DNA from: Candidatus Thiocaldithrix dubininis
GTDB lineage: Bacteria; Pseudomonadota; Gammaproteobacteria; Thiotrichales; Thiotrichaceae
Length of the DNA stretch: 64,000 nucleotides
Reading direction: 5' to 3'
Assembly (NCBI GenBank): GCA_029972135.1
Contig: CP124755.1
Coordinates: 2,351,991 to 2,415,990 of the forward strand
A model generated the notes under the pieces. That model was not told the origin of the DNA and made no database searches. It saw only the letters and a program-made list of their open reading frames with translations. How positions within the stretch are numbered: position 1 is the first letter of the stretch; each line of letters begins with the position of its first letter. Shown in pieces: positions 1-64,000 of the stretch. Both the position numbers and the translations under genes were made by a program.

Positions 1-2
1 AT

Positions 3-914
3 GTTGGTTTATTAGAAGCTCATAGCACTCTATTAGTTTTAGCAAGACCAGAAGAGGCTCTAGAAATGAGGGATGAAAGTGGTATTAAAGCTGAAACAGC
101 TACTGAAGGTTATGATTTGAAAAAAGATCAAGTACACATGTCACTTGCATCTCTTAAATTTCAAAGTTTACCAATAACTTTTTTTAACTCAAGGGAAGAT
201 GATCCTAACTCATTACAGGATTTTTTAAATAGGCGTATTAAGGAAATGCGTATAGGTTTTAGGAAAAGCCTAGAGGATATTCTAAATAATACTTTAAATT
301 TAATTGATAATTTTCACACCGAGCAAATACAAGCCGTAATACAAGATGCAGCAATGCTTTTAAATACGAGTATTAATCAAAAGATAGAACTTTCAATAAA
401 AGAATCATATATAAGAAGCAGTTTATTAAATGCGATATCCCAATCACATCCGAGCACTATTAGAGCAGCAATTAGTCGTAAAGGAGATTGGGATAACCTT
501 GACTATGTTCACCATCTAAGTTACGGAGCGAGACAGGTTGCAGTACAGTCATTACAATCAGCTAAACTAGGTATTGTTGAGATATGCGACACTATGATTG
601 CGAATCCAAAACACACAGAAGCCAAAGATTTTATCGAACAATTTAAGCGTATCTTATTAACAGCTTACGAAAAATTACTAACTGAAGCTCAAACGAGAGG
701 CAAAGAGTCGTTTCGTGATCGTTTAAAAACAGAAATTTTATTATGGTCTAATTGTAGAGAAGAAAAGGGCAAGGGTTACAGAGATAGAGTTATTGATCAT
801 CATAAAAAATGGTTCGATGATGATGAGCAAAAGAAGTTAGTAAACGCCTTTTCTTCATGGTTAAATGAACAGTGGTTGGAAATCATAAAAAAACTCTCAT
901 TGTTACTAAACTAA
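3..914 (+). CDS. hypothetical protein, C-terminal part (ORF open to the window start)
   Basis: Frame 3 is open from base 3 (VGLLEAHSTLL...), with the stop at 912-914. It is visibly AT-rich compared with neighbouring cbbO. I recognise no motif. Confidence 0.5.
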   Translation, partial: VGLLEAHSTLLVLARPEEALEMRDESGIKAETATEGYDLKKDQVHMSLASLKFQSLPITFFNSREDDPNSLQDFLNRRIKEMRIGFRKSLEDILNNTLNLIDNFHTEQIQAVIQDAAMLLNTSINQKIELSIKESYIRSSLLNAISQSHPSTIRAAISRKGDWDNLDYVHHLSYGARQVAVQSLQSAKLGIVEICDTMIANPKHTEAKDFIEQFKRILLTAYEKLLTEAQTRGKESFRDRLKTEILLWSNCREEKGKGYRDRVIDHHKKWFDDDEQKKLVNAFSSWLNEQWLEIIKKLSLLLN

Positions 915-924
915 ATTTACAGTA

Positions 925-945
925 GGGTGAGCTGATAGCTCACCC
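925..945. terminator. hairpin between convergent genes (possible bidirectional terminator)
   Basis: gggtgagc-tgata-gctcaccc forms an 8-bp stem that overlaps the cbbO stop. There is no clear T-tract. Confidence 0.3.
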
Positions 946-3189
946 CGTCAACGCCATAAACACCTGCGGCAATCGCTCTGGCAAGCGCTGTACATTATCA
1001 ATCACCGTATAACGTTTGCCGAATATATCGCGCACGTATTCATCTGCTCGTGGGTCGAGGCTAATGCAGTAGGTATAAATACCTTGATTATCTAATTCTT
1101 TTACCGCTTGGCGCGTGTCCTGCGTCAATAATTGCGGGTCATCCACATCAATATCGGAGGGTTCGCCGTCGGTGAGAATTAGTAACAGTTTTTTATCGGC
1201 GTTTTGATGTTCTAAATAATGTGCGGCGTGGCGTAATGCTGCCCCCATGCGCGTAGAATAGCCCGCTTCCATTGCCGCTAAACGTCCCTTGACTTCATCC
1301 TGAAATGACTCGCGGAAGCCTTTAATATGCTGGTAGCGTACTTCGTGGCGCGTGTTGGAGGCAAAGCCTGCAATGGCAAACGGATCGCCCAGTGCTTCAA
1401 TCGCCCATGCTAATAAGGACACGGCTTCTTGGCTGAGTTCGAGGATACTTTGCGTGCAGCCTTGAGGGGTTTCGCTGATCGAGGCGGACAAGTCCAATAG
1501 CAGCATCACCGCAATATTACGCCCGTCGTGCTTATGGCTCATATTGATACGCGGGTCGGGATTTGCGCCACTTTTAAAATCAATCAGGGAACGAATCGCC
1601 ACGTCCAAATCCAGCTCACTACCTTCTTCTTGATAACGCACGCGGGTATAGTTTTGCGGCTTTAATAAATCGACAATTTGCTTGAGCTTTTTCGCCAATG
1701 CCGCATGTTTTGCCAGCAATGCATCAATATGTGCAGGGCTGCCTTGAGCGTGCAAACCTTCATACACACTCACCCAATCAGGGCGGTAGGTCTGCGTACT
1801 GTAATCCCATTCGGGGTAATGGCGCGGCGGCAAGCCTTGCACGTCGCTTTGATCGTCGCGCTGAGTTTGCTCAAAAAAGTCCTCATCATCGCTTTCCTCA
1901 ATAAACTGCCACAAATGCCGATTATCATCGCGGTACGGAATTGTGGTATCGGTAAAATACACATTCGGCAATTGATCAGACTGCAAGCGCGTTTTTGCTA
2001 CGAATGACAAGGCTAAATCGACCATTGCACGGGTAGAACTGTCGCCTTGTTGCATGAGGGCGTGAAACTGGGCGACATATTCATTAATGGTGGCATTTTG
2101 ATAGCCATGTTCAGGGTTCAAAATCGCATAGGACAACATCGCCAAACGATGGCGCAGACAGGATTCTTTGGCGGGATTACACGCACCTTCTTCTGGGCGA
2201 GGATGCAGGGCAATAAAGATACGGCGTAAGCCTTGATACTGCTGCATTGCCAAGTACTCGACGCGGCTGTCTTCCAAGCGTTCAATGGCAATGCGTTGCT
2301 GTGGGCTGAAATTATCGGCAATCACCTTTCTCGTCCAACGCTGATGCGCCGCCATGTGCGCCAATACCGCGCGATAACGGTCTATGCCGCGCACCCCATT
2401 GAAATCATCGAATACATCAGGAATACGCATACCATATTCATCAACATACGGCTGTTGTTCGCGCATATCACGGAAATCAATCGAGTACGGTACGAGGTGA
2501 TCGGTACGTTGCCAACAGGCTTGCAGATACAGATTTAGCTTGCGCTCGTGATGGGTAAATAGCGTACCTTTGCGCTCATGCTGCAACATAGCTTTACTAT
2601 CCGCCGACTCCAGCGCGAAGTACTCCTCTTGGCGCTGCGGATGTTTGCCATAATTGCGAATGCCGTATTCAATCCAATTTTTTAAACCACCCAATGCCAA
2701 TTGATTGATTAAATAAGGCATTTGCTGGAGTAGTTTAGGCAAACCTGGACTGGGAATAGTGGTATGAAAACCATGAATCGAGCCTGTGGTGCGGTTCATC
2801 ATCTCAAAAATGATTTCAATATAATGCTCAACCAATTCACGACTTCCCAAACGCCGCGCTACTTCAGGCAGCGCTTGCAAAAACGCAGGAATCGAGCGCC
2901 CATTGGGAGTACGCGACATCGTCCACACCGCTTGGCTAATGCATGTGAGCATATCCTCGCCTAAGTTGTGGGCAATATCAGGCATTTCTTCCAGATAAGT
3001 CAGTACAGGGTCAAACCCGCGCCCGATCTTGCACACCAACGATGCACCCTCGAGATAATCCCTAATCCCCTGTTCACTCAACACCGCTTGCGCATGCTGC
3101 ATACAACCCGCAAAGGCATCATCGAGCTGTTTGAAATTGCAGCTTAATTGGGTGCGATAATGAGCAAGGGCTTCGGCGGATAGCGACAT
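940..3189 (-). CDS. cbbO: RuBisCO activase subunit CbbO (von Willebrand factor A domain protein)
   Basis: 749 aa with a C-terminal VWA domain carrying a MIDAS-like LLLDLSASIS motif. The size and its co-orientation with cbbM/cbbQ fit the CbbO/NorD family. Confidence 0.85.
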   Translation of the reverse strand: MSLSAEALAHYRTQLSCNFKQLDDAFAGCMQHAQAVLSEQGIRDYLEGASLVCKIGRGFDPVLTYLEEMPDIAHNLGEDMLTCISQAVWTMSRTPNGRSIPAFLQALPEVARRLGSRELVEHYIEIIFEMMNRTTGSIHGFHTTIPSPGLPKLLQQMPYLINQLALGGLKNWIEYGIRNYGKHPQRQEEYFALESADSKAMLQHERKGTLFTHHERKLNLYLQACWQRTDHLVPYSIDFRDMREQQPYVDEYGMRIPDVFDDFNGVRGIDRYRAVLAHMAAHQRWTRKVIADNFSPQQRIAIERLEDSRVEYLAMQQYQGLRRIFIALHPRPEEGACNPAKESCLRHRLAMLSYAILNPEHGYQNATINEYVAQFHALMQQGDSSTRAMVDLALSFVAKTRLQSDQLPNVYFTDTTIPYRDDNRHLWQFIEESDDEDFFEQTQRDDQSDVQGLPPRHYPEWDYSTQTYRPDWVSVYEGLHAQGSPAHIDALLAKHAALAKKLKQIVDLLKPQNYTRVRYQEEGSELDLDVAIRSLIDFKSGANPDPRINMSHKHDGRNIAVMLLLDLSASISETPQGCTQSILELSQEAVSLLAWAIEALGDPFAIAGFASNTRHEVRYQHIKGFRESFQDEVKGRLAAMEAGYSTRMGAALRHAAHYLEHQNADKKLLLILTDGEPSDIDVDDPQLLTQDTRQAVKELDNQGIYTYCISLDPRADEYVRDIFGKRYTVIDNVQRLPERLPQVFMALTG

Positions 3190-3286
3190 ACAAACTCTCT
3201 CAGAAACAGGTGCGATGATTTTGCCTGAAGGTAGTTTAGGCGGAATGAGGGTGGGGAGGCTATATTACTGTGAGGGGTGATGGGGA

Positions 3287-4708
3287 CTAAATCATATCTG
3301 CTGGACTACGTACACTGATACCGGGCGTATTCAACACATGGGTATAAATCATCGTTGTCGATACATCCGAATGTCCCAGTAATTCCTGAACGGTACGGAT
3401 GTCGTAACCGGATTCCAGCAAATGGGTAGCGAAGGAATGGCGGAAGGTGTGCGTGGTGGCATGTTTGGTGATCCCCGCTTGTTTCACCGCCCGCCGAATG
3501 ATTTTCTGCAAACTGGTTTCATGCAGATGATGGCGACGCACCACCCCAGAACGCGGGTCAGCAGCGACACCACTGGAAGGAAACACATATTGCCAGCGTA
3601 ATTCTTTCGCTGCATTTTGGTATTTTCTCCCCAAGGCATCGGGCAGATACACCTCGCCAAACCCGTTTTTTAAGTCCATTTGATGTTGACGCTCAACGAA
3701 GGCAATTTGTTGTTTGAGGGCATCTTTGAAACGTTCGGGCAGCGGCACAATCCGATCTTTAAAGCCCTTAGCATTGCGAATCAGCAATTGGTTGTAATCG
3801 AAATCCACATCCAGAATCCGCAGGGTCACGCACTCCATGAGACGCAAACCGCCACCGTAGAGCAAGCCCGTCATTAAATGATGCGTACCTTTCAGGTGTT
3901 GGAATACGCGGCGCACTTCATCACGGGACAGCACCACCGGCAATTTACGTGGGCGTTTTGAACCGATAAAGTCGCCCAAATCATCCAGCGGCTTTTTCCA
4001 GACTTGGTTAAACAGGAACGCAAGCGCATTTAATGCCTGCTTTTGGGTGGAAACTGAGACATTGCGTTTAAGCACAAGGTATTCGAGGTATTGTTTGACT
4101 TCTTTACCGCCCAAATCATGCACGTCGTTGGGTTTGTGGAAGTAAAAAAAGCGGGCAATCCAACCGCGATAGGTTTGTTCGGTGCGCATCGCGTAATTTT
4201 TGAGGCGCACGGCTTTGACTACTTCGGCTAAGGCTGGCTGATAACGTTGGTAAAGCTCATTGGAACAACGCTCTTCACCTTCGAGCATTTCTAGCCCTTC
4301 CAGACCATTGAGGGCATCGGTGTAATCACGAGCGACAGTAGCATGATTGGCATCCAATTTTTTCGCGGACGCTGACCAGTATTCCCAATCGAAATCATTT
4401 GCCCAACTTTTTTTCAATGCCAGACAAAACAGAATCCGTATAGCATCGACGACTTGCCCGAATTGCCACGCCTTCAAGTTAACTTCACGCCCTACTTTGG
4501 TGAGATATTCCTCTACTTGTTGGGTTGTATGAGTGCGTATATGATCGTCTGGAAAGTAGGCAATATACTGCTTGGTACGCAGCACATACCACGTCACATA
4601 TTTTTGACTAACCCCCTGTTTGACAAGGAAAAGCGTGTAATTTTTCCAGAACTCATGGGAATACGAGGTTGCCCGTGTTACGGGGCTTCGTGTATGCTTC
4701 TTATCCAT
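3287..4708 (-). CDS. intI: integron integrase IntI (tyrosine recombinase) with an N-terminal extension of about 150 aa
   Basis: The C-terminal ~320 aa align by eye with IntI1: LPDALGRKYQNAAKELRWQYVFP (IntI-specific insert), DPRSGVVRRHHLHE, HTFRHSFATHLLESGYDIRTVQELLGHSDVSTTMIYTHV. Confidence 0.92.
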   Translation of the reverse strand: MDKKHTRSPVTRATSYSHEFWKNYTLFLVKQGVSQKYVTWYVLRTKQYIAYFPDDHIRTHTTQQVEEYLTKVGREVNLKAWQFGQVVDAIRILFCLALKKSWANDFDWEYWSASAKKLDANHATVARDYTDALNGLEGLEMLEGEERCSNELYQRYQPALAEVVKAVRLKNYAMRTEQTYRGWIARFFYFHKPNDVHDLGGKEVKQYLEYLVLKRNVSVSTQKQALNALAFLFNQVWKKPLDDLGDFIGSKRPRKLPVVLSRDEVRRVFQHLKGTHHLMTGLLYGGGLRLMECVTLRILDVDFDYNQLLIRNAKGFKDRIVPLPERFKDALKQQIAFVERQHQMDLKNGFGEVYLPDALGRKYQNAAKELRWQYVFPSSGVAADPRSGVVRRHHLHETSLQKIIRRAVKQAGITKHATTHTFRHSFATHLLESGYDIRTVQELLGHSDVSTTMIYTHVLNTPGISVRSPADMI

Positions 4709-4838
4709 TAATATTAGCTGAATTTTTGGGACATGCTTTATGGTAATGCCAAAATATGCGGAATTCTCTACGAACCAGATAGGTGGCGTGTGCTCACCGA
4801 TTGAGCACAGGCTTCCTATCCTGATATTCCAGAACGCC

Positions 4839-4857
4839 GCCTAATAAACTGTTAGGC
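4839..4857 (+). other. attI core (GCCTAAT-N5-G|TTAGGC)
   Basis: Inverted L/R boxes gcctaat ... gttaggc. G4851|T4852 is the inferred crossover, because TTAGGC is the reverse complement of the R'' box (GCCTAAC, 5265) of the first cassette. Confidence 0.6.
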
Positions 4858-5321
4858 CTTTTAAAAGCCGCTCTCCTGAATGTTCTCCATCTTTCAGCCA
4901 GTATCAAATCTATTGAGTTTTCGCTACCGTAGCTAATTCTGAATCCTTCGATATAGAATCACAGCATGCACCTTCCTCCTTGCAATCTATCGTCGTTAGC
5001 AACACCGCACTGCGGGGCGGGGTTACTTCATCGGCTATCCCGCCCGCAGGCTCTGTATTCCTTCGCGCCTCAATCACCTTCACTTTCTTCGACGTGTTGT
5101 TCTCCCTGCTGTCAGCGTAAAACCCTCCCTCCGAAAAACAGCCCCGCAGTGCTTCTCACTCCGGTCACAGTGTCAAGAACAACCTTCGCGTACCTCATAG
5201 GCAAAAAACCACTCCGGCAAAGTTCGCGCAGAACTCAAACTTCTGTCTTCTCGCAAGCACCTAGGCCTAACCCTTCGGTCGAGGGGACTCGCCGCAAGCG
5301 GCGAGCCCCTCACCTTGAACG
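4852..5321 (+). mobile_element. integron cassette 0 (ORF-less, GC-rich, pyrimidine-rich top strand)
   Basis: Starts with TTAGGC and ends with attC0. The only ORF (4966-5325) is low-complexity and reads through the attC. Confidence 0.65.
5265..5321 (+). repeat. attC0 (57 bp)
   Basis: R'' is GCCTAAC. An imperfect hairpin gaggggActcgcc-gcaa-ggcgagcccctc follows, and the site ends ...ccttgaacG at the crossover. Confidence 0.65.
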
Positions 5322-5508
5322 ATAGCGCAGAACCGCATACGCAGTTCTGCGCTATTGTATCGGAGTTGAGCTTCGCTCGAACGGGTTGCAGCCACCACGC
5401 TCCGCGTTCTGGCTATCAACCCATTCGAGTGGATACATTTGCGCCCATGAAGCGACTCTTCTAAAGAGTCACTTCATGGTCACAAACGCCCCACTCAACT
5501 CCGATACA
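5322..5508 (+). repeat. 187-bp structured ORF-less element, copy 1 (at the attC0 crossover)
   Basis: Base-identical to 6304-6490 and 8637-8823. It starts right after the attC terminal G and is followed by TTAGAC of the next cassette. Confidence 0.95.
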
Positions 5509-5541
5509 TTAGACAAAATTAAACACCCACGAGGATCACAA

Positions 5542-5727
5542 ATGGCAAAATATAGAGTTCACTATGATGCAACTAACCCAAATGGTAAAAGCAAAATGAC
5601 ATCTTACATTGACGTAGAAGCCGAATCAGATTTCATGGCTAATACACTTGCAGAATCTCAATTTTTCAGCCGCCATCCAACGTGTAGAGATTACACATTT
5701 AAGGCAAAGAAAATTGAGAAAAAATAG
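5542..5727 (+). CDS. small hypothetical protein (61 aa)
   Basis: ATG is preceded by a gagga RBS. The longer ORF-track version starts inside the 187-bp repeat and was trimmed. Confidence 0.5.
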   Translation: MAKYRVHYDATNPNGKSKMTSYIDVEAESDFMANTLAESQFFSRHPTCRDYTFKAKKIEKK

Positions 5728-5776
5728 ATTTTAATTAGATAATAATTTTTATTTCAACTACTTGGAGATTTCAATA

Positions 5777-6028
5777 ATGGGATTTTGGGACAAAGCTTTT
5801 GATGTGGCTAAAAATGTCGGAACAGCAGCAATGTCTGCGGTTGAGGAATCAGCTAATGAGACAAGAGAGATAAAACTCAAATGCGAAGGAAAATCTGATG
5901 ATGAATTGCTTCGCATGATTCATAGTGATGGTTTTTTTAGTAGTTCATCAAAAGAAAAAGCAATTGCTTTTAGTACGCTAAAAAGTCGTGGATATAGTGC
6001 TGAAGACATAAATGCAGCCAAACGTTAA
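5777..6028 (+). CDS. small hypothetical protein (83 aa)
   Basis: ATG is preceded by a ggag RBS. I recognise no family. Confidence 0.5.
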   Translation: MGFWDKAFDVAKNVGTAAMSAVEESANETREIKLKCEGKSDDELLRMIHSDGFFSSSSKEKAIAFSTLKSRGYSAEDINAAKR

Positions 6029-6050
6029 TTTTAACTTTAGAGAACTGAAT

Positions 6051-6206
6051 ATGGAAGATAAATGGGAATTCTATCAAGATGGTAATAATAAATGGCGTTG
6101 GAGAAGAATAGCATCAAATGGAAGAATAGTTGGCTCATCTAGTCAGGGCTATGTTAATCGCTCTGATTGTATTGATAATGCTAGACGACATGGCTATGAT
6201 GGCTAA
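6051..6206 (+). CDS. DUF1508/YegP-like small protein (51 aa)
   Basis: WEFYQDGNNKWRWRRIASNGRIVGSSSQGYVNRSDCIDNA matches the single YegP repeat pattern (WRWRL..NG..ia.S.gY.s...c..gi). Confidence 0.6.
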   Translation: MEDKWEFYQDGNNKWRWRRIASNGRIVGSSSQGYVNRSDCIDNARRHGYDG

Positions 6207-6218
6207 TTAGTATTAATC

Positions 6219-6303
6219 GTCTAACAAATCATTCGACGACGGACGCGGTGACAGCCCGCGTCTTCGTTTTATCTACTCCCCACCGCGCCCGTCAATTCAG
6301 ACG
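6219..6303 (+). repeat. attC1
   Basis: R'' is GTCTAAC. It has the conserved core tcgacgacggacgcggtgacagcccgcg ... ctactccccaccgcgcccgtca and ends cagacG. Confidence 0.85.
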
Positions 6304-6490
6304 ATAGCGCAGAACCGCATACGCAGTTCTGCGCTATTGTATCGGAGTTGAGCTTCGCTCGAACGGGTTGCAGCCACCACGCTCCGCGTTCTGGCTATCA
6401 ACCCATTCGAGTGGATACATTTGCGCCCATGAAGCGACTCTTCTAAAGAGTCACTTCATGGTCACAAACGCCCCACTCAACTCCGATACA
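6304..6490 (+). repeat. 187-bp structured ORF-less element, copy 2 (at the attC1 crossover)
   Basis: Identical to copy 1 and followed by TTAGCA of cassette 2. Confidence 0.95.
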
Positions 6491-6531
6491 TTAGCATCGC
6501 AAATAATAATGCCTCACGGATATAAACCTAT

Positions 6532-7533
6532 ATGTTGTCTAAACTAGAAAAAATACCAGATATAAATGAAGAAGCTGTAGTTGTTTATGCCTATTTACAA
6601 ATGCTGGAAAAATGGCTCAGAGAAATGGTTTACGTTGAGCTAAAAGCAAAAAAAGGAAATAGCTGGTTTAATTTTCATAAAACAAAAAATACATATGATT
6701 CAGATAAAAAATATACGCATATGTCAACCCCAGAATCTAGCCCATTAAGTTATTTGTCTTTTGGTGAATTACAAAAGCTTATCAAAAATAATTGGGAGAT
6801 TTTTTCACCATACCTACCACCACAAAACATATGGGATGCAAAGCTAGAAGAAATAGATAACATTAGAAATAGAATAGCCCATTTCAGATCATTACATGAA
6901 CAAGATTTAAATAGAGTTTTACAATTTTTGCGAGACATAGATCAAGGTTTTTGGAGATTCTGCACAAGTTATAATGATTCTTTTACGGTTCTACCAGCAG
7001 ATAATGATTCAGTTACAAACAAATTTGCTGACCTTGATCCATTTTTCCCAAAACAAATAGATGAGAAGAGATGGGTTACTGTCGGACATGCACCTCCCGA
7101 TTTGTTATATATTGTATCTATTAGAGTAATCAGACGATTATGGTGCGACACCTCAGATAAGATAGAAGGCACACCTGGCTATTTATATGATTTAAACATT
7201 GTTATTAGAGGTCAACGCCAATATGACTACAAAAGATTTCTCAGTGCATCAAAAAAACTACACTCTAAATTTGTTCATATCTGTTTAGATCATCAATCAA
7301 ATAGTATTCGGATCACCATTCCTGCAAATTATGGGAGTGAAGAAGTTATTAATATAATAGAACAGCTAATCGAGATAACGGAACACACGATAATTCCAAG
7401 TCGAGGGATAGTCGATATTGATGATACTTCAGTTAAAAAACTAGCTGATGAATGGCCTGAGTATGTGTTAAGTCCAAAGAATCCTTTGACTTTTTTAGAT
7501 TCAGAGATGCCTTGTTCTTTTTTCAATGCATAA
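6532..7533 (+). CDS. HEPN-motif protein (Swt1/Abi-like N-terminal domain) with an unknown C-terminal domain
   Basis: 333 aa. LEEIDNIRNRIAHFRSL contains an Rx4H motif in a helical N-terminal region. The gene is AT-rich. Confidence 0.55.
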   Translation: MLSKLEKIPDINEEAVVVYAYLQMLEKWLREMVYVELKAKKGNSWFNFHKTKNTYDSDKKYTHMSTPESSPLSYLSFGELQKLIKNNWEIFSPYLPPQNIWDAKLEEIDNIRNRIAHFRSLHEQDLNRVLQFLRDIDQGFWRFCTSYNDSFTVLPADNDSVTNKFADLDPFFPKQIDEKRWVTVGHAPPDLLYIVSIRVIRRLWCDTSDKIEGTPGYLYDLNIVIRGQRQYDYKRFLSASKKLHSKFVHICLDHQSNSIRITIPANYGSEEVINIIEQLIEITEHTIIPSRGIVDIDDTSVKKLADEWPEYVLSPKNPLTFLDSEMPCSFFNA

Positions 7534-7535
7534 AA

Positions 7536-7620
7536 TGCTAACAATTATGTCGACGACGGACGCGGTGACAGCCCGCGAGTTCCAACAATCTACTCCCCGC
7601 CGCGCCCGTCACACATGACG
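7536..7620 (+). repeat. attC2 (the only junction not occupied by the 187-bp element)
   Basis: R'' is TGCTAAC. It has the same conserved core as attC1 and attC3, and it ends catgacG|TTAGCG. Confidence 0.85.
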
Positions 7621-7710
7621 TTAGCGCAACAGTGCGATTTATATTAGTTGAATCAACATATTATGTTTTTTAAAAAAGTTTAAAGTATAAAAATAAATAT
7701 AGGAAAAATA

Positions 7711-8544
7711 ATGGCACAAGTGTTTATAACAAAGTCTCACTTAGAAAATATTGCACGACTAATATCCTATCAATCAATTGACGTAAATCATATACGTGGG
7801 TTTTATGAATCAAGATTTCTTGGTTTTTTTTCCACCCCAGAATTAAATACATTAACGGCCGTTAGTTTGGTTCTTGAAAGCATTAAAGATGAAGAGCTAA
7901 AGATAAAAATTATTACACTTCATGATAACGCAAAAGCTAGGATTGAAAAATATAATAAAAATGAAAATTCACGATGGATATATGTAGGATCAAAACCTGC
8001 CTATCATCATGATGAAAAGTGTATATCTCTTTACTCAACTTATGAAAACTATGAAATACCTGTGGAAATCCCGGAAGACAAAATTAAAGATTACAGAACC
8101 TTCTTCCTAAACAATATTGATGAGTATACAAATAAAAGAGATGTATTCTTTGCTAAGGTAGAATTAAAATTCAATGTCCGCATTAATAATGTTAAAGAAG
8201 TGCATAAAGAAAATAGTGGTCGGCAATCTTTAAATGTTTTCACGGGCGGTCATAAGCAAATTTTAAGTGAAATATCTAATATAATAGAAGAAATGCACAA
8301 ATATAAAAATCAATCAAATGAGGTGAAGCGTATTATTTCTAACACTGGATTTAATACAAAAAAAGCATTAAAGCATCCTCTTTATAATGAAAGCCATGAA
8401 ATTATAAGAGAATGGGATAATTATAAGACAAAGCTAAAAGACTTAATAATACAAGATTTAACTAGTATTATAGCCCCTGAGTATAAATTTGATCATGATT
8501 TTTTAGAAGAACTAGGATTTAAAAAATGTTCAAAGTGCTTTTAA
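7711..8544 (+). CDS. hypothetical protein (277 aa)
   Basis: Single long ORF filling the cassette, AT-rich. It contains YHHDEKC and a C-terminal KKCSKCF. I recognise no family. Confidence 0.6.
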   Translation: MAQVFITKSHLENIARLISYQSIDVNHIRGFYESRFLGFFSTPELNTLTAVSLVLESIKDEELKIKIITLHDNAKARIEKYNKNENSRWIYVGSKPAYHHDEKCISLYSTYENYEIPVEIPEDKIKDYRTFFLNNIDEYTNKRDVFFAKVELKFNVRINNVKEVHKENSGRQSLNVFTGGHKQILSEISNIIEEMHKYKNQSNEVKRIISNTGFNTKKALKHPLYNESHEIIREWDNYKTKLKDLIIQDLTSIIAPEYKFDHDFLEELGFKKCSKCF

Positions 8545-8552
8545 TGATAATT

Positions 8553-8636
8553 GGCTAACGAGCAGCTCGACGACGGACGCGGTGACAGCCCGCGATTTTT
8601 AATTTCTACTCCCCGCCGCGCCCGTCAGCCATGACG
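8553..8636 (+). repeat. attC3
   Basis: R'' is GGCTAAC. It has the conserved core tcgacgacggacgcggtgacagcccgcg ... ctactccccgccgcgcccgtca and ends catgacG. Confidence 0.85.
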
Positions 8637-8823
8637 ATAGCGCAGAACCGCATACGCAGTTCTGCGCTATTGTATCGGAGTTGAGCTTCGCTCGAACGGG
8701 TTGCAGCCACCACGCTCCGCGTTCTGGCTATCAACCCATTCGAGTGGATACATTTGCGCCCATGAAGCGACTCTTCTAAAGAGTCACTTCATGGTCACAA
8801 ACGCCCCACTCAACTCCGATACA
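8637..8823 (+). repeat. 187-bp structured ORF-less element, copy 3 (at the attC3 crossover)
   Basis: Identical to copies 1 and 2 and followed by TTAGAC. Confidence 0.95.
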
Positions 8824-8852
8824 TTAGACTAACTATCTCAAAAGGTGAATTA

Positions 8853-8876
8853 TTACGATTGCAATCCATCGTAATA
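8853..8876 (+). promoter_or_regulatory. inverted repeat upstream of the RHH gene (candidate operator)
   Basis: attacgat-N8-atcgtaat is a perfect 8-bp inverted repeat about 45 bp upstream of the ATG at 8922. Confidence 0.35.
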
Positions 8877-8921
8877 CGATTTAATGTCATTGGCTGTTCC
8901 CTTAAGTCAAAAGATTTAAAC

Positions 8922-9179
8922 ATGCCAAGAACAACCCTAGTCACTCGGATAGAAGTTGATCTGAAAAATCAACTGGGTGAAATTGCAAAGCAGCAGAACC
9001 GTACCACCAGCAATCTTATTGAATGGTTAGTCAAGCAGTACATTGGGCAGGTCGCCAAACCCACCAACAGCACAGCACCAGTGGAGCTTGATTTTGCATC
9101 GACAGACGACCTGCACAGCGTCCTAGCCAAGCGGCGCCCCGCCATTGCCGACACCCTCCGCTATTTAGAGGACAAATGA
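8922..9179 (+). CDS. ribbon-helix-helix (CopG/Arc-like) antitoxin
   Basis: 85 aa. The N-terminus PRTTLVTRIEVDLKNQLGEIAKQQNRTTSNLIEWLVKQY fits an RHH strand-helix-helix pattern. Its stop overlaps the next ATG (ATGA). Confidence 0.6.
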   Translation: MPRTTLVTRIEVDLKNQLGEIAKQQNRTTSNLIEWLVKQYIGQVAKPTNSTAPVELDFASTDDLHSVLAKRRPAIADTLRYLEDK

Positions 9180-9349
9180 GACTGCTGTCCACTGTGGATG
9201 TCATCCACATCCACGATACTGTTATTCACCCCCATGAGTTGCAGGGGCAAGCGCCAGACAAATCGGTGGAAGCTGTTATTACACGAGTACGAAACCGTTT
9301 TGAATACGGACTGATACCCGATGCGTTCGCGCTTGCCGCCTGTTACTGA
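9176..9349 (+). pseudogene. truncated Doc/Fic-family toxin (N-terminal 57 codons only)
   Basis: MRLLSTVDVIHIHDTVIHPHELQGQAPDKSVEAVITRVRNRFEYGLIPDAFALAACY aligns by eye with the P1 Doc N-terminus. It stops before the HxFxxxNKR Fic motif. Confidence 0.55.
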
Positions 9350-9554
9350 AGCCAGAAAAAATTTCGCCTCAGTGTTGGAAACAGCAAAGCAAGAAGGGAT
9401 TACTTGCATTTATAAACGCAATGGAGAAGCTTATTATCTTACTCCCGCAAAAACCCAAAAATCTCCGTTAGATGTGGAAGGTATAGACTTACGTCTTTCA
9501 TGCAGTCAGATTATGTCTATTCTGAGCAAAAGCAGAGAAAGAACTTACTTTTAG
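9321..9554 (+). CDS. Phd/YefM-like antitoxin with no cognate toxin
   Basis: VTEARKNFASVLETAKQEGITCIYKRNGEAYYLTP matches the Phd/YefM N-terminal pattern. Its start overlaps the Doc fragment in another frame. Confidence 0.45.
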   Translation: MRSRLPPVTEARKNFASVLETAKQEGITCIYKRNGEAYYLTPAKTQKSPLDVEGIDLRLSCSQIMSILSKSRERTYF

Positions 9555-9588
9555 TTCATTTAGCTCGCTGCCCAATTAAAAATCAGCC

Positions 9589-10389
9589 TCAAAACACCAT
9601 CTCAATCGCATGATGCAGCGTACTCCGAATATCCGCATCATCGGTAATCGGGCTAACCAGTGCCATACGGCAAGCATCTTTTTGATCAATCCCGTGTTTC
9701 ATTAAACTCGCAGCATAGACTAATAAACGAGTAGAAATCCCTTCATCCAGACCATGCCCTTTCAGATTACGGGCGGTTTGCGCAATTTGCACCAGCTTCT
9801 GAGCAGTATCCAGTTCAATACCCGCTTCTTTGCTTAAAATGCCAGCTTCGGCTTCTGGGGCGGGATAATCAAAATCGAAGGCGACAAAACGTTGTTTGGT
9901 GGATTGCTTTAAATCCTTCATCAGGCTTTGATAGCCCGGATTATAAGAAATCACCAATTGGAAATCAGGATGCGCCTGCACTAATTCGCCTTTTTTATCT
10001 AAAGGCAATGTACGGCGATGGTCAGTGAGTGGGTGAATCACGACAGTGGTATCTTGACGCGCTTCAACAATCTCATCCAAATAACAAATCGCCCCCATTC
10101 GAGCCGCCGTGGTCAAAGGGCCGTCTAACCAGCGTGTGCCATTGGCTTCTAATAAATAACGCCCCACCAAATCCGATGCAGTCATATCCTCATTACAAGC
10201 TACTGTAATTAAAGGTTTACCTAACTTCCATGCCATGTGTTCGACAAAACGCGATTTACCACAACCCGTCGGGCCTTTCACCATCACGGGTAAACGGGCT
10301 TGATAGGCAGCTTGATAAAGTGCTACTTCATTGCCAACGGCTTGATAAAACGGTTCGGTGTCAATGCGGTATTGGTTGATGTCGGTCAT
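9589..10389 (-). CDS. cbbQ: RuBisCO activase AAA+ ATPase CbbQ (MoxR family)
   Basis: 266 aa. Walker A is GPTGCGKS and Walker B is ICYLDEI. It lies immediately downstream of cbbM. Confidence 0.92.
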   Translation of the reverse strand: MTDINQYRIDTEPFYQAVGNEVALYQAAYQARLPVMVKGPTGCGKSRFVEHMAWKLGKPLITVACNEDMTASDLVGRYLLEANGTRWLDGPLTTAARMGAICYLDEIVEARQDTTVVIHPLTDHRRTLPLDKKGELVQAHPDFQLVISYNPGYQSLMKDLKQSTKQRFVAFDFDYPAPEAEAGILSKEAGIELDTAQKLVQIAQTARNLKGHGLDEGISTRLLVYAASLMKHGIDQKDACRMALVSPITDDADIRSTLHHAIEMVF

Positions 10390-10416
10390 GGCTGTGTATT
10401 ACCTAGTGAGATTAAG

Positions 10417-10509
10417 AACCCCTCCCTAACCCTCCCTTTATCAAGGGAGGGAATAGAGATCAGCAAACCTGAACGCTCCTCCCCTGACAAGGGGAGGCTG
10501 GGAGGGGTT
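10417..10509 (-). other. structured intercistronic element between cbbM and cbbQ
   Basis: Outer helix aacccctccc/gggaggggtt encloses two hairpins (10430-10451, 10478-10497). All are built from CCCTCCC/GGGAGGG. Confidence 0.5.
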
Positions 10510-10523
10510 TATACGATTTCTTA

Positions 10524-11909
10524 TTACTTATGTACGCCTAATTTTTCGCGCCAGCCGGGGAATAATTTGTCTGCGTCATTCGGGAAGGATTCAAACGCAC
10601 GCGCAAATTCTTTATGCGATTTAGCGAATTCAATCGGGTCAGCACCCGCTTTCCAGCACTCATACGATTGACGTAACGAAATCGCACCAGCGGCTGGGCT
10701 GTCGATGTGACCGTAAGAGCCACCGCCTGCGGTATTAATCACGTTACCATGACCCAAGTTTTGGAAGAAGCCGGGTAAACGTAATGCATTCATACCACCC
10801 GAAATAATCGGGGTAGTGGGTTTCATGCCATACCATTTTTGGAAGTAGACAGGCCCTTGACACTCGTCGCGTTCAATCATGTACGCAATACCTTTGTCGT
10901 CGGCTTCGCCTTCCATTTTACCGTAGCCCATAGTACCGACGTGGATACCCGAAGCCCCTTGTAAACGCGACATTTTCGCCAATACGAAAGCTGTGTAACC
11001 GCGTTTAGCCGAAGGTGACGTAATCGCACCGTGACCTGCACGATGGTAGTGTAAGTATTGGTTAGGGTATTGACGACGTGCGGTGGTAATCATACCCGGG
11101 CCGCCCACATAACCATCGACTAAGAAGGCTACTTTGTCTGCATCAGGGCCAAAGGTTTCGAGAATATAGTCCGCACGAGCACACATTTCATAATGGTCGT
11201 CAGCAGTAATATTTGCTGAGAAAATTTTGGCTTGACCCGTTTCGTCTTGGGCGCGTTTCATCGCATCCGCCACTAAAGGCATAACCTTTTTCATTGGCGC
11301 GAACACTTGGTTGCCTTGAGGCTCGTCATTTTTAATGAAGTCGCCACCTAACCAGAATTGATATGCCGCATGGGCGAATGGCTCAGGACGTAGGCCTAAT
11401 TTTGGCTTAATAATAGTACCCGCGATATAGCCGCCGTCTTTAATTGGGCGACCCAAAATACGCCACATATCAGAGATATCTTTAGACGGACCATCGAATA
11501 ATTGGATGGCACGTTCGGGTACAAAGAAGTCGATCATTTTAGCGTGTTCAATGTCACCCATGCCTTGGTTATTACCAATCACCAAGGTGAGGAAAGACAC
11601 AATCATCATACGACCATCGGTCACATTGCGGTCAAACAAATCCAAAGGATAGGCAATACGCATATCTTCAGTGGCTTCATCGATGTAGTACACCAACGCA
11701 TCCACGCCCTTAGTGAAATCATCCGTGGTACACACTTCCACGTTCGTCCCTGTGGATGATTCAGCCGCAAAGTGCGCTGCTGCTTCTAAGTAACCGTGAC
11801 CCGATTTTGGCTTCATTTTGTAAGCGACTAGAATGTGCTTACCGCCTGCCATTAATTCGTCTTCTTTTAAGCTCAAATCTGAGTAGCGTGATGATTGATC
11901 TAAAGCCAT
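10524..11909 (-). CDS. cbbM: ribulose-1,5-bisphosphate carboxylase/oxygenase, form II
   Basis: 461 aa starting at MALDQSSRY with a gaggag [17 protein letters not shown] and the overall sequence are typical of form II. The 30 upstream codons in the ORF track were trimmed. Confidence 0.95.
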
Positions 11910-12082
11910 GGTTCTCTCCTCAATAAACAACGGATGATCTGTGCGATCTCTGGGAAACGTGGAGCAGTATAAGGGAAGTCTAAAATAAGTAAAACTCATT
12001 TATACTGATTTAAACATAACGTTTTATTATGGTTATGCCTATAATCAAGCTTAATGTCGGTTATACGTGATAGCAGCCAACG
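11910..12082. promoter_or_regulatory. divergent cbbM / cbbR control region
   Basis: AT-rich divergent intergenic region. It contains the LysR-type TNA-N7-TNA candidate taacgttttatta at 12017-12029. Confidence 0.45.
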
Positions 12083-12979
12083 ATGCATATTTCCCTACGC
12101 CAAATTCAGATTTTCCAAACCGTTGCACAAACGGAAAATTTCACACGCGCGGCTGAACAGTTACACATGACCCAACCGGCAATCTCAATGCAAGTCAAAC
12201 AACTAGAAGAGCAAACAGGTTTGGCGCTATTTGAACGCCAAGGTAAACGTATTGTGCTAACTGAAGCCGGGCGTGCCATGCATCAATACACCGGCGAATT
12301 GCTTACCCAATATCAGGGCATGATAGAAACCTTGGAAGACCTGAAAAATGTACACCAAGGGCATATTCGAGTCTCGGCTGCCACCACGTCGATTTATTTT
12401 ATTACACGCTTGCTTGCTAGTTTCTCCAAACTACACGAAGGTATTACCGTTAAACTGAATATTACCAATCGCAAAACCTTGGTCGAGCAATTACAAAACT
12501 ATGAAGCCGATTTGGTCATTATGGGCGAACCCCCCGCCAATTTAGACCTACACTCCCAACGCTTAATGGCTAATCCTTTAGTGTTAATCGCCCCCCTTGA
12601 GCACCCTCTTACCCAACAAACTAATATTCCCTTAAGTGCCTTATTGCAAGAAAACTTTGTGTTACGTGAAGCCGGTTCAGGCACACGCGCCGCTATTGAA
12701 CGCTTCTTTGCCGAACACGGTTATAAGCTGCCCAGTACCTTAGAAATGGATAGCAATGAATCCATCAAATATTCGGTCATTGCGGGTTTAGGCTTAGGCA
12801 TTGTGTCTTTGCATAGCGTGCGTTTAGAACTCGAAACGCATGCATTAACACTACTTGACGTACAAGGTTTTCCACTCCAACGCCATTGGCATATTGTCAC
12901 ACGCGAAGGCAAAGCCCTCTCCCCTGCCGCCCAAGCATTTAAAGCCTATGTGATTCAAGAAGCCGCGCATTACGTATAA
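12083..12979 (+). CDS. cbbR: LysR-family transcriptional regulator CbbR
   Basis: 298 aa. The N-terminal HTH is FTRAAEQLHMTQPAISMQVKQLEE. It is divergent from cbbM. Confidence 0.88.
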   Translation: MHISLRQIQIFQTVAQTENFTRAAEQLHMTQPAISMQVKQLEEQTGLALFERQGKRIVLTEAGRAMHQYTGELLTQYQGMIETLEDLKNVHQGHIRVSAATTSIYFITRLLASFSKLHEGITVKLNITNRKTLVEQLQNYEADLVIMGEPPANLDLHSQRLMANPLVLIAPLEHPLTQQTNIPLSALLQENFVLREAGSGTRAAIERFFAEHGYKLPSTLEMDSNESIKYSVIAGLGLGIVSLHSVRLELETHALTLLDVQGFPLQRHWHIVTREGKALSPAAQAFKAYVIQEAAHYV

Positions 12980-13004
12980 AAAAAGGGAGTCGAAACTCCC
13001 TTTT
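12978..13004. terminator. bidirectional rho-independent terminator
   Basis: aaaaaaa-gggagt-cgaa-actccc-tttt lies between convergent cbbR and the 13033-14196 gene. Confidence 0.7.
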
Positions 13005-13032
13005 AGCTTAGTCCGCTATCAGCGTTTAAAGC

Positions 13033-14196
13033 TTATTTCAGGCGGTAGGTCACACCCATATTCAGGGCTTTATCAACATCCTTGCGTTGGTTGTCGTTAG
13101 TAACACTTAAGGTTGTGTCAAACGCTAATTTATTGGTTAAGTAATACCGATAAGTAGAGGATGCGGTATTAATCGTGTGGCTGTTTTTCACATTTTTGGT
13201 ATCGGTTTTATTGTAATCAACCGTCCACGCATTTTCCCAATCCACGCGATCTGATAACTGATAGCTCAACGCCATTTTGTTACGTGCGCGATAACCGTCA
13301 TCATCATCTTTCAAATTAGCGGACAAATTGGCTTCATTAGAAAACTGTGTTTGGTTGCTCAACGGCACATAATATTCCGCCGCTGCATCCAATGCGGGTT
13401 TAGCTGATTCGCCATCATAATCACGAATCACTTCACTGATGCCCGCTTTAACCAACCAACCGATTTTGCGAGAGGAAATGGTTTCACGCATTAACACATC
13501 ATTGGCCTTCAGAATACCCGCCGCCCCCAAAGCACGCACTTTACCGGTTTTATTCAGAACACGCTCAATATCTGCAATCCAGTATTGCGTATAGTCATTG
13601 CCACCATGACGCGAACGATATTCGGATTCGCGGGCAATCACATGCGCCACTTGATTGTATTCAGCCGTACTCAAATCAGCATTTAACAAACCTTTTTGAT
13701 GTAAGGCTTCAACTAAACGAATCGAACGCGCCATTGGTGTCACATTAATAATACGCCCGTAACCAACCCCAACGCCTGCTTTGATATACGGATCTTCCGC
13801 GCCTTTTTTTACGCTGGTAGCCGCATCACCGTACCAAAACGCGCCCCGGCTATTCGGTTGAAAATAGTTATTGACGCTTACCGCTGCATTGCCAATGTAA
13901 TCTTCTTGTGTACTTTCGCCTTGCTTAGCACTTTTATTAGAATGATAAGCACCGTCTGCACTGACTTTCACATCACGATTGGGTGAACTAAACACGCGTT
14001 GATAGTTACCGTACAAATCTAAATTGTGGCTGGTGCGCTCTTGATTACCGGAATTCATGTCAAATTGACCGGACACATACGCGTCTTCATACGCGCTGGT
14101 AGGTTGATCGTAATCGTATAAAGAAACGGCTTGACTGGTCGTTGCAATAGCCATTAATGCGCTACCAACGGTCAACGCGATCAGTGTTTTTTTCAT
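13033..14196 (-). CDS. secreted or outer-membrane protein of unknown function
   Basis: 387 aa. Signal peptide is MKKTLIALTVGSALMAIATTSQA. The Tyr/Asn/Asp-rich alternating pattern suggests a beta-barrel. Confidence 0.6.
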   Translation of the reverse strand: MKKTLIALTVGSALMAIATTSQAVSLYDYDQPTSAYEDAYVSGQFDMNSGNQERTSHNLDLYGNYQRVFSSPNRDVKVSADGAYHSNKSAKQGESTQEDYIGNAAVSVNNYFQPNSRGAFWYGDAATSVKKGAEDPYIKAGVGVGYGRIINVTPMARSIRLVEALHQKGLLNADLSTAEYNQVAHVIARESEYRSRHGGNDYTQYWIADIERVLNKTGKVRALGAAGILKANDVLMRETISSRKIGWLVKAGISEVIRDYDGESAKPALDAAAEYYVPLSNQTQFSNEANLSANLKDDDDGYRARNKMALSYQLSDRVDWENAWTVDYNKTDTKNVKNSHTINTASSTYRYYLTNKLAFDTTLSVTNDNQRKDVDKALNMGVTYRLK

Positions 14197-14540
14197 GATG
14201 GTGAAGCCCCAATAGTTAAAATAATTTGTTTTATTAATAGGTTATTCAGATTAAATGTGTTTAGAGATTGTATTATAAAAACGATGTATAACCCCTATAC
14301 GACGGCTCGATTTATAGAAGACTTGCTTAGTTAAGTCAAATTAATATTTATATTTTTTATATTTAAATCAATTTAATTTATTTAAGTCAAAATTTTAGCA
14401 TTTTCCTTAAATGTATTTTTAGGCATGTCGCATTCACCAAAAAAATCAATAGTCCCATGCTTTTTGGGGTGTAATCACTGAATCATTCGTATTATGATGC
14501 GAGTCTTTTCCCTACGCTTTAGCGATTTACGGAGTTTAGT

Positions 14541-16241
14541 GTGGAACTGACCGGAGCCGAAATATTCGTTGAGTGTCTTAAGGAAGAAGGGGTTGAGACC
14601 ATCTTCGGTTACCCCGGTGGTGCGGTCCTGCATATTTATGATGCGTTATACAAAGCGCAACAGGACGTTAACCATATCCTTGTTAGACATGAGCAAGCCG
14701 CTGTACATGCGGCGGAAGGTTATGCCAAGGCAACCAATAAACCGGGCGTGGTGCTAGTGACTTCAGGTCCTGGTGCGACCAATGCGGTGACAGGGATTGC
14801 CGATGCTTATATGGACTCCGTGCCGCTAGTGGTGTTCACTGGGCAAGTGCCGCGTGCTTTAATTGGCAATGATGCATTTCAAGAAGTCGATATTGTGGGT
14901 ATTACCCGCCCCTGCGTAAAACATAACTTTTTAGTTACTGATGTTAAAGATTTAGCAACCACGATTAAAAAGGCGTTTTACATTGCCAGCACCGGACGCC
15001 CCGGTCCAGTATTGGTCGATATTCCCAAGGATATTACGGCTACGCGTTGCACCTTTGAATATCCGAAAGAAATTAGCATTCGTTCGTATAATCCCACCAT
15101 TAAAGGCAATAAGCGCCAAGTCCGTCGCGCCATTGATTTAATGTTAGAAGCCAAACGCCCTATTCTGTATACCGGCGGTGGCGTGGTGTTATCGGGTGCG
15201 TCTAAAGAATTAACAGCCTTTACGCGTGAAATGGGTTTCCCCATTACCAATACCCTAATGGGTTTGGGCGCATATCCGTCGATGGATCCGCAATTTGTGG
15301 GTATGTTAGGCATGCACGGCACGTATGAAGCCAATAATGCCATGCACGAATCTGACCTAGTGATTGCAATTGGTGCGCGTTTTGATGACCGTGTAACCGG
15401 CAATATCGAAAAATTCTGCCCTTACGCCAAGATCATTCATATTGATATTGACCCTGCGTCTATTTCCAAAAACGTGAAAGTCGATGTGCCGATTGTGGGC
15501 GATGTCAAACACGTATTGAATGAATTGATCGAAGAATTACATACGCGTACTGAACGCCCTGATAAAGCGGTATTAGCGGCTTGGTGGCAGCAGATTGAAG
15601 AATGGCGCAGCGCTAAATGCATGAAGTACACCCAAGATATGGAGGGGGCGATTCGTGCACAGTTCGTCATTGAAAAATTGTGGGAAGTCACCAACGGCGA
15701 TGCTTATGTGTGTTCAGACGTGGGGCAACACCAAATGTGGGCCGCGCAATACTACAAGTTCAGTCAGCCAAATCGTTGGATTAACTCCGGTGGCTTAGGC
15801 ACGATGGGCTTTGGTTTGCCCTCAGCAATGGGGGTGCAATTAGCCTACCCTGATGCGACCGTAGCTTGCGTAACCGGTGATGGCAGTATTCAAATGTGTA
15901 TTCAGGAATTAGCGACCTGTACCCAATACCGCCTACCCGTTAAAATTATCTGCTTAAATAACGGTTACTTAGGCATGGTACGTCAATGGCAAGAGTTCTT
16001 CTATGACAAACGCTACTCCATGTCTTATATGGATTCGCTGCCCGACTTCGTGAAATTAACCGAAGCTTATGGTCACGTTGGTATGCGTATTGAACGTCCG
16101 AGCGATGTTGAGGGCGCATTAAAAGAAGCATTAGCAATGAAAGATCGCTTAGTCTTTATGGACTTCATTACCATGCAAGAAAACAATGTGTACCCAATGG
16201 TTCCAGCGGGTGCGGGTCATAATGAAATGCTTCTTTTATAG
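14541..16241 (+). CDS. ilvI: acetolactate synthase large subunit
   Basis: 566 aa with a GTG start. It shows a ThDP enzyme pattern (GYPGGAVLHIYDAL, GLGTMGFGLPSAMG) and is followed by the small subunit. Confidence 0.93.
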   Translation: MELTGAEIFVECLKEEGVETIFGYPGGAVLHIYDALYKAQQDVNHILVRHEQAAVHAAEGYAKATNKPGVVLVTSGPGATNAVTGIADAYMDSVPLVVFTGQVPRALIGNDAFQEVDIVGITRPCVKHNFLVTDVKDLATTIKKAFYIASTGRPGPVLVDIPKDITATRCTFEYPKEISIRSYNPTIKGNKRQVRRAIDLMLEAKRPILYTGGGVVLSGASKELTAFTREMGFPITNTLMGLGAYPSMDPQFVGMLGMHGTYEANNAMHESDLVIAIGARFDDRVTGNIEKFCPYAKIIHIDIDPASISKNVKVDVPIVGDVKHVLNELIEELHTRTERPDKAVLAAWWQQIEEWRSAKCMKYTQDMEGAIRAQFVIEKLWEVTNGDAYVCSDVGQHQMWAAQYYKFSQPNRWINSGGLGTMGFGLPSAMGVQLAYPDATVACVTGDGSIQMCIQELATCTQYRLPVKIICLNNGYLGMVRQWQEFFYDKRYSMSYMDSLPDFVKLTEAYGHVGMRIERPSDVEGALKEALAMKDRLVFMDFITMQENNVYPMVPAGAGHNEMLLL

Positions 16242-16248
16242 GTGAAAC

Positions 16249-16743
16249 ATGCGGCATGTAATTTCCATCTTAATGGAGAATGAAGCAGGCGCGTTGTCGC
16301 GTGTTGCCGGATTATTCTCCGCGCGCGGTTACAATATTGAATCGTTAACCGTTGCACCAACTGAAGATGCAACCCTTTCACGTTTAACCTTGGTAACACG
16401 CGGTAGTGATGAAATTGTTGAACAGATAGTAAAGCAATTGCATAAACTGATTGATGTGGTGAAAGTCATGGACTTGCGCCAATACTCCCACATTGAACGC
16501 GAAATGATGTTTATTAAAGTCGCGGTTGATAAAAATGCGGCTTGTGATGCGGTTAAACGTCTATCCGATATTTTCCGGGGCAATATTATTGACGTAAGCG
16601 ATCATACTTATACGATTGAACTCACGGGTGATCGGACTAAGTTAGATGCTTTTGTGCATGCCTTAAGCGACCATCGCATTTTAGAAGTAGTGCGTTCCGG
16701 TAGTATGGGTATTGCACGCGGGCAAACCGCTTTACGTATTTAG
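16249..16743 (+). CDS. ilvH: acetolactate synthase small (regulatory) subunit
   Basis: 164 aa. The N-terminal ACT domain is ILMENEAGALSRVAGLFSARGYNIESLTV. Confidence 0.93.
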   Translation: MRHVISILMENEAGALSRVAGLFSARGYNIESLTVAPTEDATLSRLTLVTRGSDEIVEQIVKQLHKLIDVVKVMDLRQYSHIEREMMFIKVAVDKNAACDAVKRLSDIFRGNIIDVSDHTYTIELTGDRTKLDAFVHALSDHRILEVVRSGSMGIARGQTALRI

Positions 16744-16759
16744 ATAAAAGACTGATTAA

Positions 16760-17800
<1,041 letters not shown>

Positions 17801-17824
17801 GCCTTGCTTTAAACTATTGATGAT

Positions 17825-17850
17825 AAAAAAGCCCCGTTTGGGGCTTTTTT
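17825..17850. terminator. bidirectional rho-independent terminator
   Basis: aaaaaa-gcccc-gttt-ggggc-tttttt lies between convergent ilvC and recD. Confidence 0.8.
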
Positions 17851-19483
17851 ATAGCGCGGGCATCAACTGTTTTAAATGCGTATCAATTTGCGAACTGGGC
17901 GGTGTAACTTGCTGTAACGCTTTTAATAACGTGCTGCGTTTTGCCCAAATTTCCACTTGCGTTTTGGCACGGGTTACTGCGGTATATAACAATTCACGTC
18001 CTAACAAGCCCGACTCTTCTGCCTCCGGCAAAATCAACAAGACTTTATCAAACTCCGAGCCTTGGCTTTTATGAATCGTCATCGCCCATGCCGTTTCATG
18101 CGCAGGCAAACGCACAGGCGCGATAGCACGAAATTGTCCCGCTTGCTCCGTCGCAAAATACACCTTTAATTGTCCCTGTGCATCCAACAGACTAATGCCG
18201 ATATCACCATTAAATAGATTCTGCTGATAATCATTTTGCGTCACCATAATGGGACGCCCAACATACCAAGGGCGACGATTCGCAACAGGCGGCATTAAAC
18301 GTTGTATAGCAGTATCAATCCACGCATTTAACGCTTCTGCGCCCTGCTTGCCTTTACGTAATGGTGTTAAAATCCGCATAGCATTAAAGGCTTGAAAGGC
18401 TTCCGTTAATTGATTAGCTTTTACCGCTTGTATATACGCCTGCCATGCTTGTTTAAGCCAATCCAGTTCTAAACCTGTTTGCGTTTCATTTAAACTAACC
18501 GAGGCATAATCCGCCGTATCCAATACTTCCAGTAAGCGCAACGCATCAGCGGTTTGAATCGCTTTTGCCAATTGCCCTACTCCATCAGTCGCAGCAAACC
18601 GATAACTTTTTTGCAATACAACCGTATGCTGTGCTAAAGCTGTACCCGCGCATAAATCCCGAAAAATAGAACCGGTTTCCACCGAAGCTAACTGATCTTT
18701 GTCGCCTAATAAAATCAGTTTTGCGCTCGGCGGCACAGCCTCGACCAAATGCGTCATCATCGCAATATCAATCATAGAAGCTTCATCGACAATCACCACA
18801 TCAGCCGCCAAGGGATTTTGTGCACTGTGCCAGAAGCTGGTTTGCAATGGTCGATAACCCAATAAGCGATGTAAGGTTTGTGCTTGTTTGGGTAATTGCG
18901 CGATGATCTGCGCATCCAGTTGTAAGCGTTGGCTGGTATGTTGAATCGCTTCCTGCATACGCACGGCAGCTTTACCTGTGGGTGCAGCTAATAAAATTCG
19001 ATGCCCTGCCTTACCTTGCTGAATCAGTTCTGCCAAAATACGGGTAACCGTTGTGGTTTTACCCGTGCCAGGTCCGCCCGAAATAATCAAAAAGGCTTGT
19101 TGTAGCGCCAACTGCACCGCTTGGGTTTGCAAGTCGTCCCATACATGCGCAGGTCGCTTAAACGGTTTTATGCGTTGTGCCAAGCCTTGCGCTAAGCGCT
19201 GTTCATACTGCCAATACCGATATAACCAAGCATAGTGATCATTGGCAATAATCGGTTTATACTCCCCCGGCTTACCCACGACTGATAAGCCACATAACGC
19301 TTGCCAATCTTGATCCAGCCATACTTGGCGTGGTACAGCAATCACGCCTTCCCGCGTTTTGCTGCTTAAGCGCTGAATGAAGCTGCTTAATAAAGGCAAT
19401 TGTTCAGGAGCAATGCCGCCCAGCCGTTGTAGCAAGGCAGCCAATTGTTGATCTAGCGGATGTTGTGAAACGTTTGCCGTCAC
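17849..19483 (-). CDS. recD: exodeoxyribonuclease V alpha subunit RecD
   Basis: 544 aa. Walker A is [13 protein letters not shown], with [10 protein letters not shown] and the C-terminal SQGSEF..YTAVTRA. Its GTG start overlaps the galU stop (GTGA). Confidence 0.85.
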
Positions 19484-20388
19484 AGCGTTTTAGCGTAATT
19501 TTTCAAGAATTCACGAAATTCTGCGCCCAAATGCGGATGACGGGCGGCATATTCAACATTAGCTTGCATATAGCCTTGCTTAGAACCGCAATCATGGCTA
19601 CACCCTGTCATGTGATAAGCATTTACTTGGTACTCGCGCATTAATAAAGCGATAGTATCGGTTAATTGAATTTCATCACCTGCACCTAATGGCGTGCGTT
19701 TTAACCATCCCCACGTATGTGGTGCTAACACATAACGCCCCACCACTGCCAAATTAGACGGTGCATCTTCTTGGCGTGGTTTTTCGATAATCGCACTCAT
19801 AGCAACCGATTCACCTGGCACTAACTCATGCCCATTAATGTCTACCACGCCATAGGAAGAAACTAGTTCCGTCGGCACAGGTTCGACCATAACTTGGCTA
19901 TAACCGGTTTCATCATATAAGCGCAGCATCTCCGCCAAATTTTCTTTACGCAAATCACTGGCATATTCATCTAAGATGACATCTGGCAACACCACTGCAA
20001 ACGGTTCATTGCCAACTAAAGGGTGCGCACACATAATCGCATGTCCTAAGCCTTTGGCTTGCCCTTGCCGCACATGCATAATCGTAACATCACTCGGACA
20101 AATCGAGCGCACTTCCTCTAATAACTGACGTTTGACGCGCTTTTCCAGCATGGTCTCTAATTCAAAGCTGGTATCAAAATGATTTTCGATGGAATTTTTA
20201 CTGGAATGCGTGACTAATACAATCTCACGAATCCCGGCGGCAACACATTCGCCCACCACGTATTGAATCAAGGGTTTATCCACAATAGGTAGCATTTCTT
20301 TTGGAATCGCTTTGGTCGCGGGTAGCATACGGGTGCCCAAACCGGCTACGGGAATGACCGCTTTGCGAACTTTATGGTTGTAATGCAT
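19480..20388 (-). CDS. galU: UTP-glucose-1-phosphate uridylyltransferase
   Basis: 302 aa with [35 protein letters not shown]. Confidence 0.93.
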
Positions 20389-20550
20389 GCCTTGTTCTAT
20401 CCTCTGCTGTTTTTTAAGTAATAATCGAATAAATTTTACCGTAGCGCTAAGCGTTTAGCACGGATTCCCTATTTTAAATTTAACACAAGTCTAGCGACGG
20501 ATTTGTTACTATAGCTGCCCTTTTGCCAGTTCCATAATACGATAATCTGC

Positions 20551-22542
20551 ATGCAAGGTCTCAATTCCCAACAACGCGCCGCCGTTACGCATCTTGGTTC
20601 ACCCTTACTGGTATTGGCAGGGGCTGGCAGTGGCAAAACCCGTGTCATTACCCAAAAAATTGCATGGCTGATTCAAAACGGCATTCACAGCGCGGAGCAA
20701 ATTGCCGCCATTACATTTACCAATAAAGCGGCGCGTGAAATGCGCGAACGGGCAAGCCATTTACTGACAAAAGAAGCCGCCAAAGGCTTAACGGTCGCCA
20801 CGTTTCATACATTGGGTCTGAGTATTATTAAGCGCGAAATTAAACAACTGGGTTATAAAACTGGTTTTAGTATTTTGGATGCACAGGATAGTGCTGCGAT
20901 TTTAAAAGAATTAGCGCATAAAGAAGAAGTTGAGGAAATTGATAATTTACGTTTTTTAATTTCACGTTGGAAAAATGATTTTATTGATGTGGAACAGGCA
21001 CACAAATTAGCATTAACGGCTGAAGAAAAGTTGGCAGCACGTTTATATGAACAATATCAGCGGCAAATTAAAGCCTATAATGCGGTTGATTTTGACGATT
21101 TAATCGTCTTGCCTGTTAGATTATTTGAAAGTAAGCCAGAAGTATTAACCTATTGGCAACAGAAATTACGCTATTTATTAATAGATGAATATCAAGATAC
21201 GAATATTTGCCAATATAAATTGATTCGTTTATTAGCAGGCTTACGCGGTGCATTTACGGCAGTAGGCGATGATGATCAATCTATTTATGCGTGGCGTGGC
21301 GCTCGTCCTGAAAATATTCAGCAATTACAAAGCGATTACCCTCACTTAAAAGTCATTAAACTCGAACAAAATTACCGCTCGACTAAGCGTATTTTAGAAT
21401 CAGCCAACCAATTAATTGCTTTTAATCCGCATTTATTTACCAAAAACTTATGGAGTACCTTGGGTGAAGGTGAGCGTATTAAAGTGATTCCTTGTCGTTC
21501 GCCGGAACATGAAGCAGAAAAAATTGCAGGTGAAATTTTAAAAGCTAAGTTTAAGGAAAATCTCGCCTTTAAAGATATTGCCATTTTATACCGTGGTAAT
21601 CACCAGAGCCGTTTATTTGAAAAAGTCTTACGTGAAAATAACTTACCTTACAAACTCAGCGGGGGTACATCGTTTTTTGAACGCGCTGAAGTTAAAGATA
21701 TTTTGGCTTATTTACGATTAATTGTGAATCCCATGGACGATGCGGCATTTTTACGTATTATCAATACACCTAAGCGTGAAATTGGCACAAGCACTTTAGA
21801 AAAATTAGGGCAATACGCGCATGAACGGCATATTCCTTTATTAGCAGCCGCGCAAGAATTGGGATTTGCGCAACGAATAAATGCTAAAGCTCAACAACGT
21901 TTAGCGACTTTTATCAGTTGGTTAACTCATATTAGCCAACCCGCGATACAATTAGAACCAGCCGCCTTAATTCGCCAAGTGATTCAAGAAATTGCCTATG
22001 AAGATTGGTTAAAAGATACTTGTAATACGCCCAAACAAGCCGAAAACCGTATGAAAAACGTTTGGGAAATTGCCGATTGGGCAAATAAGTTATATGTGGA
22101 AGGCAAAGAAACTTTAGCAGATATTATTGCACACATGAGCTTGGTGGATTTATTAGAACGTAATAGCGAAGAACAAGCGCAAGATCAAATTAGTTTAATG
22201 ACCTTGCACGCCGCAAAAGGCTTAGAATTTCCCACGGTATTTTTAATTGGTATGGAAGAGGAGTTATTACCTCACACTAATAGTTTAGATGCCAATGGTA
22301 TTCAAGAAGAACGCCGTCTAGCTTATGTGGGTATTACGCGAGCGCAAAGAAATTTAATTATTACTTATGCTAAAACTCGCTCTCGTTATGGTGAAACCAG
22401 CACCACAGAACCCAGTCGCTTTTTAGAAGAACTCCCACCCGAACATTTAGAATGGGAGGACAAAAAATTCATAACCCATGAAGAACGCCACGCCACGACT
22501 AAAGCTTATGTGGCTAATTTAAAAGATTTGTTGGGCGATTAA
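20551..22542 (+). CDS. rep: ATP-dependent DNA helicase Rep
   Basis: 663 aa. LVLAGAGSGKTRVITQKIAWLI and AITFTNKAAREM are collinear by eye with E. coli Rep. Confidence 0.88.
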   Translation: MQGLNSQQRAAVTHLGSPLLVLAGAGSGKTRVITQKIAWLIQNGIHSAEQIAAITFTNKAAREMRERASHLLTKEAAKGLTVATFHTLGLSIIKREIKQLGYKTGFSILDAQDSAAILKELAHKEEVEEIDNLRFLISRWKNDFIDVEQAHKLALTAEEKLAARLYEQYQRQIKAYNAVDFDDLIVLPVRLFESKPEVLTYWQQKLRYLLIDEYQDTNICQYKLIRLLAGLRGAFTAVGDDDQSIYAWRGARPENIQQLQSDYPHLKVIKLEQNYRSTKRILESANQLIAFNPHLFTKNLWSTLGEGERIKVIPCRSPEHEAEKIAGEILKAKFKENLAFKDIAILYRGNHQSRLFEKVLRENNLPYKLSGGTSFFERAEVKDILAYLRLIVNPMDDAAFLRIINTPKREIGTSTLEKLGQYAHERHIPLLAAAQELGFAQRINAKAQQRLATFISWLTHISQPAIQLEPAALIRQVIQEIAYEDWLKDTCNTPKQAENRMKNVWEIADWANKLYVEGKETLADIIAHMSLVDLLERNSEEQAQDQISLMTLHAAKGLEFPTVFLIGMEEELLPHTNSLDANGIQEERRLAYVGITRAQRNLIITYAKTRSRYGETSTTEPSRFLEELPPEHLEWEDKKFITHEERHATTKAYVANLKDLLGD

Positions 22543-23748
22543 TTACCACCGCGTTGGTTGATAATCTTTCAAAAATAAACCGTAATATAAATTGCCGCGC
22601 ATGGCATCCCAAATGGGCGCTAGCACCCGTGCCGCACCATCCACACAATCCAACGGCGGTACCATACCGCTTAAACGATTTTTTTGCCGGGTAGCAAACG
22701 GGTCTTCAATCGTCACCCAACCCGTATCCACGCTATTCATATAAATCTCATCACGCACATAATCCATTGCCGCAGTGCGCGTTAGCATATTTAAAGCCGC
22801 TTTTGCCATATTGGTATGCGGGTGGTAATGAGTTTTGTTGAACCGATTAAACTGCCCTTCCATTGCCGAAACATTGACAATAAAACGTCGGTTTTGACTG
22901 CGCATGAATAGCGGTTTTAACTGGCTACACAGCATAAACGGCACAATGGAATTCACCACTTGCGTTTCAACCAATTCACGGGTTGGTACCGTGGCTAAGG
23001 TTTCACGCCAACTATTGTGTTCGCGCAGATCCAAAGGCTCATTGAATTCATCTAAAGCAATGGCTTGCGGCTGGGATACCGCTAAAGCGTTAGCGTTTGT
23101 CGGGTGTGCCCATTGCAAAATCTGTTTAGTGTGCGGTAAACAGTGCGCTTCTTGTTGAATTAACGGCAAATAATAATCCACGGGACGTGTAATCGTTTGC
23201 GCCGCGTTATTGATTAAAATATCCAGTTTTGGAAAGACGTTTTGCACATCAACAATCAACTGTTGTACGGCTTCTAGGGAACGAAAATCAATGCCATACA
23301 CATACAAACGTGCTTGCCATTCGGCAAAATCTGGCTGAGCTTGAAAGCGTTGATAGGCATTATTGGCAAAACGCGTGGTTAGCAACACCGTCGCCCCCGC
23401 CCGCAATAACATTAAGGCAATGTCAAAGCCGATCTTGATTCGCCCGCCCGTCAGTAGCGCGTGATAGCCAGTTAAATCCGCTGTATCGCTACGCCGTGCA
23501 TAATTTTCAGCGGCACAGCTTGGGCAAAGCCGATGATAAAAATGATGCAATGCTTGAAAGGGCTGCTTACACACATAGCATTTAGTCGGCTTAATCAGTT
23601 TTGCGTGGGGCACAGGCAATAAGGCTTGGAACGGTGTGTGATAACGCTGACCTTGGCTATTAAAAAACGGTTCTTGTTGGCAGCGTTGTGTGCTTTCGAT
23701 TAACACACGGTCATGCAACACTCGTTGCGCTTTCGTTAAATTTTTCAT
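22543..23748 (-). CDS. SDR-family oxidoreductase with an N-terminal CxxC...CxxC region
   Basis: Start was chosen at MKNLTKAQ (an ATGA overlap with the upstream gene). The Rossmann motif is LLTGGRIKIG, with NNAAQ. The Zn-ribbon-like segment is CYVCKQ...CPSC. Confidence 0.7.
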   Translation of the reverse strand: MKNLTKAQRVLHDRVLIESTQRCQQEPFFNSQGQRYHTPFQALLPVPHAKLIKPTKCYVCKQPFQALHHFYHRLCPSCAAENYARRSDTADLTGYHALLTGGRIKIGFDIALMLLRAGATVLLTTRFANNAYQRFQAQPDFAEWQARLYVYGIDFRSLEAVQQLIVDVQNVFPKLDILINNAAQTITRPVDYYLPLIQQEAHCLPHTKQILQWAHPTNANALAVSQPQAIALDEFNEPLDLREHNSWRETLATVPTRELVETQVVNSIVPFMLCSQLKPLFMRSQNRRFIVNVSAMEGQFNRFNKTHYHPHTNMAKAALNMLTRTAAMDYVRDEIYMNSVDTGWVTIEDPFATRQKNRLSGMVPPLDCVDGAARVLAPIWDAMRGNLYYGLFLKDYQPTRW

Positions 23749-24788
23749 ACTGCTACCCCCATAATCGTGTTGAGTGCCTGCTCTACCCGTGCATAATGTG
23801 AACCCTGCCAATAGATTTGTTGACACTGCGGGCATTGGGTGAAATGCTCTTGCAGTTCTGCCACTTTTTCTGGAATGGAGGCTAACACAGCTTGTTTTGA
23901 TACGACCTGTACGGCGGTATTGCATTTGACACAACGCTTGCCTAACTCAATTAAAGGCTGCAATTCATACAAGCTGATAATTTCCTGCCATTGGGCTAAC
24001 ACTTCGGTTTGACGTACCCAATGTCCGTATTGCACTTTAGAACGCTTCAATGCACCAATATCGCGGGATAGGAAAATACGTTGTTCATCAGCGGCAATTT
24101 GTGCCAAAGCATCATCGCCCTGATCAACATTGCTATACCAACAATCAAAATTACATAAGCGTAAATAACGCGCTAAGCCGCCTAAATGCACATCCAACAC
24201 AAAACGCGGCTTATTGCCTACATATAAAGGCACAATAGGCTTGGCATGCGGAAAGCTGAATACCTCAACTTGATCCTGATCGTTTAACAAATAATCAAAA
24301 TTTACCCAAGTTTGATTAACTTGAATCGCCGCTACTTCCACATGCGGTACACCTAGCGATTCCACCACATTTTTAATCGACGGCTTATCATCAAACGCCA
24401 ATTGCATCACTGGATTAGACACAAAATCCAAGCAAGCGCCATGAAAACGCAATTGGCTTTGATACATATACGTCGTCATTTGTGGATAATGGCGTAAAAC
24501 GTGATGCCATAATTGCAAAATTAAGGCTTTGGTTTGAATTTGATTCAGATGCGTAATGCGCGCAAATTGCTGTACCCATGTTGGAAACCACGCTTGAATT
24601 TGCGCCGATGACAACGTAATGGCTTGTTGAATCAAGGAAGTAGTGTGGTAATGGTGATGATGCTTAAAGCCATACAATTGCGCCAAATAATCAATAGCTT
24701 GTGTATGTTTTAAAGGTGGGCGCGGCCAATGTTTAACTAAGAGTTTGGCTTGTTTTTTAAATAAAACGGCTGGAATGAGTAAGGTCAT
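23745..24788 (-). CDS. Mut7-C RNase (PIN-like, DUF82) domain protein with a C-terminal zinc ribbon
   Basis: 347 aa. It contains FVLDVHLGGLARYLRLCNFD, then CVKCN...CPQCQQIYWQGSHY. Confidence 0.65.
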   Translation of the reverse strand: MTLLIPAVLFKKQAKLLVKHWPRPPLKHTQAIDYLAQLYGFKHHHHYHTTSLIQQAITLSSAQIQAWFPTWVQQFARITHLNQIQTKALILQLWHHVLRHYPQMTTYMYQSQLRFHGACLDFVSNPVMQLAFDDKPSIKNVVESLGVPHVEVAAIQVNQTWVNFDYLLNDQDQVEVFSFPHAKPIVPLYVGNKPRFVLDVHLGGLARYLRLCNFDCWYSNVDQGDDALAQIAADEQRIFLSRDIGALKRSKVQYGHWVRQTEVLAQWQEIISLYELQPLIELGKRCVKCNTAVQVVSKQAVLASIPEKVAELQEHFTQCPQCQQIYWQGSHYARVEQALNTIMGVAV

Positions 24789-25089
24789 AACACCAATCTT
24801 CAGGTTTCAAGGTACTACCCGCCCACTCTGAGTACGATACTAACCTGTTGATTGCGTTAATAAAGGTTTTAACACACTTCATGATAAGTCATCTTTTCTT
24901 GTGGGCAGAAGGGATTGAAGCACTCCCGAATGCGTATAAGCCTAAAAGATGTATTTCGCTTTGTCTAGTCCCATCGGTCAGTGTTCCGGCTACGCCCAAC
25001 GCATAGGCTGTATATGTTTAGTGGTAGCTGACCAGTGGCTTGGTTATAATGCGCCACTTTAGATTATTCGTTGCAGGAATTGGGAAGCA

Positions 25090-26310
25090 ATGGCGCAAGC
25101 AGTCAAAAAAGTCGTATTGGCTTATTCCGGTGGTTTGGATACCTCCATTATCGTGCGTTGGTTACAAGAAAATTATCAATGTGAAGTAGTAACCTTTACG
25201 GCGGATATTGGGCAAGGCGAAGAAGTTGAACCAGCCCGTGCCAAAGCCATCGCAATGGGTGTAAAACCCGAAGAAATTTATATCGAAGATTTGCGCGAAG
25301 AATTTGTACGCGATTACGTGTTCCCCATGTTCCGCGCCAATACCATTTATGAAGGCGAGTACTTACTAGGCACTTCGATTGCGCGCCCCTTGATTGCCAA
25401 ACGCTTGGTCGAAATTGCCAATGAAACCGGCGCGGATGCGATTTCACACGGCGCAACGGGTAAAGGTAATGACCAAGTACGCTTTGAATTAGGCGCGTAT
25501 GCCTTAAAACCGGGTGTTAAAGTGATCGCGCCGTGGCGTGAGTGGGATTTGAACTCGCGTGAAGCCTTAATGAACTACGCCGAGAAACATGATATTCCTA
25601 TCGACTTTAAAAAAACCGGTAAAAAATCACCTTATTCAATGGATGCCAACCTCTTACACATTTCTTATGAAGGTGGCCCCTTAGAAGACCCGTGGTTTGA
25701 AGCAGAAGAAGATATGTGGCGTTGGAGCGTTTCCCCAGAGAAAGCACCTGATAAACCCACCTATATCGACATTACCTTTGAAAATGGTGATGCAGTGGCG
25801 TTAGACGGTATGCGTATGAGCCCGGCTGCGTTATTAGCTACTTTAAACAAATTGGGTGGCGCACACGGTATTGGTCGCTTGGACTTAGTGGAAAACCGCT
25901 ATGTTGGCATGAAATCACGCGGTTGTTATGAAACACCCGGCGGTACAATTTTATTACCCGCACACCGGGCGATTGAATCGTTAACTTTAGATCGTGAAGT
26001 CGCGCATTTGAAAGATAGCTTAATGCCGAAATACGCAGAAATGATTTACAACGGTTACTGGTGGAGTCCCGAACGTAAAATGATGCAGGCAATGATTGAT
26101 GCCTCACAAGCGTTTGTAAATGGCGTGGTACGCATGAAATTGTATAAAGGTGCGGCGATTGTGGCAGGTCGTAAATCAGACGACAGTTTATTTGATGCCA
26201 AAATTGCGACTTTTGACGACGATGGCGGTGCTTATAACCAAAAAGATGCAGAAGGCTTCATTAAGTTGAACGCGTTACGCATGCGCATTGCTGCCTTGAA
26301 AGGTCGTTAA
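25090..26310 (+). CDS. argG: argininosuccinate synthase
   Basis: 406 aa with AYSGGLDTS and [14 protein letters not shown]. Confidence 0.95.
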
Positions 26311-26513
26311 TGGAAGCACGCTTAGAAAAGCTGGAGCTTTTGTATATGCAGCAAGAGCAAACCATCGAAACACTAAGCCAGCAGCTTTATTTGCAGCAAC
26401 AAGAGATACGTCACTTGTTGTTGCAGATGGAGCAACTGAAAGAGCGTATGAAAGCGATGGCCAGTTCGATTGTAGCCACGGCTGCCGAAGAAACCCCGCC
26501 CCCACACTATTAA
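26310..26513 (+). CDS. slyX: SlyX-family coiled-coil protein
   Basis: 67 aa. LEKLELLYMQQEQTIETLSQQLYLQQQEI is typical of SlyX. Confidence 0.7.
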   Translation: MEARLEKLELLYMQQEQTIETLSQQLYLQQQEIRHLLLQMEQLKERMKAMASSIVATAAEETPPPHY

Positions 26514-26517
26514 CCTC

Positions 26518-27189
26518 ATGCGTTATCAGCTTGTACAAACGCCGGAACGCTTGGAATTACACGATACGCTTGATCCGAAAATGGGTGCAGTGTACGTGGA
26601 TTTTGTGGATGGTAAAGCCCGCCACCGTCGCCAGTTTGGCGGTGGCAAAGGGCAAGACATCGCCAAAGCCATTGGTTTGCATAAATTTAAACATCCGCAT
26701 GTGATTGATGCGACGGCGGGCTTAGGACGTGAAGCCTTCGTGTTAGCCTCGCTAGGTTGCCATGTGACCTTATTGGAACGCTCACCTATCGTACACGCCT
26801 TATTAGCCGATGGCTTACAACGGGCGGCGCAGAGCTCTGAACCTGAATTACAAGCTATTATTGCGCGTATGCAATTGCAGCATATTAGCGCCCACGATTG
26901 GTTAAGCCAATTAATGCCCGCACACTATCCCGATGTCATTTATCTAGATCCGATGTTCCCAGAACGCCAAAAATCCGCATTAGTGCAAAAGGAAATGCGT
27001 TTTTTTCATGAAGTGGTAGGCGATGATCCTGATAGCGCCAGTTTATTACCACTGGCACAAACTCGCTGTCTACAACGGGTAGTCGTCAAACGCCCCCAAT
27101 CTGCCCCCCATTTAACCGCATCAAAACCTGCCTTTATCATTGCAGGCAAAGCCATTCGTTATGATGTTTATTTAAAAGCCAGTGCCTAA
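26518..27189 (+). CDS. rsmJ: 16S rRNA (guanine1516-N2)-methyltransferase RsmJ
   Basis: 223 aa with VIDATAGLGREAFVLASLGCHVTLLERSP and YLDPMFP. Confidence 0.8.
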   Translation: MRYQLVQTPERLELHDTLDPKMGAVYVDFVDGKARHRRQFGGGKGQDIAKAIGLHKFKHPHVIDATAGLGREAFVLASLGCHVTLLERSPIVHALLADGLQRAAQSSEPELQAIIARMQLQHISAHDWLSQLMPAHYPDVIYLDPMFPERQKSALVQKEMRFFHEVVGDDPDSASLLPLAQTRCLQRVVVKRPQSAPHLTASKPAFIIAGKAIRYDVYLKASA

Positions 27190-27398
27190 CACCGCGTCAT
27201 TAATTTTCCCAAACTAGTCATTTTTTAGGCAATTGCTAGTTTTTTAAGGTAGCTATTGAACCAGCTAATCTTAAATCTCTACTACTGCTTATGGTAAGTG
27301 TCTAATTATCTGAAAATCCAGCTATTTGGGTAGAATTTAACTAATTTCTTTATTTAAGCCCGTATTTAATTGGTCTAAGCTGGTACAACGTAAAGCGA

Positions 27399-28259
27399 GT
27401 GTTGCCCCACATGGTTTATGTACCATTTAAATTCTTTTCCAAAAATATACAAGGTCGCGATTTTGTAGTGGGCGATATTCACGGCTGTTTTTCTGCATTA
27501 GAAAATTTATTAACACAGGTTAATTTTAATCCAGAATATGACCGTGTATTTTCTGTTGGGGACTTAATTGATCGCGGTAGCGAATCGCATCGCGTTATAG
27601 AATTTCTCAATTACCCGTGGTTTTTTGCGATTTCTGGCAACCATGAACGCATGCTATTAGAAGCAGGTGCAAGTGCTGCCTTGAAAGCTAATTGGATGGA
27701 TTATAATGGGGGAGCTTGGTGGGCAAACGTACCTGAAACCTTACAACCGCGTATTCGGCAAGTGCTCGCACAATTACCTTTAGTCATAGAAATTGCCACG
27801 GATATAGGCAAAGTAGGTATTGTACATGCTGATATTCCAACAGGCATGCCTTGGTCTTATTTTATACAACAAATCGCACACGAAACGGAAATCGTAGAAT
27901 ATGCCTTATGGTCACGTCATCGTTTTAAACATTTACAAACCACGGGGCGCACCGTTCCGGTCAGCGGTATTGATTTAGTCATTTTTGGGCATACACCTGT
28001 GCAGCGTGTGTTACAAACTGCGAATATTTATTATGTTGATACAGGTGCAGCTTTTAAAGAAGATGGATTTGGTAAGCTAACACTCTTACAGATCCAACCT
28101 GAATTAAAAATTCATCAAATCGACAATAATCAAACTGCTGAACTACATCATCCCACTGAAAGAAGCACGAGTGGGGAACATAGTAGCAATACGGCTCGCC
28201 ATCGTATCTTGTCGTTTCGATACTTCACGAATCTCTGGTCGATTAATAAAGCTCGCTAA
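27399..28259 (+). CDS. PPP-family serine/threonine phosphatase (metallophosphoesterase)
   Basis: Contains GDIHG, GDLIDRG and GNHE motifs. The start is uncertain (GTG 27399 or ATG 27411). The 3' tail overlaps convergent iscR. Confidence 0.8.
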
Positions 28260-28634
28260 AGTTAAATCGTCCAAAAATTCATACAAGCGATTACTTAAAT
28301 CTTCCCATAATTGATGAGTCAGGCATTTATCACCACCGTGACAATCTTTATTGCCTAAACAACGGGTCACATCAATATTTTCATCAACTGCTGTAATAAT
28401 TTCTGCAATACTGATTTGACTTGCCGGTTTGCCCAACCGATAGCCACCACCAGGACCGCGTACCCCTTCCACTAACCCTTGTTGACGCAAGCGCGAAAAC
28501 AATTGTTCTAGGTATGAAAGAGAAATACCTTGACAATTAGAAATATCAGATAAGGTCACAGGACCTTGGTGGTCATGAATCGCCAAATCTAACATGGCAG
28601 TTACTGCGTAACGTCCTTTTGTCGATAATTTCAT
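28143..28634 (-). CDS. iscR: Rrf2-family Fe-S regulator IscR
   Basis: Starts at [18 protein letters not shown]. It has the C-x5-C-x5-C-x2-H ligand pattern ([16 protein letters not shown]). The ORF-track N-terminal extension was trimmed. Confidence 0.85.
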
Positions 28635-28725
28635 AGAAGCCTCCGAGCTAGGTTTAACACTAATCCCTACTAAAACAGTAGGTAGCTTAGTAAAACCTAG
28701 TAATATAGTCAAGAATTTTTCAATG

Positions 28726-29172
28726 TTAAAATTTATGTCCCTGTATTTGTAAATATTTGATCCATTTATATAAAAAGCGGTTCATACGCCAACGACAATG
28801 CAGCATACGATCAACGGGTATATTGTTGTATTTTAGAAAATCCTCGCTAATGCGGCAGCGGTGACTAATAACCTCTGCTTGACGTGCGTCATGATAAATA
28901 CGAATTCGCATATCAGGACGAGTCTCTTGGGAATGTAGACCCTCCTGAAAAATATAGGTTAATTGCACACTTGTTGTGTGTTTACTTGATTCTTCAACCA
29001 TTAATTGCAAGGGTAATAAGTTGCCTTTACGCGATATTTTTAAGGGTTCAAGCGTTTGAAAATCACCACATAACAACCGCAATTGAATGTAGTTATTCTC
29101 ATAAAGCTCCATTAAAGCACCAAAGGATTTTGGGCTAGGAGGGACGAGTAACGGTTGTTCTTTAATTAACAT
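28726..29172 (-). CDS. DUF1249 (YqiB-like) protein
   Basis: [14 protein letters not shown]... resembles the DUF1249 N-terminus. The start was chosen at MLIKEQ and is uncertain. Confidence 0.55.
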
Positions 29173-29207
29173 AAATCCATAATTAGGTAGGTGGCTTGCA
29201 GGCTTAA

Positions 29208-30905
<1,698 letters not shown>

Positions 30906-31027
30906 GCTCACGCGTTTCAATTTGCCTTAAAAATAAGCGTATTCTGTTGCGGGTGCGCTTGTTTTTTCTGAGCCTATCCCCATTGTTAATAGCATTTCAT
31001 TATTAGAATTCGAGGTTGCAAGGTTTT

Positions 31028-31900
31028 ATGGCTGATTCACCCTATGTATTTGATGTTACCCCGCAGAATTTTCAGCAGTATGTATTAGAAAATTCGCGGC
31101 ATGCGCCCGTTTTAGTGGATTTTTGGGCAGACTGGTGTCAACCCTGTAAAACCTTAATGCCAATGCTGGCAAAATTAGCCGATGAATACCAAGGTGGATT
31201 TTTATTAGCCAAGGTTAATACCGAGCAACAGCCGCAATTGGCCCAGCATTTTCAAGTGCGTAGCATTCCAACCGTTAAAATTTTTAAAAACGGGCAGATT
31301 GTCGATGAATTTTCCGGTGCATTACCCGAAGCCGAATTACGCAAAATTATTAATAAACATCGCACGCGCCGCACAGAACCGTATCGTCAACAAGCCTTAA
31401 TGCTCAGTGAGCAAGGCGATAACGACGCAGCAATTAATATTTTGCAACAAGTATTGCAGCATGAACCGGACTTCTACGAAGCTGCTTTAGATTTAGCCAG
31501 TTTATTAGTGGTACAGGGAGAAGGCGAAGCAGCCGAAACCGTTTTAAAATCTATTCCTGCTGACGCCAATGTGGATCAAGATTCATTAAAACAATTATTA
31601 GCTGAAGCCAAAAAGTTAAAATTGAAAGCACAAGTGGGTGATGTTGATACTTCCGCCTTAGAACAGCGTATTGCAGCAAACCCAGATGATTTAGCAGCCA
31701 AATTGGAGTTAGCAAAATTAAAAGTCGCTAACGATCAGATTGAAGAAGGCTTAGATTTATATTTCCAAGTCCATCAAAAAGATAGCAACTTCCAAGACGG
31801 CGCGGGTAAAAAAGGCTTATTTGCCACGTTTGAACTGTTAGGTTCTGGTCATCCTTTAGTCAAACGCTACCGCAATAAACTGTTTTCTATGCTGTATTAA
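31028..31900 (+). CDS. thioredoxin-domain/TPR co-chaperone (YbbN/CnoX-like) with an intact CxxC
   Basis: An N-terminal thioredoxin fold with WCQPC is followed by a helical TPR-like C-terminus. ATG at 31028 was preferred over TTG at 31016. Confidence 0.8.
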   Translation: MADSPYVFDVTPQNFQQYVLENSRHAPVLVDFWADWCQPCKTLMPMLAKLADEYQGGFLLAKVNTEQQPQLAQHFQVRSIPTVKIFKNGQIVDEFSGALPEAELRKIINKHRTRRTEPYRQQALMLSEQGDNDAAINILQQVLQHEPDFYEAALDLASLLVVQGEGEAAETVLKSIPADANVDQDSLKQLLAEAKKLKLKAQVGDVDTSALEQRIAANPDDLAAKLELAKLKVANDQIEEGLDLYFQVHQKDSNFQDGAGKKGLFATFELLGSGHPLVKRYRNKLFSMLY

Positions 31901-31937
31901 TTTCACTCCATTAGGCTTTGATACCTCGTATCAGAGC

Positions 31938-33836
31938 CTAATCGGCAACCATTGCCGTTTCGTACTGTTCGGAAACCTCTAGCCAAGCCATTTCTACACC
32001 TTCTAATTGATTGTCTAAAGTGGTTTTATCAGCTAATAACTGTTTAAGCCTATTTTTGTTTGCGTCAGTATAAATATCCGGTTCAGCCAGTTGCGCTTCC
32101 AGCTTAGCTTTTTGTTGATTGAGTTGATTCAGCTCTTTTTCTAGCTTGTCCAATTTATTCTTAAGCGGTTGTAAACGCTTACGTTTTTCGGCTGATTCAC
32201 GGCGCTGATCTTTACGACCCGCTGCACTATGCGCGGCTAAGGGTTCATCAGCGGCTTTACTGGCAGCTTCTTCAGCTTTAAAACGGGTTTGCAGCCAGCT
32301 TGCATAATCGTCTAAATCGCCTTCAAACTCGCTAACCTTACCGCTATCCACCAACAATAATTTATCCGTAACGGTTTTTAGCAAATGCCGGTCATGCGAG
32401 ACAATCACCATTGCCCCCGCAAAATCTTGTAAGGCCATGCTTAACGCCAAACGCATATCCAAATCTAAATGGTTGGTCGGTTCGTCTAATAGCAATAAGT
32501 TAGGACGTTGGTAAATCAATAAAGCTAACGCGAGCCGGGCTTTTTCCCCCCCGGAAAATGGCGCGACGGGGGTATCAACACGTTCGCCTTGAAAGGCAAA
32601 GCCACCCAGGAAATTACGCAAATCTTGTTCACGCGCTTGTTTATCTAATTCGCGTAAATGCGCCAATGGCGACTGCTCAGGCTTTAATTGTTCCAGTTGA
32701 TGTTGCGCAAAATAGCCTAACTTTAAGTCCTGTGCTTGCCATGCTGTACCTTGCTGTGCCGCCAATTTACCCGCTAGAAATTTGATTAAAGTTGACTTAC
32801 CCGCGCCATTCGGACCAATTAAGCCCAGTCGTTCGCCCGGTAGGATTTGTAATTCAACCTTTTGAATAATCGTCTGTTCGCCATAACCTAAGTGCGCATC
32901 TAAAATGTGTAATAAACGATCCGGCAATTTTTCGGGATCACGAAAACTAAAATGAAACGGCGAGTCAATATGCGCAGGTGCAATCAATTCCATACGCTCT
33001 AGAGCTTTTAAACGGCTTTGCGCTTGGCGTGCTTTGGTCGCCTGCGCCCGAAACCGATCCACATATTTTTGCATGTGCTCGCGTTCGCGCTTTTGTTTTT
33101 CAAACGCGGCTTGTTGTTGGGATAATTTTTCCGCCCGTGTTAGTTCAAAAGTAGAATAATTACCCGTGTATAAGGTTAAGCGACTATGTTCAATGTGGGC
33201 AATATGCGTACAAATGGCATCTAAAAACTCGCGGTCATGCGAAATCAAAATCAGCGTACCACGGTAACTTTTCAGCCAGTCTTGTAACCAAATAACCGCA
33301 TCCAAATCCAAATGGTTGGTGGGTTCATCCAGTAACAATAAGTCAGAGCGGCACATAAGGGCTTGCGCTAAATTTAAACGCATACGCCAACCACCGGAAA
33401 AACTACTCACGGGTCGTTGAATATCGGCAGCCTTAAAGCCTAAACCATGCAATAACGTGGCTGCGCGACTTTCAGCAGTATAACCATCAATCGCATCCAA
33501 CCGCGCATGCAATTCGCCTAACTTAACCCCGTCAGCGTGTTCCAAAGCTGTTTGTAATTGCACATACTCGGCATCGCCTTCTAAGGCATAGGCTAAGGCG
33601 GTTTGCTGGCTTGAGGGCGTTTCTTGCTTAACATGCGCGATCACCCAATTAGGTGGCATGGAAAAATTGCCGGTATCCTGCCCTAATTCACCACGAATTA
33701 AGGCAAATAAGCTGGATTTACCCACACCATTCGCGCCGGTTAAGCCAACTTTTTGCCCCGGATGAATACTAAAAGAAGCAGATTCGAGCAGTGACTTAAT
33801 GCCACGGCGTAAAGAGAGTTCGGAAAATACCAACAT
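31938..33836 (-). CDS. yheS: ABC-F family ATPase YheS
   Basis: 632 aa with two ABC cassettes (GANGVGKSS, GPNGAGKST; LSGGW, FSGGEK) and a C-terminal coiled coil. It is collinear by eye with E. coli YheS. Confidence 0.88.
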   Translation of the reverse strand: MLVFSELSLRRGIKSLLESASFSIHPGQKVGLTGANGVGKSSLFALIRGELGQDTGNFSMPPNWVIAHVKQETPSSQQTALAYALEGDAEYVQLQTALEHADGVKLGELHARLDAIDGYTAESRAATLLHGLGFKAADIQRPVSSFSGGWRMRLNLAQALMCRSDLLLLDEPTNHLDLDAVIWLQDWLKSYRGTLILISHDREFLDAICTHIAHIEHSRLTLYTGNYSTFELTRAEKLSQQQAAFEKQKREREHMQKYVDRFRAQATKARQAQSRLKALERMELIAPAHIDSPFHFSFRDPEKLPDRLLHILDAHLGYGEQTIIQKVELQILPGERLGLIGPNGAGKSTLIKFLAGKLAAQQGTAWQAQDLKLGYFAQHQLEQLKPEQSPLAHLRELDKQAREQDLRNFLGGFAFQGERVDTPVAPFSGGEKARLALALLIYQRPNLLLLDEPTNHLDLDMRLALSMALQDFAGAMVIVSHDRHLLKTVTDKLLLVDSGKVSEFEGDLDDYASWLQTRFKAEEAASKAADEPLAAHSAAGRKDQRRESAEKRKRLQPLKNKLDKLEKELNQLNQQKAKLEAQLAEPDIYTDANKNRLKQLLADKTTLDNQLEGVEMAWLEVSEQYETAMVAD

Positions 33837-33841
33837 AAGAT

Positions 33842-34744
33842 TTAATACGCTAACAGCCGTTTAGCTAACAGTAAATGGTGCTGGATTGTACCTAAACCAA
33901 TAAAGGTTTGCGTAGGAGAATATAAGCGTAGCAGTTCGCTATCGGCTAAATCGACTTTAATGCGTTGTCCTTGCTGCAAACGCGCTACCCATTCTTCGCT
34001 CAAGTCTAAGCGCGGCAAGTGTGGCAAAGCGGCATCAATTGGCAACAATAGGTGGTCTAAATCAGTAGCGGCTTGGCTGGCTACTTCACGCAGAGATTGC
34101 AGGCTGTACATAGTTTGTTCTGCAAATGGATCAACCGAGACGCGGTGTAAACGTGATACATAAGCACCACAGCCTAAAGCTTCGCCAATATCTTCAACCA
34201 GTGTGCGAATATACGTGCCTTTGCTACACACCACATCCAATTGCAGGCTATTTTCGCTAAAACCTAGTAACTGTAATTGGTAAATCGTCACTTGCCGGGG
34301 CTTGCGTTCGACTTCCAGCCCTTGCCGCGCTAATTTATACAAAGGTTGCCCGTCTTTTTTCAAGGCGGAATACATGGGTGGAATTTGTTGAATGCTGCCA
34401 CGAAAACGGCTTAATACGGATTCAAGGAAGGCAGAGCTTAAAGCAGGAATGGCACGCGCCTTCAGCTTTTCACCTTCTTCATCACCCGTGGTAGAAATAA
34501 AACCTAAAGTCGCGGTGGTTTGATAACGTTTACTAGAATCCAATAATAGACCGGAAACTTTGGTCGCTTCACCAAAGCAAATGGGCAACATGCCAGACGC
34601 CAATGGGTCAAGGCTGCCGGTATGCCCGGCTTTTTCAGCTTGGTAGAGAAAACGCGCATCTTGTAAGGCTTTATTGCTGGAAACACCTAAAGCCTTATCC
34701 AGCAATAAAATACCATTTAATTTACGAAAGCTACGCCGTGCCAA
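33842..34744 (-). CDS. truB: tRNA pseudouridine(55) synthase
   Basis: 300 aa with GILLLDKALGVSSN and GHTGSLDPLASGMLPICFGEATK. Confidence 0.95.
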   Translation of the reverse strand: MARRSFRKLNGILLLDKALGVSSNKALQDARFLYQAEKAGHTGSLDPLASGMLPICFGEATKVSGLLLDSSKRYQTTATLGFISTTGDEEGEKLKARAIPALSSAFLESVLSRFRGSIQQIPPMYSALKKDGQPLYKLARQGLEVERKPRQVTIYQLQLLGFSENSLQLDVVCSKGTYIRTLVEDIGEALGCGAYVSRLHRVSVDPFAEQTMYSLQSLREVASQAATDLDHLLLPIDAALPHLPRLDLSEEWVARLQQGQRIKVDLADSELLRLYSPTQTFIGLGTIQHHLLLAKRLLAY

Positions 34745-34750
34745 CAGTAT

Positions 34751-35152
34751 TTACTCGTCGCGTTCGCTAGGCTGTTCTGAGTCAGCCGCTCTATCGGAAG
34801 CAACTGCTTTATTAATTAAAGCGTCTAAAGCATCGCCTTTGGCTTGCGTATCATCATAGAAAAACTGCAATTGTGGGGTAACCCGCAGCTTCATGACTTT
34901 GCCAAGTTCATGCCGTAGAAAACCCGCTGCATGATTCAAGGCTTCCTGAGCCGGTAGTCCCTGCTCAGGATTCAATACATCAAACCACACTTTTGCGTGC
35001 GATAAGTCTTTAGAAACATCCACGTCAAGAATGGTAATAAAGGTTACGCGTGGATCTTTCACCCGTTCGCGCACCAATACCGCTAATTCGCGCTGAATTT
35101 GCTCGCCCACTCGATCTGTACGGGCATAACCCCGTGGAGAATGATGTGCCAT
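34751..35152 (-). CDS. rbfA: ribosome-binding factor A
   Basis: 133 aa. Contains RVGEQIQRELAVLV and lies in infB-rbfA-truB synteny. Confidence 0.93.
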   Translation of the reverse strand: MAHHSPRGYARTDRVGEQIQRELAVLVRERVKDPRVTFITILDVDVSKDLSHAKVWFDVLNPEQGLPAQEALNHAAGFLRHELGKVMKLRVTPQLQFFYDDTQAKGDALDALINKAVASDRAADSEQPSERDE

Positions 35153-35153
35153 T

Positions 35154-38100
35154 TTAAATTTTCCGAGCTACTTCGACACGGTCATAACATTCAATTTGGT
35201 CGCCCACTTGTACGTCATTGTAGTCTTTAACCGCAATACCACATTCCGTACCCATGTGAACTTCTTTCACGTCATCACGGTGACGACGTAAGGATTCTAA
35301 TTCACCTTGGTAAATCACCACATTGTTACGTAATACACGGATGGGTAAGCCACGACGTACTGTACCGTCGACCACCAAACAGCCTGCCACTTGACCAAAA
35401 CCAGAAGAACGGAATACGTTGCGTACTTCTGCTAAGCCGACAAAGACTTCACGTACTTCTGGTGACAACAAGCCACTCATGGCTTCTTTCACATCATTTA
35501 CAACATCATAGATAATGCTGTAGTAACGAATTTCGACATTATTATCAGAAGCGGTTTTACGAGCAGTCGCATCAGCGCGCACGTTAAAGGCAACAATGAC
35601 AGCTTTAGCGGCAGCCGCTAAATCAACATCCCCGCCATTAATACCACCCACACCCGCCGCCACAATACGCACTTCTACTTCATCCGTAGACAGCTTTAAT
35701 AACTCGCTGCGAATGGCTTCCACACTGCCTTGAACATCAGCTTTAACCAGTAAATTAACCTGTGCACGCGCACCAGCTTGCATTTGGCTAAAGATATTAT
35801 CCAATTTAGCGCTACTTTGTGCGGCAAAGCGGTTATCCCGTACTTTCTCACGACGTAATTCGGCGATTTCTTTCGCCTTACGCTCGTCATTCAATACGAC
35901 TACTTCATCACCCGCTTCCGGTGCAGCCGATAAACCGACGACTGCGACAGGAATAGAAGGACCTGCTTCTTTAACCGGACGACCGTTTTCATCAAACATG
36001 GCACGCACACGACCGTATTCCGCACCACAAAGAATCAAGTCACCACGGTTTAATGTACCGCTACGAACTAAAATAGTCGCAACCGCACCGCGCCCTTTTT
36101 CAATACTGGCTTCAATGACGTTGCCTTGGGCTGGCGCTTCTACAGGTGCAGTCAGTTCTTGTACTTCTGCAACCAATAATAACGTTTCAAGTAAATCATC
36201 AATACCTTGACCTGTTTTAGCAGAGACTTGCACTACCGGTACATCGCCCCCCCACGCTTCGGTATTCACCCCGTTCTGTGAGAGTTCACTTAATACACGG
36301 TCAGGATCAGCCGCTGGCTTATCAATCTTATTGATTGCCACCACCATCGGTACGCCCGCCGCTTTCGCATGCTGAATGGCTTCTTTGGTTTGTGGCATTA
36401 CCCCATCGTCGGCGGCAACAATCAAAATCACGATGTCCGTTACTTGAGCACCACGCGCCCGCATTTTGGTAAATGCCGCATGTCCCGGTGTATCCAAGAA
36501 GGTAACCGTACCGTGATCCGTATCCACATGGTATGCACCAATATGCTGGGTAATCCCGCCTGCTTCGCCTGCGGCTACCCGTGTTTTACGGATATAGTCC
36601 AACAAAGACGTTTTACCGTGGTCAACGTGACCCATAATGGTTACAACAGGTGGACGTGCCTCAACCGCATATTCTTCTTGACCCATAATCGACGCCAATA
36701 AAGTAGCGTCGTCCATTTCTTGCATAGGCTTAGCTTTGTGACCCAACTCTTCCGTTACCAAAATAGCGGTATCTTGGTCGATAGTTTGGTTAATAGTCAC
36801 CATCATGCCCATTTTCATCATAGCTTTAATGATGTCAGTAGCACGAATTGCTAATTTTTGCGCCAAGTCGGAAACAACGATATTTGCTGGAATTTCAACG
36901 TCTTTAACTACCGGTGCAGTTGGCTTTTCAAAGGCATGTTTAGCCGCAACCGCATTACGTGGATCAGGTCTAGCGGATTGTTTTCCGCCTTTTTTCTTGA
37001 AGTTTTTATTGCCGGGCGAGTGCATATCGTCACGTTCACCGCCACTTTTACCGCCTTTAGCGGGTTTTTTAGCTAATTTTTTCTCAGCAATACGTTCATT
37101 AGGATCAAACTCCTCTTGCGCATTGCGACCTGCTGTTTTCGCTGGTTTCGCAGCAACCGCAGGTTTTTCTGGCTCTGCACTTGTCTCTGGCGTGGGTGCT
37201 GCAACTGGTTCAGCTTTTGCAACAGCAGCTACAGGTTCAGGCACAGGCGCGGGCGCAGGCTTAGGTGGGATTTTTAACTTAGAAGGACGACGTTTTAAGG
37301 CAGCAGCAGCGGCTTCTTTAGCAGCAGCGGCAACTACTTCACGTTGCTCTCTAGCACTTAAGGGTTCACGTTCAGCTTCAGTTGACACGGGTTCTGAAAC
37401 TGCTGCTGGCACTACTTTTGGCGCAGAAGTTGAAGAGGAGGCTGGCGTATTCGTAACTTGTTCCTTCACAACAGGTGTGGGTGTTGGCTCAACCACTGGC
37501 TTGGTGGCTGCTGTTTCCTGAGAGACAACGACCGCTTCATTATTAGGGGCAGCCGTAGTTGCTTCTTGTGCAGCCGTTACTACTGGCGCAGGCACTGCTT
37601 GCACGTCAACGTCTGCGACTTCTACTATAGGTGCTAAATCATTAATCGTTGCAGTCGGCGTGCTAGCGTCTTTTACCTCAGCCAACTTAGGCGTCGTTGC
37701 TGCTGGGCGTACCACTGCGCCTTTCTGACGCTGCTGCTCAATACGACGTGCTTCAATTTGACGACGTTCTTGTTCAGCCTTAGCAATCGCTTCCTCACGG
37801 GTACGACGCTGCGCTTCCATTTGTTTAGCCATTTCCTCAGCTCGATTAGCATTCGAGCTATGCTGACCCTGCGATTGCCCACCAGTAGGTGGGGTAAAAC
37901 TTTTTTTACGACGCACTTCGACACTAACCGTTGTTTTACCGCGACCTTGTGGATTACCCACCGTCATTTCGCTAGTAGAACGCTTAGTTATGGTAATTTT
38001 ATTGGCATTGTTACCACCAGCATTATTATTACCGCCTTGGCGCATATGCGCTAATAACGCTAATTTTTGTGCGTCAGTAATGCTGGCATCCGGCCCGGAT

Positions 38101-38192
38101 ACGGGAATACCCGCTTCCTGTAGTTGTTTCAATAGTACTTCCACAGGAGCATTGATCATCTCGGCAAGTTTTTTGACTGCGATATCTGACAT
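35154..38192 (-). CDS. infB: translation initiation factor IF-2
   Basis: 1012 aa. It has an Ala/Pro/Glu-rich N-terminal region and the GTPase domain [25 protein letters not shown]. Confidence 0.97.
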
Positions 38193-38212
38193 TAAGAATT
38201 CTCCTGCAGAGC

Positions 38213-39706
38213 TTATTCTGCCTTATTGTCTGCAAACCACGGCGCACGAGCCGTCATTATTAACTGGGCAGCGCGTTCTTCGCTCATACCCTCTAAGTCT
38301 ATCAATTCGTCAATAGACTGCTCTGCTAAGTCATCCATCGTACAAACGCCACGCTTAGCTAAAGTATACGCTAAGGCATCATCCATACCTTCCATCGTTA
38401 ACAGATCTTTAGTGGGCACACCACCATCTTGTGAAATCGCTTGTGATAATAGCGCCGCTTGTGCCCGATTACGTAATTCGCTTACCGTATCTTGATCAAA
38501 CGCCTCAATCGCTAAAAATTCATCTTCTGGCACATAAGCTACTTCTTCTAACGTGGAGAAGCCTTCTTCAACCAACAACTGAGCGACTTCTTCATCGACA
38601 TCTAAGCGATGCATGAACATAGTAACGAGCGATTGCTGTTCTGCCTGCGTTTTCGCTTCAGCTTCTTCCACGCTCATTACATTCAGCGTCCAACCGGTTA
38701 ATTCACTGGCTAAACGTACATTCTGACCGCCTCGCCCAATCGCTTGGGACAATTTAGTACCATCAACACCAATATCCATCGTGCGGCTTTCTTCATCCAC
38801 CACAATAGATAACACTTCAGCCGGTGCCATTGCGTTCATAACATAAGTGGCAATGTCATCATTCCACAACACAATATCAACGCGCTCTTTACCACCTAAC
38901 TCATTGGTAACCGTTTGAATACGCGAACCACGCATTCCCACACATGCTCCAATCGGGTCGACATTAGGTAAGTTAGCCCGTACTGCGACTTTGGCACGCG
39001 AACCCGGGTCACGCGCAGCACCCATTATATCAATCATTTCCTGACTGACTTCTGGCACTTCCAACTTCATGAGTTCCATTAAGAAGTTAACGTCCGAGCG
39101 GCTCACAATCATTTGTGGTCCGCGTGCGTCTTGGCGAATTTCTTTTAAATAGCCACGCACCCGTGCACCATTATGCAAAATATCGCCCGGAATCATTTCT
39201 TCACGTGGAATAAACGCTTCCGCATTCTCGCCTAAATCTAAGGTAATGCCTTTACGATCCGTGCGTTTCACCATCCCCATGATGAGTTGACCGACTTTAT
39301 CACGGTAAGCCGATACAACTTTATCCCGTTCTGCTTCACGCACTTTTGCCACAATGACTTGCTTAGCTGTTTGCGCGGCAATACGTCCAAATTCGACGGA
39401 AGCAATCGGTTCTTCCAGATACTCACCAATTTCAACATCTAAGCCGCGATTTTTCGCGTAGCTAATTAAAATTTGGCGTTCTGGGCTTTCAAATTCAGGG
39501 TCTTCGTCATCCATTACTTTCCAACGACGAAACGTTTCATAATCGCCGGTTTGACGATTAACGACGACGCGTGCATCCATGCCCATGCCATAACGCTTAC
39601 GAGTAGCCATTGCTAAGGCGGTTTCAACAGCTTGGAAGATTAATTCTTTGCTAACGTTTTTCTCATTTGAAACTGCATCCACAACGTAGAGAATTTCTTT
39701 ATTCAT
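38213..39706 (-). CDS. nusA: transcription termination/antitermination factor NusA
   Basis: 497 aa with S1 and KH domains and C-terminal acidic repeats. It lies in rimP-nusA-infB synteny. Confidence 0.96.
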
Positions 39707-40179
39707 TTAGTTGCCCCGCCCTTGCGTTGAGATTTCATATTAAACACCAATCGCGCACGATCAATCACATCAAACGGAATATTATAGGTATTGCCTTCCA
39801 CTAACATAACAATGTGATCGGCGTTAACCGCTTGTAATTGACCTACAAAATTGCGGCGTTTTTCGACTGGTAAGCGTGTTCTAACTTTAAGTTGTTCGCC
39901 TTGGTAACGAGCAAATTGTTCGGGTGTAAACAATACTCGATCCAAACCGGGAGATGACACTTCTAAGATGTAAGCAACTGGGATTAAATCTTCAACATCT
40001 AAAGCAGCGCCGATTTGATTACTGACAATGCCACAATCGTCTACTGAAATACCATTGGCTGAATCGATGAAAATACGTAATAAAGCGCTTTCTTGTTGTG
40101 GGCGATATTCGTAGCCCCATAACTCATAGCCTAAGCCAGTCACTGTGGTTTCAATTAAACTTTTGAGCTTTGTTTGCAT
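39703..40179 (-). CDS. rimP: ribosome maturation factor RimP
   Basis: Starts at MQTKLKSLIETTV. Contains LEVSSPGLDR. Its stop overlaps the nusA start. Confidence 0.9.
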   Translation of the reverse strand: MQTKLKSLIETTVTGLGYELWGYEYRPQQESALLRIFIDSANGISVDDCGIVSNQIGAALDVEDLIPVAYILEVSSPGLDRVLFTPEQFARYQGEQLKVRTRLPVEKRRNFVGQLQAVNADHIVMLVEGNTYNIPFDVIDRARLVFNMKSQRKGGATK

Positions 40180-40214
40180 TGTTCTCTCTGCACCTTCACC
40201 GTGCAATAGGTAAT

Positions 40215-40240
40215 AAAAAAGCCCCATAAAGGGGCTTTTT
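40215..40240 (-). terminator. rho-independent terminator/attenuator between metY and rimP
   Basis: aaaaaa-gcccc-ataaa-ggggc-ttttt. Confidence 0.7.
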
Positions 40241-40246
40241 AGTATT

Positions 40247-40323
40247 TGGTAGCGGGGGCAGGATTTGAACCTGCGACCTTCGGGTTATGAGCCCGACGAG
40301 CTGCCAGTCTGCTCCACCCCGCA
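40247..40323 (-). tRNA. metY: initiator tRNA-fMet (CAT)
   Basis: 77 nt, near-identical by eye to E. coli tRNA-fMet. The anticodon stem has three G-C pairs flanking CUCAUAA. Position 1:72 is unpaired (here U1/U72). CCA is encoded. It sits upstream of rimP as in E. coli. Confidence 0.93.
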
Positions 40324-40389
40324 TCAGAGGCGCTAACTATACGGAGATTGATGGTTCTTGGCAAGTACTATTTTGCATTTTTCTTTAAA

Positions 40390-40680
40390 TTATCGAATAT
40401 AGCGATAAATGAAACTTGGAAATGCAAATACCATAAATAAGAAGAAGGTCACCCAATAGAATTCCCAATCTTGCGAATGAATCGTACCCGTTGCCTGATA
40501 TTCAACTCCCAATGACAATAAGCCTGCTAACACATATAGAATTAGCCATTCCAATAAACGTAACCAAGGTGATTTATGTGCGCATTCTAGTACTAGAAAA
40601 CAACGCTGGCTTAACCACGGAAGGTTAGCCAGCAGAATTAAAATCGCAATAAACACCCACTGATAAGAACTAGCAACCAT
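40390..40680 (-). CDS. small integral membrane protein coupled to nuoN (possibly DUF2818-like)
   Basis: 96 aa starting at MVASSYQW, with 3-4 hydrophobic helices. Its ATG overlaps the nuoN stop (TAATG). Confidence 0.55.
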   Translation of the reverse strand: MVASSYQWVFIAILILLANLPWLSQRCFLVLECAHKSPWLRLLEWLILYVLAGLLSLGVEYQATGTIHSQDWEFYWVTFFLFMVFAFPSFIYRYIR

Positions 40681-42125
40681 TATAAGCTCGCGACCAATGC
40701 AGCAGTACAAATAGCCATTAATGTACTTGGGAATAAGCCCAACAACAACATTAATAAGCCATTCGCACTTAAGACTACTTTGAAATCTACTTCAGTGGTT
40801 GAAATCGGGCTTTCTATTTCCGGTTTATCGAAGTACATCATTTTAATTGCACGCAAATAGTAGAATGCGCCAATCACTGACATAACTACAATAAACACAG
40901 ATGGCCACAAATAACCGGTTTGAATCATGGCTTGAATAACCGATAGTTTGGCATAGAAACCAACCATTGGTGGAATACCCGCCATTGAAAACAAGATCAG
41001 CAGCATAATGAAAGCATACCAAGGGCTGCGCTCATTTAAACCTCTCAAATCATCTAAGGTTTCGGCATCTAAGCCTTGACGACTTAATAGAATTAAAATC
41101 GCAAAACCACCGGCTGCCGTTAACGCATACGTAATGGTATAGAACAGACCCGCGCTATAGCCTTCCATCGTGCCGGTCATGGCAGCTAATAAGATAAAGC
41201 CCATGTGTGAAATGGTAGAGTATGCAAACATACGCTTTAAATTAAACTGGGCAATCGCCAGCAAATTGCCTAGGAATACAGAGAATAGGCCCAGTAACAA
41301 CAATAATTGCGACCAACCGGGTTGAGCCGCTCCTAAGGATTCAGCTAACACGCGTATTAACATGGCAAACGCTGCCACTTTCGGCACACTACCTAAGAAT
41401 AAGGTAACGGCTGTTGGTGCACCTTGATAGACATCGGGTACCCACATATGAAACGGTACTGCGCCAAACTTAAAGGCAATACCACCGACGATAAACACTA
41501 GCGCAAATAATAAGGGAATATTTTGCAGTACAGGGTTAGCGGCTACATAGGCTGCAATCGCGTGTAACTCTAATTTGCCGCCAGTAATACCGTATAGAAT
41601 AGACATGCCATATAACAACATACCTGAAGCAATAGCGCCTAAAACAAAGTATTTCATGGCGGCTTCTGTCGCGCGGCTGTCGTCACGGCTGAATGCAACT
41701 AAGGCATACATAGATAAAGCGAGTAATTCTAAACCAAGATAAACCAGTAATAAGTTGTTGGCAGAAGCCATCACTAACATACCTAAAACTGAAAATAAGG
41801 CTAAGATGAAGAACTCACTTTTCCATAAACCCTGTTCACGTAGATATTTACGGGCGTAGACAAAGCTAATCGAGGTCAGTAATAAAATACTGATTTTGAG
41901 TAAGCCGCCTAAATCGTCGCGCACGTACATGTCATTCAAGCCTAGTACTTTGTCAGACCCCATTGTGGTTAAGACTAGTAAGGCGGTGGCTAATAAGGCA
42001 ACTTGTGTTAACAAGTAAGTAATCATGCGACCGTCGTCACGCAAGAATAGATCAATGAGCAAAATCAAGCAGATCGTACTCAGCAGGAAAATTTCCGGCA
42101 TGGCAATCGCGATATTCATCATCAT
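40680..42125 (-). CDS. nuoN: NADH-quinone oxidoreductase subunit N
   Basis: Polytopic antiporter-like subunit and the last gene of the nuo operon. Its ATG overlaps the nuoM stop (ATGA). Confidence 0.93.
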   Translation of the reverse strand: MMMNIAIAMPEIFLLSTICLILLIDLFLRDDGRMITYLLTQVALLATALLVLTTMGSDKVLGLNDMYVRDDLGGLLKISILLLTSISFVYARKYLREQGLWKSEFFILALFSVLGMLVMASANNLLLVYLGLELLALSMYALVAFSRDDSRATEAAMKYFVLGAIASGMLLYGMSILYGITGGKLELHAIAAYVAANPVLQNIPLLFALVFIVGGIAFKFGAVPFHMWVPDVYQGAPTAVTLFLGSVPKVAAFAMLIRVLAESLGAAQPGWSQLLLLLGLFSVFLGNLLAIAQFNLKRMFAYSTISHMGFILLAAMTGTMEGYSAGLFYTITYALTAAGGFAILILLSRQGLDAETLDDLRGLNERSPWYAFIMLLILFSMAGIPPMVGFYAKLSVIQAMIQTGYLWPSVFIVVMSVIGAFYYLRAIKMMYFDKPEIESPISTTEVDFKVVLSANGLLMLLLGLFPSTLMAICTAALVASL

Positions 42126-43651
42126 AAGCATCCTCCTACCACGCTTCCCCCGCATTTACTTTGTAACGCTTGCGTTAATAAATGCTCGACAGATACATTC
42201 ATAATATTGGTTAACGGTTCAGGCCATAACCCCACGATTAAGACCGCTGCCGCCAATGCTGCTAACATACCAAATTCGCGTGAGTTAATGTCAGTTAGGT
42301 GTGCAACTTCAGCATTTTTTACATCGCCAAATAACACGCGTTTTACTAACCATAAGGTATAAGCTGCACCGATAATTAAAGTGGTCGCGGCTAAAAACGC
42401 AATCCAGAAGTTGGCTTTAAAGCTGGCTAAAATCACAAAGAACTCACCCACGAAGCCCGATGTACCCGGCAAGCCTGTATTCGCCATTGAGAACAGCACG
42501 AAGAAGGCAGCAAACAATGGCATTTTATTAGCAACACCACCATAAGCATTAATATCGCGGGTATGCATACGGTCATACAACACACCGATACATAAGAACA
42601 TTGCGCCTGAGATAAAGCCGTGCGATACCATTTGCACCATACCACCTTGAATCGCTAAGGCTGCTTCACGCATATCACCACCGCTGGTGATGCTATAAAT
42701 AATGAAGAAGGCAAGGGTGACGAAACCCATGTGTGCAATAGACGAATAAGCAACTAACTTTTTCATATCTTGCTGCACTAAGGCCACAAAACCGATGTAA
42801 ACCACTGCGGTTAATGACATGAAGATGACTAAACCACTGAGATTAGCGGCTGCATCTGGCACGATGGGTAAGGCAAAACGTAGGAACGCATAGCCACCGA
42901 CTTTTAAGGTAATCGCTGCTAATACAACTGAACCTCCGGTCGGTGCTTCAACGTGTGCATCAGGTAACCAAGTGTGTACCGGCCACATAGGCACTTTAAC
43001 CCCGAATGACAGTAAGAACGTCAAGAAGATTAAGGTTTGCGGCACAATGGCTAAGGGTAACTTCTGCATATCGGCGATTTCAAAACTGCCACCGACTTGA
43101 TACAAGTAAACCAAGCTAATCAGCAAAAACACTGAGCCGAAGAAGGTATAGAGGAAGAATTTCATGGTAGCGTATACACGACGCGCCCCACCCCATATCC
43201 CAATAATCAAGAACAGCGGAATTAACATCGCTTCAAACAGAATGTAGAACAGCATAGCGTCTAACGATGCAAATACACCATTCACAATCCCTTCCATAAT
43301 CAAAAAGGCTGCTAAATATTGTGCAATGCGAACTTTAATCACGTCCCAAGCCGCCACTACGACAAAAATCGTAATGAAGCTATTCAGCACAATTAACGGC
43401 ATGGAAAAGCCGTCTACACCTAAATGGTAATTAATATGGAAGCTGCTGATCCACGGTAGCATTTCTTGGAATTGCATATCCGCCGTTGTTCGGTCAAAAC
43501 CGAAAAACAGAATCAGGCTTACTAAGAAAGTAACAACCGTTACTCCCAATGCGAACTGTCTAGGGCCTAGCCGGTCGCCCACTGCTAGCACCCCTAAGCC
43601 ACCCAGAATGGGTAGCCACATCAGCAAACTTAAGATTGGCAAATCAAACAT
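42122..43651 (-). CDS. nuoM: NADH-quinone oxidoreductase subunit M
   Basis: Antiporter-like subunit. The start was chosen at MFDLPILS. Confidence 0.93.
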   Translation of the reverse strand: MFDLPILSLLMWLPILGGLGVLAVGDRLGPRQFALGVTVVTFLVSLILFFGFDRTTADMQFQEMLPWISSFHINYHLGVDGFSMPLIVLNSFITIFVVVAAWDVIKVRIAQYLAAFLIMEGIVNGVFASLDAMLFYILFEAMLIPLFLIIGIWGGARRVYATMKFFLYTFFGSVFLLISLVYLYQVGGSFEIADMQKLPLAIVPQTLIFLTFLLSFGVKVPMWPVHTWLPDAHVEAPTGGSVVLAAITLKVGGYAFLRFALPIVPDAAANLSGLVIFMSLTAVVYIGFVALVQQDMKKLVAYSSIAHMGFVTLAFFIIYSITSGGDMREAALAIQGGMVQMVSHGFISGAMFLCIGVLYDRMHTRDINAYGGVANKMPLFAAFFVLFSMANTGLPGTSGFVGEFFVILASFKANFWIAFLAATTLIIGAAYTLWLVKRVLFGDVKNAEVAHLTDINSREFGMLAALAAAVLIVGLWPEPLTNIMNVSVEHLLTQALQSKCGGSVVGGCL

Positions 43652-43679
43652 GTGTATTTCCAATTAAAATGACAGGGTG

Positions 43680-45710
43680 CTACGAAAATAAGAACCACGT
43701 CAGTACAACGATGAGTCCTAAAATCATGGCGAAGGCATAATGATAGAGATAACCGGTTTGTAAGTGACGCAGCACATTAGCAGACCAACCTACTACCCGT
43801 GCCGAACCATTTACGACCAAGCCATCAATCAAGACACGCTCACCTAACGCCCACAGTCCATTCCCTAAATAAACCGAACCTTTTGCAAACACATTTTGGT
43901 TGAAATCGTCTGCATAATATTTGCGATCTAATAAGGTATATAACCAATGGAATTTGTTGTATGCCCAGTTCGCCAACGAATTATCTTTCAAATAAATATA
44001 AGCGGCTAAACCTACACCTGAGATAGATAACCAGAACGGCCATTGGGTTAAACCGTGCAAGATGAAGTTGAATGCACCGTGATATTCTTCGGTAATCGTT
44101 TGAATCGCATTATGTTGTGATAACAAACTGGCCAAACCCGGATCGAAACCGTGTGCAGCATCATTCACATAAATTGCATCGTGGAAGAAGTTGCCTACTA
44201 CCATTGGGTCGATTAAATAACCCGCAAAAATAGAAGGAATCGCCAATAAGATTAATGGCATGGTAACAACCCAAGGGGATTCATGCGGTTTTCCGCCATG
44301 TCCGTGACCGTGGTCGTCATGTCCATGCCCGTGATCATCATGCGTATCAAAACGTTCTTTACCGTGGAACACTAAGAAGAACATACGGAAACTATAGAAC
44401 GCCGTAACGAAGACACCTAACAACACTAAAGGATATGCATAGCTGGCAGCGCCTAATTGCGATTCGTGAATCGCTTCGATAATCACGTCTTTAGAGAAGA
44501 AGCCAGAGAAGCCGGGGAAACCGATCAAGGCTAATGAACCAATTAAAGAAGTCCAGTAAGTAATGGGCATGTATTTTTTCAAGCCACCCATTTTACGAAT
44601 ATCTTGTTCATGATGCATTGCCATAATGACTGAACCGGCTGCTAAGAATAACAAGGCTTTGAAGAACGCATGCGTCATTAAGTGGAACACACCCGCCGAG
44701 TAAGCCGATGCACCTAACGCAGCCGTCATATAACCCAATTGTGATAAGGTTGAGTAGGCAACCACACGCTTAATATCGTTTTGTACGATACCCACCAAGC
44801 CCATAAAGAAGGCAGTAGTCGCACCGATGACCATTACAAAGTTTAAGGCAGTATCGGATAATTCAAAGATAGGCGACATCCGCGCTACCATGAAGATACC
44901 TGCTGTTACCATTGTGGCGGCATGGATTAAGGCAGAAATTGGCGTTGGACCTTCCATTGAATCGGGTAGCCACACATGTAACGGTACTTGTGCCGATTTA
45001 CCCATTGCCCCAATGAATAATAAAATTGCAATAAAGGTTGGCACTTTCCAGTCAATACCCGGTAATACGGATAAGGTGCTTGTGCCTGCATATTCACCGA
45101 TGCGTGCGAAGGTTTCGGCATAATCCAATGTGCCACAAAACGCTAATACACCACCAATGCCTAATACAAATCCAAAGTCACCAACCCGGTTGACCAAAAA
45201 CGCTTTCATATTGGCGAATATTGCGGTCTCTTTCTTAAACCAGAAGCCAATCAGCAAATAAGAGACTAAACCCACAGCTTCCCAACCAAAGAATAGCTGC
45301 ATGAAGTTATTACTCATGACCAGCATTAACATGGAGAAGGTAAACAATGAGATGTAGCTGAAGAAACGTTGATACCCCGGATCATCATGCATATAGCCAA
45401 TGGTATAAATATGTACCATTAATGACACGAAGGTCACCACGATCATCATCATGGAACTGAGGTTATCAATTAAGAAACCCACCTCGAAACGAATGTTTTC
45501 AACAATCGCCCAAGTGTAAACCGTACCATTATAAGTATGACCGCCGCCCATTGTATGGAACGCGACAATAACCGATAAGATAAAGGCTAACCCTACACCC
45601 GCAATCGTAACACGATGCGAATTAGTACGCCCTAACTTCTTACCAAATAGACCCGCTGCAATTGCACCAAATAAAGGTGCTAGGGGAATTAATAGATAAA
45701 TAAATTCCAT
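43680..45710 (-). CDS. nuoL: NADH-quinone oxidoreductase subunit L
   Basis: 676 aa antiporter-like subunit with a C-terminal lateral-helix region. It contains a His/Asp-rich loop (HDDHGHGHDDHGHGHG). Confidence 0.94.
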   Translation of the reverse strand: MEFIYLLIPLAPLFGAIAAGLFGKKLGRTNSHRVTIAGVGLAFILSVIVAFHTMGGGHTYNGTVYTWAIVENIRFEVGFLIDNLSSMMMIVVTFVSLMVHIYTIGYMHDDPGYQRFFSYISLFTFSMLMLVMSNNFMQLFFGWEAVGLVSYLLIGFWFKKETAIFANMKAFLVNRVGDFGFVLGIGGVLAFCGTLDYAETFARIGEYAGTSTLSVLPGIDWKVPTFIAILLFIGAMGKSAQVPLHVWLPDSMEGPTPISALIHAATMVTAGIFMVARMSPIFELSDTALNFVMVIGATTAFFMGLVGIVQNDIKRVVAYSTLSQLGYMTAALGASAYSAGVFHLMTHAFFKALLFLAAGSVIMAMHHEQDIRKMGGLKKYMPITYWTSLIGSLALIGFPGFSGFFSKDVIIEAIHESQLGAASYAYPLVLLGVFVTAFYSFRMFFLVFHGKERFDTHDDHGHGHDDHGHGHGGKPHESPWVVTMPLILLAIPSIFAGYLIDPMVVGNFFHDAIYVNDAAHGFDPGLASLLSQHNAIQTITEEYHGAFNFILHGLTQWPFWLSISGVGLAAYIYLKDNSLANWAYNKFHWLYTLLDRKYYADDFNQNVFAKGSVYLGNGLWALGERVLIDGLVVNGSARVVGWSANVLRHLQTGYLYHYAFAMILGLIVVLTWFLFS

Positions 45711-45713
45711 TGC

Positions 45714-46019
45714 TTACCCCTTTAATGTATCCAAATCTTGAACATCAATGGTACGGCGGTTACGGAATACCAATACCAAAATCGCTAAACCGATGGCAGT
45801 TTCAGCCGCTGCGACAGTCAATATGAAAAATACGAACACTTGACCGGATAAGTCGCCTAAATAATAGGAGAATGCGACGAAGTTCATATTGACCGATAGC
45901 AACATCAGTTCAATACACATCAATAGAATCAAGACGTTTTTACGATTCAGGAACATACCTGCCACGCTGATCGAGAACAACAAAGCTCCAACAACCAGAT
46001 AGTTTGATAATGGAATCAT
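45714..46019 (-). CDS. nuoK: NADH-quinone oxidoreductase subunit K
   Basis: 101 aa with three TM helices, in operon order. Confidence 0.93.
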
Positions 46020-46021
46020 GC

Positions 46022-46606
46022 TTATTTCTCGGCCTTCATTTTAACTAAACGTACCCGATCTTCGCGGCGTACTTGAATTTGTTTAGGTACATCTTGCGAT
46101 TTAGCGTCTGGACGACGGCGCAAGGTCAAAACAATTGCAGCAATAATCGCTACAACTAAAATAACCGATGCAATTTCAAACGGATAAACATAATCAGTAT
46201 ATAAAATTTCACCTAAGGCTTCGGTATTGTTAGCCGGTAAGGCTGCCAGCGGTTGTTCAATTTTGAAAGCTGGCATGTTTAAGACCAGAATCATTTCCAC
46301 CGCAATAATTAAAGCAGCTCCTAACCCCACGGGTAGATAGCGGATGAAACCTTCCTTGAGCAGATCTAGATTCAAATCCAACATCATAATGACGAACAGG
46401 AATAACACCATGACCGCGCCGACATACACCAGCACTAACACCACACCTAAGAATTCAGCGCCGGTCAATAACCACAGGGCTGAACTGGTAAAGAAAGCCA
46501 AAATTAAACATAACGCCGCGTAGACGGGGTTACGTACAGTCACCACACCAACAGCAGACGCAATCAGCACAGCGGAAAAGACATAAAAGATAAATTGCTG
46601 AAACAT
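46022..46606 (-). CDS. nuoJ: NADH-quinone oxidoreductase subunit J
   Basis: 194 aa membrane subunit, in operon order. Confidence 0.9.
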
Positions 46607-46618
46607 GCTGATAACCTC

Positions 46619-47110
46619 TTAGCGGTAGGGCGCGTCTGCGGCTTTCATCTGTTCGATTTCAGCCTCATATTTATCACCAACAGCTAATAGCTTTTCCTTA
46701 GTTTGGATGTTCTCGCCGCGATGCTCAAAGTGGTACTCAAAAAGTTTGGTTTCCACAATCGCATCTACCGGACACGCTTCTTCACAGAACCCGCAATAGA
46801 TACATTTAAACATATCAATATCATAGCGAGTGGTGCGGCGTGTACCATCTGGGCGTTCTTCCAAATCAATAGTAATCGCTAGAGCTGGACAAACTGCTTC
46901 ACATAGCTTACAGGCAATGCAACGCTCTTCACCGTTTGGATAACGGCGTAAGGCATGATGTCCTCGAAAGCGAGGTGATAATGGCGTTTTTTGTTCGGGA
47001 TACTGCACCGTAATTTTACGTGCCGTAAAATATTTTCCCGTAACGCTCAAACCTTGCAACAGCTCATATAAGCTGAATGACTTGAGGTAATATTTAAAGT
47101 TAAAACCCAT
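46619..47110 (-). CDS. nuoI: NADH-quinone oxidoreductase subunit I
   Basis: Two 4Fe-4S motifs, [12 protein letters not shown] and [12 protein letters not shown]. The start was chosen at MGFNFKYY. Confidence 0.94.
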
Positions 47111-47123
47111 TCCCCTCTCCTTC

Positions 47124-48194
47124 TTAGGACAACCAAGGCTGCCAACCAATCGCGATGGCAATACCTTCTGCAAAGATCCACACTAAGGTTACCGGGATTA
47201 ACACTTTCCAACCTAAACGCATGATTTGGTCATAGCGATAACGTGGGAAAGTGGCACGGAACCAGAGGAACATAAATAAGAACACAAAGGCTTTGAGAAT
47301 TAACCAATGCAAACCATTGCCAAAGAACACACCTAACACTGGCATATTGGTTAAGAAATCTAAACCTTGAAACGGTGATAACCAGCCACCCAAAAATAGC
47401 GTAGAGGTTAAAGCCGAAATTAAAATCATATTGGCGTATTCGGCTAAGAAGAACAGCGCGAAACCCATACCGGAGTATTCTACGTGGAAACCCGCCACGA
47501 TTTCGGATTCCCCTTCCGCAACGTCAAATGGCGCACGGTTGGTTTCGGCAACCCCTGAAATGAAATACACCAAAAACAAGCCGAATAATGGCCAGACAAA
47601 CCAGCTAAAAATACTGCCGGATTGCGCCTTAACGATGTCGTTTAGATTTAAGCTGCCTGCTGCCATTAACACGCCAACCAAGGCAAAGCCCATCGCAATT
47701 TCATAAGACACCATTTGCGCCCCGACCCGCATCGCACTTAATTGCGCATATTTGGAGTTGGATGCCCAACCTGCAATGATAATGCCGTAAACACCTAAGG
47801 AGGTCAGTGCCAATAAGAACAGCAAACCTGCATTAATGTTGGCTAATACCATACCATCGCCAAAGGGAATCACTGACCATGCTGCAAAGGCAGGCACTAA
47901 AGCCAACATCGGTGCAATTATGAATAAGTAGTAATTGGATTTAGCAGGGCGTACCACTTCTTTAAAAATTAATTTAAATAAGTCGGCAAACGGTTGGAAT
48001 AGACCCAAAGGTCCGACCCGATTAGGCCCAATCCGTACCTGCATAAAGCCGATAACTTTACGTTCAGCGTAAGTGGTATAGGCGACCGTAATAATCAACG
48101 GTAATAAAATCACAATGATTTTCAGCAGGATAGTAATCACGGTTACTAACCAATCCGGGAAAAACCCACTTAAGAATTGTGTTAAAGCTTCCAT
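47124..48194 (-). CDS. nuoH: NADH-quinone oxidoreductase subunit H
   Basis: 356 aa with [19 protein letters not shown]. Confidence 0.95.
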
Positions 48195-48202
48195 TGTTCC
48201 CC

Positions 48203-50569
48203 CTAGCCTACTTTACTCAGTTGTACTAAGCCGAACGCATTTAAAGCGGCGGTCGCGGCATAACCAGCAGCTAAGCCAACTGTTCCGACTGCAATCTCAG
48301 TCGACAGTTGTACCGCTAAGTTAACGCTAACCTCAGCCTGACTAACTTGTAGCGTATCGCCGTCTTGTACACCTAAATTCGCTGCATCACTTGGGTTCAA
48401 TTCAACCACAGCAGGCTCTACCGTTTCCTGTAAAGCTTCAGCGCGGCGAACTAAACCATCTTCACGATACAATCTGACATACGCTACCCGTTCAAATTGC
48501 CCATTGCTGGCTTGTGGCAACGCAACAGGGTTGACAGGGCTTAAGGTGTAATTGTTGTCACGACCATTTTCTTCAAACAGTTCAGCTTTCAATTCGGCTG
48601 CCACTTCGTCAGCATGCACCCAATCAAACTCATGTACTCCAGCGGTATTACCTAATACGCGCAAAACTTTCCATGTGGGACGCGCATCACCGACGGGTTC
48701 AGTCGCACCTTGGAATGTTTGCCAATTGCCTTCCGCATTACAGTATGTACCAGCCGTTTCAGCAAAGGTTGAACCGGGTAAAATAACGGTTGCATTGTCT
48801 AATACGGCTTGATCCGCAAACGCGCCAATCACAATTACATTATTCGCATTTGCTAAGCTTTGCGCCGCTTGCGCAGGATTCGCAAAATCAGCCGTTTCGG
48901 TATTCAGCAATACGAACGTACTTGTATTTTGCAACATAGCGGTTAGCGTCGCGCCAGTTTGCTTTAACTCACGACCAGCAGATAAGCGATGTGGTACAAC
49001 CCCAGCTAACCATGCACCCACGCTATTAGCACTTTCGGGTAAGTAACCGAGTTTCGCACCTGTTTGCGCAGCAATCACCGATGCCAAGGCGCGTAATGTG
49101 CCAAAAGCTGGATGTTGTACGGCTAAATTACCGAGCAATACCAGTTTATTCGCTGCCTCTTTTAAGCCCGCGACGGTAGCGCGATCTGCATCACTGCTAT
49201 CAACGCCATTTAAAACCTCAACGAGCTCAGCAGGCATAGCCGCTTGATTCACTTCTAAACTGGCTTTAGCTAAGCCTGCCAATGCTGCAACTAACGCAGA
49301 CGGGGCAGCCACGATTTGTTCAGCCGGATAATTGAAGTCGAAACCACGCGGGTTAAGTGCGGTAATTTTAGCGCCTTTCAATGCGGCTTTACGCAAACGA
49401 TGATTGAATAAAGGTTGCTCTTGACGAACATTTGAACCGATTAATAACACCGCATTTTGTTGCTCTAACTCAGCGATTTTCACGCCTAAAGTAGGGCTAA
49501 CAGGGGCAAACGCTTGGTCAGAGAAATCTAATTGACGTAACCGATGTTCGATATTGCGAATATTTAAACCGCGCATTAGGCGTTGGAATAAATACAGTTC
49601 TTCTAAAGTCGAAGTGGGGTTCGCCAACGCTGCCACTTTAGAAGTATCCGCGCTACGTAAAATATCAGCCGCCGCAATTAAGGCTTCTTCCCAAGTAACC
49701 GCCACCAATTGACCGTCACGTCTAACCATCGGTTTGCTTAAACGATCTTTGCTGTAAATGCCTTGATAACTAAAGCGGTCGCGATCCGATAACCAACATT
49801 CATTAATACTGTCATTTTCACGCGGTACACAACGCACTACTTCTTTACGGAAGGTGTGCAGTTCAATATTAGAACCTACTGAATCATGCGGCGCAATTGA
49901 GTCATGCGCTTTCATTTCCCAAGCACGCGCTTTATAACGAGACGGCTTTGCGGTTAATGCACCCACCGGACACAAGTCGATAATATTGGCGGATAACTCG
50001 GATTTCAGTGACTTCTTAATGAACGTGCCAATTTCCAAGCGGTCGCCCCGGAAAATACCACCCATTTCGCGCATCCCCGCAATTTCTGCACCGAAGCGCA
50101 CACAACGGGTACACTGAATGCAGCGGGTCATTTCAGTTTCGACTAAAGGACCAATGGATTTATCCGGTACAACCCGTTTAATTTCGTGATAATGGGAATG
50201 GTTTTGACCGTAAGCAACGGAAATATCTTGTAGCTCACATTCACCGCCTTGGTCACAAATCGGACAATCAAGCGGGTGATTAATCAGCAAAAACTCCATA
50301 ATAGCTTTTTGCGCATTACGAGCTTTTTCAGATTTTGTCCAAAATTTCATACCTGCGCCTACAGGGGTAGCACAAGCAGGGACGGGTTTGAAGGATTTTT
50401 CCATCTCTACTAAGCACATACGGCAGTTAGCAGCGACGGACAGTTTTTTGTGATAACAAAAACGCGGAATCTTGATGTTATTCGCATCCGCAACGTCGAT
50501 CAGCATTGAACCTTTTGGTACTTCATACGACTGATCGTTAATTTCAATTGTGACGAGTTCTTGTGTCAT
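48203..50569 (-). CDS. nuoG: NADH-quinone oxidoreductase subunit G
   Basis: 788 aa with N-terminal 2Fe-2S/4Fe-4S Cys clusters ([18 protein letters not shown]; [10 protein letters not shown]) and a molybdopterin-like fold. Confidence 0.95.
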
Positions 50570-50572
50570 GCT

Positions 50573-51853
50573 TTACCCCTGCGCCACCATACTGCGTCCG
50601 TGTTCGACGTAGTATTCAAATTCTTCGCGGAAGTTTTTAATAAAACTCCAGACTGGCATTGCGGCTGCTTCGCCTAGTGCACAGATGGAACGCCCTTCAA
50701 TATTGTGCGAAACATCTTCTAGGCGCGTAATGTCTTCCGGCGTACCTTTACCTTCCACAATTCGAGTTAACAAGCGATATAACCAGCCTGTGCCTTCACG
50801 ACAAGGCGTACATTGACCGCAAGACTCTGAAAAATAGAAGCGGGAAATGCGTTGCAGCACTTTCACCATATCCGTGCTGTCGTCCATTACAATGACAGCG
50901 CCCGAACCCAAGTATGAACCGGCTTTGGCAATGGAATCATAATCCATATTCAAGCCCATCATAATTTCGCCTTTTAGCACTGGAACAGATGAACCACCGG
51001 GAATAACCGCTTTCAATTTGCGACCGTTGCGCACGCCTCCCGCCATTTTTAACAGCTCAGAGAACGGCGTACCCATTGGAATTTCAAAGTTACCCGGGTT
51101 ATTCAGGTGACCTGACATTGAGAATAATTTCTCGCCGCCAGAATTCGCCACGCCTAAATCCGCAAACCATTTACCACCATTACGCATAATCGTGGCAATC
51201 GAGGATAAGGTTTCGGTATTGTTAATGGTAGTTGGCCGACCGTATAACCCAAAGCTTGCTGGAAACGGCGGTTTAAAACGTGGTTGACCTTTTTTGCCTT
51301 CCAACGATTCTAATAAGGCTGTCTCCTCACCGCAGACGTAAGCACCTGCACCCAATGAGCCGTGTAGATCAAAATCTACGCCAGAACCTTGAATATTTTT
51401 GCCTAATAAGCCCAGTTCGTAAGCTTCTTTTACCGCTTGTTCAAAGCGAATAAAAGGCTCATCCATGAACTCGCCGCGCATGTAGTTATAACCCACGGTT
51501 GCACCGATTGAATAACCGGCAATCGCCATGCCTTCTACCAGTGCGTGTGGATTGAAACGCAGAATATCACGGTCTTTACACGTACCCGGTTCGGATTCAT
51601 CCGAGTTACAAACAATGTATTTTTGTCCCGGCATGGTACGCGGCATAAAGCTCCACTTTAAGCCAGTCGGAAAGCCCGCACCACCACGCCCGCGTAGACC
51701 AGACGATTTAATTTCTTCGATAACCACTTCGGGCGGCGTCTTTTCCGCTAAGATTTTGCGCCACGCCTGATAGCCACCGATTTTCAGGTAGCTTTCTAAA
51801 GTATGCGCTTGATCACCGAATTGTAAGGTTGTAAAACAGACTTGATTTGCCAT
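50573..51853 (-). CDS. nuoF: NADH-quinone oxidoreductase subunit F
   Basis: 426 aa with [35 protein letters not shown] and [11 protein letters not shown]. Confidence 0.96.
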
Positions 51854-51857
51854 GTGC

Positions 51858-52364
51858 TTACTCCAGTCCGTCTAGAATTTGATCCACTTTTTCAGGGGTC
51901 AAATGCGTGTGATAAACGTGGTTGACTTGCATCATGGGTGCAGAGCTACACGCGGCTAGGCATTCTTCTTCCATTTTAATAAAGAATTTACCGTCTGGCG
52001 TAGCTTGTCCTAATTTCACACCCAATTTGTTTTCAATATGATCCAAAATCTTATCTGAACCACATAACATGCAAGACACATTGGTACAAACTGAAATACT
52101 GTATTTAGCTGCCGCTTTCTTATCCAATTCATACATGGAATAGAAACTGGCAACCTCATACACTGCAATCGCTGGCAAGCCTAAATAATCGGCTACCGCA
52201 TCCATTTTTTCGACTGAAAGATAATGATCTTCATGCATAACTGCACGCAAAGCCGCTAATAAAGCCGACTGCTTTCTGTCTTCTGGATAACGTTTTAACC
52301 AGCTATCAATTTCTTCCCGCTCGTGATGGCTGAGAAGATCGCTCTTACGCTTAAGTTCTGTCAT
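51858..52364 (-). CDS. nuoE: NADH-quinone oxidoreductase subunit E
   Basis: 168 aa with 2Fe-2S ligands ([11 protein letters not shown] ... CLAACSSAP). Confidence 0.94.
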
Positions 52365-53614
52365 TAGCGGTCAATCTCCCCGAATACAATATCTTGAGTA
52401 CCGATAATCGCCACCACGTCTGCCAACATATGACCTTTTGCCATTTCATCCATTGCAGATAAATGTGCAAAACCCGGCGCACGTATTTTCAAACGATACG
52501 GTTTATTTGCACCATCAGACACGATATAACAACCGAACTCACCCTTGGGATGCTCGACTGCACCGTAGGCTTCCCCTACTGGCAAGCAATAGCCTTCTGT
52601 CATCAACTTAAAGTGTTGAATCAAGGATTCCATATCGTGCTTCATGTTAGTACGTTTAGGGGGTGCAATCTTGTCATCAATCATGACAGGTCCCGGATTT
52701 TTCCTTAACCAATCAATACATTGTTTAATGATATGATTGGATTGGCGCATTTCCTCAACCCGTACTAAATAACGGTCGTAGCTATCGCCGGTTTTGCCAA
52801 CTGGAATATCGAAATCGACCAAATCGTAAGCGGCATACGGCTGCTTTTTACGCAAATCCCATTCAATACCAGAACCGCGTAACATAGGGCCGGTTAAACC
52901 CAATTGCAGCGCCCGCTCAGGCGTCACTACACCGATACCGACTAAACGCTGTTTCCAAATACGGTTATCGGTTAATAAGGTTTCGTACTCGTCCACATGT
53001 TTAGGGAAACGATTGGTGAAATCTTCCAAGAAATCTAAGACAGAACCTTGGCGATTTTCATTTAAACGTTTGGCTTCTTTGGCAGAACGGTAACGCGTTA
53101 CGTCATATTGTGGCATGGAATCCGGCAAATCCCGATAGACCCCACCCGGTCGATAATAAGCCGCATGCATACGTGCGCCTGATACAGCCTCGTATACATC
53201 CATCAAATCTTCACGTTCGCGGAAGGCATAAATAAACATGGTCATCGCGCCCACGTCTAAACCATGCGCCCCAATCCACAATAAGTGGTTTAGAATACGA
53301 GTCACTTCGTCGAACATGGTACGAATATACAACGCACGAATGGGCGGTGTAATCCCCAGCAATTTTTCAATCGCCAGAATATAACCATGTTCATTACACA
53401 TCATGGATACATAATCCAAGCGATCCATATAACCAATGCTTTGATTATAAGGTTTGCTCTCGGCTAACTTTTCTGTACCACGATGTAATAAACCAATATG
53501 CGGGTCGGCACGTACAATCACTTCGCCATCCATCTCTAACACCAAGCGCAATACACCATGCGCAGCCGGGTGAGCAGGACCGAAGTTCAGCGTAAAGTTG
53601 CGAATTTCAGGCAT
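52364..53614 (-). CDS. nuoD: NADH-quinone oxidoreductase subunit D
   Basis: 416 aa with [15 protein letters not shown]. It is separate from nuoC (not fused). Confidence 0.96.
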
Positions 53615-54327
53615 TAGTTATGTTGCTCCTCTATTTCACCATCACGAATAACGCGTGGCACTAGCACTCGAGGATCAATCGACACAGGTTCATATACGAC
53701 ACGCTTCATTTCCGCGTCATAGCGCATTTCAACCTGACCAATTAATGGGAAATCTTTGCGGAAGGGGTGACCTACGAAACCGTAGTCCGTCAGGAGACGG
53801 CGTAAATCAGGATGTCCGGTAAATAAGATACCAAACAGGTCAAAAGCTTCACGCTCATACCAGTTAACGGAGTTCCAAACGTCAATTAAGGATGGTACAA
53901 CGGGTAAAGTATTATCTTCACACCAAGTACGAATCCGTACACGGAAGTTATGTTGCACAGAAATTAGGTGCGCAACCACCGCGTAACGTTTGCCTTTAAC
54001 ATCTGGTTCAGCCGGTTTATCGCCGAAATCAAATAAATCGACTGGCTGGTCTTGTTGAACAGCCCGACTAAAACCACTGCGGCTAGCGGTGGTAACATCC
54101 CATTCAGCATCGCCAAAAGTAAGATAATCGACCCCACACAAGTCGATTAATTGTTCACAAGCTAATTGATCATCGTGCCGTAAAAAACGCGCTACTTCTA
54201 ACCATTGATTAGCGGGAATATCTAATGTCAGTTCGCCGAATTCATATTTAACCGCCGTCAACTTATCGGCTAAAGCGGTTTGCACATAATCGCGAATTTG
54301 TTCAAGTTTTTCTGCCATAATGCTCAC
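53614..54327 (-). CDS. nuoC: NADH-quinone oxidoreductase subunit C
   Basis: About 235 aa with [15 protein letters not shown]. The start is either GTG 54327 (GTGA overlap with nuoB) or ATG 54318. Confidence 0.92.
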
Positions 54328-54800
54328 CGTGCAATGGTATTAGTGCGGCGAATCTTATTCTGCAATTGCAGAATGCCATACAGCAATGCTTCTGCTGTAG
54401 GTGGGCAACCGGGCACATAAATATCGACTGGTACAACGCGGTCACAACCCCGCACCACTGCATAAGAATAGTGATAATAACCACCACCGTTTGCACATGA
54501 TCCCATCGAAATCACCCAACGCGGTTCAGCCATTTGGTCATAAACTTTGCGTAAAGCGGGGGCCATTTTATTGGTTAATGTTCCGGCAACGATCATGACA
54601 TCTGATTGGCGCGGGCTGGGACGAAAGATAATCCCAAAACGGTCTAAGTCATACCGTGCCGCACCGGCGTGCATCATCTCCACCGCGCAACAGGCTAAAC
54701 CGAAAGTCATCGGCCACATAGAACCCGTGCGTGCCCAGTTAATTAACTTATCAGCGGTCGTGGTGACAAAGCCTTTTTCTAGAATGCCTTCTATTCCCAT
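54324..54800 (-). CDS. nuoB: NADH-quinone oxidoreductase subunit B
   Basis: Contains [10 protein letters not shown] and PGCPP. The start was chosen at MGIEGIL with an aaggag RBS inside the nuoA 3' end. Confidence 0.94.
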
Positions 54801-55147
54801 TCCAGTGCTCCTTTCTTCCACTCATAGATAAAACCGACAATTAAGATGCTTAAGAAAATACCCATCGCAACGATGCCAAAAACGCCGATTTTGTCCAAGA
54901 CAATTGCCCACGGAAACAAAAATGCGATTTCTAAATCGAAGATGATAAACAAAATAGCGACGAGGTAATAACGAACATCGAAGTTCATCCGCGCATCTTC
55001 AAATGCTTCAAAACCACATTCAAACGGCGAATCTTTTTCGGCATCAGGTCGGCGTGGTCCGGCTAACAGACCCAGTCCTAATAGAACAATGGCGAGCGCA
55101 AGACCTACTGCTAAAAAGATGAGAATGGGTAAGTATTCTCCAAGCAT
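54791..55147 (-). CDS. nuoA: NADH-quinone oxidoreductase subunit A
   Basis: 118 aa with three TM helices and FECGFE. It is the first gene of the operon. Confidence 0.93.
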
Positions 55148-55374
55148 GCTAACTCCTGACTTATAACAGCTTGCTACATTAGCGTAGCGACTATTATTTT
55201 GGGTAGAGATGTAAAAATTTGTATGTGTTTACATCAAGATTTCAGTAAAAACTGAATATAGATGGATTTAGCCAGCAAAAATATTGCCCACTTGGCTAAG
55301 GACAAGATTTTAGCATAAACCCATAGGTAATGCAGACTTACTATGTGTGAATAAGCCCTGTACATTACCTGAAA

Positions 55375-55437
55375 AATTGTCGACATTGTATGCTTATATT
55401 GCGAATTGTCAAACTGAAAACCTATGAATTGTCGACA
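55375..55437. promoter_or_regulatory. repeated AATTGTCGACA palindromic motif upstream of nuoA (candidate operator)
   Basis: Exact aattgtcgaca occurs at 55375-55385 and 55427-55437, with a degenerate aattgtcaaac at 55404-55414. The core TGTCGACA is palindromic. Confidence 0.35.
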
Positions 55438-55472
55438 ATATTAACAGAAAGCAAGTTATTGGATTTAAAAAT

Positions 55473-55508
55473 AAAAAAGCCTGTTTGAATTACTTCAAAC
55501 AGGCTTTT
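55473..55508 (-). terminator. rho-independent terminator after tRNA-Leu
   Basis: An 11-bp stem gcctgtttgaa / ttcaaacaggc is followed by a U-tract on the minus strand. Confidence 0.8.
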
Positions 55509-55512
55509 AAGT

Positions 55513-55597
55513 TGGTACCGACGGCCGGACTCGAACCGGCACAGCTTGCGCCACTACCACCTCAAGGTAGCGTGTCTACCAATTCCACCACGACGGC
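55513..55597 (-). tRNA. leuU: tRNA-Leu (GAG)
   Basis: 85 nt with a long variable arm, close by eye to E. coli leuU (GCCG..GGTGGTGGAATTGGTAGACACGCTACCTTGAGGTGGTAG). CCA is encoded. It lies downstream of secG as in E. coli. Confidence 0.93.
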
Positions 55598-55624
55598 AAA
55601 AATCAGGAGGCAGATTCTAACCAA

Positions 55625-56113
55625 TTATTTAGAACTCTGCACGGGTTTTTCAGCAGTTTCCGCAGGATTTTGTGTAGGTGCAGCAGGTTGGGCTGTATTA
55701 GCAGGTGCAGCCGGTACTTCACTCACTTTCACATCAACCGCAGGCGGTACAACAGCGTCCACGGGCTTAGCCTCTTTACTGGCTGGCAAACTAGGTACAT
55801 CGCTAGTTTGTACCACAGGTTTGCTGTCTGCCGCAGGTGCTGACTTTACAGAATCCATAACACTTATTGATTGAACAGTACGCCCCGACGCAAGAAATGC
55901 CAACGCTATTGAATTCAGGAAAAATACCGTTGCCAAAATAGCGGTGGTTCGGCTTAAGAAGTTCGCTGAACCTCGTGAACCAAAGACCGTTCCCGATGCG
56001 CCACTACCAAACGCCGCACCTGCATCTGCGCCCTTACCTTGCTGCATTAATACCAGCACAATAATGCCAGCAGAAACAACGATTTGAACAATCAATAAAA
56101 TATTGTATAACAT
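55625..56113 (-). CDS. secG: preprotein translocase subunit SecG with an Ala/Pro/Val-rich C-terminal extension
   Basis: N-terminal MLYNILLIVQIVVSAGIIVLVLMQQGKGADAGAAFGSGASGTVFGSRGSANFL is typical of SecG. A low-complexity tail of about 60 aa follows. Confidence 0.9.
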   Translation of the reverse strand: MLYNILLIVQIVVSAGIIVLVLMQQGKGADAGAAFGSGASGTVFGSRGSANFLSRTTAILATVFFLNSIALAFLASGRTVQSISVMDSVKSAPAADSKPVVQTSDVPSLPASKEAKPVDAVVPPAVDVKVSEVPAAPANTAQPAAPTQNPAETAEKPVQSSK

Positions 56114-56128
56114 GTTTTCTTATTAACC

Positions 56129-56881
56129 TTAATTTCCGGCACGACAAATAGCCAAAAATTCTTGCGCATCTAACGATGCACCACCAATTAGACCACCATC
56201 AATATCCGGCATTGCAAATAATTCAGCGGCATTAGAACCTTTTACACTACCGCCATATAAAATCTGAACCTTTTCAGCTACAGCACTATTAAGTGCTGCA
56301 AGTTTAGCACGAATAAAGGCATGTACCGCTTGTGCTTGTTCAGGACTTGCGGTTTTACCTGTCCCAATCGCCCAGACAGGCTCATAGGCAATTACAGCCT
56401 CAGTTAAGGCTTCGATGCCTTCCAATTCAATCACTGCATCCAATTGACAGGCGACGACTTGCTCGGTAATACCCTGCTCACGCTCCTCTAGGCTTTCACC
56501 CACGCATAAAATCGGTATCAAACCTTGTGTACGCGCTGCCGCAAATTTACGAGCAGTATCTGCGTCTTTTTCACCGAATAACGCACGCCGTTCAGAATGC
56601 CCCACAATCACATACTGACAAGCAAATTCTTTCAACATTGGTGCGGATACTTCACCCGTAAACGCCCCTTGCATTTGCTCAGCGACATCTTGCGCACCTA
56701 ATTTAATTGCAGTATTCGCAATTAATGTTTCCACCATTGGGATATACACATACGGTGGGCACACTGCTACAGCAACTTGGTTTAAGCCATCCATACCCGC
56801 CACAATATTCTGCATCAGTGCTTGAATACTGTCACGCGTGCCATTTAACTTCCAGTTGCCCGCCACTAATTTAGATCGCAT
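56129..56881 (-). CDS. tpiA: triosephosphate isomerase
   Basis: 250 aa with AGNWKLNG, VGHSERR and AYEPVWAIGTG. Confidence 0.96.
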   Translation of the reverse strand: MRSKLVAGNWKLNGTRDSIQALMQNIVAGMDGLNQVAVAVCPPYVYIPMVETLIANTAIKLGAQDVAEQMQGAFTGEVSAPMLKEFACQYVIVGHSERRALFGEKDADTARKFAAARTQGLIPILCVGESLEEREQGITEQVVACQLDAVIELEGIEALTEAVIAYEPVWAIGTGKTASPEQAQAVHAFIRAKLAALNSAVAEKVQILYGGSVKGSNAAELFAMPDIDGGLIGGASLDAQEFLAICRAGN

Positions 56882-56949
56882 GTTTCCGTCCTCCTCAAAG
56901 CAAGAGGCGAAAGATTACCTGTATAGTATAGTGAAATCAATTGTCTCGT

Positions 56950-58284
56950 TTAGGCAGCTTTACGGACTGCCTCGGCAATCAACTCCGCTAGTGATTGGGT
57001 TTCCTGTGTATCTTCACCTTCGACCATTACCCGAATCAGTGGTTCAGTACCTGAAGCACGTAAGAGTACTCGCCCCCGATTGCCTAACACTTGTTCCACT
57101 TGCTGTACTGCTGTTTGAATTTCTATAGATTCATCTAAATTAATTTTTTGGCGAGTCGGTACATTAATCAAAGTTTGGGGAAACTTGGTCATAAACTGTT
57201 TCAGTTCGTGCAAGGTTTTGCCACTACCACGCATGGCTTTGAGCACCTGTAGCGCGGCAATAATGCCATCACCCGTAGCGATGTGTTCCTTCACAATAAT
57301 ATGCCCAGACGATTCGCCGCCAATGCAACAGCCATGTTGATTCATTTGCTCAATCACGTAACGGTCACCTACCTTAGCGCGATAAAATTTCACGCCTAAA
57401 CGCTCTACCGCCTGCTGTAAGCCTAAATTACTCATGAGCGTGCCCACAACACCGCCTTGTAAACAACCATCGTGATGCCGATCATAGGCAATAATGCCTA
57501 ACAATTCATCACCATCCACATTTTGACCTTTATGGTCTACCATAATCAGGCGATCACCATCCCCATCTAAGGCAATACCTAGATCAGCACGATAGGTTAA
57601 AACCGCCGATTGTAAATTCTCAACGTGCGTCGCACCGTAACCATCATTAATATTTAAACCATCGGGCTGATTGCCAATCGCAATCACTTCAGCGCCTAAT
57701 TCTTTAAATACATCAGGCGCAACGTGATAGGTTGCACCATGTGCGCAATCTACAACTACCCGCAAACCTTTTAAAGACACGTCATTAGGCAATGCCCGTT
57801 TACAGAATTCGATATAACGCCCAGCGGCATCTTTAGCACGTTCTACCTTACCTAGCTGTTCTGAGGGCACGGTTTTAATATCTTTCTCAAGCCACTCTTC
57901 AATTTCATGCTCTATATCATCAGGTAACTTAGTGCCATTGGCAGAAAAAAACTTAACGCCATTATCATGATAAGGATTATGTGAGGCACTAATGACAATG
58001 CCTGCGGAGGCACGAAAAGCACGGGTTAAATAAGCGACTGCGGGGGTAGGCATAGGACCTAATAAACGAATATCCACCCCAGCGGCAACTAAACCAGCTT
58101 GTAACGCAGCCTCCAACATATAACCCGAAATCCGGGTATCTTTGCCAATTACCACTAAAGGGTGACCGTTTTTGGTTAACACTTTACCGGCTGCCCAACC
58201 TAATTTTAAAACGAAATCCGGCGTCATCGGATAACGCCCAATTTTGCCGCGAATGCCATCCGTACCAAAATATTTTCGAGTCAT
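56950..58284 (-). CDS. glmM: phosphoglucosamine mutase
   Basis: 444 aa with [21 protein letters not shown] and DGDGDR. Confidence 0.96.
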
Positions 58285-58305
58285 TGTTTTGATCCACTAA
58301 AACGA

Positions 58306-59118
58306 TTATGCCTGTAACGCCTGTTTAAATGTATTTAAGGCCGTTACGGTTTGTTTAACATTATGTACGCGCAGAATCCGAGCGCCCTGATAAATAGACA
58401 ATAAACCGACTAAGGCGCTGGCTTCGTCGCGCTGATCAGCTTTGACGTTAGCGCTTAATTGCCCAATCATAGATTTACGTGAAACCCCAACCAATAATGG
58501 CAAGCCCAAACGATTTAATACATTTAAATTCAACAATAAGTCTAGATTATGATTTAAGTTTTTGCCAAACCCAAATCCCGGATCTAATAGTAACCGCTCT
58601 GGCTGAATGCCTGCTTGCACACAAGCCTTAATTCGCGCTTGAAAAAATTGCTCAACGTCCGTTATTACATTCGTATAACTGGGTTGCTGTTGCATAGTAC
58701 GAGGCAAACCTTGCATATGCATTAGGCAAATGGGCACATCTAATGCCGCACATACTGCTAGAGCATCCGGTTCTTGCAACGCCCGCACATCATTAATTAA
58801 GGCAACGCCCGCTTGTACCGCTGCTTGCATAACTGCTGGCTTACTGCTGTCAATCGACAAGGGAATGTCTATACGCTGTTGTATAGCTTCAATAAGCGGA
58901 ATAACCCGCTCTAATTCTTGTGCAAGGCTAACAGCGGCAGCGCCCGGGCGAGTGGACTCACCACCAATATCAATAATACTAACACCATCTGCCACCATTT
59001 GTTCAGCATGTCGTAGCGCTTTATCTAATTGATTAAATTGCCCACCGTCTGAAAATGAATCAGGCGTTGCATTTAAAATCCCCATTATTTGTATATCGTG
59101 TTGATAAGCTTGCCACAT
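58306..59118 (-). CDS. folP: dihydropteroate synthase
   Basis: Contains IMGILNATPDSFSDGG and DIGGESTRPG. The start was set at ATG 59118 (ggag RBS), because the upstream TTG lies inside the ftsH terminator loop. Confidence 0.92.
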   Translation of the reverse strand: MWQAYQHDIQIMGILNATPDSFSDGGQFNQLDKALRHAEQMVADGVSIIDIGGESTRPGAAAVSLAQELERVIPLIEAIQQRIDIPLSIDSSKPAVMQAAVQAGVALINDVRALQEPDALAVCAALDVPICLMHMQGLPRTMQQQPSYTNVITDVEQFFQARIKACVQAGIQPERLLLDPGFGFGKNLNHNLDLLLNLNVLNRLGLPLLVGVSRKSMIGQLSANVKADQRDEASALVGLLSIYQGARILRVHNVKQTVTALNTFKQALQA

Positions 59119-59130
59119 AACATTAGCTCC

Positions 59131-59168
59131 AATAAAAAAGGCGCGCTGAGTGTGGCTCAACGCGCCTT
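59131..59168 (-). terminator. rho-independent terminator/attenuator after ftsH
   Basis: An 8-bp GC-rich stem aaggcgcg ... cgcgcctt is followed by a U-tract on the minus strand. Confidence 0.65.
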
Positions 59169-59189
59169 CGGTTTACTTAGTGCAACGAG

Positions 59190-61127
59190 TTAGTGAGAAC
59201 CCGCCGGATCAGTCATAACAGGTTTGTCGGTATTAGATGGTTTAGCATCTACATTACGCGAACGACTGTTATTGCCCTTACCGTTAGAAGAATCATCATC
59301 TGTCCAATCGGCTGGCGGTGGCGGTTCTTCACCGCGCATTAAGGCATCAACTTGCGCTTTATCAATGGTTTCATATTTCATCAGGGCTTGCGCCATCGCA
59401 TGCAATACTGACATTTTTTCAGTCAAAATCGCTTTTGCACGCTGATAGTTGCGGTCAATCACTTCACGAATTTCACCATCAATCGCATGCGCCGTTTCAT
59501 CCGACATATGTTTATGTTGGGTAACGGAACGACCTAAGAATACTTCGCCTTCATCTTCAGAATAAGCAAGCGGTCCCATACGGTTGGATAAGCCCCATTT
59601 GGTGACCATGCTACGCGCAATATTGGTCGCGCGTTCAATATCGTTAGATGCACCCGTCGTAACGCCTTCCATGCCATAAATCAGCTCTTCTGCAATACGA
59701 CCACCGTATAAGCTAGAGATTTGGCTTTCTAAGCGTTGTTTAGAAGCACTGTAACGATCTTCTTCCGGCAAATACATGGTGACACCTAAGGCGCGCCCAC
59801 GTGGAATGATACTGACTTTATAAACCGGATCATGTTCGGGCACGCTTAAACCCACAATCGCATGACCGGCCTCATGGTAAGCGGTCGCGAGTTTTTCTTC
59901 CTCTTTCATCACCATTGATTTGCGCTCAGCGCCCATCATGATTTTGTCTTTGGCCTTCTCAAACTCAATCATATCAACGGTACGTTTATTGGAACGTGCC
60001 GCAAATAAAGCAGCTTCATTAACTAAGTTAGCTAAATCTGCGCCTGAAAAACCCGGCGTACCACGTGCAATTAAGGCTGGTTTTACATCATCGCCTAAGG
60101 GCACTTTACGCATATGTACTTTCAGAATTTGTTCACGACCACGTACATCTGGTAATGGTACGACTACCTGGCGGTCAAAACGACCGGGACGTAATAAAGC
60201 TGCATCTAATACGTCTGGACGGTTGGTAGCAGCGATGACAATAATGCCTTCTGAGCCTTCAAATCCATCCATTTCTACCAGTAATTGGTTTAAGGTTTGC
60301 TCACGTTCATCATGACCACCGCCTAAACCCGCACCCCGCTGACGACCGACCGCATCAATCTCGTCGATGAAGATAATGCAAGGGGCATGTTTTTTCGCTT
60401 GTTCAAACATATCACGTACGCGTGAAGCACCAACCCCCACGAACATTTCAACAAAGTCTGATCCGGAAATACTGAAAAACGGTACTTTCGCTTCGCCAGC
60501 AATAGCTTTGGCTAATAGGGTTTTACCTGTACCCGGCGAACCGACCATTAATACGCCGCGTGGAATTTTGCCGCCCAGCTTTTGGAACTTAGAAGGGTCA
60601 CGTAAGAATTCGACTAATTCAGCAACTTCTTCCTTAGCTTCATCACAACCTGCCACATCGTTAAAGTTCACTTTAACTTGGTCTTCGGTCATCATACGGG
60701 CGCGACTTTTGCCAAACGACATCGCCCCACGTCCACCGCCGCCGCCTTGCATTTGGCGCATGATATAAATCCATAGACCAATAATAATGAGGAACGGCGC
60801 CCAGTTAATGACTAAATCCAGTAATAAAGAGCGTTCTTCAGGCGGTGCAGCCTGAAACTTAACGTTATATTTATTGAGATCGTCCACTAATTTAGGATCA
60901 TTAGGTGGACTGTAGGTTACAAATTTTTCACCAGTGGTGGTAGTGCCGCTGATTTTTTGCCCCCGAATCTCCACATCCTTAATAGAACTACTGTGTACAC
61001 GATTTAAGAAATCGGAATACGGCATCGCTGCTGAATTTGGCGATGAGGCACTGAATTTGCTAAACACCGCAACTAATACTAATGCAATGAAAGCCCAAAT
61101 CAGCAAATTTTTGGTTAAATCGTTCAA
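59190..61127 (-). CDS. ftsH: ATP-dependent zinc metalloprotease FtsH
   Basis: 645 aa with [22 protein letters not shown] and the zinc site HEAGHA. Confidence 0.97.
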
Positions 61128-61187
61128 ATGAACTCTCCACGTATCAATTACAAGGGCATTATGGGCATAATACCTGATGCTGAACTA

Positions 61188-61808
61188 TTACAACATAAAA
61201 CCTTGAGCAAGCACATAAACTTCTCGACTACGCGGGCGTGATGCAGCAGGTTTACGGATTTTGACCGTCTTAAAATGCTGCTTCACATCCTTTAGATAAG
61301 CTTCTGAACCTTCCCCTTGGAACAGTTTTACTAGAAAACAACCATTCGGTTTTAATACTCGCTGTGCCATATCAAGCGCAAGTTCGCACAGATGAATGGC
61401 ACGCGGTTGGTCAACAGCATCGACACCACTCATATTGGGTGCCATATCCGAAATTACAAGGTCTGCACGCTCATTTCCTAATAAATCTAAAATGGCTTGC
61501 AACACATCATCTTCACGAAAATCACCTTGCACAAACTCGACAAATGGCAGCGGGTCAATCGGTAAAATATCGCTGGCAACAATACGGCCTTTACGACCTA
61601 ATAACTCGGTTGCGTATTGACTCCAACCACCGGGCGCTGCACCTAAATCGACAATTTTCATTGCAGGTTGAATAATGCGGTCTCTATCCTGAATTTCTTT
61701 CAGTTTATAGACGGCCCGGGAGCGGTAACCTTCCTGTTGTGCTTTTTTGACATATTCATCGCTAAAATGTTCACCTAACCAACGATGACTGCTTTTGCTT
61801 CTTGCCAT
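61188..61808 (-). CDS. rlmE: 23S rRNA (uridine2552-2'-O)-methyltransferase RlmE (FtsJ)
   Basis: 206 aa with [22 protein letters not shown] and VISDMAPN. Confidence 0.95.
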
Positions 61809-61854
61809 GCCTCAATCTGACTCATACACTTCACTAAATTTAGGAAAGCGTAAC

Positions 61855-62151
61855 ATGGAATTGAGCGAAGCACAGCGAAAACACTTGAAATCAATGGGGC
61901 ATGCCTTGCATCCTGTCGTTATGGTGGGTCAACACGGGCTTAAACCCACTGTACTGGAGGAAATCAGCGTTACCCTTGATTACCATCAATTAATCAAAGT
62001 AAAGCTCAGCGTGGGTGATCGTGACTTGCGCGATGAGTTAGTTGAACAAATCGTAACGTACAGCCAAGCAGATTTAATTCAACGCGTAGGGAACATTGCT
62101 TTATTATACCGACCTAATCCAGACCGACCCAACATCTTTAAAACCATATAA
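61855..62151 (+). CDS. yhbY: CRM-domain RNA-binding protein YhbY
   Basis: 98 aa with LSEAQRKHLKSMGHALHPVVMVGQHGL. It is divergent from rlmE as in E. coli. Confidence 0.88.
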   Translation: MELSEAQRKHLKSMGHALHPVVMVGQHGLKPTVLEEISVTLDYHQLIKVKLSVGDRDLRDELVEQIVTYSQADLIQRVGNIALLYRPNPDRPNIFKTI

Positions 62152-62231
62152 AGCCGCCAGCAGTGACCGTGTCCTGCTTCATTAAAGGCGTGCTACACTT
62201 TCGCCACCCTTTGTGATCAGGACACAGGTTG

Positions 62232-63515
62232 ATGACAACAGACGAAAAAACCAACCGTAAGGCGTTGACTGCGCCTACCCGACTTAATCGGGTTTCACGT
62301 TGGGAACATTTATTGCCATTACTCAGCCGCATTTTAGTGTGGGGTATTATTTTTGGCGTAATTGCCTTATTAAGCGCTTTTTTCCCGCTTATGTTTTTGA
62401 CCTTCGTATTTGCCTATTTACAAGCCAGTGTTGTCGACCGCTTATTGCGTTACTTCCCCAACAGTCGCACCTTACTAGTGGTTATAAATGGCATTTTGTT
62501 CTTAGCATTAGTCATTGGCACAACCATTTTCTTAGCGCCACAGGTTTATCAACAAGCAGCGGGCTTTGCTAAGGGTTTTTCAACCTATGTGCAACGAATT
62601 GACAAAGAAATTATAACCTTAAGTGAGCGCTACCCTGTGTTACAGGAAGCGTTACCCGAACTTAAGAAAAAAACAGAGGAAAAACCTGCGCCAATTACCG
62701 TAGACACCTTAAACTGGTCAGGCATGAACCCGGTGACTCCACCGAATCCCGAACCGCCTAGCGCTTGGTCATTTAAAGAATCACCTACTGGCAAAATTAT
62801 CGGCATGTTAACCCGTCCGACTGACCCTAATGCTGTTGACAAAGACCCGGTACGTTCTTATCTCGATCAATTGGCTAATATTAGTGGCAAGGCATTTTCG
62901 GTGGTTTCTACCTTTTTCCTTGCCTTCCTGTTCTCATTTCTAATTGTCTTAGACTTGCCACATTTAACCGCCAGTGTGAGGGATTTAGAAAATACGCGTT
63001 TACGCTTCATATACGTGGAAGTTGCCGATAATGTCTATCAATTTGGCAAAGTATTAGGTAGCACGATGGAAGCACAATTCTATATTGCTATGGTCAATAC
63101 GTTACTAACCGCGATTGGTTTATACATGCTGGGCTTAGGCGAACACATTGCCTTCTTGTCAGTGATTGTATTTCTATGCAGCTTTATTCCGGTGGCGGGC
63201 GTTTTCATTAGCTCTATTCCCATCTGTTTAATTGCTTTAAGCATTGGCGGCACGCAATTAATGTTAGCGTCTATTCTAATGATTGTGGTCATTCATATCA
63301 TTGAAGGCTACATTCTTAACCCCTTGATTTATGGGGCGCGTTTGCGAATTAATCCGGTTATTGTGCTCATTATTCTAACGATTAGTGGCAAATTATTTCA
63401 CTTATGGGGATTAATTTTAGGTGTACCAATTTGTACGTATATCTTCGGGCATGCTATCCGCTATGAAAAAAGTGAAGGGCGTCGCTTAGGTTTATTTAAA
63501 AAACGTACACATTAA
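62232..63515 (+). CDS. AI-2E family transporter (PerM/YhhT-like permease) with a large central loop
   Basis: About 427 aa, polytopic. The C-terminal pattern GLILGVPICTYIF is typical. A hydrophilic Pro-rich insert of roughly 90 aa lies in the middle. Confidence 0.75.
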   Translation: MTTDEKTNRKALTAPTRLNRVSRWEHLLPLLSRILVWGIIFGVIALLSAFFPLMFLTFVFAYLQASVVDRLLRYFPNSRTLLVVINGILFLALVIGTTIFLAPQVYQQAAGFAKGFSTYVQRIDKEIITLSERYPVLQEALPELKKKTEEKPAPITVDTLNWSGMNPVTPPNPEPPSAWSFKESPTGKIIGMLTRPTDPNAVDKDPVRSYLDQLANISGKAFSVVSTFFLAFLFSFLIVLDLPHLTASVRDLENTRLRFIYVEVADNVYQFGKVLGSTMEAQFYIAMVNTLLTAIGLYMLGLGEHIAFLSVIVFLCSFIPVAGVFISSIPICLIALSIGGTQLMLASILMIVVIHIIEGYILNPLIYGARLRINPVIVLIILTISGKLFHLWGLILGVPICTYIFGHAIRYEKSEGRRLGLFKKRTH

Positions 63516-63715
63516 TTGATGGTTCAGCTCTCATCGTCCTAATTTTTTAACTTAGTTTGAACCCAATGCGAGTATAGCTTGACTATACTCGTGTCAATTT
63601 TCATCACTAATTCATTATGCAAACAGTCAGCGATGAAAATGGGGTCACCTTAGCTGTAATAGCAATGGCTCAGGTTTTATTTAGTTAATAGTAAAAATGA
63701 TGAAAGGATGCAGGT

Positions 63716-64000
63716 ATGCAAAAGTATGCAGCTGAGTTTTTTGGTACGTTCTGGCTAGTCTTGGGAGGCTGCGGAAGTGCCGTATTAGCCGCCGCGTTTC
63801 CTGAGCTAGGGATTGGTTTCTTAGGCGTTTCCTTCGCTTTCGGTTTAACCGTATTAACAATGGCTTATGCTATTGGTCATATTTCCGGTTGCCATTTAAA
63901 CCCTGCCGTCTCTATCGGGCTATGGGCAGCGGGTCGGTTTGAAACCAACCAATTACTGCCTTATATCATTGCGCAAGTGTTAGGCGGTATTGTAGCAGGC
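63716..64000 (+). CDS. aqpZ: aquaporin Z, N-terminal part (runs off the window)
   Basis: Not in the ORF track because no stop is reached. [26 protein letters not shown]...[13 protein letters not shown] includes the first NPA box. An aaggatg RBS region lies upstream. Confidence 0.9.

What the first reader, a model, noticed from the sequence alone, without database searches (positions are those of the whole stretch)
3190..9588. An integron is wedged between cbbQ and cbbO, splitting the RuBisCO activase gene pair
Reading the minus strand, the order is cbbM (11909-10524), cbbQ (10389-9589), about 6.4 kb of integron, then cbbO (3189-940). CbbQ and CbbO act as one activase complex and are normally adjacent downstream of RuBisCO genes. 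Here intI is co-oriented with the cbb genes and lies 97 bp upstream of cbbO, while the cassettes face the opposite way. Two consequences follow, both by inference. First, any read-through from the CbbR-controlled cbbM promoter would be antisense to every cassette and sense to intI and cbbO. That would tie integrase expression to autotrophy regulation, and would make cbbO depend on read-through or on a new promoter. Second, the distal end of the array (9555-9588) has no attC and abuts the cbbQ stop within 34 bp, so the array looks truncated at this junction.
Basis: partly seen in the sequence, partly recalled or inferred. Interest (0 to 1): 0.7.

Follow-up and report, generated by a model that had tools for sequence, protein, structure and literature searches.

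The report
Chromosomal integron between cbbQ and cbbO
A genuine, recently active integron (a gene-capture platform) sits between the two RuBisCO-activase genes of a sewage Thiolinea/Thiothrix bacterium, but this gap already holds unrelated DNA in the nearest relatives, so it is an ordinary kind of element at an unusual address.

Summary
Reading the minus strand, the order is cbbM, cbbQ, 6.4 kb of integron, a 97-nt gap, then cbbO. The 473-aa protein is an integron integrase (TIGR02249, 438.6 bits against a cutoff of 265; E 6.6e-91 to VchIntIA). attI has a G|TT crossover at 4851|4852. Eight cassettes follow. Four have attC sites, and the last is a truncated toxin-antitoxin remnant that abuts cbbQ.

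Sewage metagenome contigs share both junctions but carry different inner cassettes. One cassette sits at attI in one sample and fourth in another. The array has therefore been active.

The interpretation needs correcting:
- cbbQ and cbbO are 200 nt or less apart in 56 of 69 other genomes.
- In the closest species the gap holds unrelated genes and no intI. The nearest relative keeps only a decayed attC.
- cbbO keeps a conserved ~92-nt leader and shows dN/dS of 0.02-0.08. It probably does not depend on read-through.
- Related integrases lie at other chromosomal sites.

Verdict: a new member of a known kind, of moderate-to-low interest.

Side finding: a 187-nt non-coding, highly structured cassette occurs three times. 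Each copy sits exactly at a crossover but has a non-canonical core.

The parts
940..3189 (-). cbbO (749 aa, VWA domain), intact
   Evidence: dN/dS is 0.02-0.08 against L021-L024.
3190..3283 (-). Conserved cbbO leader (~92 nt, begins CACCCCTCACAGTAATATAGCC in cbbO orientation). Probably the cbbO promoter or 5' UTR.
   Evidence: It is 76-95% identical across five species, and homology stops at the intI stop.
3287..4708 (-). intI, integron integrase of 473 aa with a ~160-aa N-terminal extension carrying a second SAM-like stretch
4709..4851 (+). attI region, with the crossover between G4851 and T4852 (AAACTG|TTAGGCC)
   Evidence: The attI is identical in L001, L002, L004 and L008 but is followed by different first cassettes.
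4852..5321 (+). Cassette 1, gene-less, 470 nt. Its short attC1 starts about 5265; the model hit runs on to 5328, past the G5321 crossover. R'' is GGCCTAAC, complementary to the cassette's own start TTAGGCC.
   Evidence: Model R1 hit of 18.3 bits, E 0.004, at a site not in the training set. No unusual fold.
5322..5508 (+). 187-nt structured non-coding cassette, copy A
5509..6303 (+). Cassette 3 with three small ORFs (5542-5727, 5777-6028, and 6051-6206 = DUF1508) and attC2 (6219-6303)
6304..6490 (+). 187-nt structured non-coding cassette, copy B
6491..7620 (+). Cassette 5: Swt1-like HEPN protein (6532-7533; PADLOC candidate PDC-M34B) and attC3 (7536-7620, canonical GCTAAC...G|TTAGC)
7621..8636 (+). 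Cassette 6: 277-aa ORF of unknown function (7711-8544) and attC4 (8553-8636)
8637..8823 (+). 187-nt structured non-coding cassette, copy C
   Evidence: the window reads GACG[element]TTAGACTAAC, while L016 reads GACG|TTAGACTAAC without it.
8824..9588 (+). Terminal cassette remnant: RHH antitoxin (8922-9179), doc toxin truncated after 57 codons (9176-9349), phd-like ORF (9321-9554). No attC; ends at the cbbQ stop.
   Evidence: The segment is 99.6-100% identical in L011-L020.
9589..10389 (-). cbbQ (266 aa, AAA_5 + CbbQ_C)
10524..11909 (-). cbbM, form II RuBisCO
12083..12979 (+). cbbR-like LysR regulator, divergent from cbbM

Best explanation
This is a small chromosomal integron of a Thiolinea/Thiothrix-like sulfur bacterium that is abundant in sewage. 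It has intI, attI and eight cassettes. It occupies a clade-specific variable slot between cbbQ and cbbO.

The integrase captures and reshuffles promoter-less cassettes at attI (G|TTAG). Cassette content includes anti-phage and toxin-antitoxin genes plus non-coding cassettes, and it differs between strains. The two outer junctions are fixed.

The distal end has been eroded by deletion down to the cbbQ stop codon. The proximal end stops at the first base of a conserved cbbO leader. The reason (inferred) is that selection tolerates change only up to the functional borders of the two flanking genes.

cbbO is most likely transcribed from its own conserved leader rather than by read-through.

Shown: the identity of the parts, population-level cassette turnover, the rarity of the split elsewhere, and purifying selection on cbbO. 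Inferred: current integrase activity, an independent cbbO promoter, and the order of events.
For: - IntI membership: TIGR02249 at 438.6 bits against a cutoff of 265; 2a3v at E 6.6e-91 over the whole catalytic domain.
- attC sites have RYYYAAC/G|TTRRRY boxes and an L-box helix.
- The attC family model also finds an untrained site in the window and sites in the T. nivea (L104) and L107 arrays.
- The attI crossover is identical but the first cassettes differ in L001, L002, L004 and L008. The cassette TTAGGATATTTAATACC is first in L004 and fourth in L001.
- The segment [cassette 6 + element] is present in the window and L011 but absent in L016, with a clean G|TTAG joint.
- Chromosomal context: the ilvBNC genes and two tRNA genes flank the region.
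- cbbQ-cbbO spacing is 200 nt or less in 56 of 69 genomes. It exceeds 600 nt only in L098 and the Thiolinea loci L022, L024 and L025.
- The closest relatives hold other genes in the gap. L021 retains a decayed attC of the same family (27.8 bits, E 6e-7).
- Conserved leader.
- cbbO dN/dS is 0.02-0.08.
- Integrases that are 75-93% identical lie next to unrelated genes. Nucleotide homology spans only attI to the intI stop.
Against: - No expression data exist, and the promoter scan was no better than chance (19 sites against 18.7 expected). The independent cbbO promoter is therefore inferred from conservation only.
- The array is short (8 cassettes), unlike the classical large sedentary integrons.
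- attI plus intI is 99.9-100% identical between strains whose adjacent cbbO differs by about 7%. Simple vertical inheritance cannot explain this.
- The gaps in L022-L025 show no attC. Whether the slot was created by an integron or merely used by one is open.
Confidence: 0.85

Rival explanations
1. First reader's reading. The integron insertion itself split an intact cbbQO operon in this lineage. cbbO and intI are now expressed by read-through from the CbbR-controlled cbbM promoter, which couples integrase expression to autotrophy.
For: - Orientation fits: cbbM, cbbQ, intI and cbbO all lie on the minus strand.
- No terminator-like site was found on the minus strand between cbbQ and cbbO.
- The nearest relative, L021, has a decayed attC of the same family upstream of cbbO. 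An integron may therefore have been the first occupant of the slot in the ancestor of these species.
Against: - Four other close species have the pair split by unrelated DNA with no intI and no attC.
- They share the same conserved leader boundary.
- cbbO is under strong purifying selection in all of them.
- Read-through would have to cross 6.3 kb, four attC hairpins and three very stable 187-nt structures of -75 kcal/mol as DNA.
Confidence: 0.2
2. The integron platform is itself mobile, or was recently transferred horizontally. It entered this site independently or swept through several lineages, rather than being a sedentary resident.
For: - attI plus intI (1565 nt) differs by 0-2 nt between strains whose adjacent cbbO differs by 148-160 of 2250 nt. 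Identity breaks 2 nt after the intI stop.
- Integrases that are 75-93% identical sit in six different chromosomal contexts. Homology is limited to the stretch from attI to the intI stop.
Against: - The junction is the same in all three cbbO-allele lineages.
- There is no transposase, no terminal repeats and no target duplication at the borders.
- There is no plasmid-borne relative beyond the conserved intI 3' part.
- The same pattern arises if cbbO and the variable island downstream of it were imported by homologous recombination from integron-less donors. The heteroduplex would then end at the edge of homology. The genes downstream of cbbO do differ between these strains.
Confidence: 0.15
3. 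Assembly chimera: the integron and the cbb genes were joined by mis-assembly.
For: Repeats are present: three identical 187-nt copies and a homogeneous attC family. Repeats of this kind can mislead assemblers.
Against: Ten contigs from different samples and assemblers span intI-leader-cbbO. Ten span cbbM-cbbQ-terminal cassette. L011 matches the window from cbbR through to the HEPN cassette.
Confidence: 0.02

Closest known systems
Sedentary chromosomal integrons (Vibrio superintegron; Xanthomonas ilvD-linked integrons)
   Same: - Chromosomal location.
- intI divergent from an array of mostly unknown-function, toxin-antitoxin and defence cassettes.
- A homogeneous, lineage-specific attC family. 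The same 92-nt family occurs in the Thiothrix nivea array.
- Strain-level cassette turnover.
   Different: - Only 8 cassettes here.
- The address is not conserved within the family. Related intI genes lie at six other loci, whereas the Xanthomonas integron is described as ancient and co-evolving with its genus (bioRxiv 10.1101/2025.06.18.660453, abstract).
- It sits inside a functional gene pair.
- The distal end is deleted to the neighbouring stop codon.
CALINs (clusters of attC sites lacking an integrase)
   Same: The nearest relative, L021, has a cassette-like gene followed by a decayed attC upstream of cbbO, with no intI between it and the leader.
   Different: The window itself has an intact intI, so it is a complete integron and not a CALIN. 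L021 shows only one degenerate site on a short contig.
Gene-less (ORF-less) integron cassettes, some with promoter activity (PMC6557892; bioRxiv 10.1101/2023.11.21.568050)
   Same: The 187-nt element and cassette 1 are non-coding units bounded by the crossover points, in a fixed orientation. The element lies directly upstream of coding cassettes.
   Different: - The element is almost entirely one folded structure.
- Its core is G/A|AT paired with AT|C/T instead of G|TT paired with AA|C.
- The helix next to the core has no bulged bases.
- It is present three times in eight cassettes.
- No promoter-like site was found in it.
Elements that target attC sites (group IIC-attC introns; the IS1111-attC group)
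   Same: Repeated, orientation-specific occupation of integron recombination sites. A related Thiolinea array (L105) does carry three reverse-transcriptase/maturase genes between cassettes.
   Different: - The element has no ORF, is only 187 nt long and has no Rfam match.
- It lies exactly at the G|TT crossover and also at attI.
- In the described S.ma.I2 case, a group IIC-attC intron separates a gene from its own attC (PMC3001079).
- The comparison with IS1111-attC rests on my own knowledge and was not tested.
CbbQ-CbbO RuBisCO activase operon
   Same: CbbQ (AAA_5 + CbbQ_C) and CbbO (VWA) lie downstream of cbbM with a divergent LysR regulator, as in 56 of 69 compared genomes.
   Different: The two genes are 6.4 kb apart here and are separated by genes on the opposite strand.

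Membership tests
Integron (complete) | Tyrosine recombinase matching the IntI-specific profile | tested here: met
   TIGR02249 at 438.6 bits (cutoff 265), residues 160-472, profile positions 2-314 of 315.
Integron (complete) | IntI-specific additional segment and catalytic motifs aligned to a solved integron integrase | tested here: met
   Continuous alignment to VchIntIA 2a3v residues 9-317, E 6.6e-91. It covers ALGRKYQNAAKELRWQYVFPSS..RRHH, HTFRHSFATHLL and LGHSDVSTTMIYTHV. That these stretches are the IntI-specific segment and the catalytic motifs is my reading of the alignment.
Integron (complete) | attI next to intI with a G|TT crossover used by different cassettes | tested here: met
   AAACTG|TT.. 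is followed by four different sequences in the window, L001/L002, L004 and L008.
Integron (complete) | attC sites: RYYYAAC ... G|TTRRRY inverted boxes, an L-box helix and bottom-strand folding | tested here: met
   attC1-4 by inspection and folding. Of the cells in the R-box and L-box helices, 92% are paired, and the G.T wobbles are invariant on the bottom strand. A home-made family model hits an untrained site. No covariation is available because the L box is invariant.
Integron (complete) | Detection by the standard attC covariance model (IntegronFinder) | not testable with these tools
   The model is not available here, and Rfam has no attC family (one search gave no hits).
Integron (complete) | Cassettes move by integrase-mediated recombination | tested here: inconclusive
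   Population data fit this. The same cassette occurs at different array positions, and presence/absence variants have exact G|TTAG joints. No enzymatic test is possible.
Sedentary chromosomal integron | Conserved chromosomal position across the genus and a large array of more than 20 cassettes | tested here: not met
   The array has 8 cassettes. Integrases 75-93% identical lie at other loci. At this locus intI is found only in this species group.
CbbQO activase gene pair | cbbQ immediately followed by cbbO | tested here: not met
   6399 nt separate the two genes here. The spacing is 200 nt or less in 56 of 69 other genomes.
Integron gene cassette (the 187-nt element) | Bounded by the crossover points, in a fixed orientation, and found at attI and after attC sites | tested here: met
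   Five insertions in this species and one in T. nivea all lie between G and TT... L110 is bounded by CTG|..G|TTAG.
Integron gene cassette (the 187-nt element) | Own attC with conserved AAC/GTT triplets and extrahelical bases | tested here: not met
   The core is GAT/ATC in the T. nivea and L110 variants and AAT/ATT in the window. The adjoining 15-bp helix is perfectly paired.
IS200/IS605-type miniature element | Inserts 3' of a short target word anywhere in single-stranded DNA; has a TnpA partner | tested here: not met
   On the bottom strand the element lies 3' of CTAA. However, all copies are at integron crossovers and none elsewhere in the 64-kb window. No transposase is nearby.
Group IIC-attC intron | Intron RNA domains with a reverse transcriptase, inserted between a gene and its attC | tested here: not met
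   No Rfam intron hit at E<=1. There is no ORF. The element is inserted at the crossover, not before the attC (PMC3001079).

The most novel reading that the evidence does not exclude
The 187-nt element is a minimal non-coding cassette that amounts to little more than a recombination site. It propagates within integron arrays: three copies among eight cassettes here, a copy at attI in another sample, and diverged copies in T. nivea and L110.

It uses a non-canonical crossover core (G/A|AT instead of G|TT) and a conserved four-helix bottom-strand fold. If so, it would be a parasite or regulator of the integron system. It would also show that this integrase clade accepts sites outside the canonical AAC/GTT rule.
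Probability: 0.3. Interest if true: 0.6.

Novelty: new member of a known kind. Interest (0 to 1): 0.38.

Why it matters
- It documents a working gene-capture platform inside a carbon-fixation gene cluster of an abundant wastewater sulfur oxidiser. Public metagenomes show its cassette turnover directly.
- It shows that the CbbQ-CbbO pair tolerates physical separation. cbbO stays under strong purifying selection in five species where it is split from cbbQ. This bears on how the 6:1 activase complex (stoichiometry from my own knowledge of published work) is expressed.
- It cautions against reading an insertion as the cause of a split when the site is a clade-wide variable slot.
- The cassettes include anti-phage genes (PD-T7-1 in one strain). 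This fits the current view, recalled from the literature and not checked here, that chromosomal integrons store defence systems.
- The non-canonical 187-nt cassette, and the sharp unit of identity running from attI to the intI stop, are leads for integron specialists.

Tried and rejected
- Rfam scan of 3000-10500 at E<=1: nothing relevant. The 187-nt element and cassette 1 are therefore not known RNA families.
- My first ungapped attC finder found nothing. An energy-based AAC...GTT scanner did not separate real attC sites from background: background reached -27 kcal/mol. Its negative result on the relatives' gaps is therefore weak. I replaced it with a family covariance model.
- The mixed-length attC alignment A1 was poor for the short sites and was dropped. 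A4 had wrong coordinates and was redone as A5.
- The promoter and terminator scan was uninformative: 19 promoter-like sites against 18.7 expected. The only terminator-like sites lie on the cassette strand, and two of them fall inside attC2 and attC4.
- Element as a coding sequence: rejected, because single-nucleotide indels separate the variants.
- Element as an IS200/IS605-like, group II intron or IS-derived miniature element: rejected or unsupported (see membership test).
- Cassette 1 as a structured RNA: rejected (z -1.2 and -0.6).
- Plasmid search for the element gave no match. A plasmid search for the platform matched only the conserved intI 3' part.
- A metagenome scan with a conserved 20-mer gave only three loci: one useful variant (L110), one copy interrupted by unrelated sequence that I read as a possible IS (L108), and one apparent chance match (L109).
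- Literature searches found no report of an integron in Thiothrix genomes or between cbbQ and cbbO.

Full report
**1.

ORF listing and family scans confirm the layout on the minus strand:
- cbbM 10524-11909
- cbbQ 9589-10389 (AAA_5 + CbbQ_C)
- a 473-aa ORF at 3287-4708
- cbbO 940-3189 (VWA domain)

A LysR gene at 12083-12979 lies divergent from cbbM. The intI-cbbO gap is 97 nt. The last ORF of the array ends 34 nt from the cbbQ stop.

GC content falls to 0.28-0.35 in the coding cassettes, against about 0.47-0.50 in the cbb genes.

The rest of the window encodes housekeeping genes and two tRNAs. The locus is therefore chromosomal.

CbbO relatives place the organism in the Thiolinea/Thiothrix group:
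- L021, uncultured Thiothrix: 98%
- L022: 96%
- L024: 94%
- L023, Thiolinea disciformis DSM 14473: 93%

**2. It is a complete integron**

The 473-aa protein scores 438.6 bits on TIGR02249 'integron integrase' (cutoff 265). It aligns end to end with the solved Vibrio integron integrase 2a3v (E 6.6e-91), including the stretch where integron integrases carry their extra segment.

Its ~160-aa N-terminal extension carries a second SAM-like stretch. This is not unusual: dozens of homologues of 460-470 aa, several named integron integrase, share it.

The attI crossover lies at G4851|T4852. The upstream 143 nt are identical in contigs L001, L002, L004 and L008, and each is followed by a different sequence.

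The array reads:
- cassette 1 (gene-less, 4852-5321)
- a 187-nt element (5322-5508)
- a three-ORF cassette (5509-6303)
- the element again (6304-6490)
- a HEPN cassette (6491-7620)
- a 277-aa ORF cassette (7621-8636)
- the element a third time (8637-8823)
- a terminal remnant (8824-9588)

attC3 is fully canonical (GCTAAC ... GACG|TTAGC). Cassette 1 starts TTAGGCC, and its own attC begins GGCCTAAC, as expected for a cassette circularised by the integrase.

Three of the four attC sites belong to one 92-nt family that is also used by the Thiothrix nivea array. I built a covariance model from 11 members. It recovers the short attC1, which was not in the training set (18.3 bits, E 0.004), and sites in L107. 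The L-box helix never varies, so there is no covariation for or against it. Its invariant G.T wobbles pair only on the bottom strand.

**3. The array has been active**

Exact-protein look-ups found the same integrase on 19 contigs and the same CbbQ on 20, mostly from sewage metagenomes. Both outer junctions are constant, and the cbbQ side is 99.6-100% identical. The inner cassettes differ:
- L001 carries five other genes, among them a PD-T7-1 anti-phage protein (PADLOC E 4e-199).
- L002 carries a TM2-domain gene.
- The cassette beginning TTAGGATATTTAATACC sits at attI in L004 and fourth in L001.
- L016 lacks cassette 6 and the third element, with a clean GACG|TTAGAC joint.

The window's HEPN cassette matches the defence candidate PDC-M34B (E 2.7e-21).

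**4.

The last unit holds three pieces: an RHH antitoxin, a doc-like toxin ORF that stops after 57 codons, and an overlapping phd-like ORF. No attC follows. Homology to the relative L022 resumes exactly at the cbbQ stop codon.

**5. The address is unusual, but the integron is probably not what split the pair**

In 69 genomes where both genes are in view, the cbbQ-cbbO spacer length is:

| Spacer | Genomes |
|---|---|
| 200 nt or less | 56 |
| 201-600 nt | 9 |
| over 600 nt | 4 (three are Thiolinea relatives) |

Six further loci show no cbbQ within at least 1.9 kb upstream of cbbO.

Every one of the closest species has the pair interrupted or separated by something different:
- L022: phd-vapC and a 402-aa gene
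- L025: a radical-SAM cluster
- L024: a 110-aa ORF
- L021: a C-type-lectin-like gene
- L023: cupin and glyoxalase-like genes (named from their sequences by my reading)

None has intI. The attC model finds nothing in the gaps of L022-L025, even with filters off. It does hit L021 at 242-314 (27.8 bits, E 6e-7). That site is a decayed copy of the same attC family in which both L-box arms are deleted. The nearest relative therefore looks like an integron remnant.

All five species share a ~92-nt leader upstream of cbbO (76-95% identical, against synonymous divergence of 0.4-0.86). Homology starts directly after the intI stop. cbbO dN/dS is 0.02-0.08 in every pair.

The simplest reading is that cbbO has been transcriptionally independent since before the integron's present form. 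Selection has trimmed the variable DNA to the functional borders on both sides. The read-through scenario is geometrically possible and untestable here.

**6. The platform behaves as a discrete unit**

Integrases 75-93% identical lie next to unrelated genes in L101 and L103-L107. Nucleotide homology to the window runs only from the attI crossover to the intI stop.

Within the species group, attI plus intI (1565 nt) differs by 0-2 nt between strains whose adjacent cbbO differs by 148-160 of 2250 nt. The break lies 2 nt after the stop codon.

I favour the following explanation. cbbO and the strain-variable island downstream of it were imported from integron-less donors, and the heteroduplex ended at the edge of homology. 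The genes downstream of cbbO do differ between these strains. A horizontal sweep of the integron itself is the rival explanation.

**7. The 187-nt element**

Three identical copies lie exactly between the G and the TT of crossover sites. L008 has one at attI, and L016 shows the empty joint.

The element begins ATAGCGC and ends GATACA. In a circle the two ends would complete a perfect 27-bp palindrome.

As single-stranded DNA the bottom strand folds at -75.5 kcal/mol (z -16.7). The top strand folds at -62 kcal/mol.

Diverged copies exist in the T. nivea array (nhmmer E 5.8e-28) and in L110. Across the three variants:
- 97.9% of cells pair.
- Eight pairs carry compensatory changes, for example TGTATC/GATACA, CGCGTC/GACGCG and CGTCTC/GAGACG.
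- 0 of 500 shuffles reach the observed score, and slid controls give at most 2 compensatory pairs.

With only three sequences this is suggestive, not proof.

Single-nucleotide indels rule out coding. The element has no Rfam match, no plasmid match and no promoter-like site.

Its own core is G|AT (A|AT in the window) paired with AT|C (AT|T). This is not the canonical G|TT with AA|C, and the adjoining helix has no bulged bases. It therefore fails two defining attC features while behaving positionally like a cassette.

Gene-less cassettes are a known class (PMC6557892; bioRxiv 10.1101/2023.11.21.568050). This would be an extreme and non-canonical example.

**8. Verdict**

The causal and regulatory interpretation is only partly supported. 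The object is a new member of a known kind: a small chromosomal integron. Its unusual location turns out to be a clade-specific variable slot.

Noticed in passing
window 5322-5508, 6304-6490, 8637-8823; L104:2566-2752; L110:232-418; L008:1-140: A 187-nt non-coding, strongly structured element is inserted exactly at integron crossover points (after attC sites and at attI). Its core is non-canonical (G/A|AT). Three variants show compensatory changes, and the G.T wobbles favour the bottom strand.
   Followed up: partly
L003:6205-6564; L022:13157-13239; L025:13144-13227; L033:13605-13976; L037:14307-14468, 15208-15393, 16274-16351: Extra partial copies of the cbbO 3' end lie downstream of cbbO in several genomes. 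In L037, three copies each end at the position of the stop codon and are separated by pairs of small ORFs that I read as toxin-antitoxin-like from their size and arrangement only (not scanned). The cbbO 3' end looks like a recurrent attachment or recombination site for small islands.
   Followed up: partly
window 1-939 (ORF 66-914 is the 3' part of a 707-aa HTH_3 gene); L001:9325-10359; L002:4967-7090: The region immediately downstream of cbbO has low GC (0.32-0.38) and differs between strains. cbbO is therefore flanked by variable DNA on both sides.
   Followed up: partly
window 3287-4851 versus L001, L004: attI plus intI is 99.9-100% identical at nucleotide level between strains whose adjacent cbbO differs by about 7%. 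Identity breaks 2 nt after the intI stop.
   Followed up: partly
L015:8876-10357; L018:3088-4149: In some strains a transposase gene (DUF772 + DDE_Tnp_1_6 domains, IS1182-like by my reading) ends ...ACACCCTCT directly at the TTAGAC start of the terminal RHH cassette. It occupies the same crossover point.
   Followed up: no
L105:997-8041: The cassette array of a related Thiolinea MAG carries three identical-length reverse-transcriptase/maturase genes (group II intron type). They lie between cassettes that include a beta-lactamase-like gene and an AadA_C-domain gene.
   Followed up: no
window 6241-6263 and 8578-8594: The inner hairpin of attC2 and attC4 (GACGCGGTGACAGCCCGCGTC) is followed by a T-run on the cassette strand and scores as terminator-like. 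It competes with the L-box pairing. Both of these sites are followed by the 187-nt element, whereas attC3 lacks the T-run and is not.
   Followed up: no
window 9589-11909 versus 940-3189, compared with L022: cbbM-cbbQ is 82.5% identical to L022 at nucleotide level, but cbbO is 92% identical. This suggests different recombination histories on the two sides of the slot.
   Followed up: no
window 3287-4708 (residues 1-160): The integrase has a ~160-aa N-terminal extension with a second SAM-like stretch. The long form is shared by many environmental integron integrases of 460-470 aa.
   Followed up: partly

Follow-up and report, generated by a model that had tools for sequence, protein, structure and literature searches.

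The attP(+) site of CTX-phi, on which XerCD acts, is a forked single-stranded DNA hairpin of about 150 nt that forms a duplex recombination site; only one strand is exchanged, replication resolves the product, and the integrated form is a poor substrate for excision. Within integrons, the gene-less cassettes described so far consist of non-coding DNA and a normal attC, and many of them act as promoters (10.1101/2023.11.21.568050; PMC6557892). Group IIC-attC introns and IS1111-attC elements, which target attC sites, insert near the attC 5′ end (PMC3001079). The effect of the crossover triplet has been described for IntI1, where a T2 to A2 exchange together with its complement raised recombination, an unpaired second triplet position lowered the frequency from 2.2e-3 to 6e-6, and a mismatch between the partners at position 1 made recombination 10^3- to 10^4-fold lower (PMC2811028).

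The window, which is the whole stretch of 64,000 nucleotides that was analyzed, contains a Thiothrix-like chromosomal integron (Table 1). Its integrase shares 79% identity with a protein of Thiothrix nivea DSM 5205 and 75% with an 'integron integrase' of Thiolinea. The attI motif, ...AA(C/T)AAAC(T/A)G followed by TT, is also located upstream of intI in the contigs L001, L003, L004, L016, L017, L018, and L019. The first, gene-less cassette starts with TTAGGCC, the reverse complement of GGCCTAA (5264-5270), and its attC folds as an attC-like hairpin. The array ends with the terminal segment T, which directly precedes cbbQ and for which several different upstream neighbors were found in the population.

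Table 1. Positions of the integron features and of the parts of the 187-bp element E in the window.
Feature	Position	Strand	Description
intI	3287..4708	-	integron integrase, long form, about 470 aa; Pfam Phage_integrase and Phage_int_SAM_4
attI core	4840..4858	+	crossover G4851, T4852 (CTAATAAACTG, then TTAGGCC); unoccupied
Cassette 0	4852..5321	+	gene-less; 57-nt attC, R'' GGCCTAAC at 5264-5271, end gaacG at 5321
E1 (copy 1)	5322..5508	-	between gene-less cassette 0 and 3-ORF cassette
Hairpin 1 of E1	5322..5355		ATAGCGCAGAAC and GTTCTGCGCTAT form the stem; 10-nt loop
P1 5′ arm (closing stem)	5356..5370		TGTATCGGAGTTGAG; pairs with 5494-5508
Arm B	5376..5429		E nt 55-108; consensus fold, helices 3 and 4
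Arm A	5431..5492		E nt 110-171; near-perfect long hairpin, 4 compensatory pairs
P1 3′ arm	5494..5508		CTCAACTCCGATACA; final base is crossover triplet position 1
3-ORF cassette	5509..6303	+	canonical attC 6219-6303
E2 (copy 2)	6304..6490	-	between 3-ORF cassette and HEPN cassette
HEPN_Swt1 cassette	6491..7620	+	Pfam; attC 7536-7620; junction 7620/7621 empty
277-aa cassette	7621..8636	+	attC 8553-8636
E3 (copy 3)	8637..8823	-	between 277-aa cassette and terminal RHH/toxin-antitoxin segment
Terminal segment T	8824..9560	+	RHH, PhdYeFM-like antitoxin, truncated Fic region; no attC

Three copies of a 187-bp element, here called E, lie in this array and are the same base for base, as reported in the first-pass annotation and borne out by direct string comparison. 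The identity reaches past E for only 3-4 nt on the left (acG) and 4-6 nt on the right (TTAG..), the flanks being gaacG/E1/TTAGAC, cagacG/E2/TTAGCA, and catgacG/E3/TTAGAC, and no target duplication was found when they were compared. A BLAST of E against the 64-kb window gave no fourth copy. A covariance model matched E1 on the - strand with 207.9 bits and matched E2 and E3 as well. With 52.9% GC, E is GC-richer than the window (44.3%) and, as the annotation stated, than the cargo (36% for 6001-8000).

Each copy had been placed directly after the terminal G of an attC, which holds for all three with the refinement that copy 1 is preceded by an attC (5264-5321) of a different, 57-nt type. The R'' boxes GTCTAAC (6219) and TGCTAAC (7536) do match, as reverse complements, the six bases following copies 1 and 2, respectively. 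The junction 7620/7621 (gacG, then TTAGCG) is unoccupied as described, but it is not the single empty one, since the junction between attI and cassette 0 at 4851/4852 is empty too.

The comparison of empty and filled sites which the annotation had called for was possible in contigs of the same species, whose empty counterparts fix the boundaries of E to the base. In L057 a canonical attC ending in ...tttttaacG is followed by TTAGACAAAATTAAAC and the 3-ORF cassette (99.3% identity), and in L027 catgacG is followed by TTAGACTAAC, the empty counterpart of E3; E is absent from both junctions. The 3-ORF cassette and segment T were thus each seen with and without E, which agrees with the earlier view of E as a separate unit between cassettes, free of target duplication. 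Two further contigs carry combinations known from the window, but behind different attC sites: the pair of E and the HEPN cassette in L023 (aattgagacG) and E with the terminal segment in L067 (caactcgacG). Altogether, 7 distinct left and 5 distinct right contexts were collected. In six of the seven left contexts, E follows the terminal G of a canonical attC, so that most contexts are integron junctions and the refuting condition named in the annotation does not apply; the exception is L022, where a 98% copy follows a non-attC sequence ending in G, downstream of a truA-like gene. The right junctions have only TTA in common, and homologous recombination can therefore not have made them. Around E it is the upstream cassettes which vary in the population, and in many metagenomes E is linked to certain downstream partners, namely the terminal toxin-antitoxin segment and the HEPN cassette.

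A homologue of E with 81% identity was identified in the integron of T. nivea at the same kind of junction. This conservation across lineages as far apart as separate genera shows that E is an old family rather than just the product of a recent local burst. Its GC content differs between the two lineages and is shifted with the host (53% vs. 66%). No match to E was obtained by BLAST in plasmid and phage collections.

In the modeled structure of its bottom strand, E is closed by a 15-bp stem (P1) and has two long arms as well as a hairpin of 34 nt. This fold is a very stable three-way junction backed by covariation. Among the three variants compared (window, L022, and T. nivea), the consensus fold comprises 81 pairs of which 98.3% are paired, whereas sliding the partners by 1-3 columns reduces this value to at most 42%. 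Compensatory changes occur at 8 pairs of the three sequences, a number reached by 1 of 500 shuffles. Hairpin 1 has 15 pairs, all of them (100%) paired across the variants. The outer 4 bp of P1 are hypervariable yet compensated (TGTATC/GATACA in the window, CGTCTC/GAGACG in L022, CGCGTC/GACGCG in T. nivea), with double changes in 3 of 16 pairs. The pair of nt 35 and nt 187 covaries likewise (T·A, C·G), and the fastest-evolving, compensated positions of E are the base pairs beside the crossover point.

As DNA, the bottom strand reaches a fold energy of -75.5 kcal/mol (z = -16.7) and the top strand -62 kcal/mol; as RNA, the values are -128.7 kcal/mol (z = -16.2) for the - strand and -105.2 kcal/mol for the + strand. 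The local canonical attC sites, which contain internal loops and bulges, show -18 to -20 kcal/mol, with z scores of roughly -2 to -3, E thus having about four times their fold energy. The window variant contains 9 G·T/G·U wobbles and no A·C pair on the bottom strand, and all wobbles fall on this strand. The wobble asymmetry and the lower energy suggest the bottom strand as the candidate IntI substrate, and it is on this strand, the one recombined by integrases, that the fold of E is under selection.

The ends of E resemble those of cassettes. Its first seven nucleotides, ATAGCGC, are the reverse complement of GCGCTAT at nt 28-34, an R'/R''-like arrangement which is invariant in the three variants, and differ by one base from the cassette start TTAGCGC at 7621. 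The L022 copy ends in ...GAGACG, like local attC sites (...TTGAGACG, ...TCAGACG). An IntI crossover lies on both sides of the three window copies and of those in T. nivea, L023, and L067, and E is a discrete unit found with or without the same neighbors in several contexts. The start has the cassette form TTRRRY complementary to its own R'' (RYYYAA), with A/T for T/A at one position. Other features depart from an attC. The core triplet reads GAT (T. nivea, L022) or AAT (window) and not the conserved GTT/AAC, position 1 being the last base of E (A in the window, G in the other two), while the other attC junctions of this family all have G followed by TT, with one exception having TC. An unpaired central spacer and extrahelical bases were not found in E, which has 15-16 uninterrupted pairs from the crossover, and its length of 160-187 nt (canonical attC about 57-141 nt) and its stability exceed what is usual.

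No conserved ORF was found in E, the T. nivea homologue carrying single-base indels. A search with Rfam 15 left the region 3000-9500 empty at E<=10, intron and ribozyme signatures included, and at gathering thresholds returned only two tRNAs for the whole window. Searches for a tRNA or tmRNA and for promoter or terminator consensus sequences in E were negative, and no sigma-70-like promoter is present in or commonly beside E on either strand. Among the 20 window ORFs scanned neither a transposase nor a HUH gene was detected, intI being the sole recombinase found. The earlier description of E as free of an ORF, an intron or a known RNA, and as unlike the known attC-targeting elements, which insert near the attC 5′ end (PMC3001079), is hence correct, and its core claims are supported. 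An assignment to the group IIC-attC introns was rejected on the size of 187 bp, the lack of an ORF and of an Rfam match at E<=10, and the position at the 3′ crossover. E likewise appears not to be an IS1111-attC element or a derived MITE, as it lacks a transposase and plasmid or phage BLAST matches and uses another insertion position. Nor does it fit a MITE in general, as target duplication is missing, the ends of the co-resident IS are unrelated, and the inverted repeat is subterminal on one side (nt 35-49/173-187).

On balance, E is probably a gene-less, IntI-mobilized mini-cassette which consists almost wholly of a recombination-site-like fold. This is supported by boundaries lying exactly at the IntI crossover in the window, T. 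nivea, L023, and L067, by the 7 left and 5 right contexts, which imply mobility or recombination as a unit, by the cassette-like ends and the fold under selection on the bottom strand, and by the tolerance of IntI1 for GAT (PMC2811028). The searches for RNAs, signals and transposases gave no sign of another mechanism, and the introns and IS1111 elements known to target attC insert at a different position (PMC3001079). As no cargo function is detectable, E would most simply be a selfish or structural mini-cassette.

The following course is proposed. In a circular intermediate the junction of E would read ...GAGAC(G/A), then ATAGCGC, and nt 1-7 would pair with nt 28-34 as R' and R'' of the neighboring cassettes do. 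The bottom strand would form a continuous 27-bp helix, with hairpin 1 stacked on P1, that contains the crossover, plus the two long arms. IntI would cut both this helix and a resident attC in the bottom strand, at its usual phosphodiester (G/TT when read on the top strand), one strand would be exchanged, and replication would resolve the product to attC-G, ATAGCGC...E...(G/A), TTAG-next cassette without duplication. GAT/ATC (AAT/ATT in the window) in place of GTT/AAC would leave both hybrid sites with an unpaired second triplet position, and by analogy with IntI1 re-excision should drop. Such a ratchet may cause copies to pile up and to stay linked to the downstream cassette.

Several observations weaken the mini-cassette reading. 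The unpaired features by which a functional attC is defined, and which the local attC sites possess, are missing from E; the element is longer than usual attC sites, and the window variant carries A instead of G at triplet position 1, yet is found at three or more junctions. Furthermore, the L022 copy lies behind a non-attC sequence, and the comparison comprises three sequence variants only.

Some of these points would suit a non-autonomous transposable element of single-stranded DNA, similar to IS200/IS605-derived PATEs or REPINs and moved by an unlinked HUH or other transposase, which we consider unlikely. Such an enzyme would read the hairpins of E, target the folded bottom strand of an attC and insert 3′ of ...TAA without duplication, the match with the IntI cut site reflecting a shared target structure. 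The A at triplet position 1 would not matter to it, and the missing unpaired attC features, the copy outside an attC, the missing target duplication and the strand-specific hairpin architecture speak for this reading. Read on the bottom strand, all copies follow TAA (CTAA or ATAA) and end in CTAT. The junction attracts other elements as well. An IS5/IS1182-like IS was found at attC ...gacGTT in at least 4 sites, and in L072 an IS takes the place of E after the attC of the 277-aa cassette. However, the IS5/IS1182-like IS is offset from the IntI cut point and duplicates about 3 bp, whereas in every context E is inserted exactly at the phosphodiester that IntI cuts. The similarity of its ends to R'/R'' boxes and to local attC ends would serve no purpose in a transposon, and the whole of E closes via a 15-bp stem rather than forming separate subterminal hairpins with guide sequences. 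Moreover, about 55 kb of non-integron window sequence contain no copy, and the 20 scanned window ORFs include no HUH or transposase gene.

It is more doubtful still that E is the cargo of an ordinary, if degenerate, cassette, namely a structured non-coding RNA on the - strand, antisense to the cassettes, with a fold selected as RNA, which could for example regulate neighboring toxin-like cassettes or intI. The lower RNA fold energy of the - strand, on which all wobbles are G·U, the covariation, and the 81% conservation across lineages beside unrelated neighbors point in this direction, and promoters, small RNAs and regulator-binding sites have been discussed for gene-less cassettes (10.1101/2023.11.21.568050). 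However, there is neither a sigma-70-like promoter, on either strand in or commonly beside E, nor an intrinsic terminator nor an Rfam match, and the three copies differ in sequence in the flank that would have to hold a - strand promoter. The G·T wobbles are equally expected from a folded bottom DNA strand, and fast-evolving compensated pairs adjoining the crossover are more in keeping with a recombination site than with an RNA.

Least probable is that E serves the host as a structural module of the array, spread by IntI but kept by selection on array stability rather than by selfish spread (e.g., as a cruciform or hairpin modulating how the neighboring attC folds or is excised, or insulating cassettes): E does interrupt the R' box of the attC in front of it, giving AT for TT, which should weaken this site according to the IntI1 data (PMC2811028), and both its link to downstream partners and its long-term retention in two lineages with host-shifted GC would agree with such a role, but the variation seen upstream is not what a stabilizer of the upstream cassette predicts, and the data equally fit a selfish element that is hard to excise.

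Compared with known systems, the mini-cassette E resembles the gene-less cassettes of sedentary chromosomal integrons in Vibrionaceae and of Treponema and oral metagenomes in being non-coding, bounded by integrase crossovers, present or absent between the same neighbors and possibly present in several copies per array. Unlike them, it has only about 20 nt outside the site-like fold and no promoter consensus, its triplet is GAT/AAT, and its branched, hyperstable fold has none of the bulges of an attC. With attC sites it shares the logic of an imperfect palindrome, the bottom-strand-biased folding, the R''/R'-type complementarity across the crossover and a structure conserved while the sequence varies; the triplet, the first 15 bp without central spacer or extrahelical bases and the length of 160-187 nt set it apart. 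Like group IIC-attC introns and IS1111-attC elements, E resides inside integron arrays and is attC-specific, bottom-strand-associated and without classical target duplication, and in a related Thiolinea integron, three identical copies of a group II intron lie between cassettes. These elements, however, measure about 1.5-2 kb and encode their own enzyme, whereas E, with 187 bp, encodes nothing and occupies the 3′ crossover.

E is also similar to MITEs, REPINs and PATEs, as it is small, protein-less and highly palindromic, with 15-bp inverted repeats and multiple identical copies. It differs from them by lacking a target-site duplication and a related parent IS, by the confinement of its copies to integron junctions in the data examined, and by a three-way junction kept by compensatory change. 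Measured against elements of the IS200/IS605 type, its bottom-strand target always ends in TAA and is not duplicated, the whole of E is self-closing, and the window holds no copy outside the array. CTX-phi uses another enzyme system and targets dif instead of attC; E does not belong to a phage, and its junction helix, checked by eye, does not resemble a dif site. In its architecture, E can nevertheless be likened to attP(+) and XerCD, a folded single-stranded site which hijacks a tyrosine recombinase of the host.

The 187-bp element, here called E, resides in a Thiothrix-like bacterium, within a chromosomal integron. Its integrase IntI shares 79% identity with a protein of Thiothrix nivea DSM 5205 and 75% with an "integron integrase" of a Thiolinea MAG. 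It carries an N-terminal extension of ~150 aa with a second SAM-like stretch, and this long form is found at full coverage in most of the best 120 listed homologues. At NCBI the orthologue from T. nivea bears the name "TetR family regulator", apparently a misannotation. Upstream of intI, seven relatives have the attI core ...CTAATAAACTG|TT in common (bars in sequences mark crossover or junction points), which therefore places the attI crossover of the window at G4851|T4852; a crossover at 4997 was rejected by the same comparison. The first cassette (cassette 0) is GC-rich and gene-less, or encodes merely an unsupported 119-aa ORF. Its attC of 57 nt is of a type unlike the rest of the array, and its fold is not unusual (z = -2.6). 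The integron as a whole (3287-9560) appears to split a cbbQ/cbbO pair; in L058, cbbQ was not called beside RuBisCO.

Features of the integron in array order, and related arrangements in retrieved loci (L-numbers)
Feature or locus	Position	Strand	Arrangement
CbbO-like VWA gene	940-3189		
intI, integron integrase, long form (~470 aa)	3287-4708	-	
attI	4851|4852		crossover
Cassette 0	4852-5321		
E1	5322-5508		
3-ORF cassette			
E2	6304-6490		
HEPN cassette			
277-aa cassette			
E3	8637-8823		
Terminal segment (RHH/toxin-antitoxin, without attC)	8824-9560	+	
cbbQ and RuBisCO large-subunit gene	9589-11999		
LysR regulator gene	12083		beyond cbbQ/RuBisCO
L057			3-ORF cassette (99.3% identical) directly after another canonical attC (...tttttaacG|TTAGACAAAAT), without E
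L027			terminal segment joined directly to HEPN attC (catgacG|TTAGACTAAC)
L023			E-HEPN pair as in the window, behind a different attC (aattgagacG|E)
L067			E-terminal-segment pair as in the window, behind yet another attC (caactcgacG|E)
L072			IS in place of E after attC of the 277-aa cassette
IS5/IS1182-like IS, L062	100-1887		
IS5/IS1182-like IS, L025	1246		
IS5/IS1182-like IS, L072	49 and 1069		
IS5/IS1182-like IS, L071	123		
IS5/IS1182-like IS, L019	~179-1781	reverse	

E occupies three of the five junctions of the array. Direct comparison bore out the first-pass annotation, which had described three identical copies that are GC-richer than the cargo; the GC content is 52.9% for E vs ~36% for the cassette cargo and 44.3% for the window. 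A fourth copy was not found in the window. The flanks of the three copies are alike only as far as acG to the left and TTAG(AC) to the right. The regular attCs of this integron family end with ...CCGCGCCCGTCAnnnnnGACG, and their junctions are G|TT, with one G|TC; G|AT is produced by E alone.

Same-species contigs were gathered by looking up the window proteins in public assemblies. The comparison of empty and filled sites that had been proposed from the sequence alone returned both kinds, with empty sites in L057 and L027, and the neighbours of E vary in L023 and L067. These contexts, together with L072, show that E is tied to neither neighbour. The finding is real, and the earlier reading, with E as an independent unit, was essentially right. 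E was rejected both as a continuation of the attC before it and as a 5′ leader of the cassette after it, since the partners on either side vary and occur without E. Spread by homologous recombination alone was likewise rejected, since the right-hand junctions share only TTA(G) and cannot have been made in this way.

E is an old family. The integron of T. nivea contains one copy, 81.5% identical and 7 kb from intI, which lies exactly behind an attC (tatgacG|ATAGCGC...) and ends with ...CTCAACTCCGACGCG|TTATGT. A 98% copy on the metagenome contig L022 ends with ...CCGAGACG|TTAGCA followed by a cassette-like ORF, and is preceded by non-attC DNA (...cattctG|ATAGCGC), 48 nt past the stop codon of a truA-like gene. 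The 8-mer TGGCTTGG flanking this insert was dismissed as a target duplication, as chance alone should give ~9 such repeated pairs per 1 kb. In L020 a T. nivea-type copy is split by an IS3-like element. No further diverged copies were detected with a covariance model of E in 195 kb of window and locus sequence. The plasmid collection gave zero matches, and only chance matches were obtained from the phage collection (two of 34 nt), the viral contigs (24) and the species-representative genomes (11). The genome scan did not return the T. nivea copy either, nor was an 18-mer present in T. nivea DSM 5205 (L004) returned. It seems that this collection lacks or masks the region, or the genome as a whole, which limits any census of E. 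Furthermore, metagenome assemblies of the clade break systematically at attI or inside E (starts of L001, L003, L018 and L075; inside E in L024-L032), and five integrase-anchored contigs end at attI and hence display no array. Arrays and E copy number are therefore under-represented in public contigs.

The statement that E has no ORF held across lineages, which differ by single-base indels and share no conserved ORF. Instead of a gene, E comprises a hairpin of 12-15 bp (hairpin 1, nt 1-34) and a stem P1, formed by nt 35-49 with nt 173-187, which closes a three-way junction bearing two long arms. Among the three sequence variants compared, 81 pairs are 98.3% paired, a value that falls to ≤42% on shifting the partners by 1-3 columns, and eight pairs show compensatory double changes, a level reached in 1 of 500 shuffles. 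On the - strand the window copy has nine wobbles, all G·T/G·U, whereas the + strand has none, and the DNA fold has -75.5 kcal/mol (z = -16.7) on the - strand vs -62 on the + strand. The ordinary attCs of the array have internal loops and reach merely -18 to -20 kcal/mol (z = -2 to -2.9). The - strand of E is the bottom strand of the cassettes, the strand recombined by integron integrases (see also PMC2811028). The + strand GC skew is negative across the window (1-64000) and most of the large genes from 33 to 61 kb lie on the - strand, so that the bottom strand of the attCs and E is probably the lagging-strand template, a position which would expose it as ssDNA at every replication.

E has cassette-like ends. 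Its first bases are ATAGCGC, compared with TTAGCGC in the neighbouring 277-aa cassette. It had been noted in the first-pass annotation that the first six bases of a cassette are the reverse complement of its own R″ box; the same relation is seen within E, where nt 28-34 (GCGCTAT) are exactly complementary to nt 1-7. In addition, nt 35 and the terminal base, nt 187, form a covarying pair, T·A in the window and C·G in the T. nivea and L022 copies. GAGACG, with which the L022 copy terminates, resembles the local attC ends. Four of the five differences between the L022 and window copies form two compensated pairs within the four bp adjoining the crossover. In a circular E, hairpin 1 and P1 would stack into a single helix of 27 bp centred on the crossover, and the crossover triplet would be GAT/ATC (AAT/ATT for the window variant), not GTT/AAC.

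With moderate confidence, we infer that E is a minimal gene-less cassette moved by IntI. This is the most economical reading because every junction lies at the IntI scissile position and the ends mimic R′/R″. For IntI1, the first triplet position must match in both partners, otherwise recombination drops 10^3-10^4-fold; at the second position changes are tolerated, and recombination was even higher with GAT and its complement, but ~370-fold lower with this position unpaired in the folded site (PMC2811028). A G|AT circle of the T. nivea and L022 types should thus insert readily into G|TT sites, and insertion would give two hybrid sites, each with a mispaired second position. Excision of E should therefore be poor, which would explain why copies build up and stay linked to their downstream partner. 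By the same reasoning the A|AT variant of the window should be a poor partner for canonical sites, and it is this variant that is found at three or more junctions.

The main evidence against a simple IntI model is that the A|AT variant has spread, that E has neither extrahelical bases nor an unpaired spacer, and that its fold is extremely stable; this leaves room for an unlinked ssDNA transposase or for relaxed specificity of this integrase clade. A ssDNA element independent of IntI is nevertheless unlikely given the position and structure of its ends. An antisense structured RNA borne as cassette cargo is less likely still. In its favour, the RNA fold is more stable on the - strand (-128.7 vs -105.2 kcal/mol on the + strand); against it, E matched no Rfam family, even at E ≤ 10. 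Neither a tRNA nor a tmRNA was detected in E. A promoter cassette or terminator is unsupported, with zero consensus matches inside E. That E is a structural module serving the host is improbable. Returning to the mobile cassette, E may, as a tentative and rather doubtful extension, represent a new integron parasite, i.e., a protein-less, self-folding, site-only ssDNA that hijacks IntI or an unknown structure-specific enzyme without attC bulges, and whose GAT-then-AAT triplet would make insertion easy and excision hard or provide private specificity in the host array.

Integron arrays are usually seen as repositories of useful genes, with enzyme-encoding introns and IS elements as the known attC parasites. 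E points to a further possibility, a fold-only unit of 187 bp with a non-GTT triplet, which multiplies in the array and persists in two lineages as far apart as separate genera. If IntI does move E, minimal "site-only" replicators can exploit the cassette system. E would then be a natural case of altered triplet specificity, hitherto obtained only via IntI1 substrate mutagenesis, and a natural test of how much deviation from the bulged-hairpin model an attC can bear without losing function. In practice, metagenome assemblies are interrupted at integrons by repeats like E, and models built to find attCs may overlook such repeats or misplace cassette boundaries. For specialists, a multi-copy "site-only" cassette with a natural GAT/AAT core would be notable, and it is directly testable; the present case rests on three variants and an inferred IntI link.

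A further element in these arrays is an IS of ~1.79 kb with DUF772 and DDE_Tnp_1/DDE_Tnp_1_6 domains, which is IS5/IS1182-like and has the ends GAGGCTGTAGAAAAACCC. At least four different attCs carry it at their 3′ end, with junctions ...gacGTT|IS|(G/T)TTAG. It looks like an attC-R′-targeting IS with a duplication of ~3 bp and a position unlike that of the IS1111-attC group. In L058-L060, L064 and L065 (~2900), the attC before the terminal segment ends with ...cccgtcacacGAGGCT|TTAGAC, not with ...catgacG|TTAGAC. As GAGGCT represents the first six bases of this IS, the altered end is possibly an excision or deletion scar. E as a MITE of this IS was rejected, as the IS ends are unrelated to E and the IS duplicates ~3 bp. 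An IS110/IS1111-type MITE with a bridge-RNA-like end is unsupported by any transposase or database match and would take another position in the attC. A dif/Xer-like site in the junction helix was rejected by eye, since the likeness to E. coli dif is confined to the central TGTATC, a part which varies between copies. The length of the integrase ORF, and structured GC-rich DNA adjoining copy 1, had raised the suspicion of a group II intron fragment; this and a small ribozyme were rejected, as the long ORF is the integron integrase and the Rfam search was empty.

Among known systems, group IIC-attC introns and IS1111-attC elements also target attC, but they encode enzymes and insert near its 5′ end (PMC3001079), unlike E. 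In the integron of a related Thiolinea MAG (L017, 453-8100), three group II intron copies (97-100% identical, RVT_1 and GIIM, 442 aa) lie on the bottom strand between beta-lactamase-like, AadA-like and methylase cassettes, so that the niche of E is shared. Gene-less cassettes are already known and often bear promoters (PMC6557892; 10.1101/2023.11.21.568050), whereas E consists almost wholly of its site-like fold, has a triplet other than GTT and lacks a promoter consensus. It departs from a canonical attC in triplet, unpaired features, length and stability and was therefore not filed as one, while by the operational tests it is a cassette. E is thus classified as a gene-less integron cassette or attC-associated mobile element, unusual for its hyperstable three-way junction and its altered cleavage triplet.

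Follow-up and report, generated by a model that had tools for sequence, protein, structure and literature searches.

The sites at which integrons recombine are treated as being defined by a GTT/AAC triplet, extrahelical bases and an unpaired spacer, and detection tools have been built around these features. A canonical attC is approximately 57–141 nt in length. Insertion sequences of the IS1111-attC type are approximately 1.2–1.5 kb. The CTX-phi-type IMEX have no recombinase of their own; a folded single strand provides a duplex-like site for the host tyrosine recombinase, one strand is exchanged, replication resolves the product, and the hybrid sites that are formed favour retention.

According to Frumerie et al. 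(2010, PMC2811028), natural sites conserve the GTT triplet absolutely. The extrahelical bases and unpaired central spacer are held to be necessary if attC recombination is to be efficient and strand-specific (summary in PMC12614218). For the integrase IntI1, attC sites with the change T2->A2 recombine with a wild-type partner at or above the wild-type level, GAT is a preferred secondary site, and the enzyme cuts both G1->A1 and T2->A2 sites in vitro (PMC2811028). A non-complementary GTT/ATC site recombines at 6e-6 against 2.2e-3 for the wild type, and one-sided heterology at the first base costs 10^3- to 10^4-fold (PMC2811028).

Several kinds of element make use of cassettes and their recombination sites. 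In integrons of Vibrio and Treponema, gene-less cassettes have been described that play a regulatory role, as promoters (PMC11014356). The IS1111-attC elements have a DEDD transposase and an 82–96-nt seekRNA, and recognise one end of certain attCs by base pairing (PMC11187229). The group IIC-attC introns, which have ribozyme domains and a reverse-transcriptase ORF, insert into the bottom strand, opposite to cassettes (PMC3001079).

Here we investigate a 187-nt element in the integron of Candidatus Thiocaldithrix dubininis, within a window (the whole stretch of DNA analysed) of 64,000 nucleotides. A sequence-only reading of one copy had offered three hypotheses: an empty cassette that is almost all a ~160-nt aberrant attC, a cassette with ncRNA cargo, or an element moved by another mechanism. 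The first of these is the best supported of the three; nothing that was found supports either of the others.

The integron and its integrase

The window contains a chromosomal integron made up of intI, attI and about five cassettes. The intI gene (3287..4708, minus strand) encodes a protein of 473 aa that matches Pfam PF13495 and PF00589, with the catalytic part in residues 160-472 and an N-terminal extension of ~155 aa before it. It scores 438.6 bits against NCBIfam TIGR02249, 'integron integrase' (cutoff 265), and an identical protein is present in 19 metagenome contigs. The IntI adjoining the element copies is a bona fide integron integrase. The attI core (4839..4857, plus strand), assigned from the sequence, has the L box GCCTAAT, a 5-bp spacer and the R box G|TTAGGC, which places the crossover G|TT between 4851 and 4852. 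Depending on the sample, the ...AAACTG| of attI is followed by five different first cassettes or by the element itself, and these differing occupants indicate that the integron is active in the population. By the GC skew of the window, the lagging-strand template is probably the bottom strand.

Element copies and insertion sites

There are three copies of the 187-nt element in the window, 100% identical and all on the plus strand (copy 1, 5322..5508; copy 2, 6304..6490; copy 3, 8637..8823). All 3 lie between the G and the TT of attCs, which are of two different types. Copy 1 breaks the R' box of the attC of cassette 1 (cassette 4852-5321; attC 5265..5321, plus strand, assigned from fold and sequence) after G5321. 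This attC is 57 nt long, has the R'' box GCCTAAC and shows the usual T and G bulges when its bottom strand is folded. The hosts of copies 2 and 3 are two different Thiothrix-type attCs of ~85 nt (6219..6303 and 8553..8636, both plus strand), with R' broken after G6303 and after G8636, respectively. The cassette following copy 2 starts TTAGCA (R'' TGCTAAC), and the terminal cassette TTAGACTAAC... comes next after copy 3. The identity of the three copies is absent from the sequence-only reading. A protein look-up with the 61-aa ORF downstream of copy 1 gave no record. Cassette 1 (4852-5261) was considered as a second structured element and rejected, its fold being unexceptional (z = -1.4).

Comparison with unoccupied sites makes the boundaries of the element base-exact. 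The first such site is an unoccupied attC of the same family in the window (7536..7626, plus strand), with its crossover G|TTAGCG at 7620|7621; the empty site ACGTTAGCGCA used in the earlier reading is here, at 7618-7628. The second comparison is of attI with and without the element. In a metagenome locus (L012) with an IntI 100% identical to that of the window, the element is directly in attI, ...AATAAACTG|ATAGCG, whereas in the other samples attI reads ...CTG|TTAGG, with the five different cassettes after it. The third is the terminal cassette TTAGACTAAC..., which is preceded by the element in the window but not in L005.

A homologue of 81% identity is present in Thiothrix nivea at the equivalent point of an attC (...ATGACG|ATAGCG), the empty relatives of which read ...ACG|TT, and a third variant is on a metagenome contig (L107) at a GTTAGCA site outside any attC. 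Together with the three window copies and the attI copy in L012 these make six insertions, and the orientation is constant in 6/6. All that is common to the insertion targets is G|TTAG, and the junctions are G|ATAGCG... and ...ACA|TTAG. There are 128 GTTAG sites in the window, five of which are integron sites; that 3/3 copies should be in these five has P ~3e-5 under random use.

With both ends at the integrase crossover (G|TT of attI or attC), the element is placed in the array as a cassette would be. It was also claimed to obey the cassette permutation rule, and this is borne out. In four ordinary cassettes of the array the start is the complement of the cassette's own R'' (start/R'' pairs TTAGGC/GCCTAA, TTAGAC/GTCTAA and TTAGCA/TGCTAA), and the first 12 nt of the element likewise complement an internal R''-type box, ATAGCGC(AGAAC) against (GTTCT)GCGCTAT, at 12/12 nt. 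A canonical G|TT crossover at GTTCTGC (23) or GTTGAGC (44) was rejected, since the permutation would differ from all six sites. Mimicry of XerCD/dif, considered for the TGTAT beside GCGC, was rejected as well; inspection by eye showed no match to a XerD arm, and none of the insertion sites is a dif site.

Relatives were also sought more widely. An exact 20-mer across the junction box had 0 matches in genome contigs and 0 in metagenome contigs. A two-arm pattern matched a single metagenome contig, L107, and had no match in viral contigs, and blastn at distant settings found no match in plasmid and phage collections. Eighty integron loci reached through IntI relatives (up to 52% identity), and six closer Thiothrix-type loci, were searched by blastn and with a covariance model of the three variants; nothing was found beyond T. 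nivea and L107, and the family is absent from ~1.1 Mb of other integron loci. Element k-mers suited to wider searching are TCGGAGTTGAGCTTCGCTCG and CTGGCTATCAACCC.

A conserved fold that favours the bottom strand

Every pairing described in the sequence-only reading was reproduced by script. Reverse complementarity is exact between element positions 1-12 and 23-34 and between 35-49 and 173-187. The joined ends (173-187 followed by 1-12; expected circular junction of the excised element, CCGATACA|ATAGCGCAG) are exactly complementary, in reverse, to 23-49 and form a 27-bp helix. The interior helix 55-64/99-108 and the hairpin 125-157 have one C-A mismatch apiece on the top strand. These mismatches had been noted correctly but incompletely: they become G-T wobbles on the bottom strand, which marks that strand as the selected fold. 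The bottom strand forms six G-T pairs, where the top forms 0-1.

Hairpin C (element 1-34; 5322..5355, plus strand, as are the features that follow) is formed by the R-type box ATAGCGC(AGAAC)/(GTTCT)GCGCTAT and a 10-nt loop, and its stem is unchanged in the three variants except for one T. nivea change to a G-T wobble. The 5' arm of helix P1 (element 35-49; 5356..5370) consists of a 6-nt variable spacer, TGTATC, followed by the L''-type box GGAGTTGAG; the spacer sits directly 3' of the crossover-equivalent position and contains three compensated pairs. Interior hairpin B (element 54-108; 5375..5429) reads CTCGAA[T/C]...GTTCGAG on the bottom strand, which is itself attC-like, and interior hairpin A (element 110-171; 5431..5492) is a long stem with four compensated pairs. 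The 3' arm of P1 (element 173-187; 5494..5508) carries the L'-type box CTCAACTCC and the spacer GATACA, and its final base, A187, stands where the canonical G would be. Consensus-perfect R' and R'' boxes had been reported within this helix, at GTTGAGC (element 44-50) and ACTCAAC (172-178). The sequences are present, but the role assigned to them is not theirs, as they occupy the L'' and L' positions; that no junction is found there is expected, since the boxes sit where the L'' and L' of an attC belong.

The DNA fold of the top strand is -62 kcal/mol (z = -12.9) and that of the bottom strand -75.5 kcal/mol (z = -16.7), which 0/200 shuffles matched. As RNA, one strand folds at -105 kcal/mol (z = -14) and the other at -129 kcal/mol (z = -16). 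In each of the three variants the bottom strand of the DNA is the more stable by 13-15 kcal/mol (bottom/top, -75.5/-62.0, -75.8/-63.0 and -79.9/-64.7 kcal/mol), as would be expected of a substrate of IntI.

The conserved fold has 81 pairs, and 98.3% of cells are paired over the three variants. Eight pairs have changed on both sides among these three sequences, a sample that allows few events, against 1-2 in slid controls; the paired segments are conserved in the homologues. The spacer reads TGTATC/GATACA, CGTCTC/GAGACG and CGCGTC/GACGCG and is paired throughout. The R box GCGCTAT/ATAGCGC and the L box GGAGTTGAG/CTCAACTCC are constant, the one T. nivea wobble change aside. On the folded bottom strand two putative integrase-binding boxes are arranged in the R''-L''...L'-R' layout. 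Extrahelical bases are absent from the 27-bp helix in all variants, whereas the host attC at 5265-5321 has its T and G bulges, and there is no unpaired central spacer, the spacer being fully paired and its pairing kept by compensation. A 123-nt two-hairpin domain closes the helix, which gives a total site of ~166-177 nt.

The crossover triplet

In place of the canonical GTT/AAC triplet, the element has AAT/ATT in the window and GAT/ATC in L107 and T. nivea. The AAT/ATT core had been recognised as non-canonical, which it is, but it does not extend to the family, AAT being found in the window lineage only. By this comparison the family triplet is GAT/ATC, that is T2->A2, and the AAT/ATT of the window a lineage-specific, derived G->A at the first position that is compensated by C->T at 35. 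The first triplet base of the window element is therefore A and that of all partner sites is G, yet identical copies are present at four sites. A more tolerant integrase, or gene conversion among the copies after insertion, would be needed to account for this.

Comparison with described elements

The element is like gene-less cassettes in its crossover-exact ends, single orientation, 5' end complementary to its own R'' and lack of an ORF. Like them and attCs it has R and L boxes around a spacer, what may be a variable terminal structure after these, and a better-folding bottom strand. Unlike them, it is nearly free of cargo, with 10-27 nt outside the site, and it is multi-copy in one short array. 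The gene-less cassettes of PMC11014356 were characterised as promoters; none is predicted in the element. From a canonical attC it differs in the length of its site (~166-177 nt), in a perfectly paired R-spacer-L helix without extrahelical bases or unpaired central spacer, and in its triplet, GAT/ATC (AAT/ATT in the window).

The IS1111-attC elements (ISKpn4, ISPst6, ISPa25) likewise occupy cassette recombination sites, in one orientation and with no target duplication. The element, in contrast, is 187 nt, gene-free, and found also in attI and in an unrelated attC type, exactly at the IntI cleavage point; it has no ORF that could encode a DEDD transposase like those of IS110-type elements, the Pfam scan of ten ORFs around the integron found none, and G|TTAG is all that its targets share. 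Group IIC-attC introns, which are present in a Thiolinea array (L109), are also structured nucleic-acid parasites of attC, but the element is approximately ten times smaller and Rfam finds no group II intron signature in it. The similar subterminal hairpins of IS200/IS605-derived PATEs, and their insertion anywhere 3' of a 4-5-nt target on the lagging-strand template, were not found. The features of the CTX-phi-type IMEX match the mechanism that we propose for the element, except that it would use IntI rather than XerCD and attI/attC rather than dif, and that it carries no genes or replication function. Finally, GAT/ATC and AAT-type sites were cleaved by IntI1 in the work of Frumerie et al. 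(2010, PMC2811028). Those sites were laboratory mutants of attCaadA7/VCR, whereas the element is a natural family, and the one-sided G1->A1 state, as in the window, was strongly deleterious in their system.

Proposed mechanism

Insertion into attI as well as attC, the single orientation and the bottom-strand folding bias point to an empty cassette, almost all of it an aberrant attC, that would be moved by IntI. We consider it probable, at roughly 0.65, that the element is a gene-less, cargo-less 187-nt attC-like cassette, moved by the resident IntI and multiplied as a selfish passenger. In the excised circle the bottom strand would present GCGCTAT|N (R-type box), the 6-bp spacer and GGAGTTGAG (L-type box) as a continuous 27-bp helix, with the 10-nt loop at one end and, at the other, the 123-nt two-hairpin domain replacing the variable terminal structure of an attC. 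IntI would cut the bottom strand after ...CTAT (canonical equivalent, ...YAA|C), and the cut strand would be exchanged with attI or attC; now and then the partner would be a secondary GTT site, cut at AA|C. Resolution of the junction by replication would then yield the observed G|ATAGCG... and ...ACA|TTAG.

Since the family triplet is GAT/ATC instead of GTT/AAC, each integration would leave two hybrid sites mismatched at the second triplet position. A mismatch at that position lowers recombination ~370-fold in the IntI1 system (PMC2811028). The mismatched hybrids may therefore make insertion easier than excision, a ratchet that would also stabilise neighbouring cassettes. In the window lineage the first triplet position has additionally changed from G:C to A:T.

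The case for this mechanism is comparative throughout, and several observations weigh against it: the R-spacer-L helix is without the extrahelical bases and unpaired central spacer held to be necessary for efficient recombination, the first triplet base of the window element differs from that of its partner sites, and the family did not turn up in the other integron loci or in the plasmid, phage and viral collections.

The mechanism may be taken further, to a version that is conceivable but doubtful. The element would be a natural 'selfish attC', consisting only of a hyper-stable, fully paired site with its triplet shifted to GAT and then AAT, that ratchets into arrays and locks the flanking cassettes. 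It would depend on a clade of integrases that recombines a duplex-like hairpin, in effect an attI mimic on single-stranded DNA, a property suggested by a site that has neither extrahelical bases nor an unpaired spacer. If true, duplex-like recombination would explain non-integron GTT insertions such as that in L107, which would be possible seeds of new cassette-acceptor sites.

Alternative explanations

Is the element instead kept for a function of its own? A functional non-coding cassette would also be moved by IntI, but it would be retained for a signal, at the level of RNA or DNA, that is provided by its whole fold or by the structured 123-nt interior. It might insulate transcription, offer a platform for protein binding, or serve the polycistronic cassette transcript as a stabiliser or as a site of RNase III-type processing. 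The regulatory gene-less cassettes documented in other integrons give a precedent, and the extreme stability of the RNA folds of both strands, the compensated interior hairpins and the position of the copies, always just upstream of the ORF of the next cassette, would all suit such a role. The covariation does not separate the two readings, however, since conservation of the fold would be required of an attC-like site in any case, and a scan for sigma-70-like promoters and intrinsic terminators found none inside the element. Moreover, the better-folding strand is antisense to cassette transcription, and the insertion of the element in unrelated contexts leaves a bottom-strand RNA with no outside promoter. 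Searches of the window, L107 and L012 with Rfam 15, at gathering scores and at permissive E-values, left the element unmatched, in agreement with the earlier reading that it belongs to no Rfam-type family. They matched tRNAs elsewhere, and there was no attC-type match in the window; the permissive matches were to microRNA precursor models only, which scored ~21 bits where their gathering scores are 130-180. A translation of the frame that is open through the element, used as a query for miscalled proteins, found no homologue. We consider a functional cassette unlikely.

It is very improbable that the element is a non-autonomous attC parasite moved by a different enzyme, for which the candidates would be a DEDD transposase of the IS1111-attC type with a seekRNA or bridge RNA, or a Y1 (IS200/IS605-type) transposase targeting bottom-strand CTAA|. 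Targeting of attC is known for IS1111-attC elements (PMC11187229) and group IIC-attC introns (PMC3001079), and the related Thiolinea array (L109) has three group II intron reverse-transcriptase genes. Insertion is strand-specific with no target duplication, the bottom-strand element end CTAT beside the CTAA target recalls how target and right-end tetranucleotides pair in IS200/IS605, and the internal 27-nt segment complementary to the joined ends is loosely like a donor-binding guide. Yet in attI, in both of the unrelated attC types and in the GTTAGCA secondary site, the element has entered precisely at the scissile position of IntI. Guiding by RNA is disfavoured because G|TTAG, the only sequence that the targets have in common, is too little, and inspection of the element by eye showed no segment complementary to the target. 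A transposase aimed at CTAA would not restrict 3/3 copies to 5/128 sites, and the hairpins at the two ends, besides being terminal instead of subterminal, are unrelated to each other. A Pfam scan of the ten ORFs around the integron found no transposase.

It is also very unlikely that the element is no longer mobile, or never was so independently, the copies having been spread by homologous recombination or gene conversion with flanking attC DNA, or A|AT being the immobilised relic of a once-active G|AT element. The 100% identity at 1-2.3 kb spacing suits gene conversion, and by the IntI1 data (PMC2811028) A|AT and G|TT should pair very poorly. However, no copy shares its flank with another on either side (the 57-nt attC, the two ~85-nt attCs, the L012 attI and different downstream cassettes), and junctions of this kind cannot be created by homologous recombination. 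The breakpoints are base-exact at the crossover, and attI, occupied by the element in one sample and by cassettes in others, indicates that the A|AT form itself has moved recently.

Implications

If the element is an IntI-moved, attC-like cassette, it represents a natural, multi-copy and recently moving cassette family that is without all three of the defining features of attC. Conservation of the triplet would then reflect cross-compatibility and not chemistry. This is predicted by IntI1 mutagenesis, and we know of no natural case. The family would also be a natural test case for what fixes the choice of strand and orientation. Were it to prove a gene-less cassette of the usual kind whose site is a little odd, the practical lesson would concern annotation only. 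As a selfish passenger, on the other hand, the element would belong to an unrecognised class of integron parasite, able to freeze neighbouring cassettes. Such a parasite would fragment metagenome assemblies of integron arrays, and would probably be missed by tools built on the canonical attC.

The integron and its cassettes

The window belongs to a Thiothrix-like gammaproteobacterium and carries an integron integrase gene, intI, at 3287–4708 on the minus strand (Pfam PF13495 and PF00589), which scores 438.6 bits against NCBIfam TIGR02249 (cutoff 265). The nearest named relatives of the integrase are those of Thiothrix nivea (79%) and Thiolinea (75%). Residues 160–472 alone of the 473-aa protein are covered by the TIGR02249 model; the ~155 aa in front of it, within residues 1–159, form an N-terminal extension common to a large clade of integron integrases of 460–490 aa. 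The T. nivea counterpart carries a TetR-family regulator annotation.

Upstream of intI, the sequence contains an attI core, GCCTAAT-AAACT-G|TTAGGC, with its crossover at 4851|4852. Cassette 1 (4852–5321) has at its end a 57-nt attC whose bottom strand shows the classical T and G bulges, and the later cassettes end in attC sites of about 85–90 nt that belong to one family (6219–6303, 7536–7626 and 8553–8636). Every ordinary cassette opens with the complement of its own R'' box (TTAGGC/GCCTAA, TTAGAC/GTCTAA and TTAGCA/TGCTAA). The terminal cassette is toxin-antitoxin-like, and cbbQ and a RuBisCO large-subunit gene adjoin the array. The cargo includes a Swt1-like HEPN protein (6532–7533) and a terminal RHH/PhdYeFM-like pair (8920–9560), typical defence or toxin-antitoxin content of chromosomal integrons. 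Cassette 1 is GC-rich with an unremarkable fold (z = -1.4). Its 119-aa ORF (4966–5325, plus strand) has no Pfam match and reads through the attC to a TAG stop supplied by the first bases of the element described below; it is probably not a gene.

Copies of the element and their insertion sites

The 187-nt gene-less element reported at 5322–5508 is real, and the original observation was correct to the base. The sequence-only reading did not mention that it is present in three copies, 100% identical, starting at 5322, 6304 and 8637. Each is inserted into an attC R' box, with the G on one side and the TT on the other, and all have one orientation. The occupied attC sites are three of the four in the array and belong to two unrelated types. 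All three insertions are at the five integron sites, among 128 GTTAG sites in the window with the copies removed (P ~3e-5 for random use). The empty site noted earlier, ACG|TTAGCGCA, is located at 7618–7628.

Metagenome contigs from other samples, encoding an integrase 100% identical to that of the window, fix the boundaries of the element to a single base. In one (L012) the element directly follows the attI G (...AATAAACTG|ATAGCGCAGAAC), and in another (L005) the terminal cassette TTAGACTAAC..., which follows copy 3 in the window, directly follows an attC. Seven further contigs with this integrase read ...AAACTG|TTAGG at attI. Where longer, they carry four different first cassettes, that of the window being a fifth. 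The attI crossover is thus joined to at least five different first cassettes beside an identical integrase (window and contigs L005–L014), and because of this the integron is turning over rapidly in the population. Many metagenome contigs terminate within the element, as expected of a repeat. At the array end in L005 (505–520, reverse strand), the final attC in front of the terminal cassette has the sequence ...GAGGCT|TTAGACTAAC; its TT follows T in place of the canonical G, a further case of a non-canonical first position.

Relatives of the element

DNA around homologues of the integrase yielded a 187-nt relative in T. nivea DSM 5205 (L105:2566–2752; 81.5% identical). It is inserted in an attC at ...GCTATGACG|ATAGCG, and empty relatives of that attC read ...ACG|TTA or TTG. 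A third variant, differing from that of the window at five positions, was recovered from a 1-kb metagenome contig (L107) by a two-arm pattern built from conserved boxes. With its flanks it reads ...TCATTCTG|ATAGCG...GAGACG|TTAGCATT. A truA-like ORF ends on one side of this variant, and on the other is a 174-aa ORF whose ATG is 29 nt downstream. The left flank is neither attC nor attI, and the flanking sequence (1–231 and 419–1061) shows no recognisable integron. This looks like the use of a secondary GTTAGCA site, and the integrase may have inserted the element here at an attG-like secondary site of the genome.

No match was found in an exact 20-mer scan of the genome and metagenome contig collections, and no further family member in plasmids, phages and viral contigs or in 86 further integron loci (~1.1 Mb), a covariance model included. 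Nor did the part covered of the full-text literature on Thiothrix integrons and on empty, non-coding or ORF-less cassettes yield an earlier account of this kind of element.

Structure of the element

All of the proposed pairings are exact: bases 1–12 of the element pair with 23–34, 35–49 pair with 173–187, joining the two ends gives the exact reverse complement of 23–49, and the two interior hairpins have one C-A mismatch each. Folding of both strands as DNA and RNA gives structure far beyond chance. The DNA folds reach -62 kcal/mol on the top strand (z = -12.9) and -75.5 kcal/mol on the bottom strand (z = -16.7), the RNA folds -105 and -129 kcal/mol, and none of 200 shuffles reaches the fold energy of the element.

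The 27-bp helix consists of an R-type box (GCGCTAT/ATAGCGC) lengthened to 12 bp, a 6-bp spacer, and an L-type box, GGAGTTGAG/CTCAACTCC. The R-type stem is conserved in the variants except for one T. nivea change that leaves a G-T wobble, and the L-type box is invariant. The spacer, directly 3' of the crossover, changes from variant to variant (TGTATC, CGTCTC and CGCGTC) and is always perfectly compensated; of the five positions at which the window and L107 variants differ, two compensated spacer pairs account for four. Across the three variants, 98.3% of cells in the whole fold of 81 pairs are paired. Changes on both sides are seen in eight pairs, versus one or two in slid controls, and the covariation score is 0.198 versus 0.03–0.08. 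GTTGAGC (44–50) and ACTCAAC (172–178) are where the sequence-only reading placed them; these boxes, called consensus R' and R'' there, occupy the L-box position.

For all three variants the bottom-strand fold is more stable than that of the top strand by 13–15 kcal/mol, with six G-T pairs at the top-strand C-A mismatches, versus none or one G-T pair on the top strand. Because cumulative GC skew declines across the window, the bottom strand is, by the usual rule, probably the lagging-strand template, as expected for attC bottom strands. Interior hairpin B (element 54–108; window 5375–5429) resembles a small attC on the bottom strand, CTCGAA[T/C]...GTTCGAG, with GGGTTG/CAACCC boxes farther in and, resembling the R box of the element, the motif GCTATC. 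This hints at an origin from nested or fused attC sites.

What moves the element?

Four features together characterise a cassette that an integron integrase handles: insertion at the scissile-bond position in both attI and attC, a single orientation, selection for the fold of the bottom strand, and the cassette permutation rule. The permutation rule had been proposed earlier and holds; the start of the element complements its own internal R-type box, as in the ordinary cassettes here. Read along its bottom strand, the circle is 5'-GCGCTAT|N-spacer-GGAGTTGAG-[123-nt two-hairpin domain]-CTCAACTCC-spacer-N-ATAGCGC-3', with its parts in the canonical order R'-L'-terminal structure-L''-R''. The sole "cargo" is a 10-nt loop and the five extra base pairs beyond the R box. 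A bottom strand cut at CTAT|T and exchanged with a partner cut at CTAA|C would give the observed junctions, G|ATAGCG and ACA|TTAG, exactly; reasoning from the sequences, a cut shifted by one base either way would not. Given these four features and this cut, an empty cassette consisting almost entirely of an aberrant attC, the first of three hypotheses raised originally, fits best.

A regulatory or RNA function is possible, as gene-less integron cassettes acting as promoters are documented (PMC11014356). However, the element has no promoter or terminator motif and no match to an RNA family (Rfam), and its favoured strand is antisense to cassette transcription. Mobilization by a different enzyme, of the IS1111-attC seekRNA type or a Y1 transposase, is unlikely, for the insertion sites share G|TTAG alone, include attI and coincide with the IntI scissile bond. 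Homologous recombination alone cannot produce copies with different flanks on both sides.

In the integron array of a Thiolinea sp. MAG (GCA_041395485.1; L109:997–8041; integrase 75% identical), three 442-aa ORFs with RVT_1 and GIIM domains, one behind each cassette and opposite to the cassettes in orientation, appear to be group IIC-attC introns, parasites of this type of array. In a related array with an integrase 85% identical (L004:4475–5753), IS91-type Y2 transposase ORFs adjoin intI, with a DDE transposase farther along.

The element would work like a cassette with an attC-like site; we do not file it as a canonical attC. Conserved attC features include the AAC/GTT triplet, extrahelical bases and an unpaired central spacer (PMC12614218); the host attC sites of the array have all three and the element has none. 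Its site is also longer than usual, at ~166–177 nt. As a perfect duplex, its helix resembles a double-stranded attI-type core shown on single-stranded DNA, and in the integrated element the 27 bp are also present as ordinary duplex at 23–49.

The crossover triplet

The non-canonical AAT/ATT core is confirmed in the window but is not the state of the family. The T. nivea and L107 variants end in G, giving the triplet G|AT at the junction and ATC on the other arm, so the family trait is T2→A2; the A|AT/ATT of the window is an additional G:C to A:T change at pair 35:187.

The GTT triplet has been described as absolutely conserved in natural sites (Frumerie et al., PMC2811028). In the same IntI1 study, T2→A2 with its complement recombines with a wild-type partner at or above the wild-type level, GAT is a preferred secondary site, and cleavage in vitro extends to G1→A1 and T2→A2 sites. 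Loss of complementarity at position 2 (GTT versus ATC) takes a site from 2.2e-3 to 6e-6, and a position-1 change in one partner alone costs 10^3- to 10^4-fold (PMC2811028). The position-1 A of the window variant should by this rule make it a poor partner for G|TT, yet identical copies occupy three attC sites here and the attI of another sample. Possible reasons are that the integrase is more tolerant, that gene conversion has homogenised the copies, or that rare events are retained.

By the IntI1 data, a GAT/ATC circle should integrate well. Both hybrid sites would then be mismatched at position 2, the host attC with GAT facing its own AAC and the element site with GTT facing its own ATC. The former, on the bottom strand, would be exactly the non-complementary construct tested with IntI1. 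From these mismatches, a ratchet biased towards integration is predicted, with lowered mobility of the upstream cassette.

The element, known here from three sequence variants, is best explained as a cargo-less cassette family of Thiothrix integrons, putatively moved by the integron integrase and having a fully paired site and a non-canonical crossover triplet. The predicted ratchet would fit the three copies in this five-site array.
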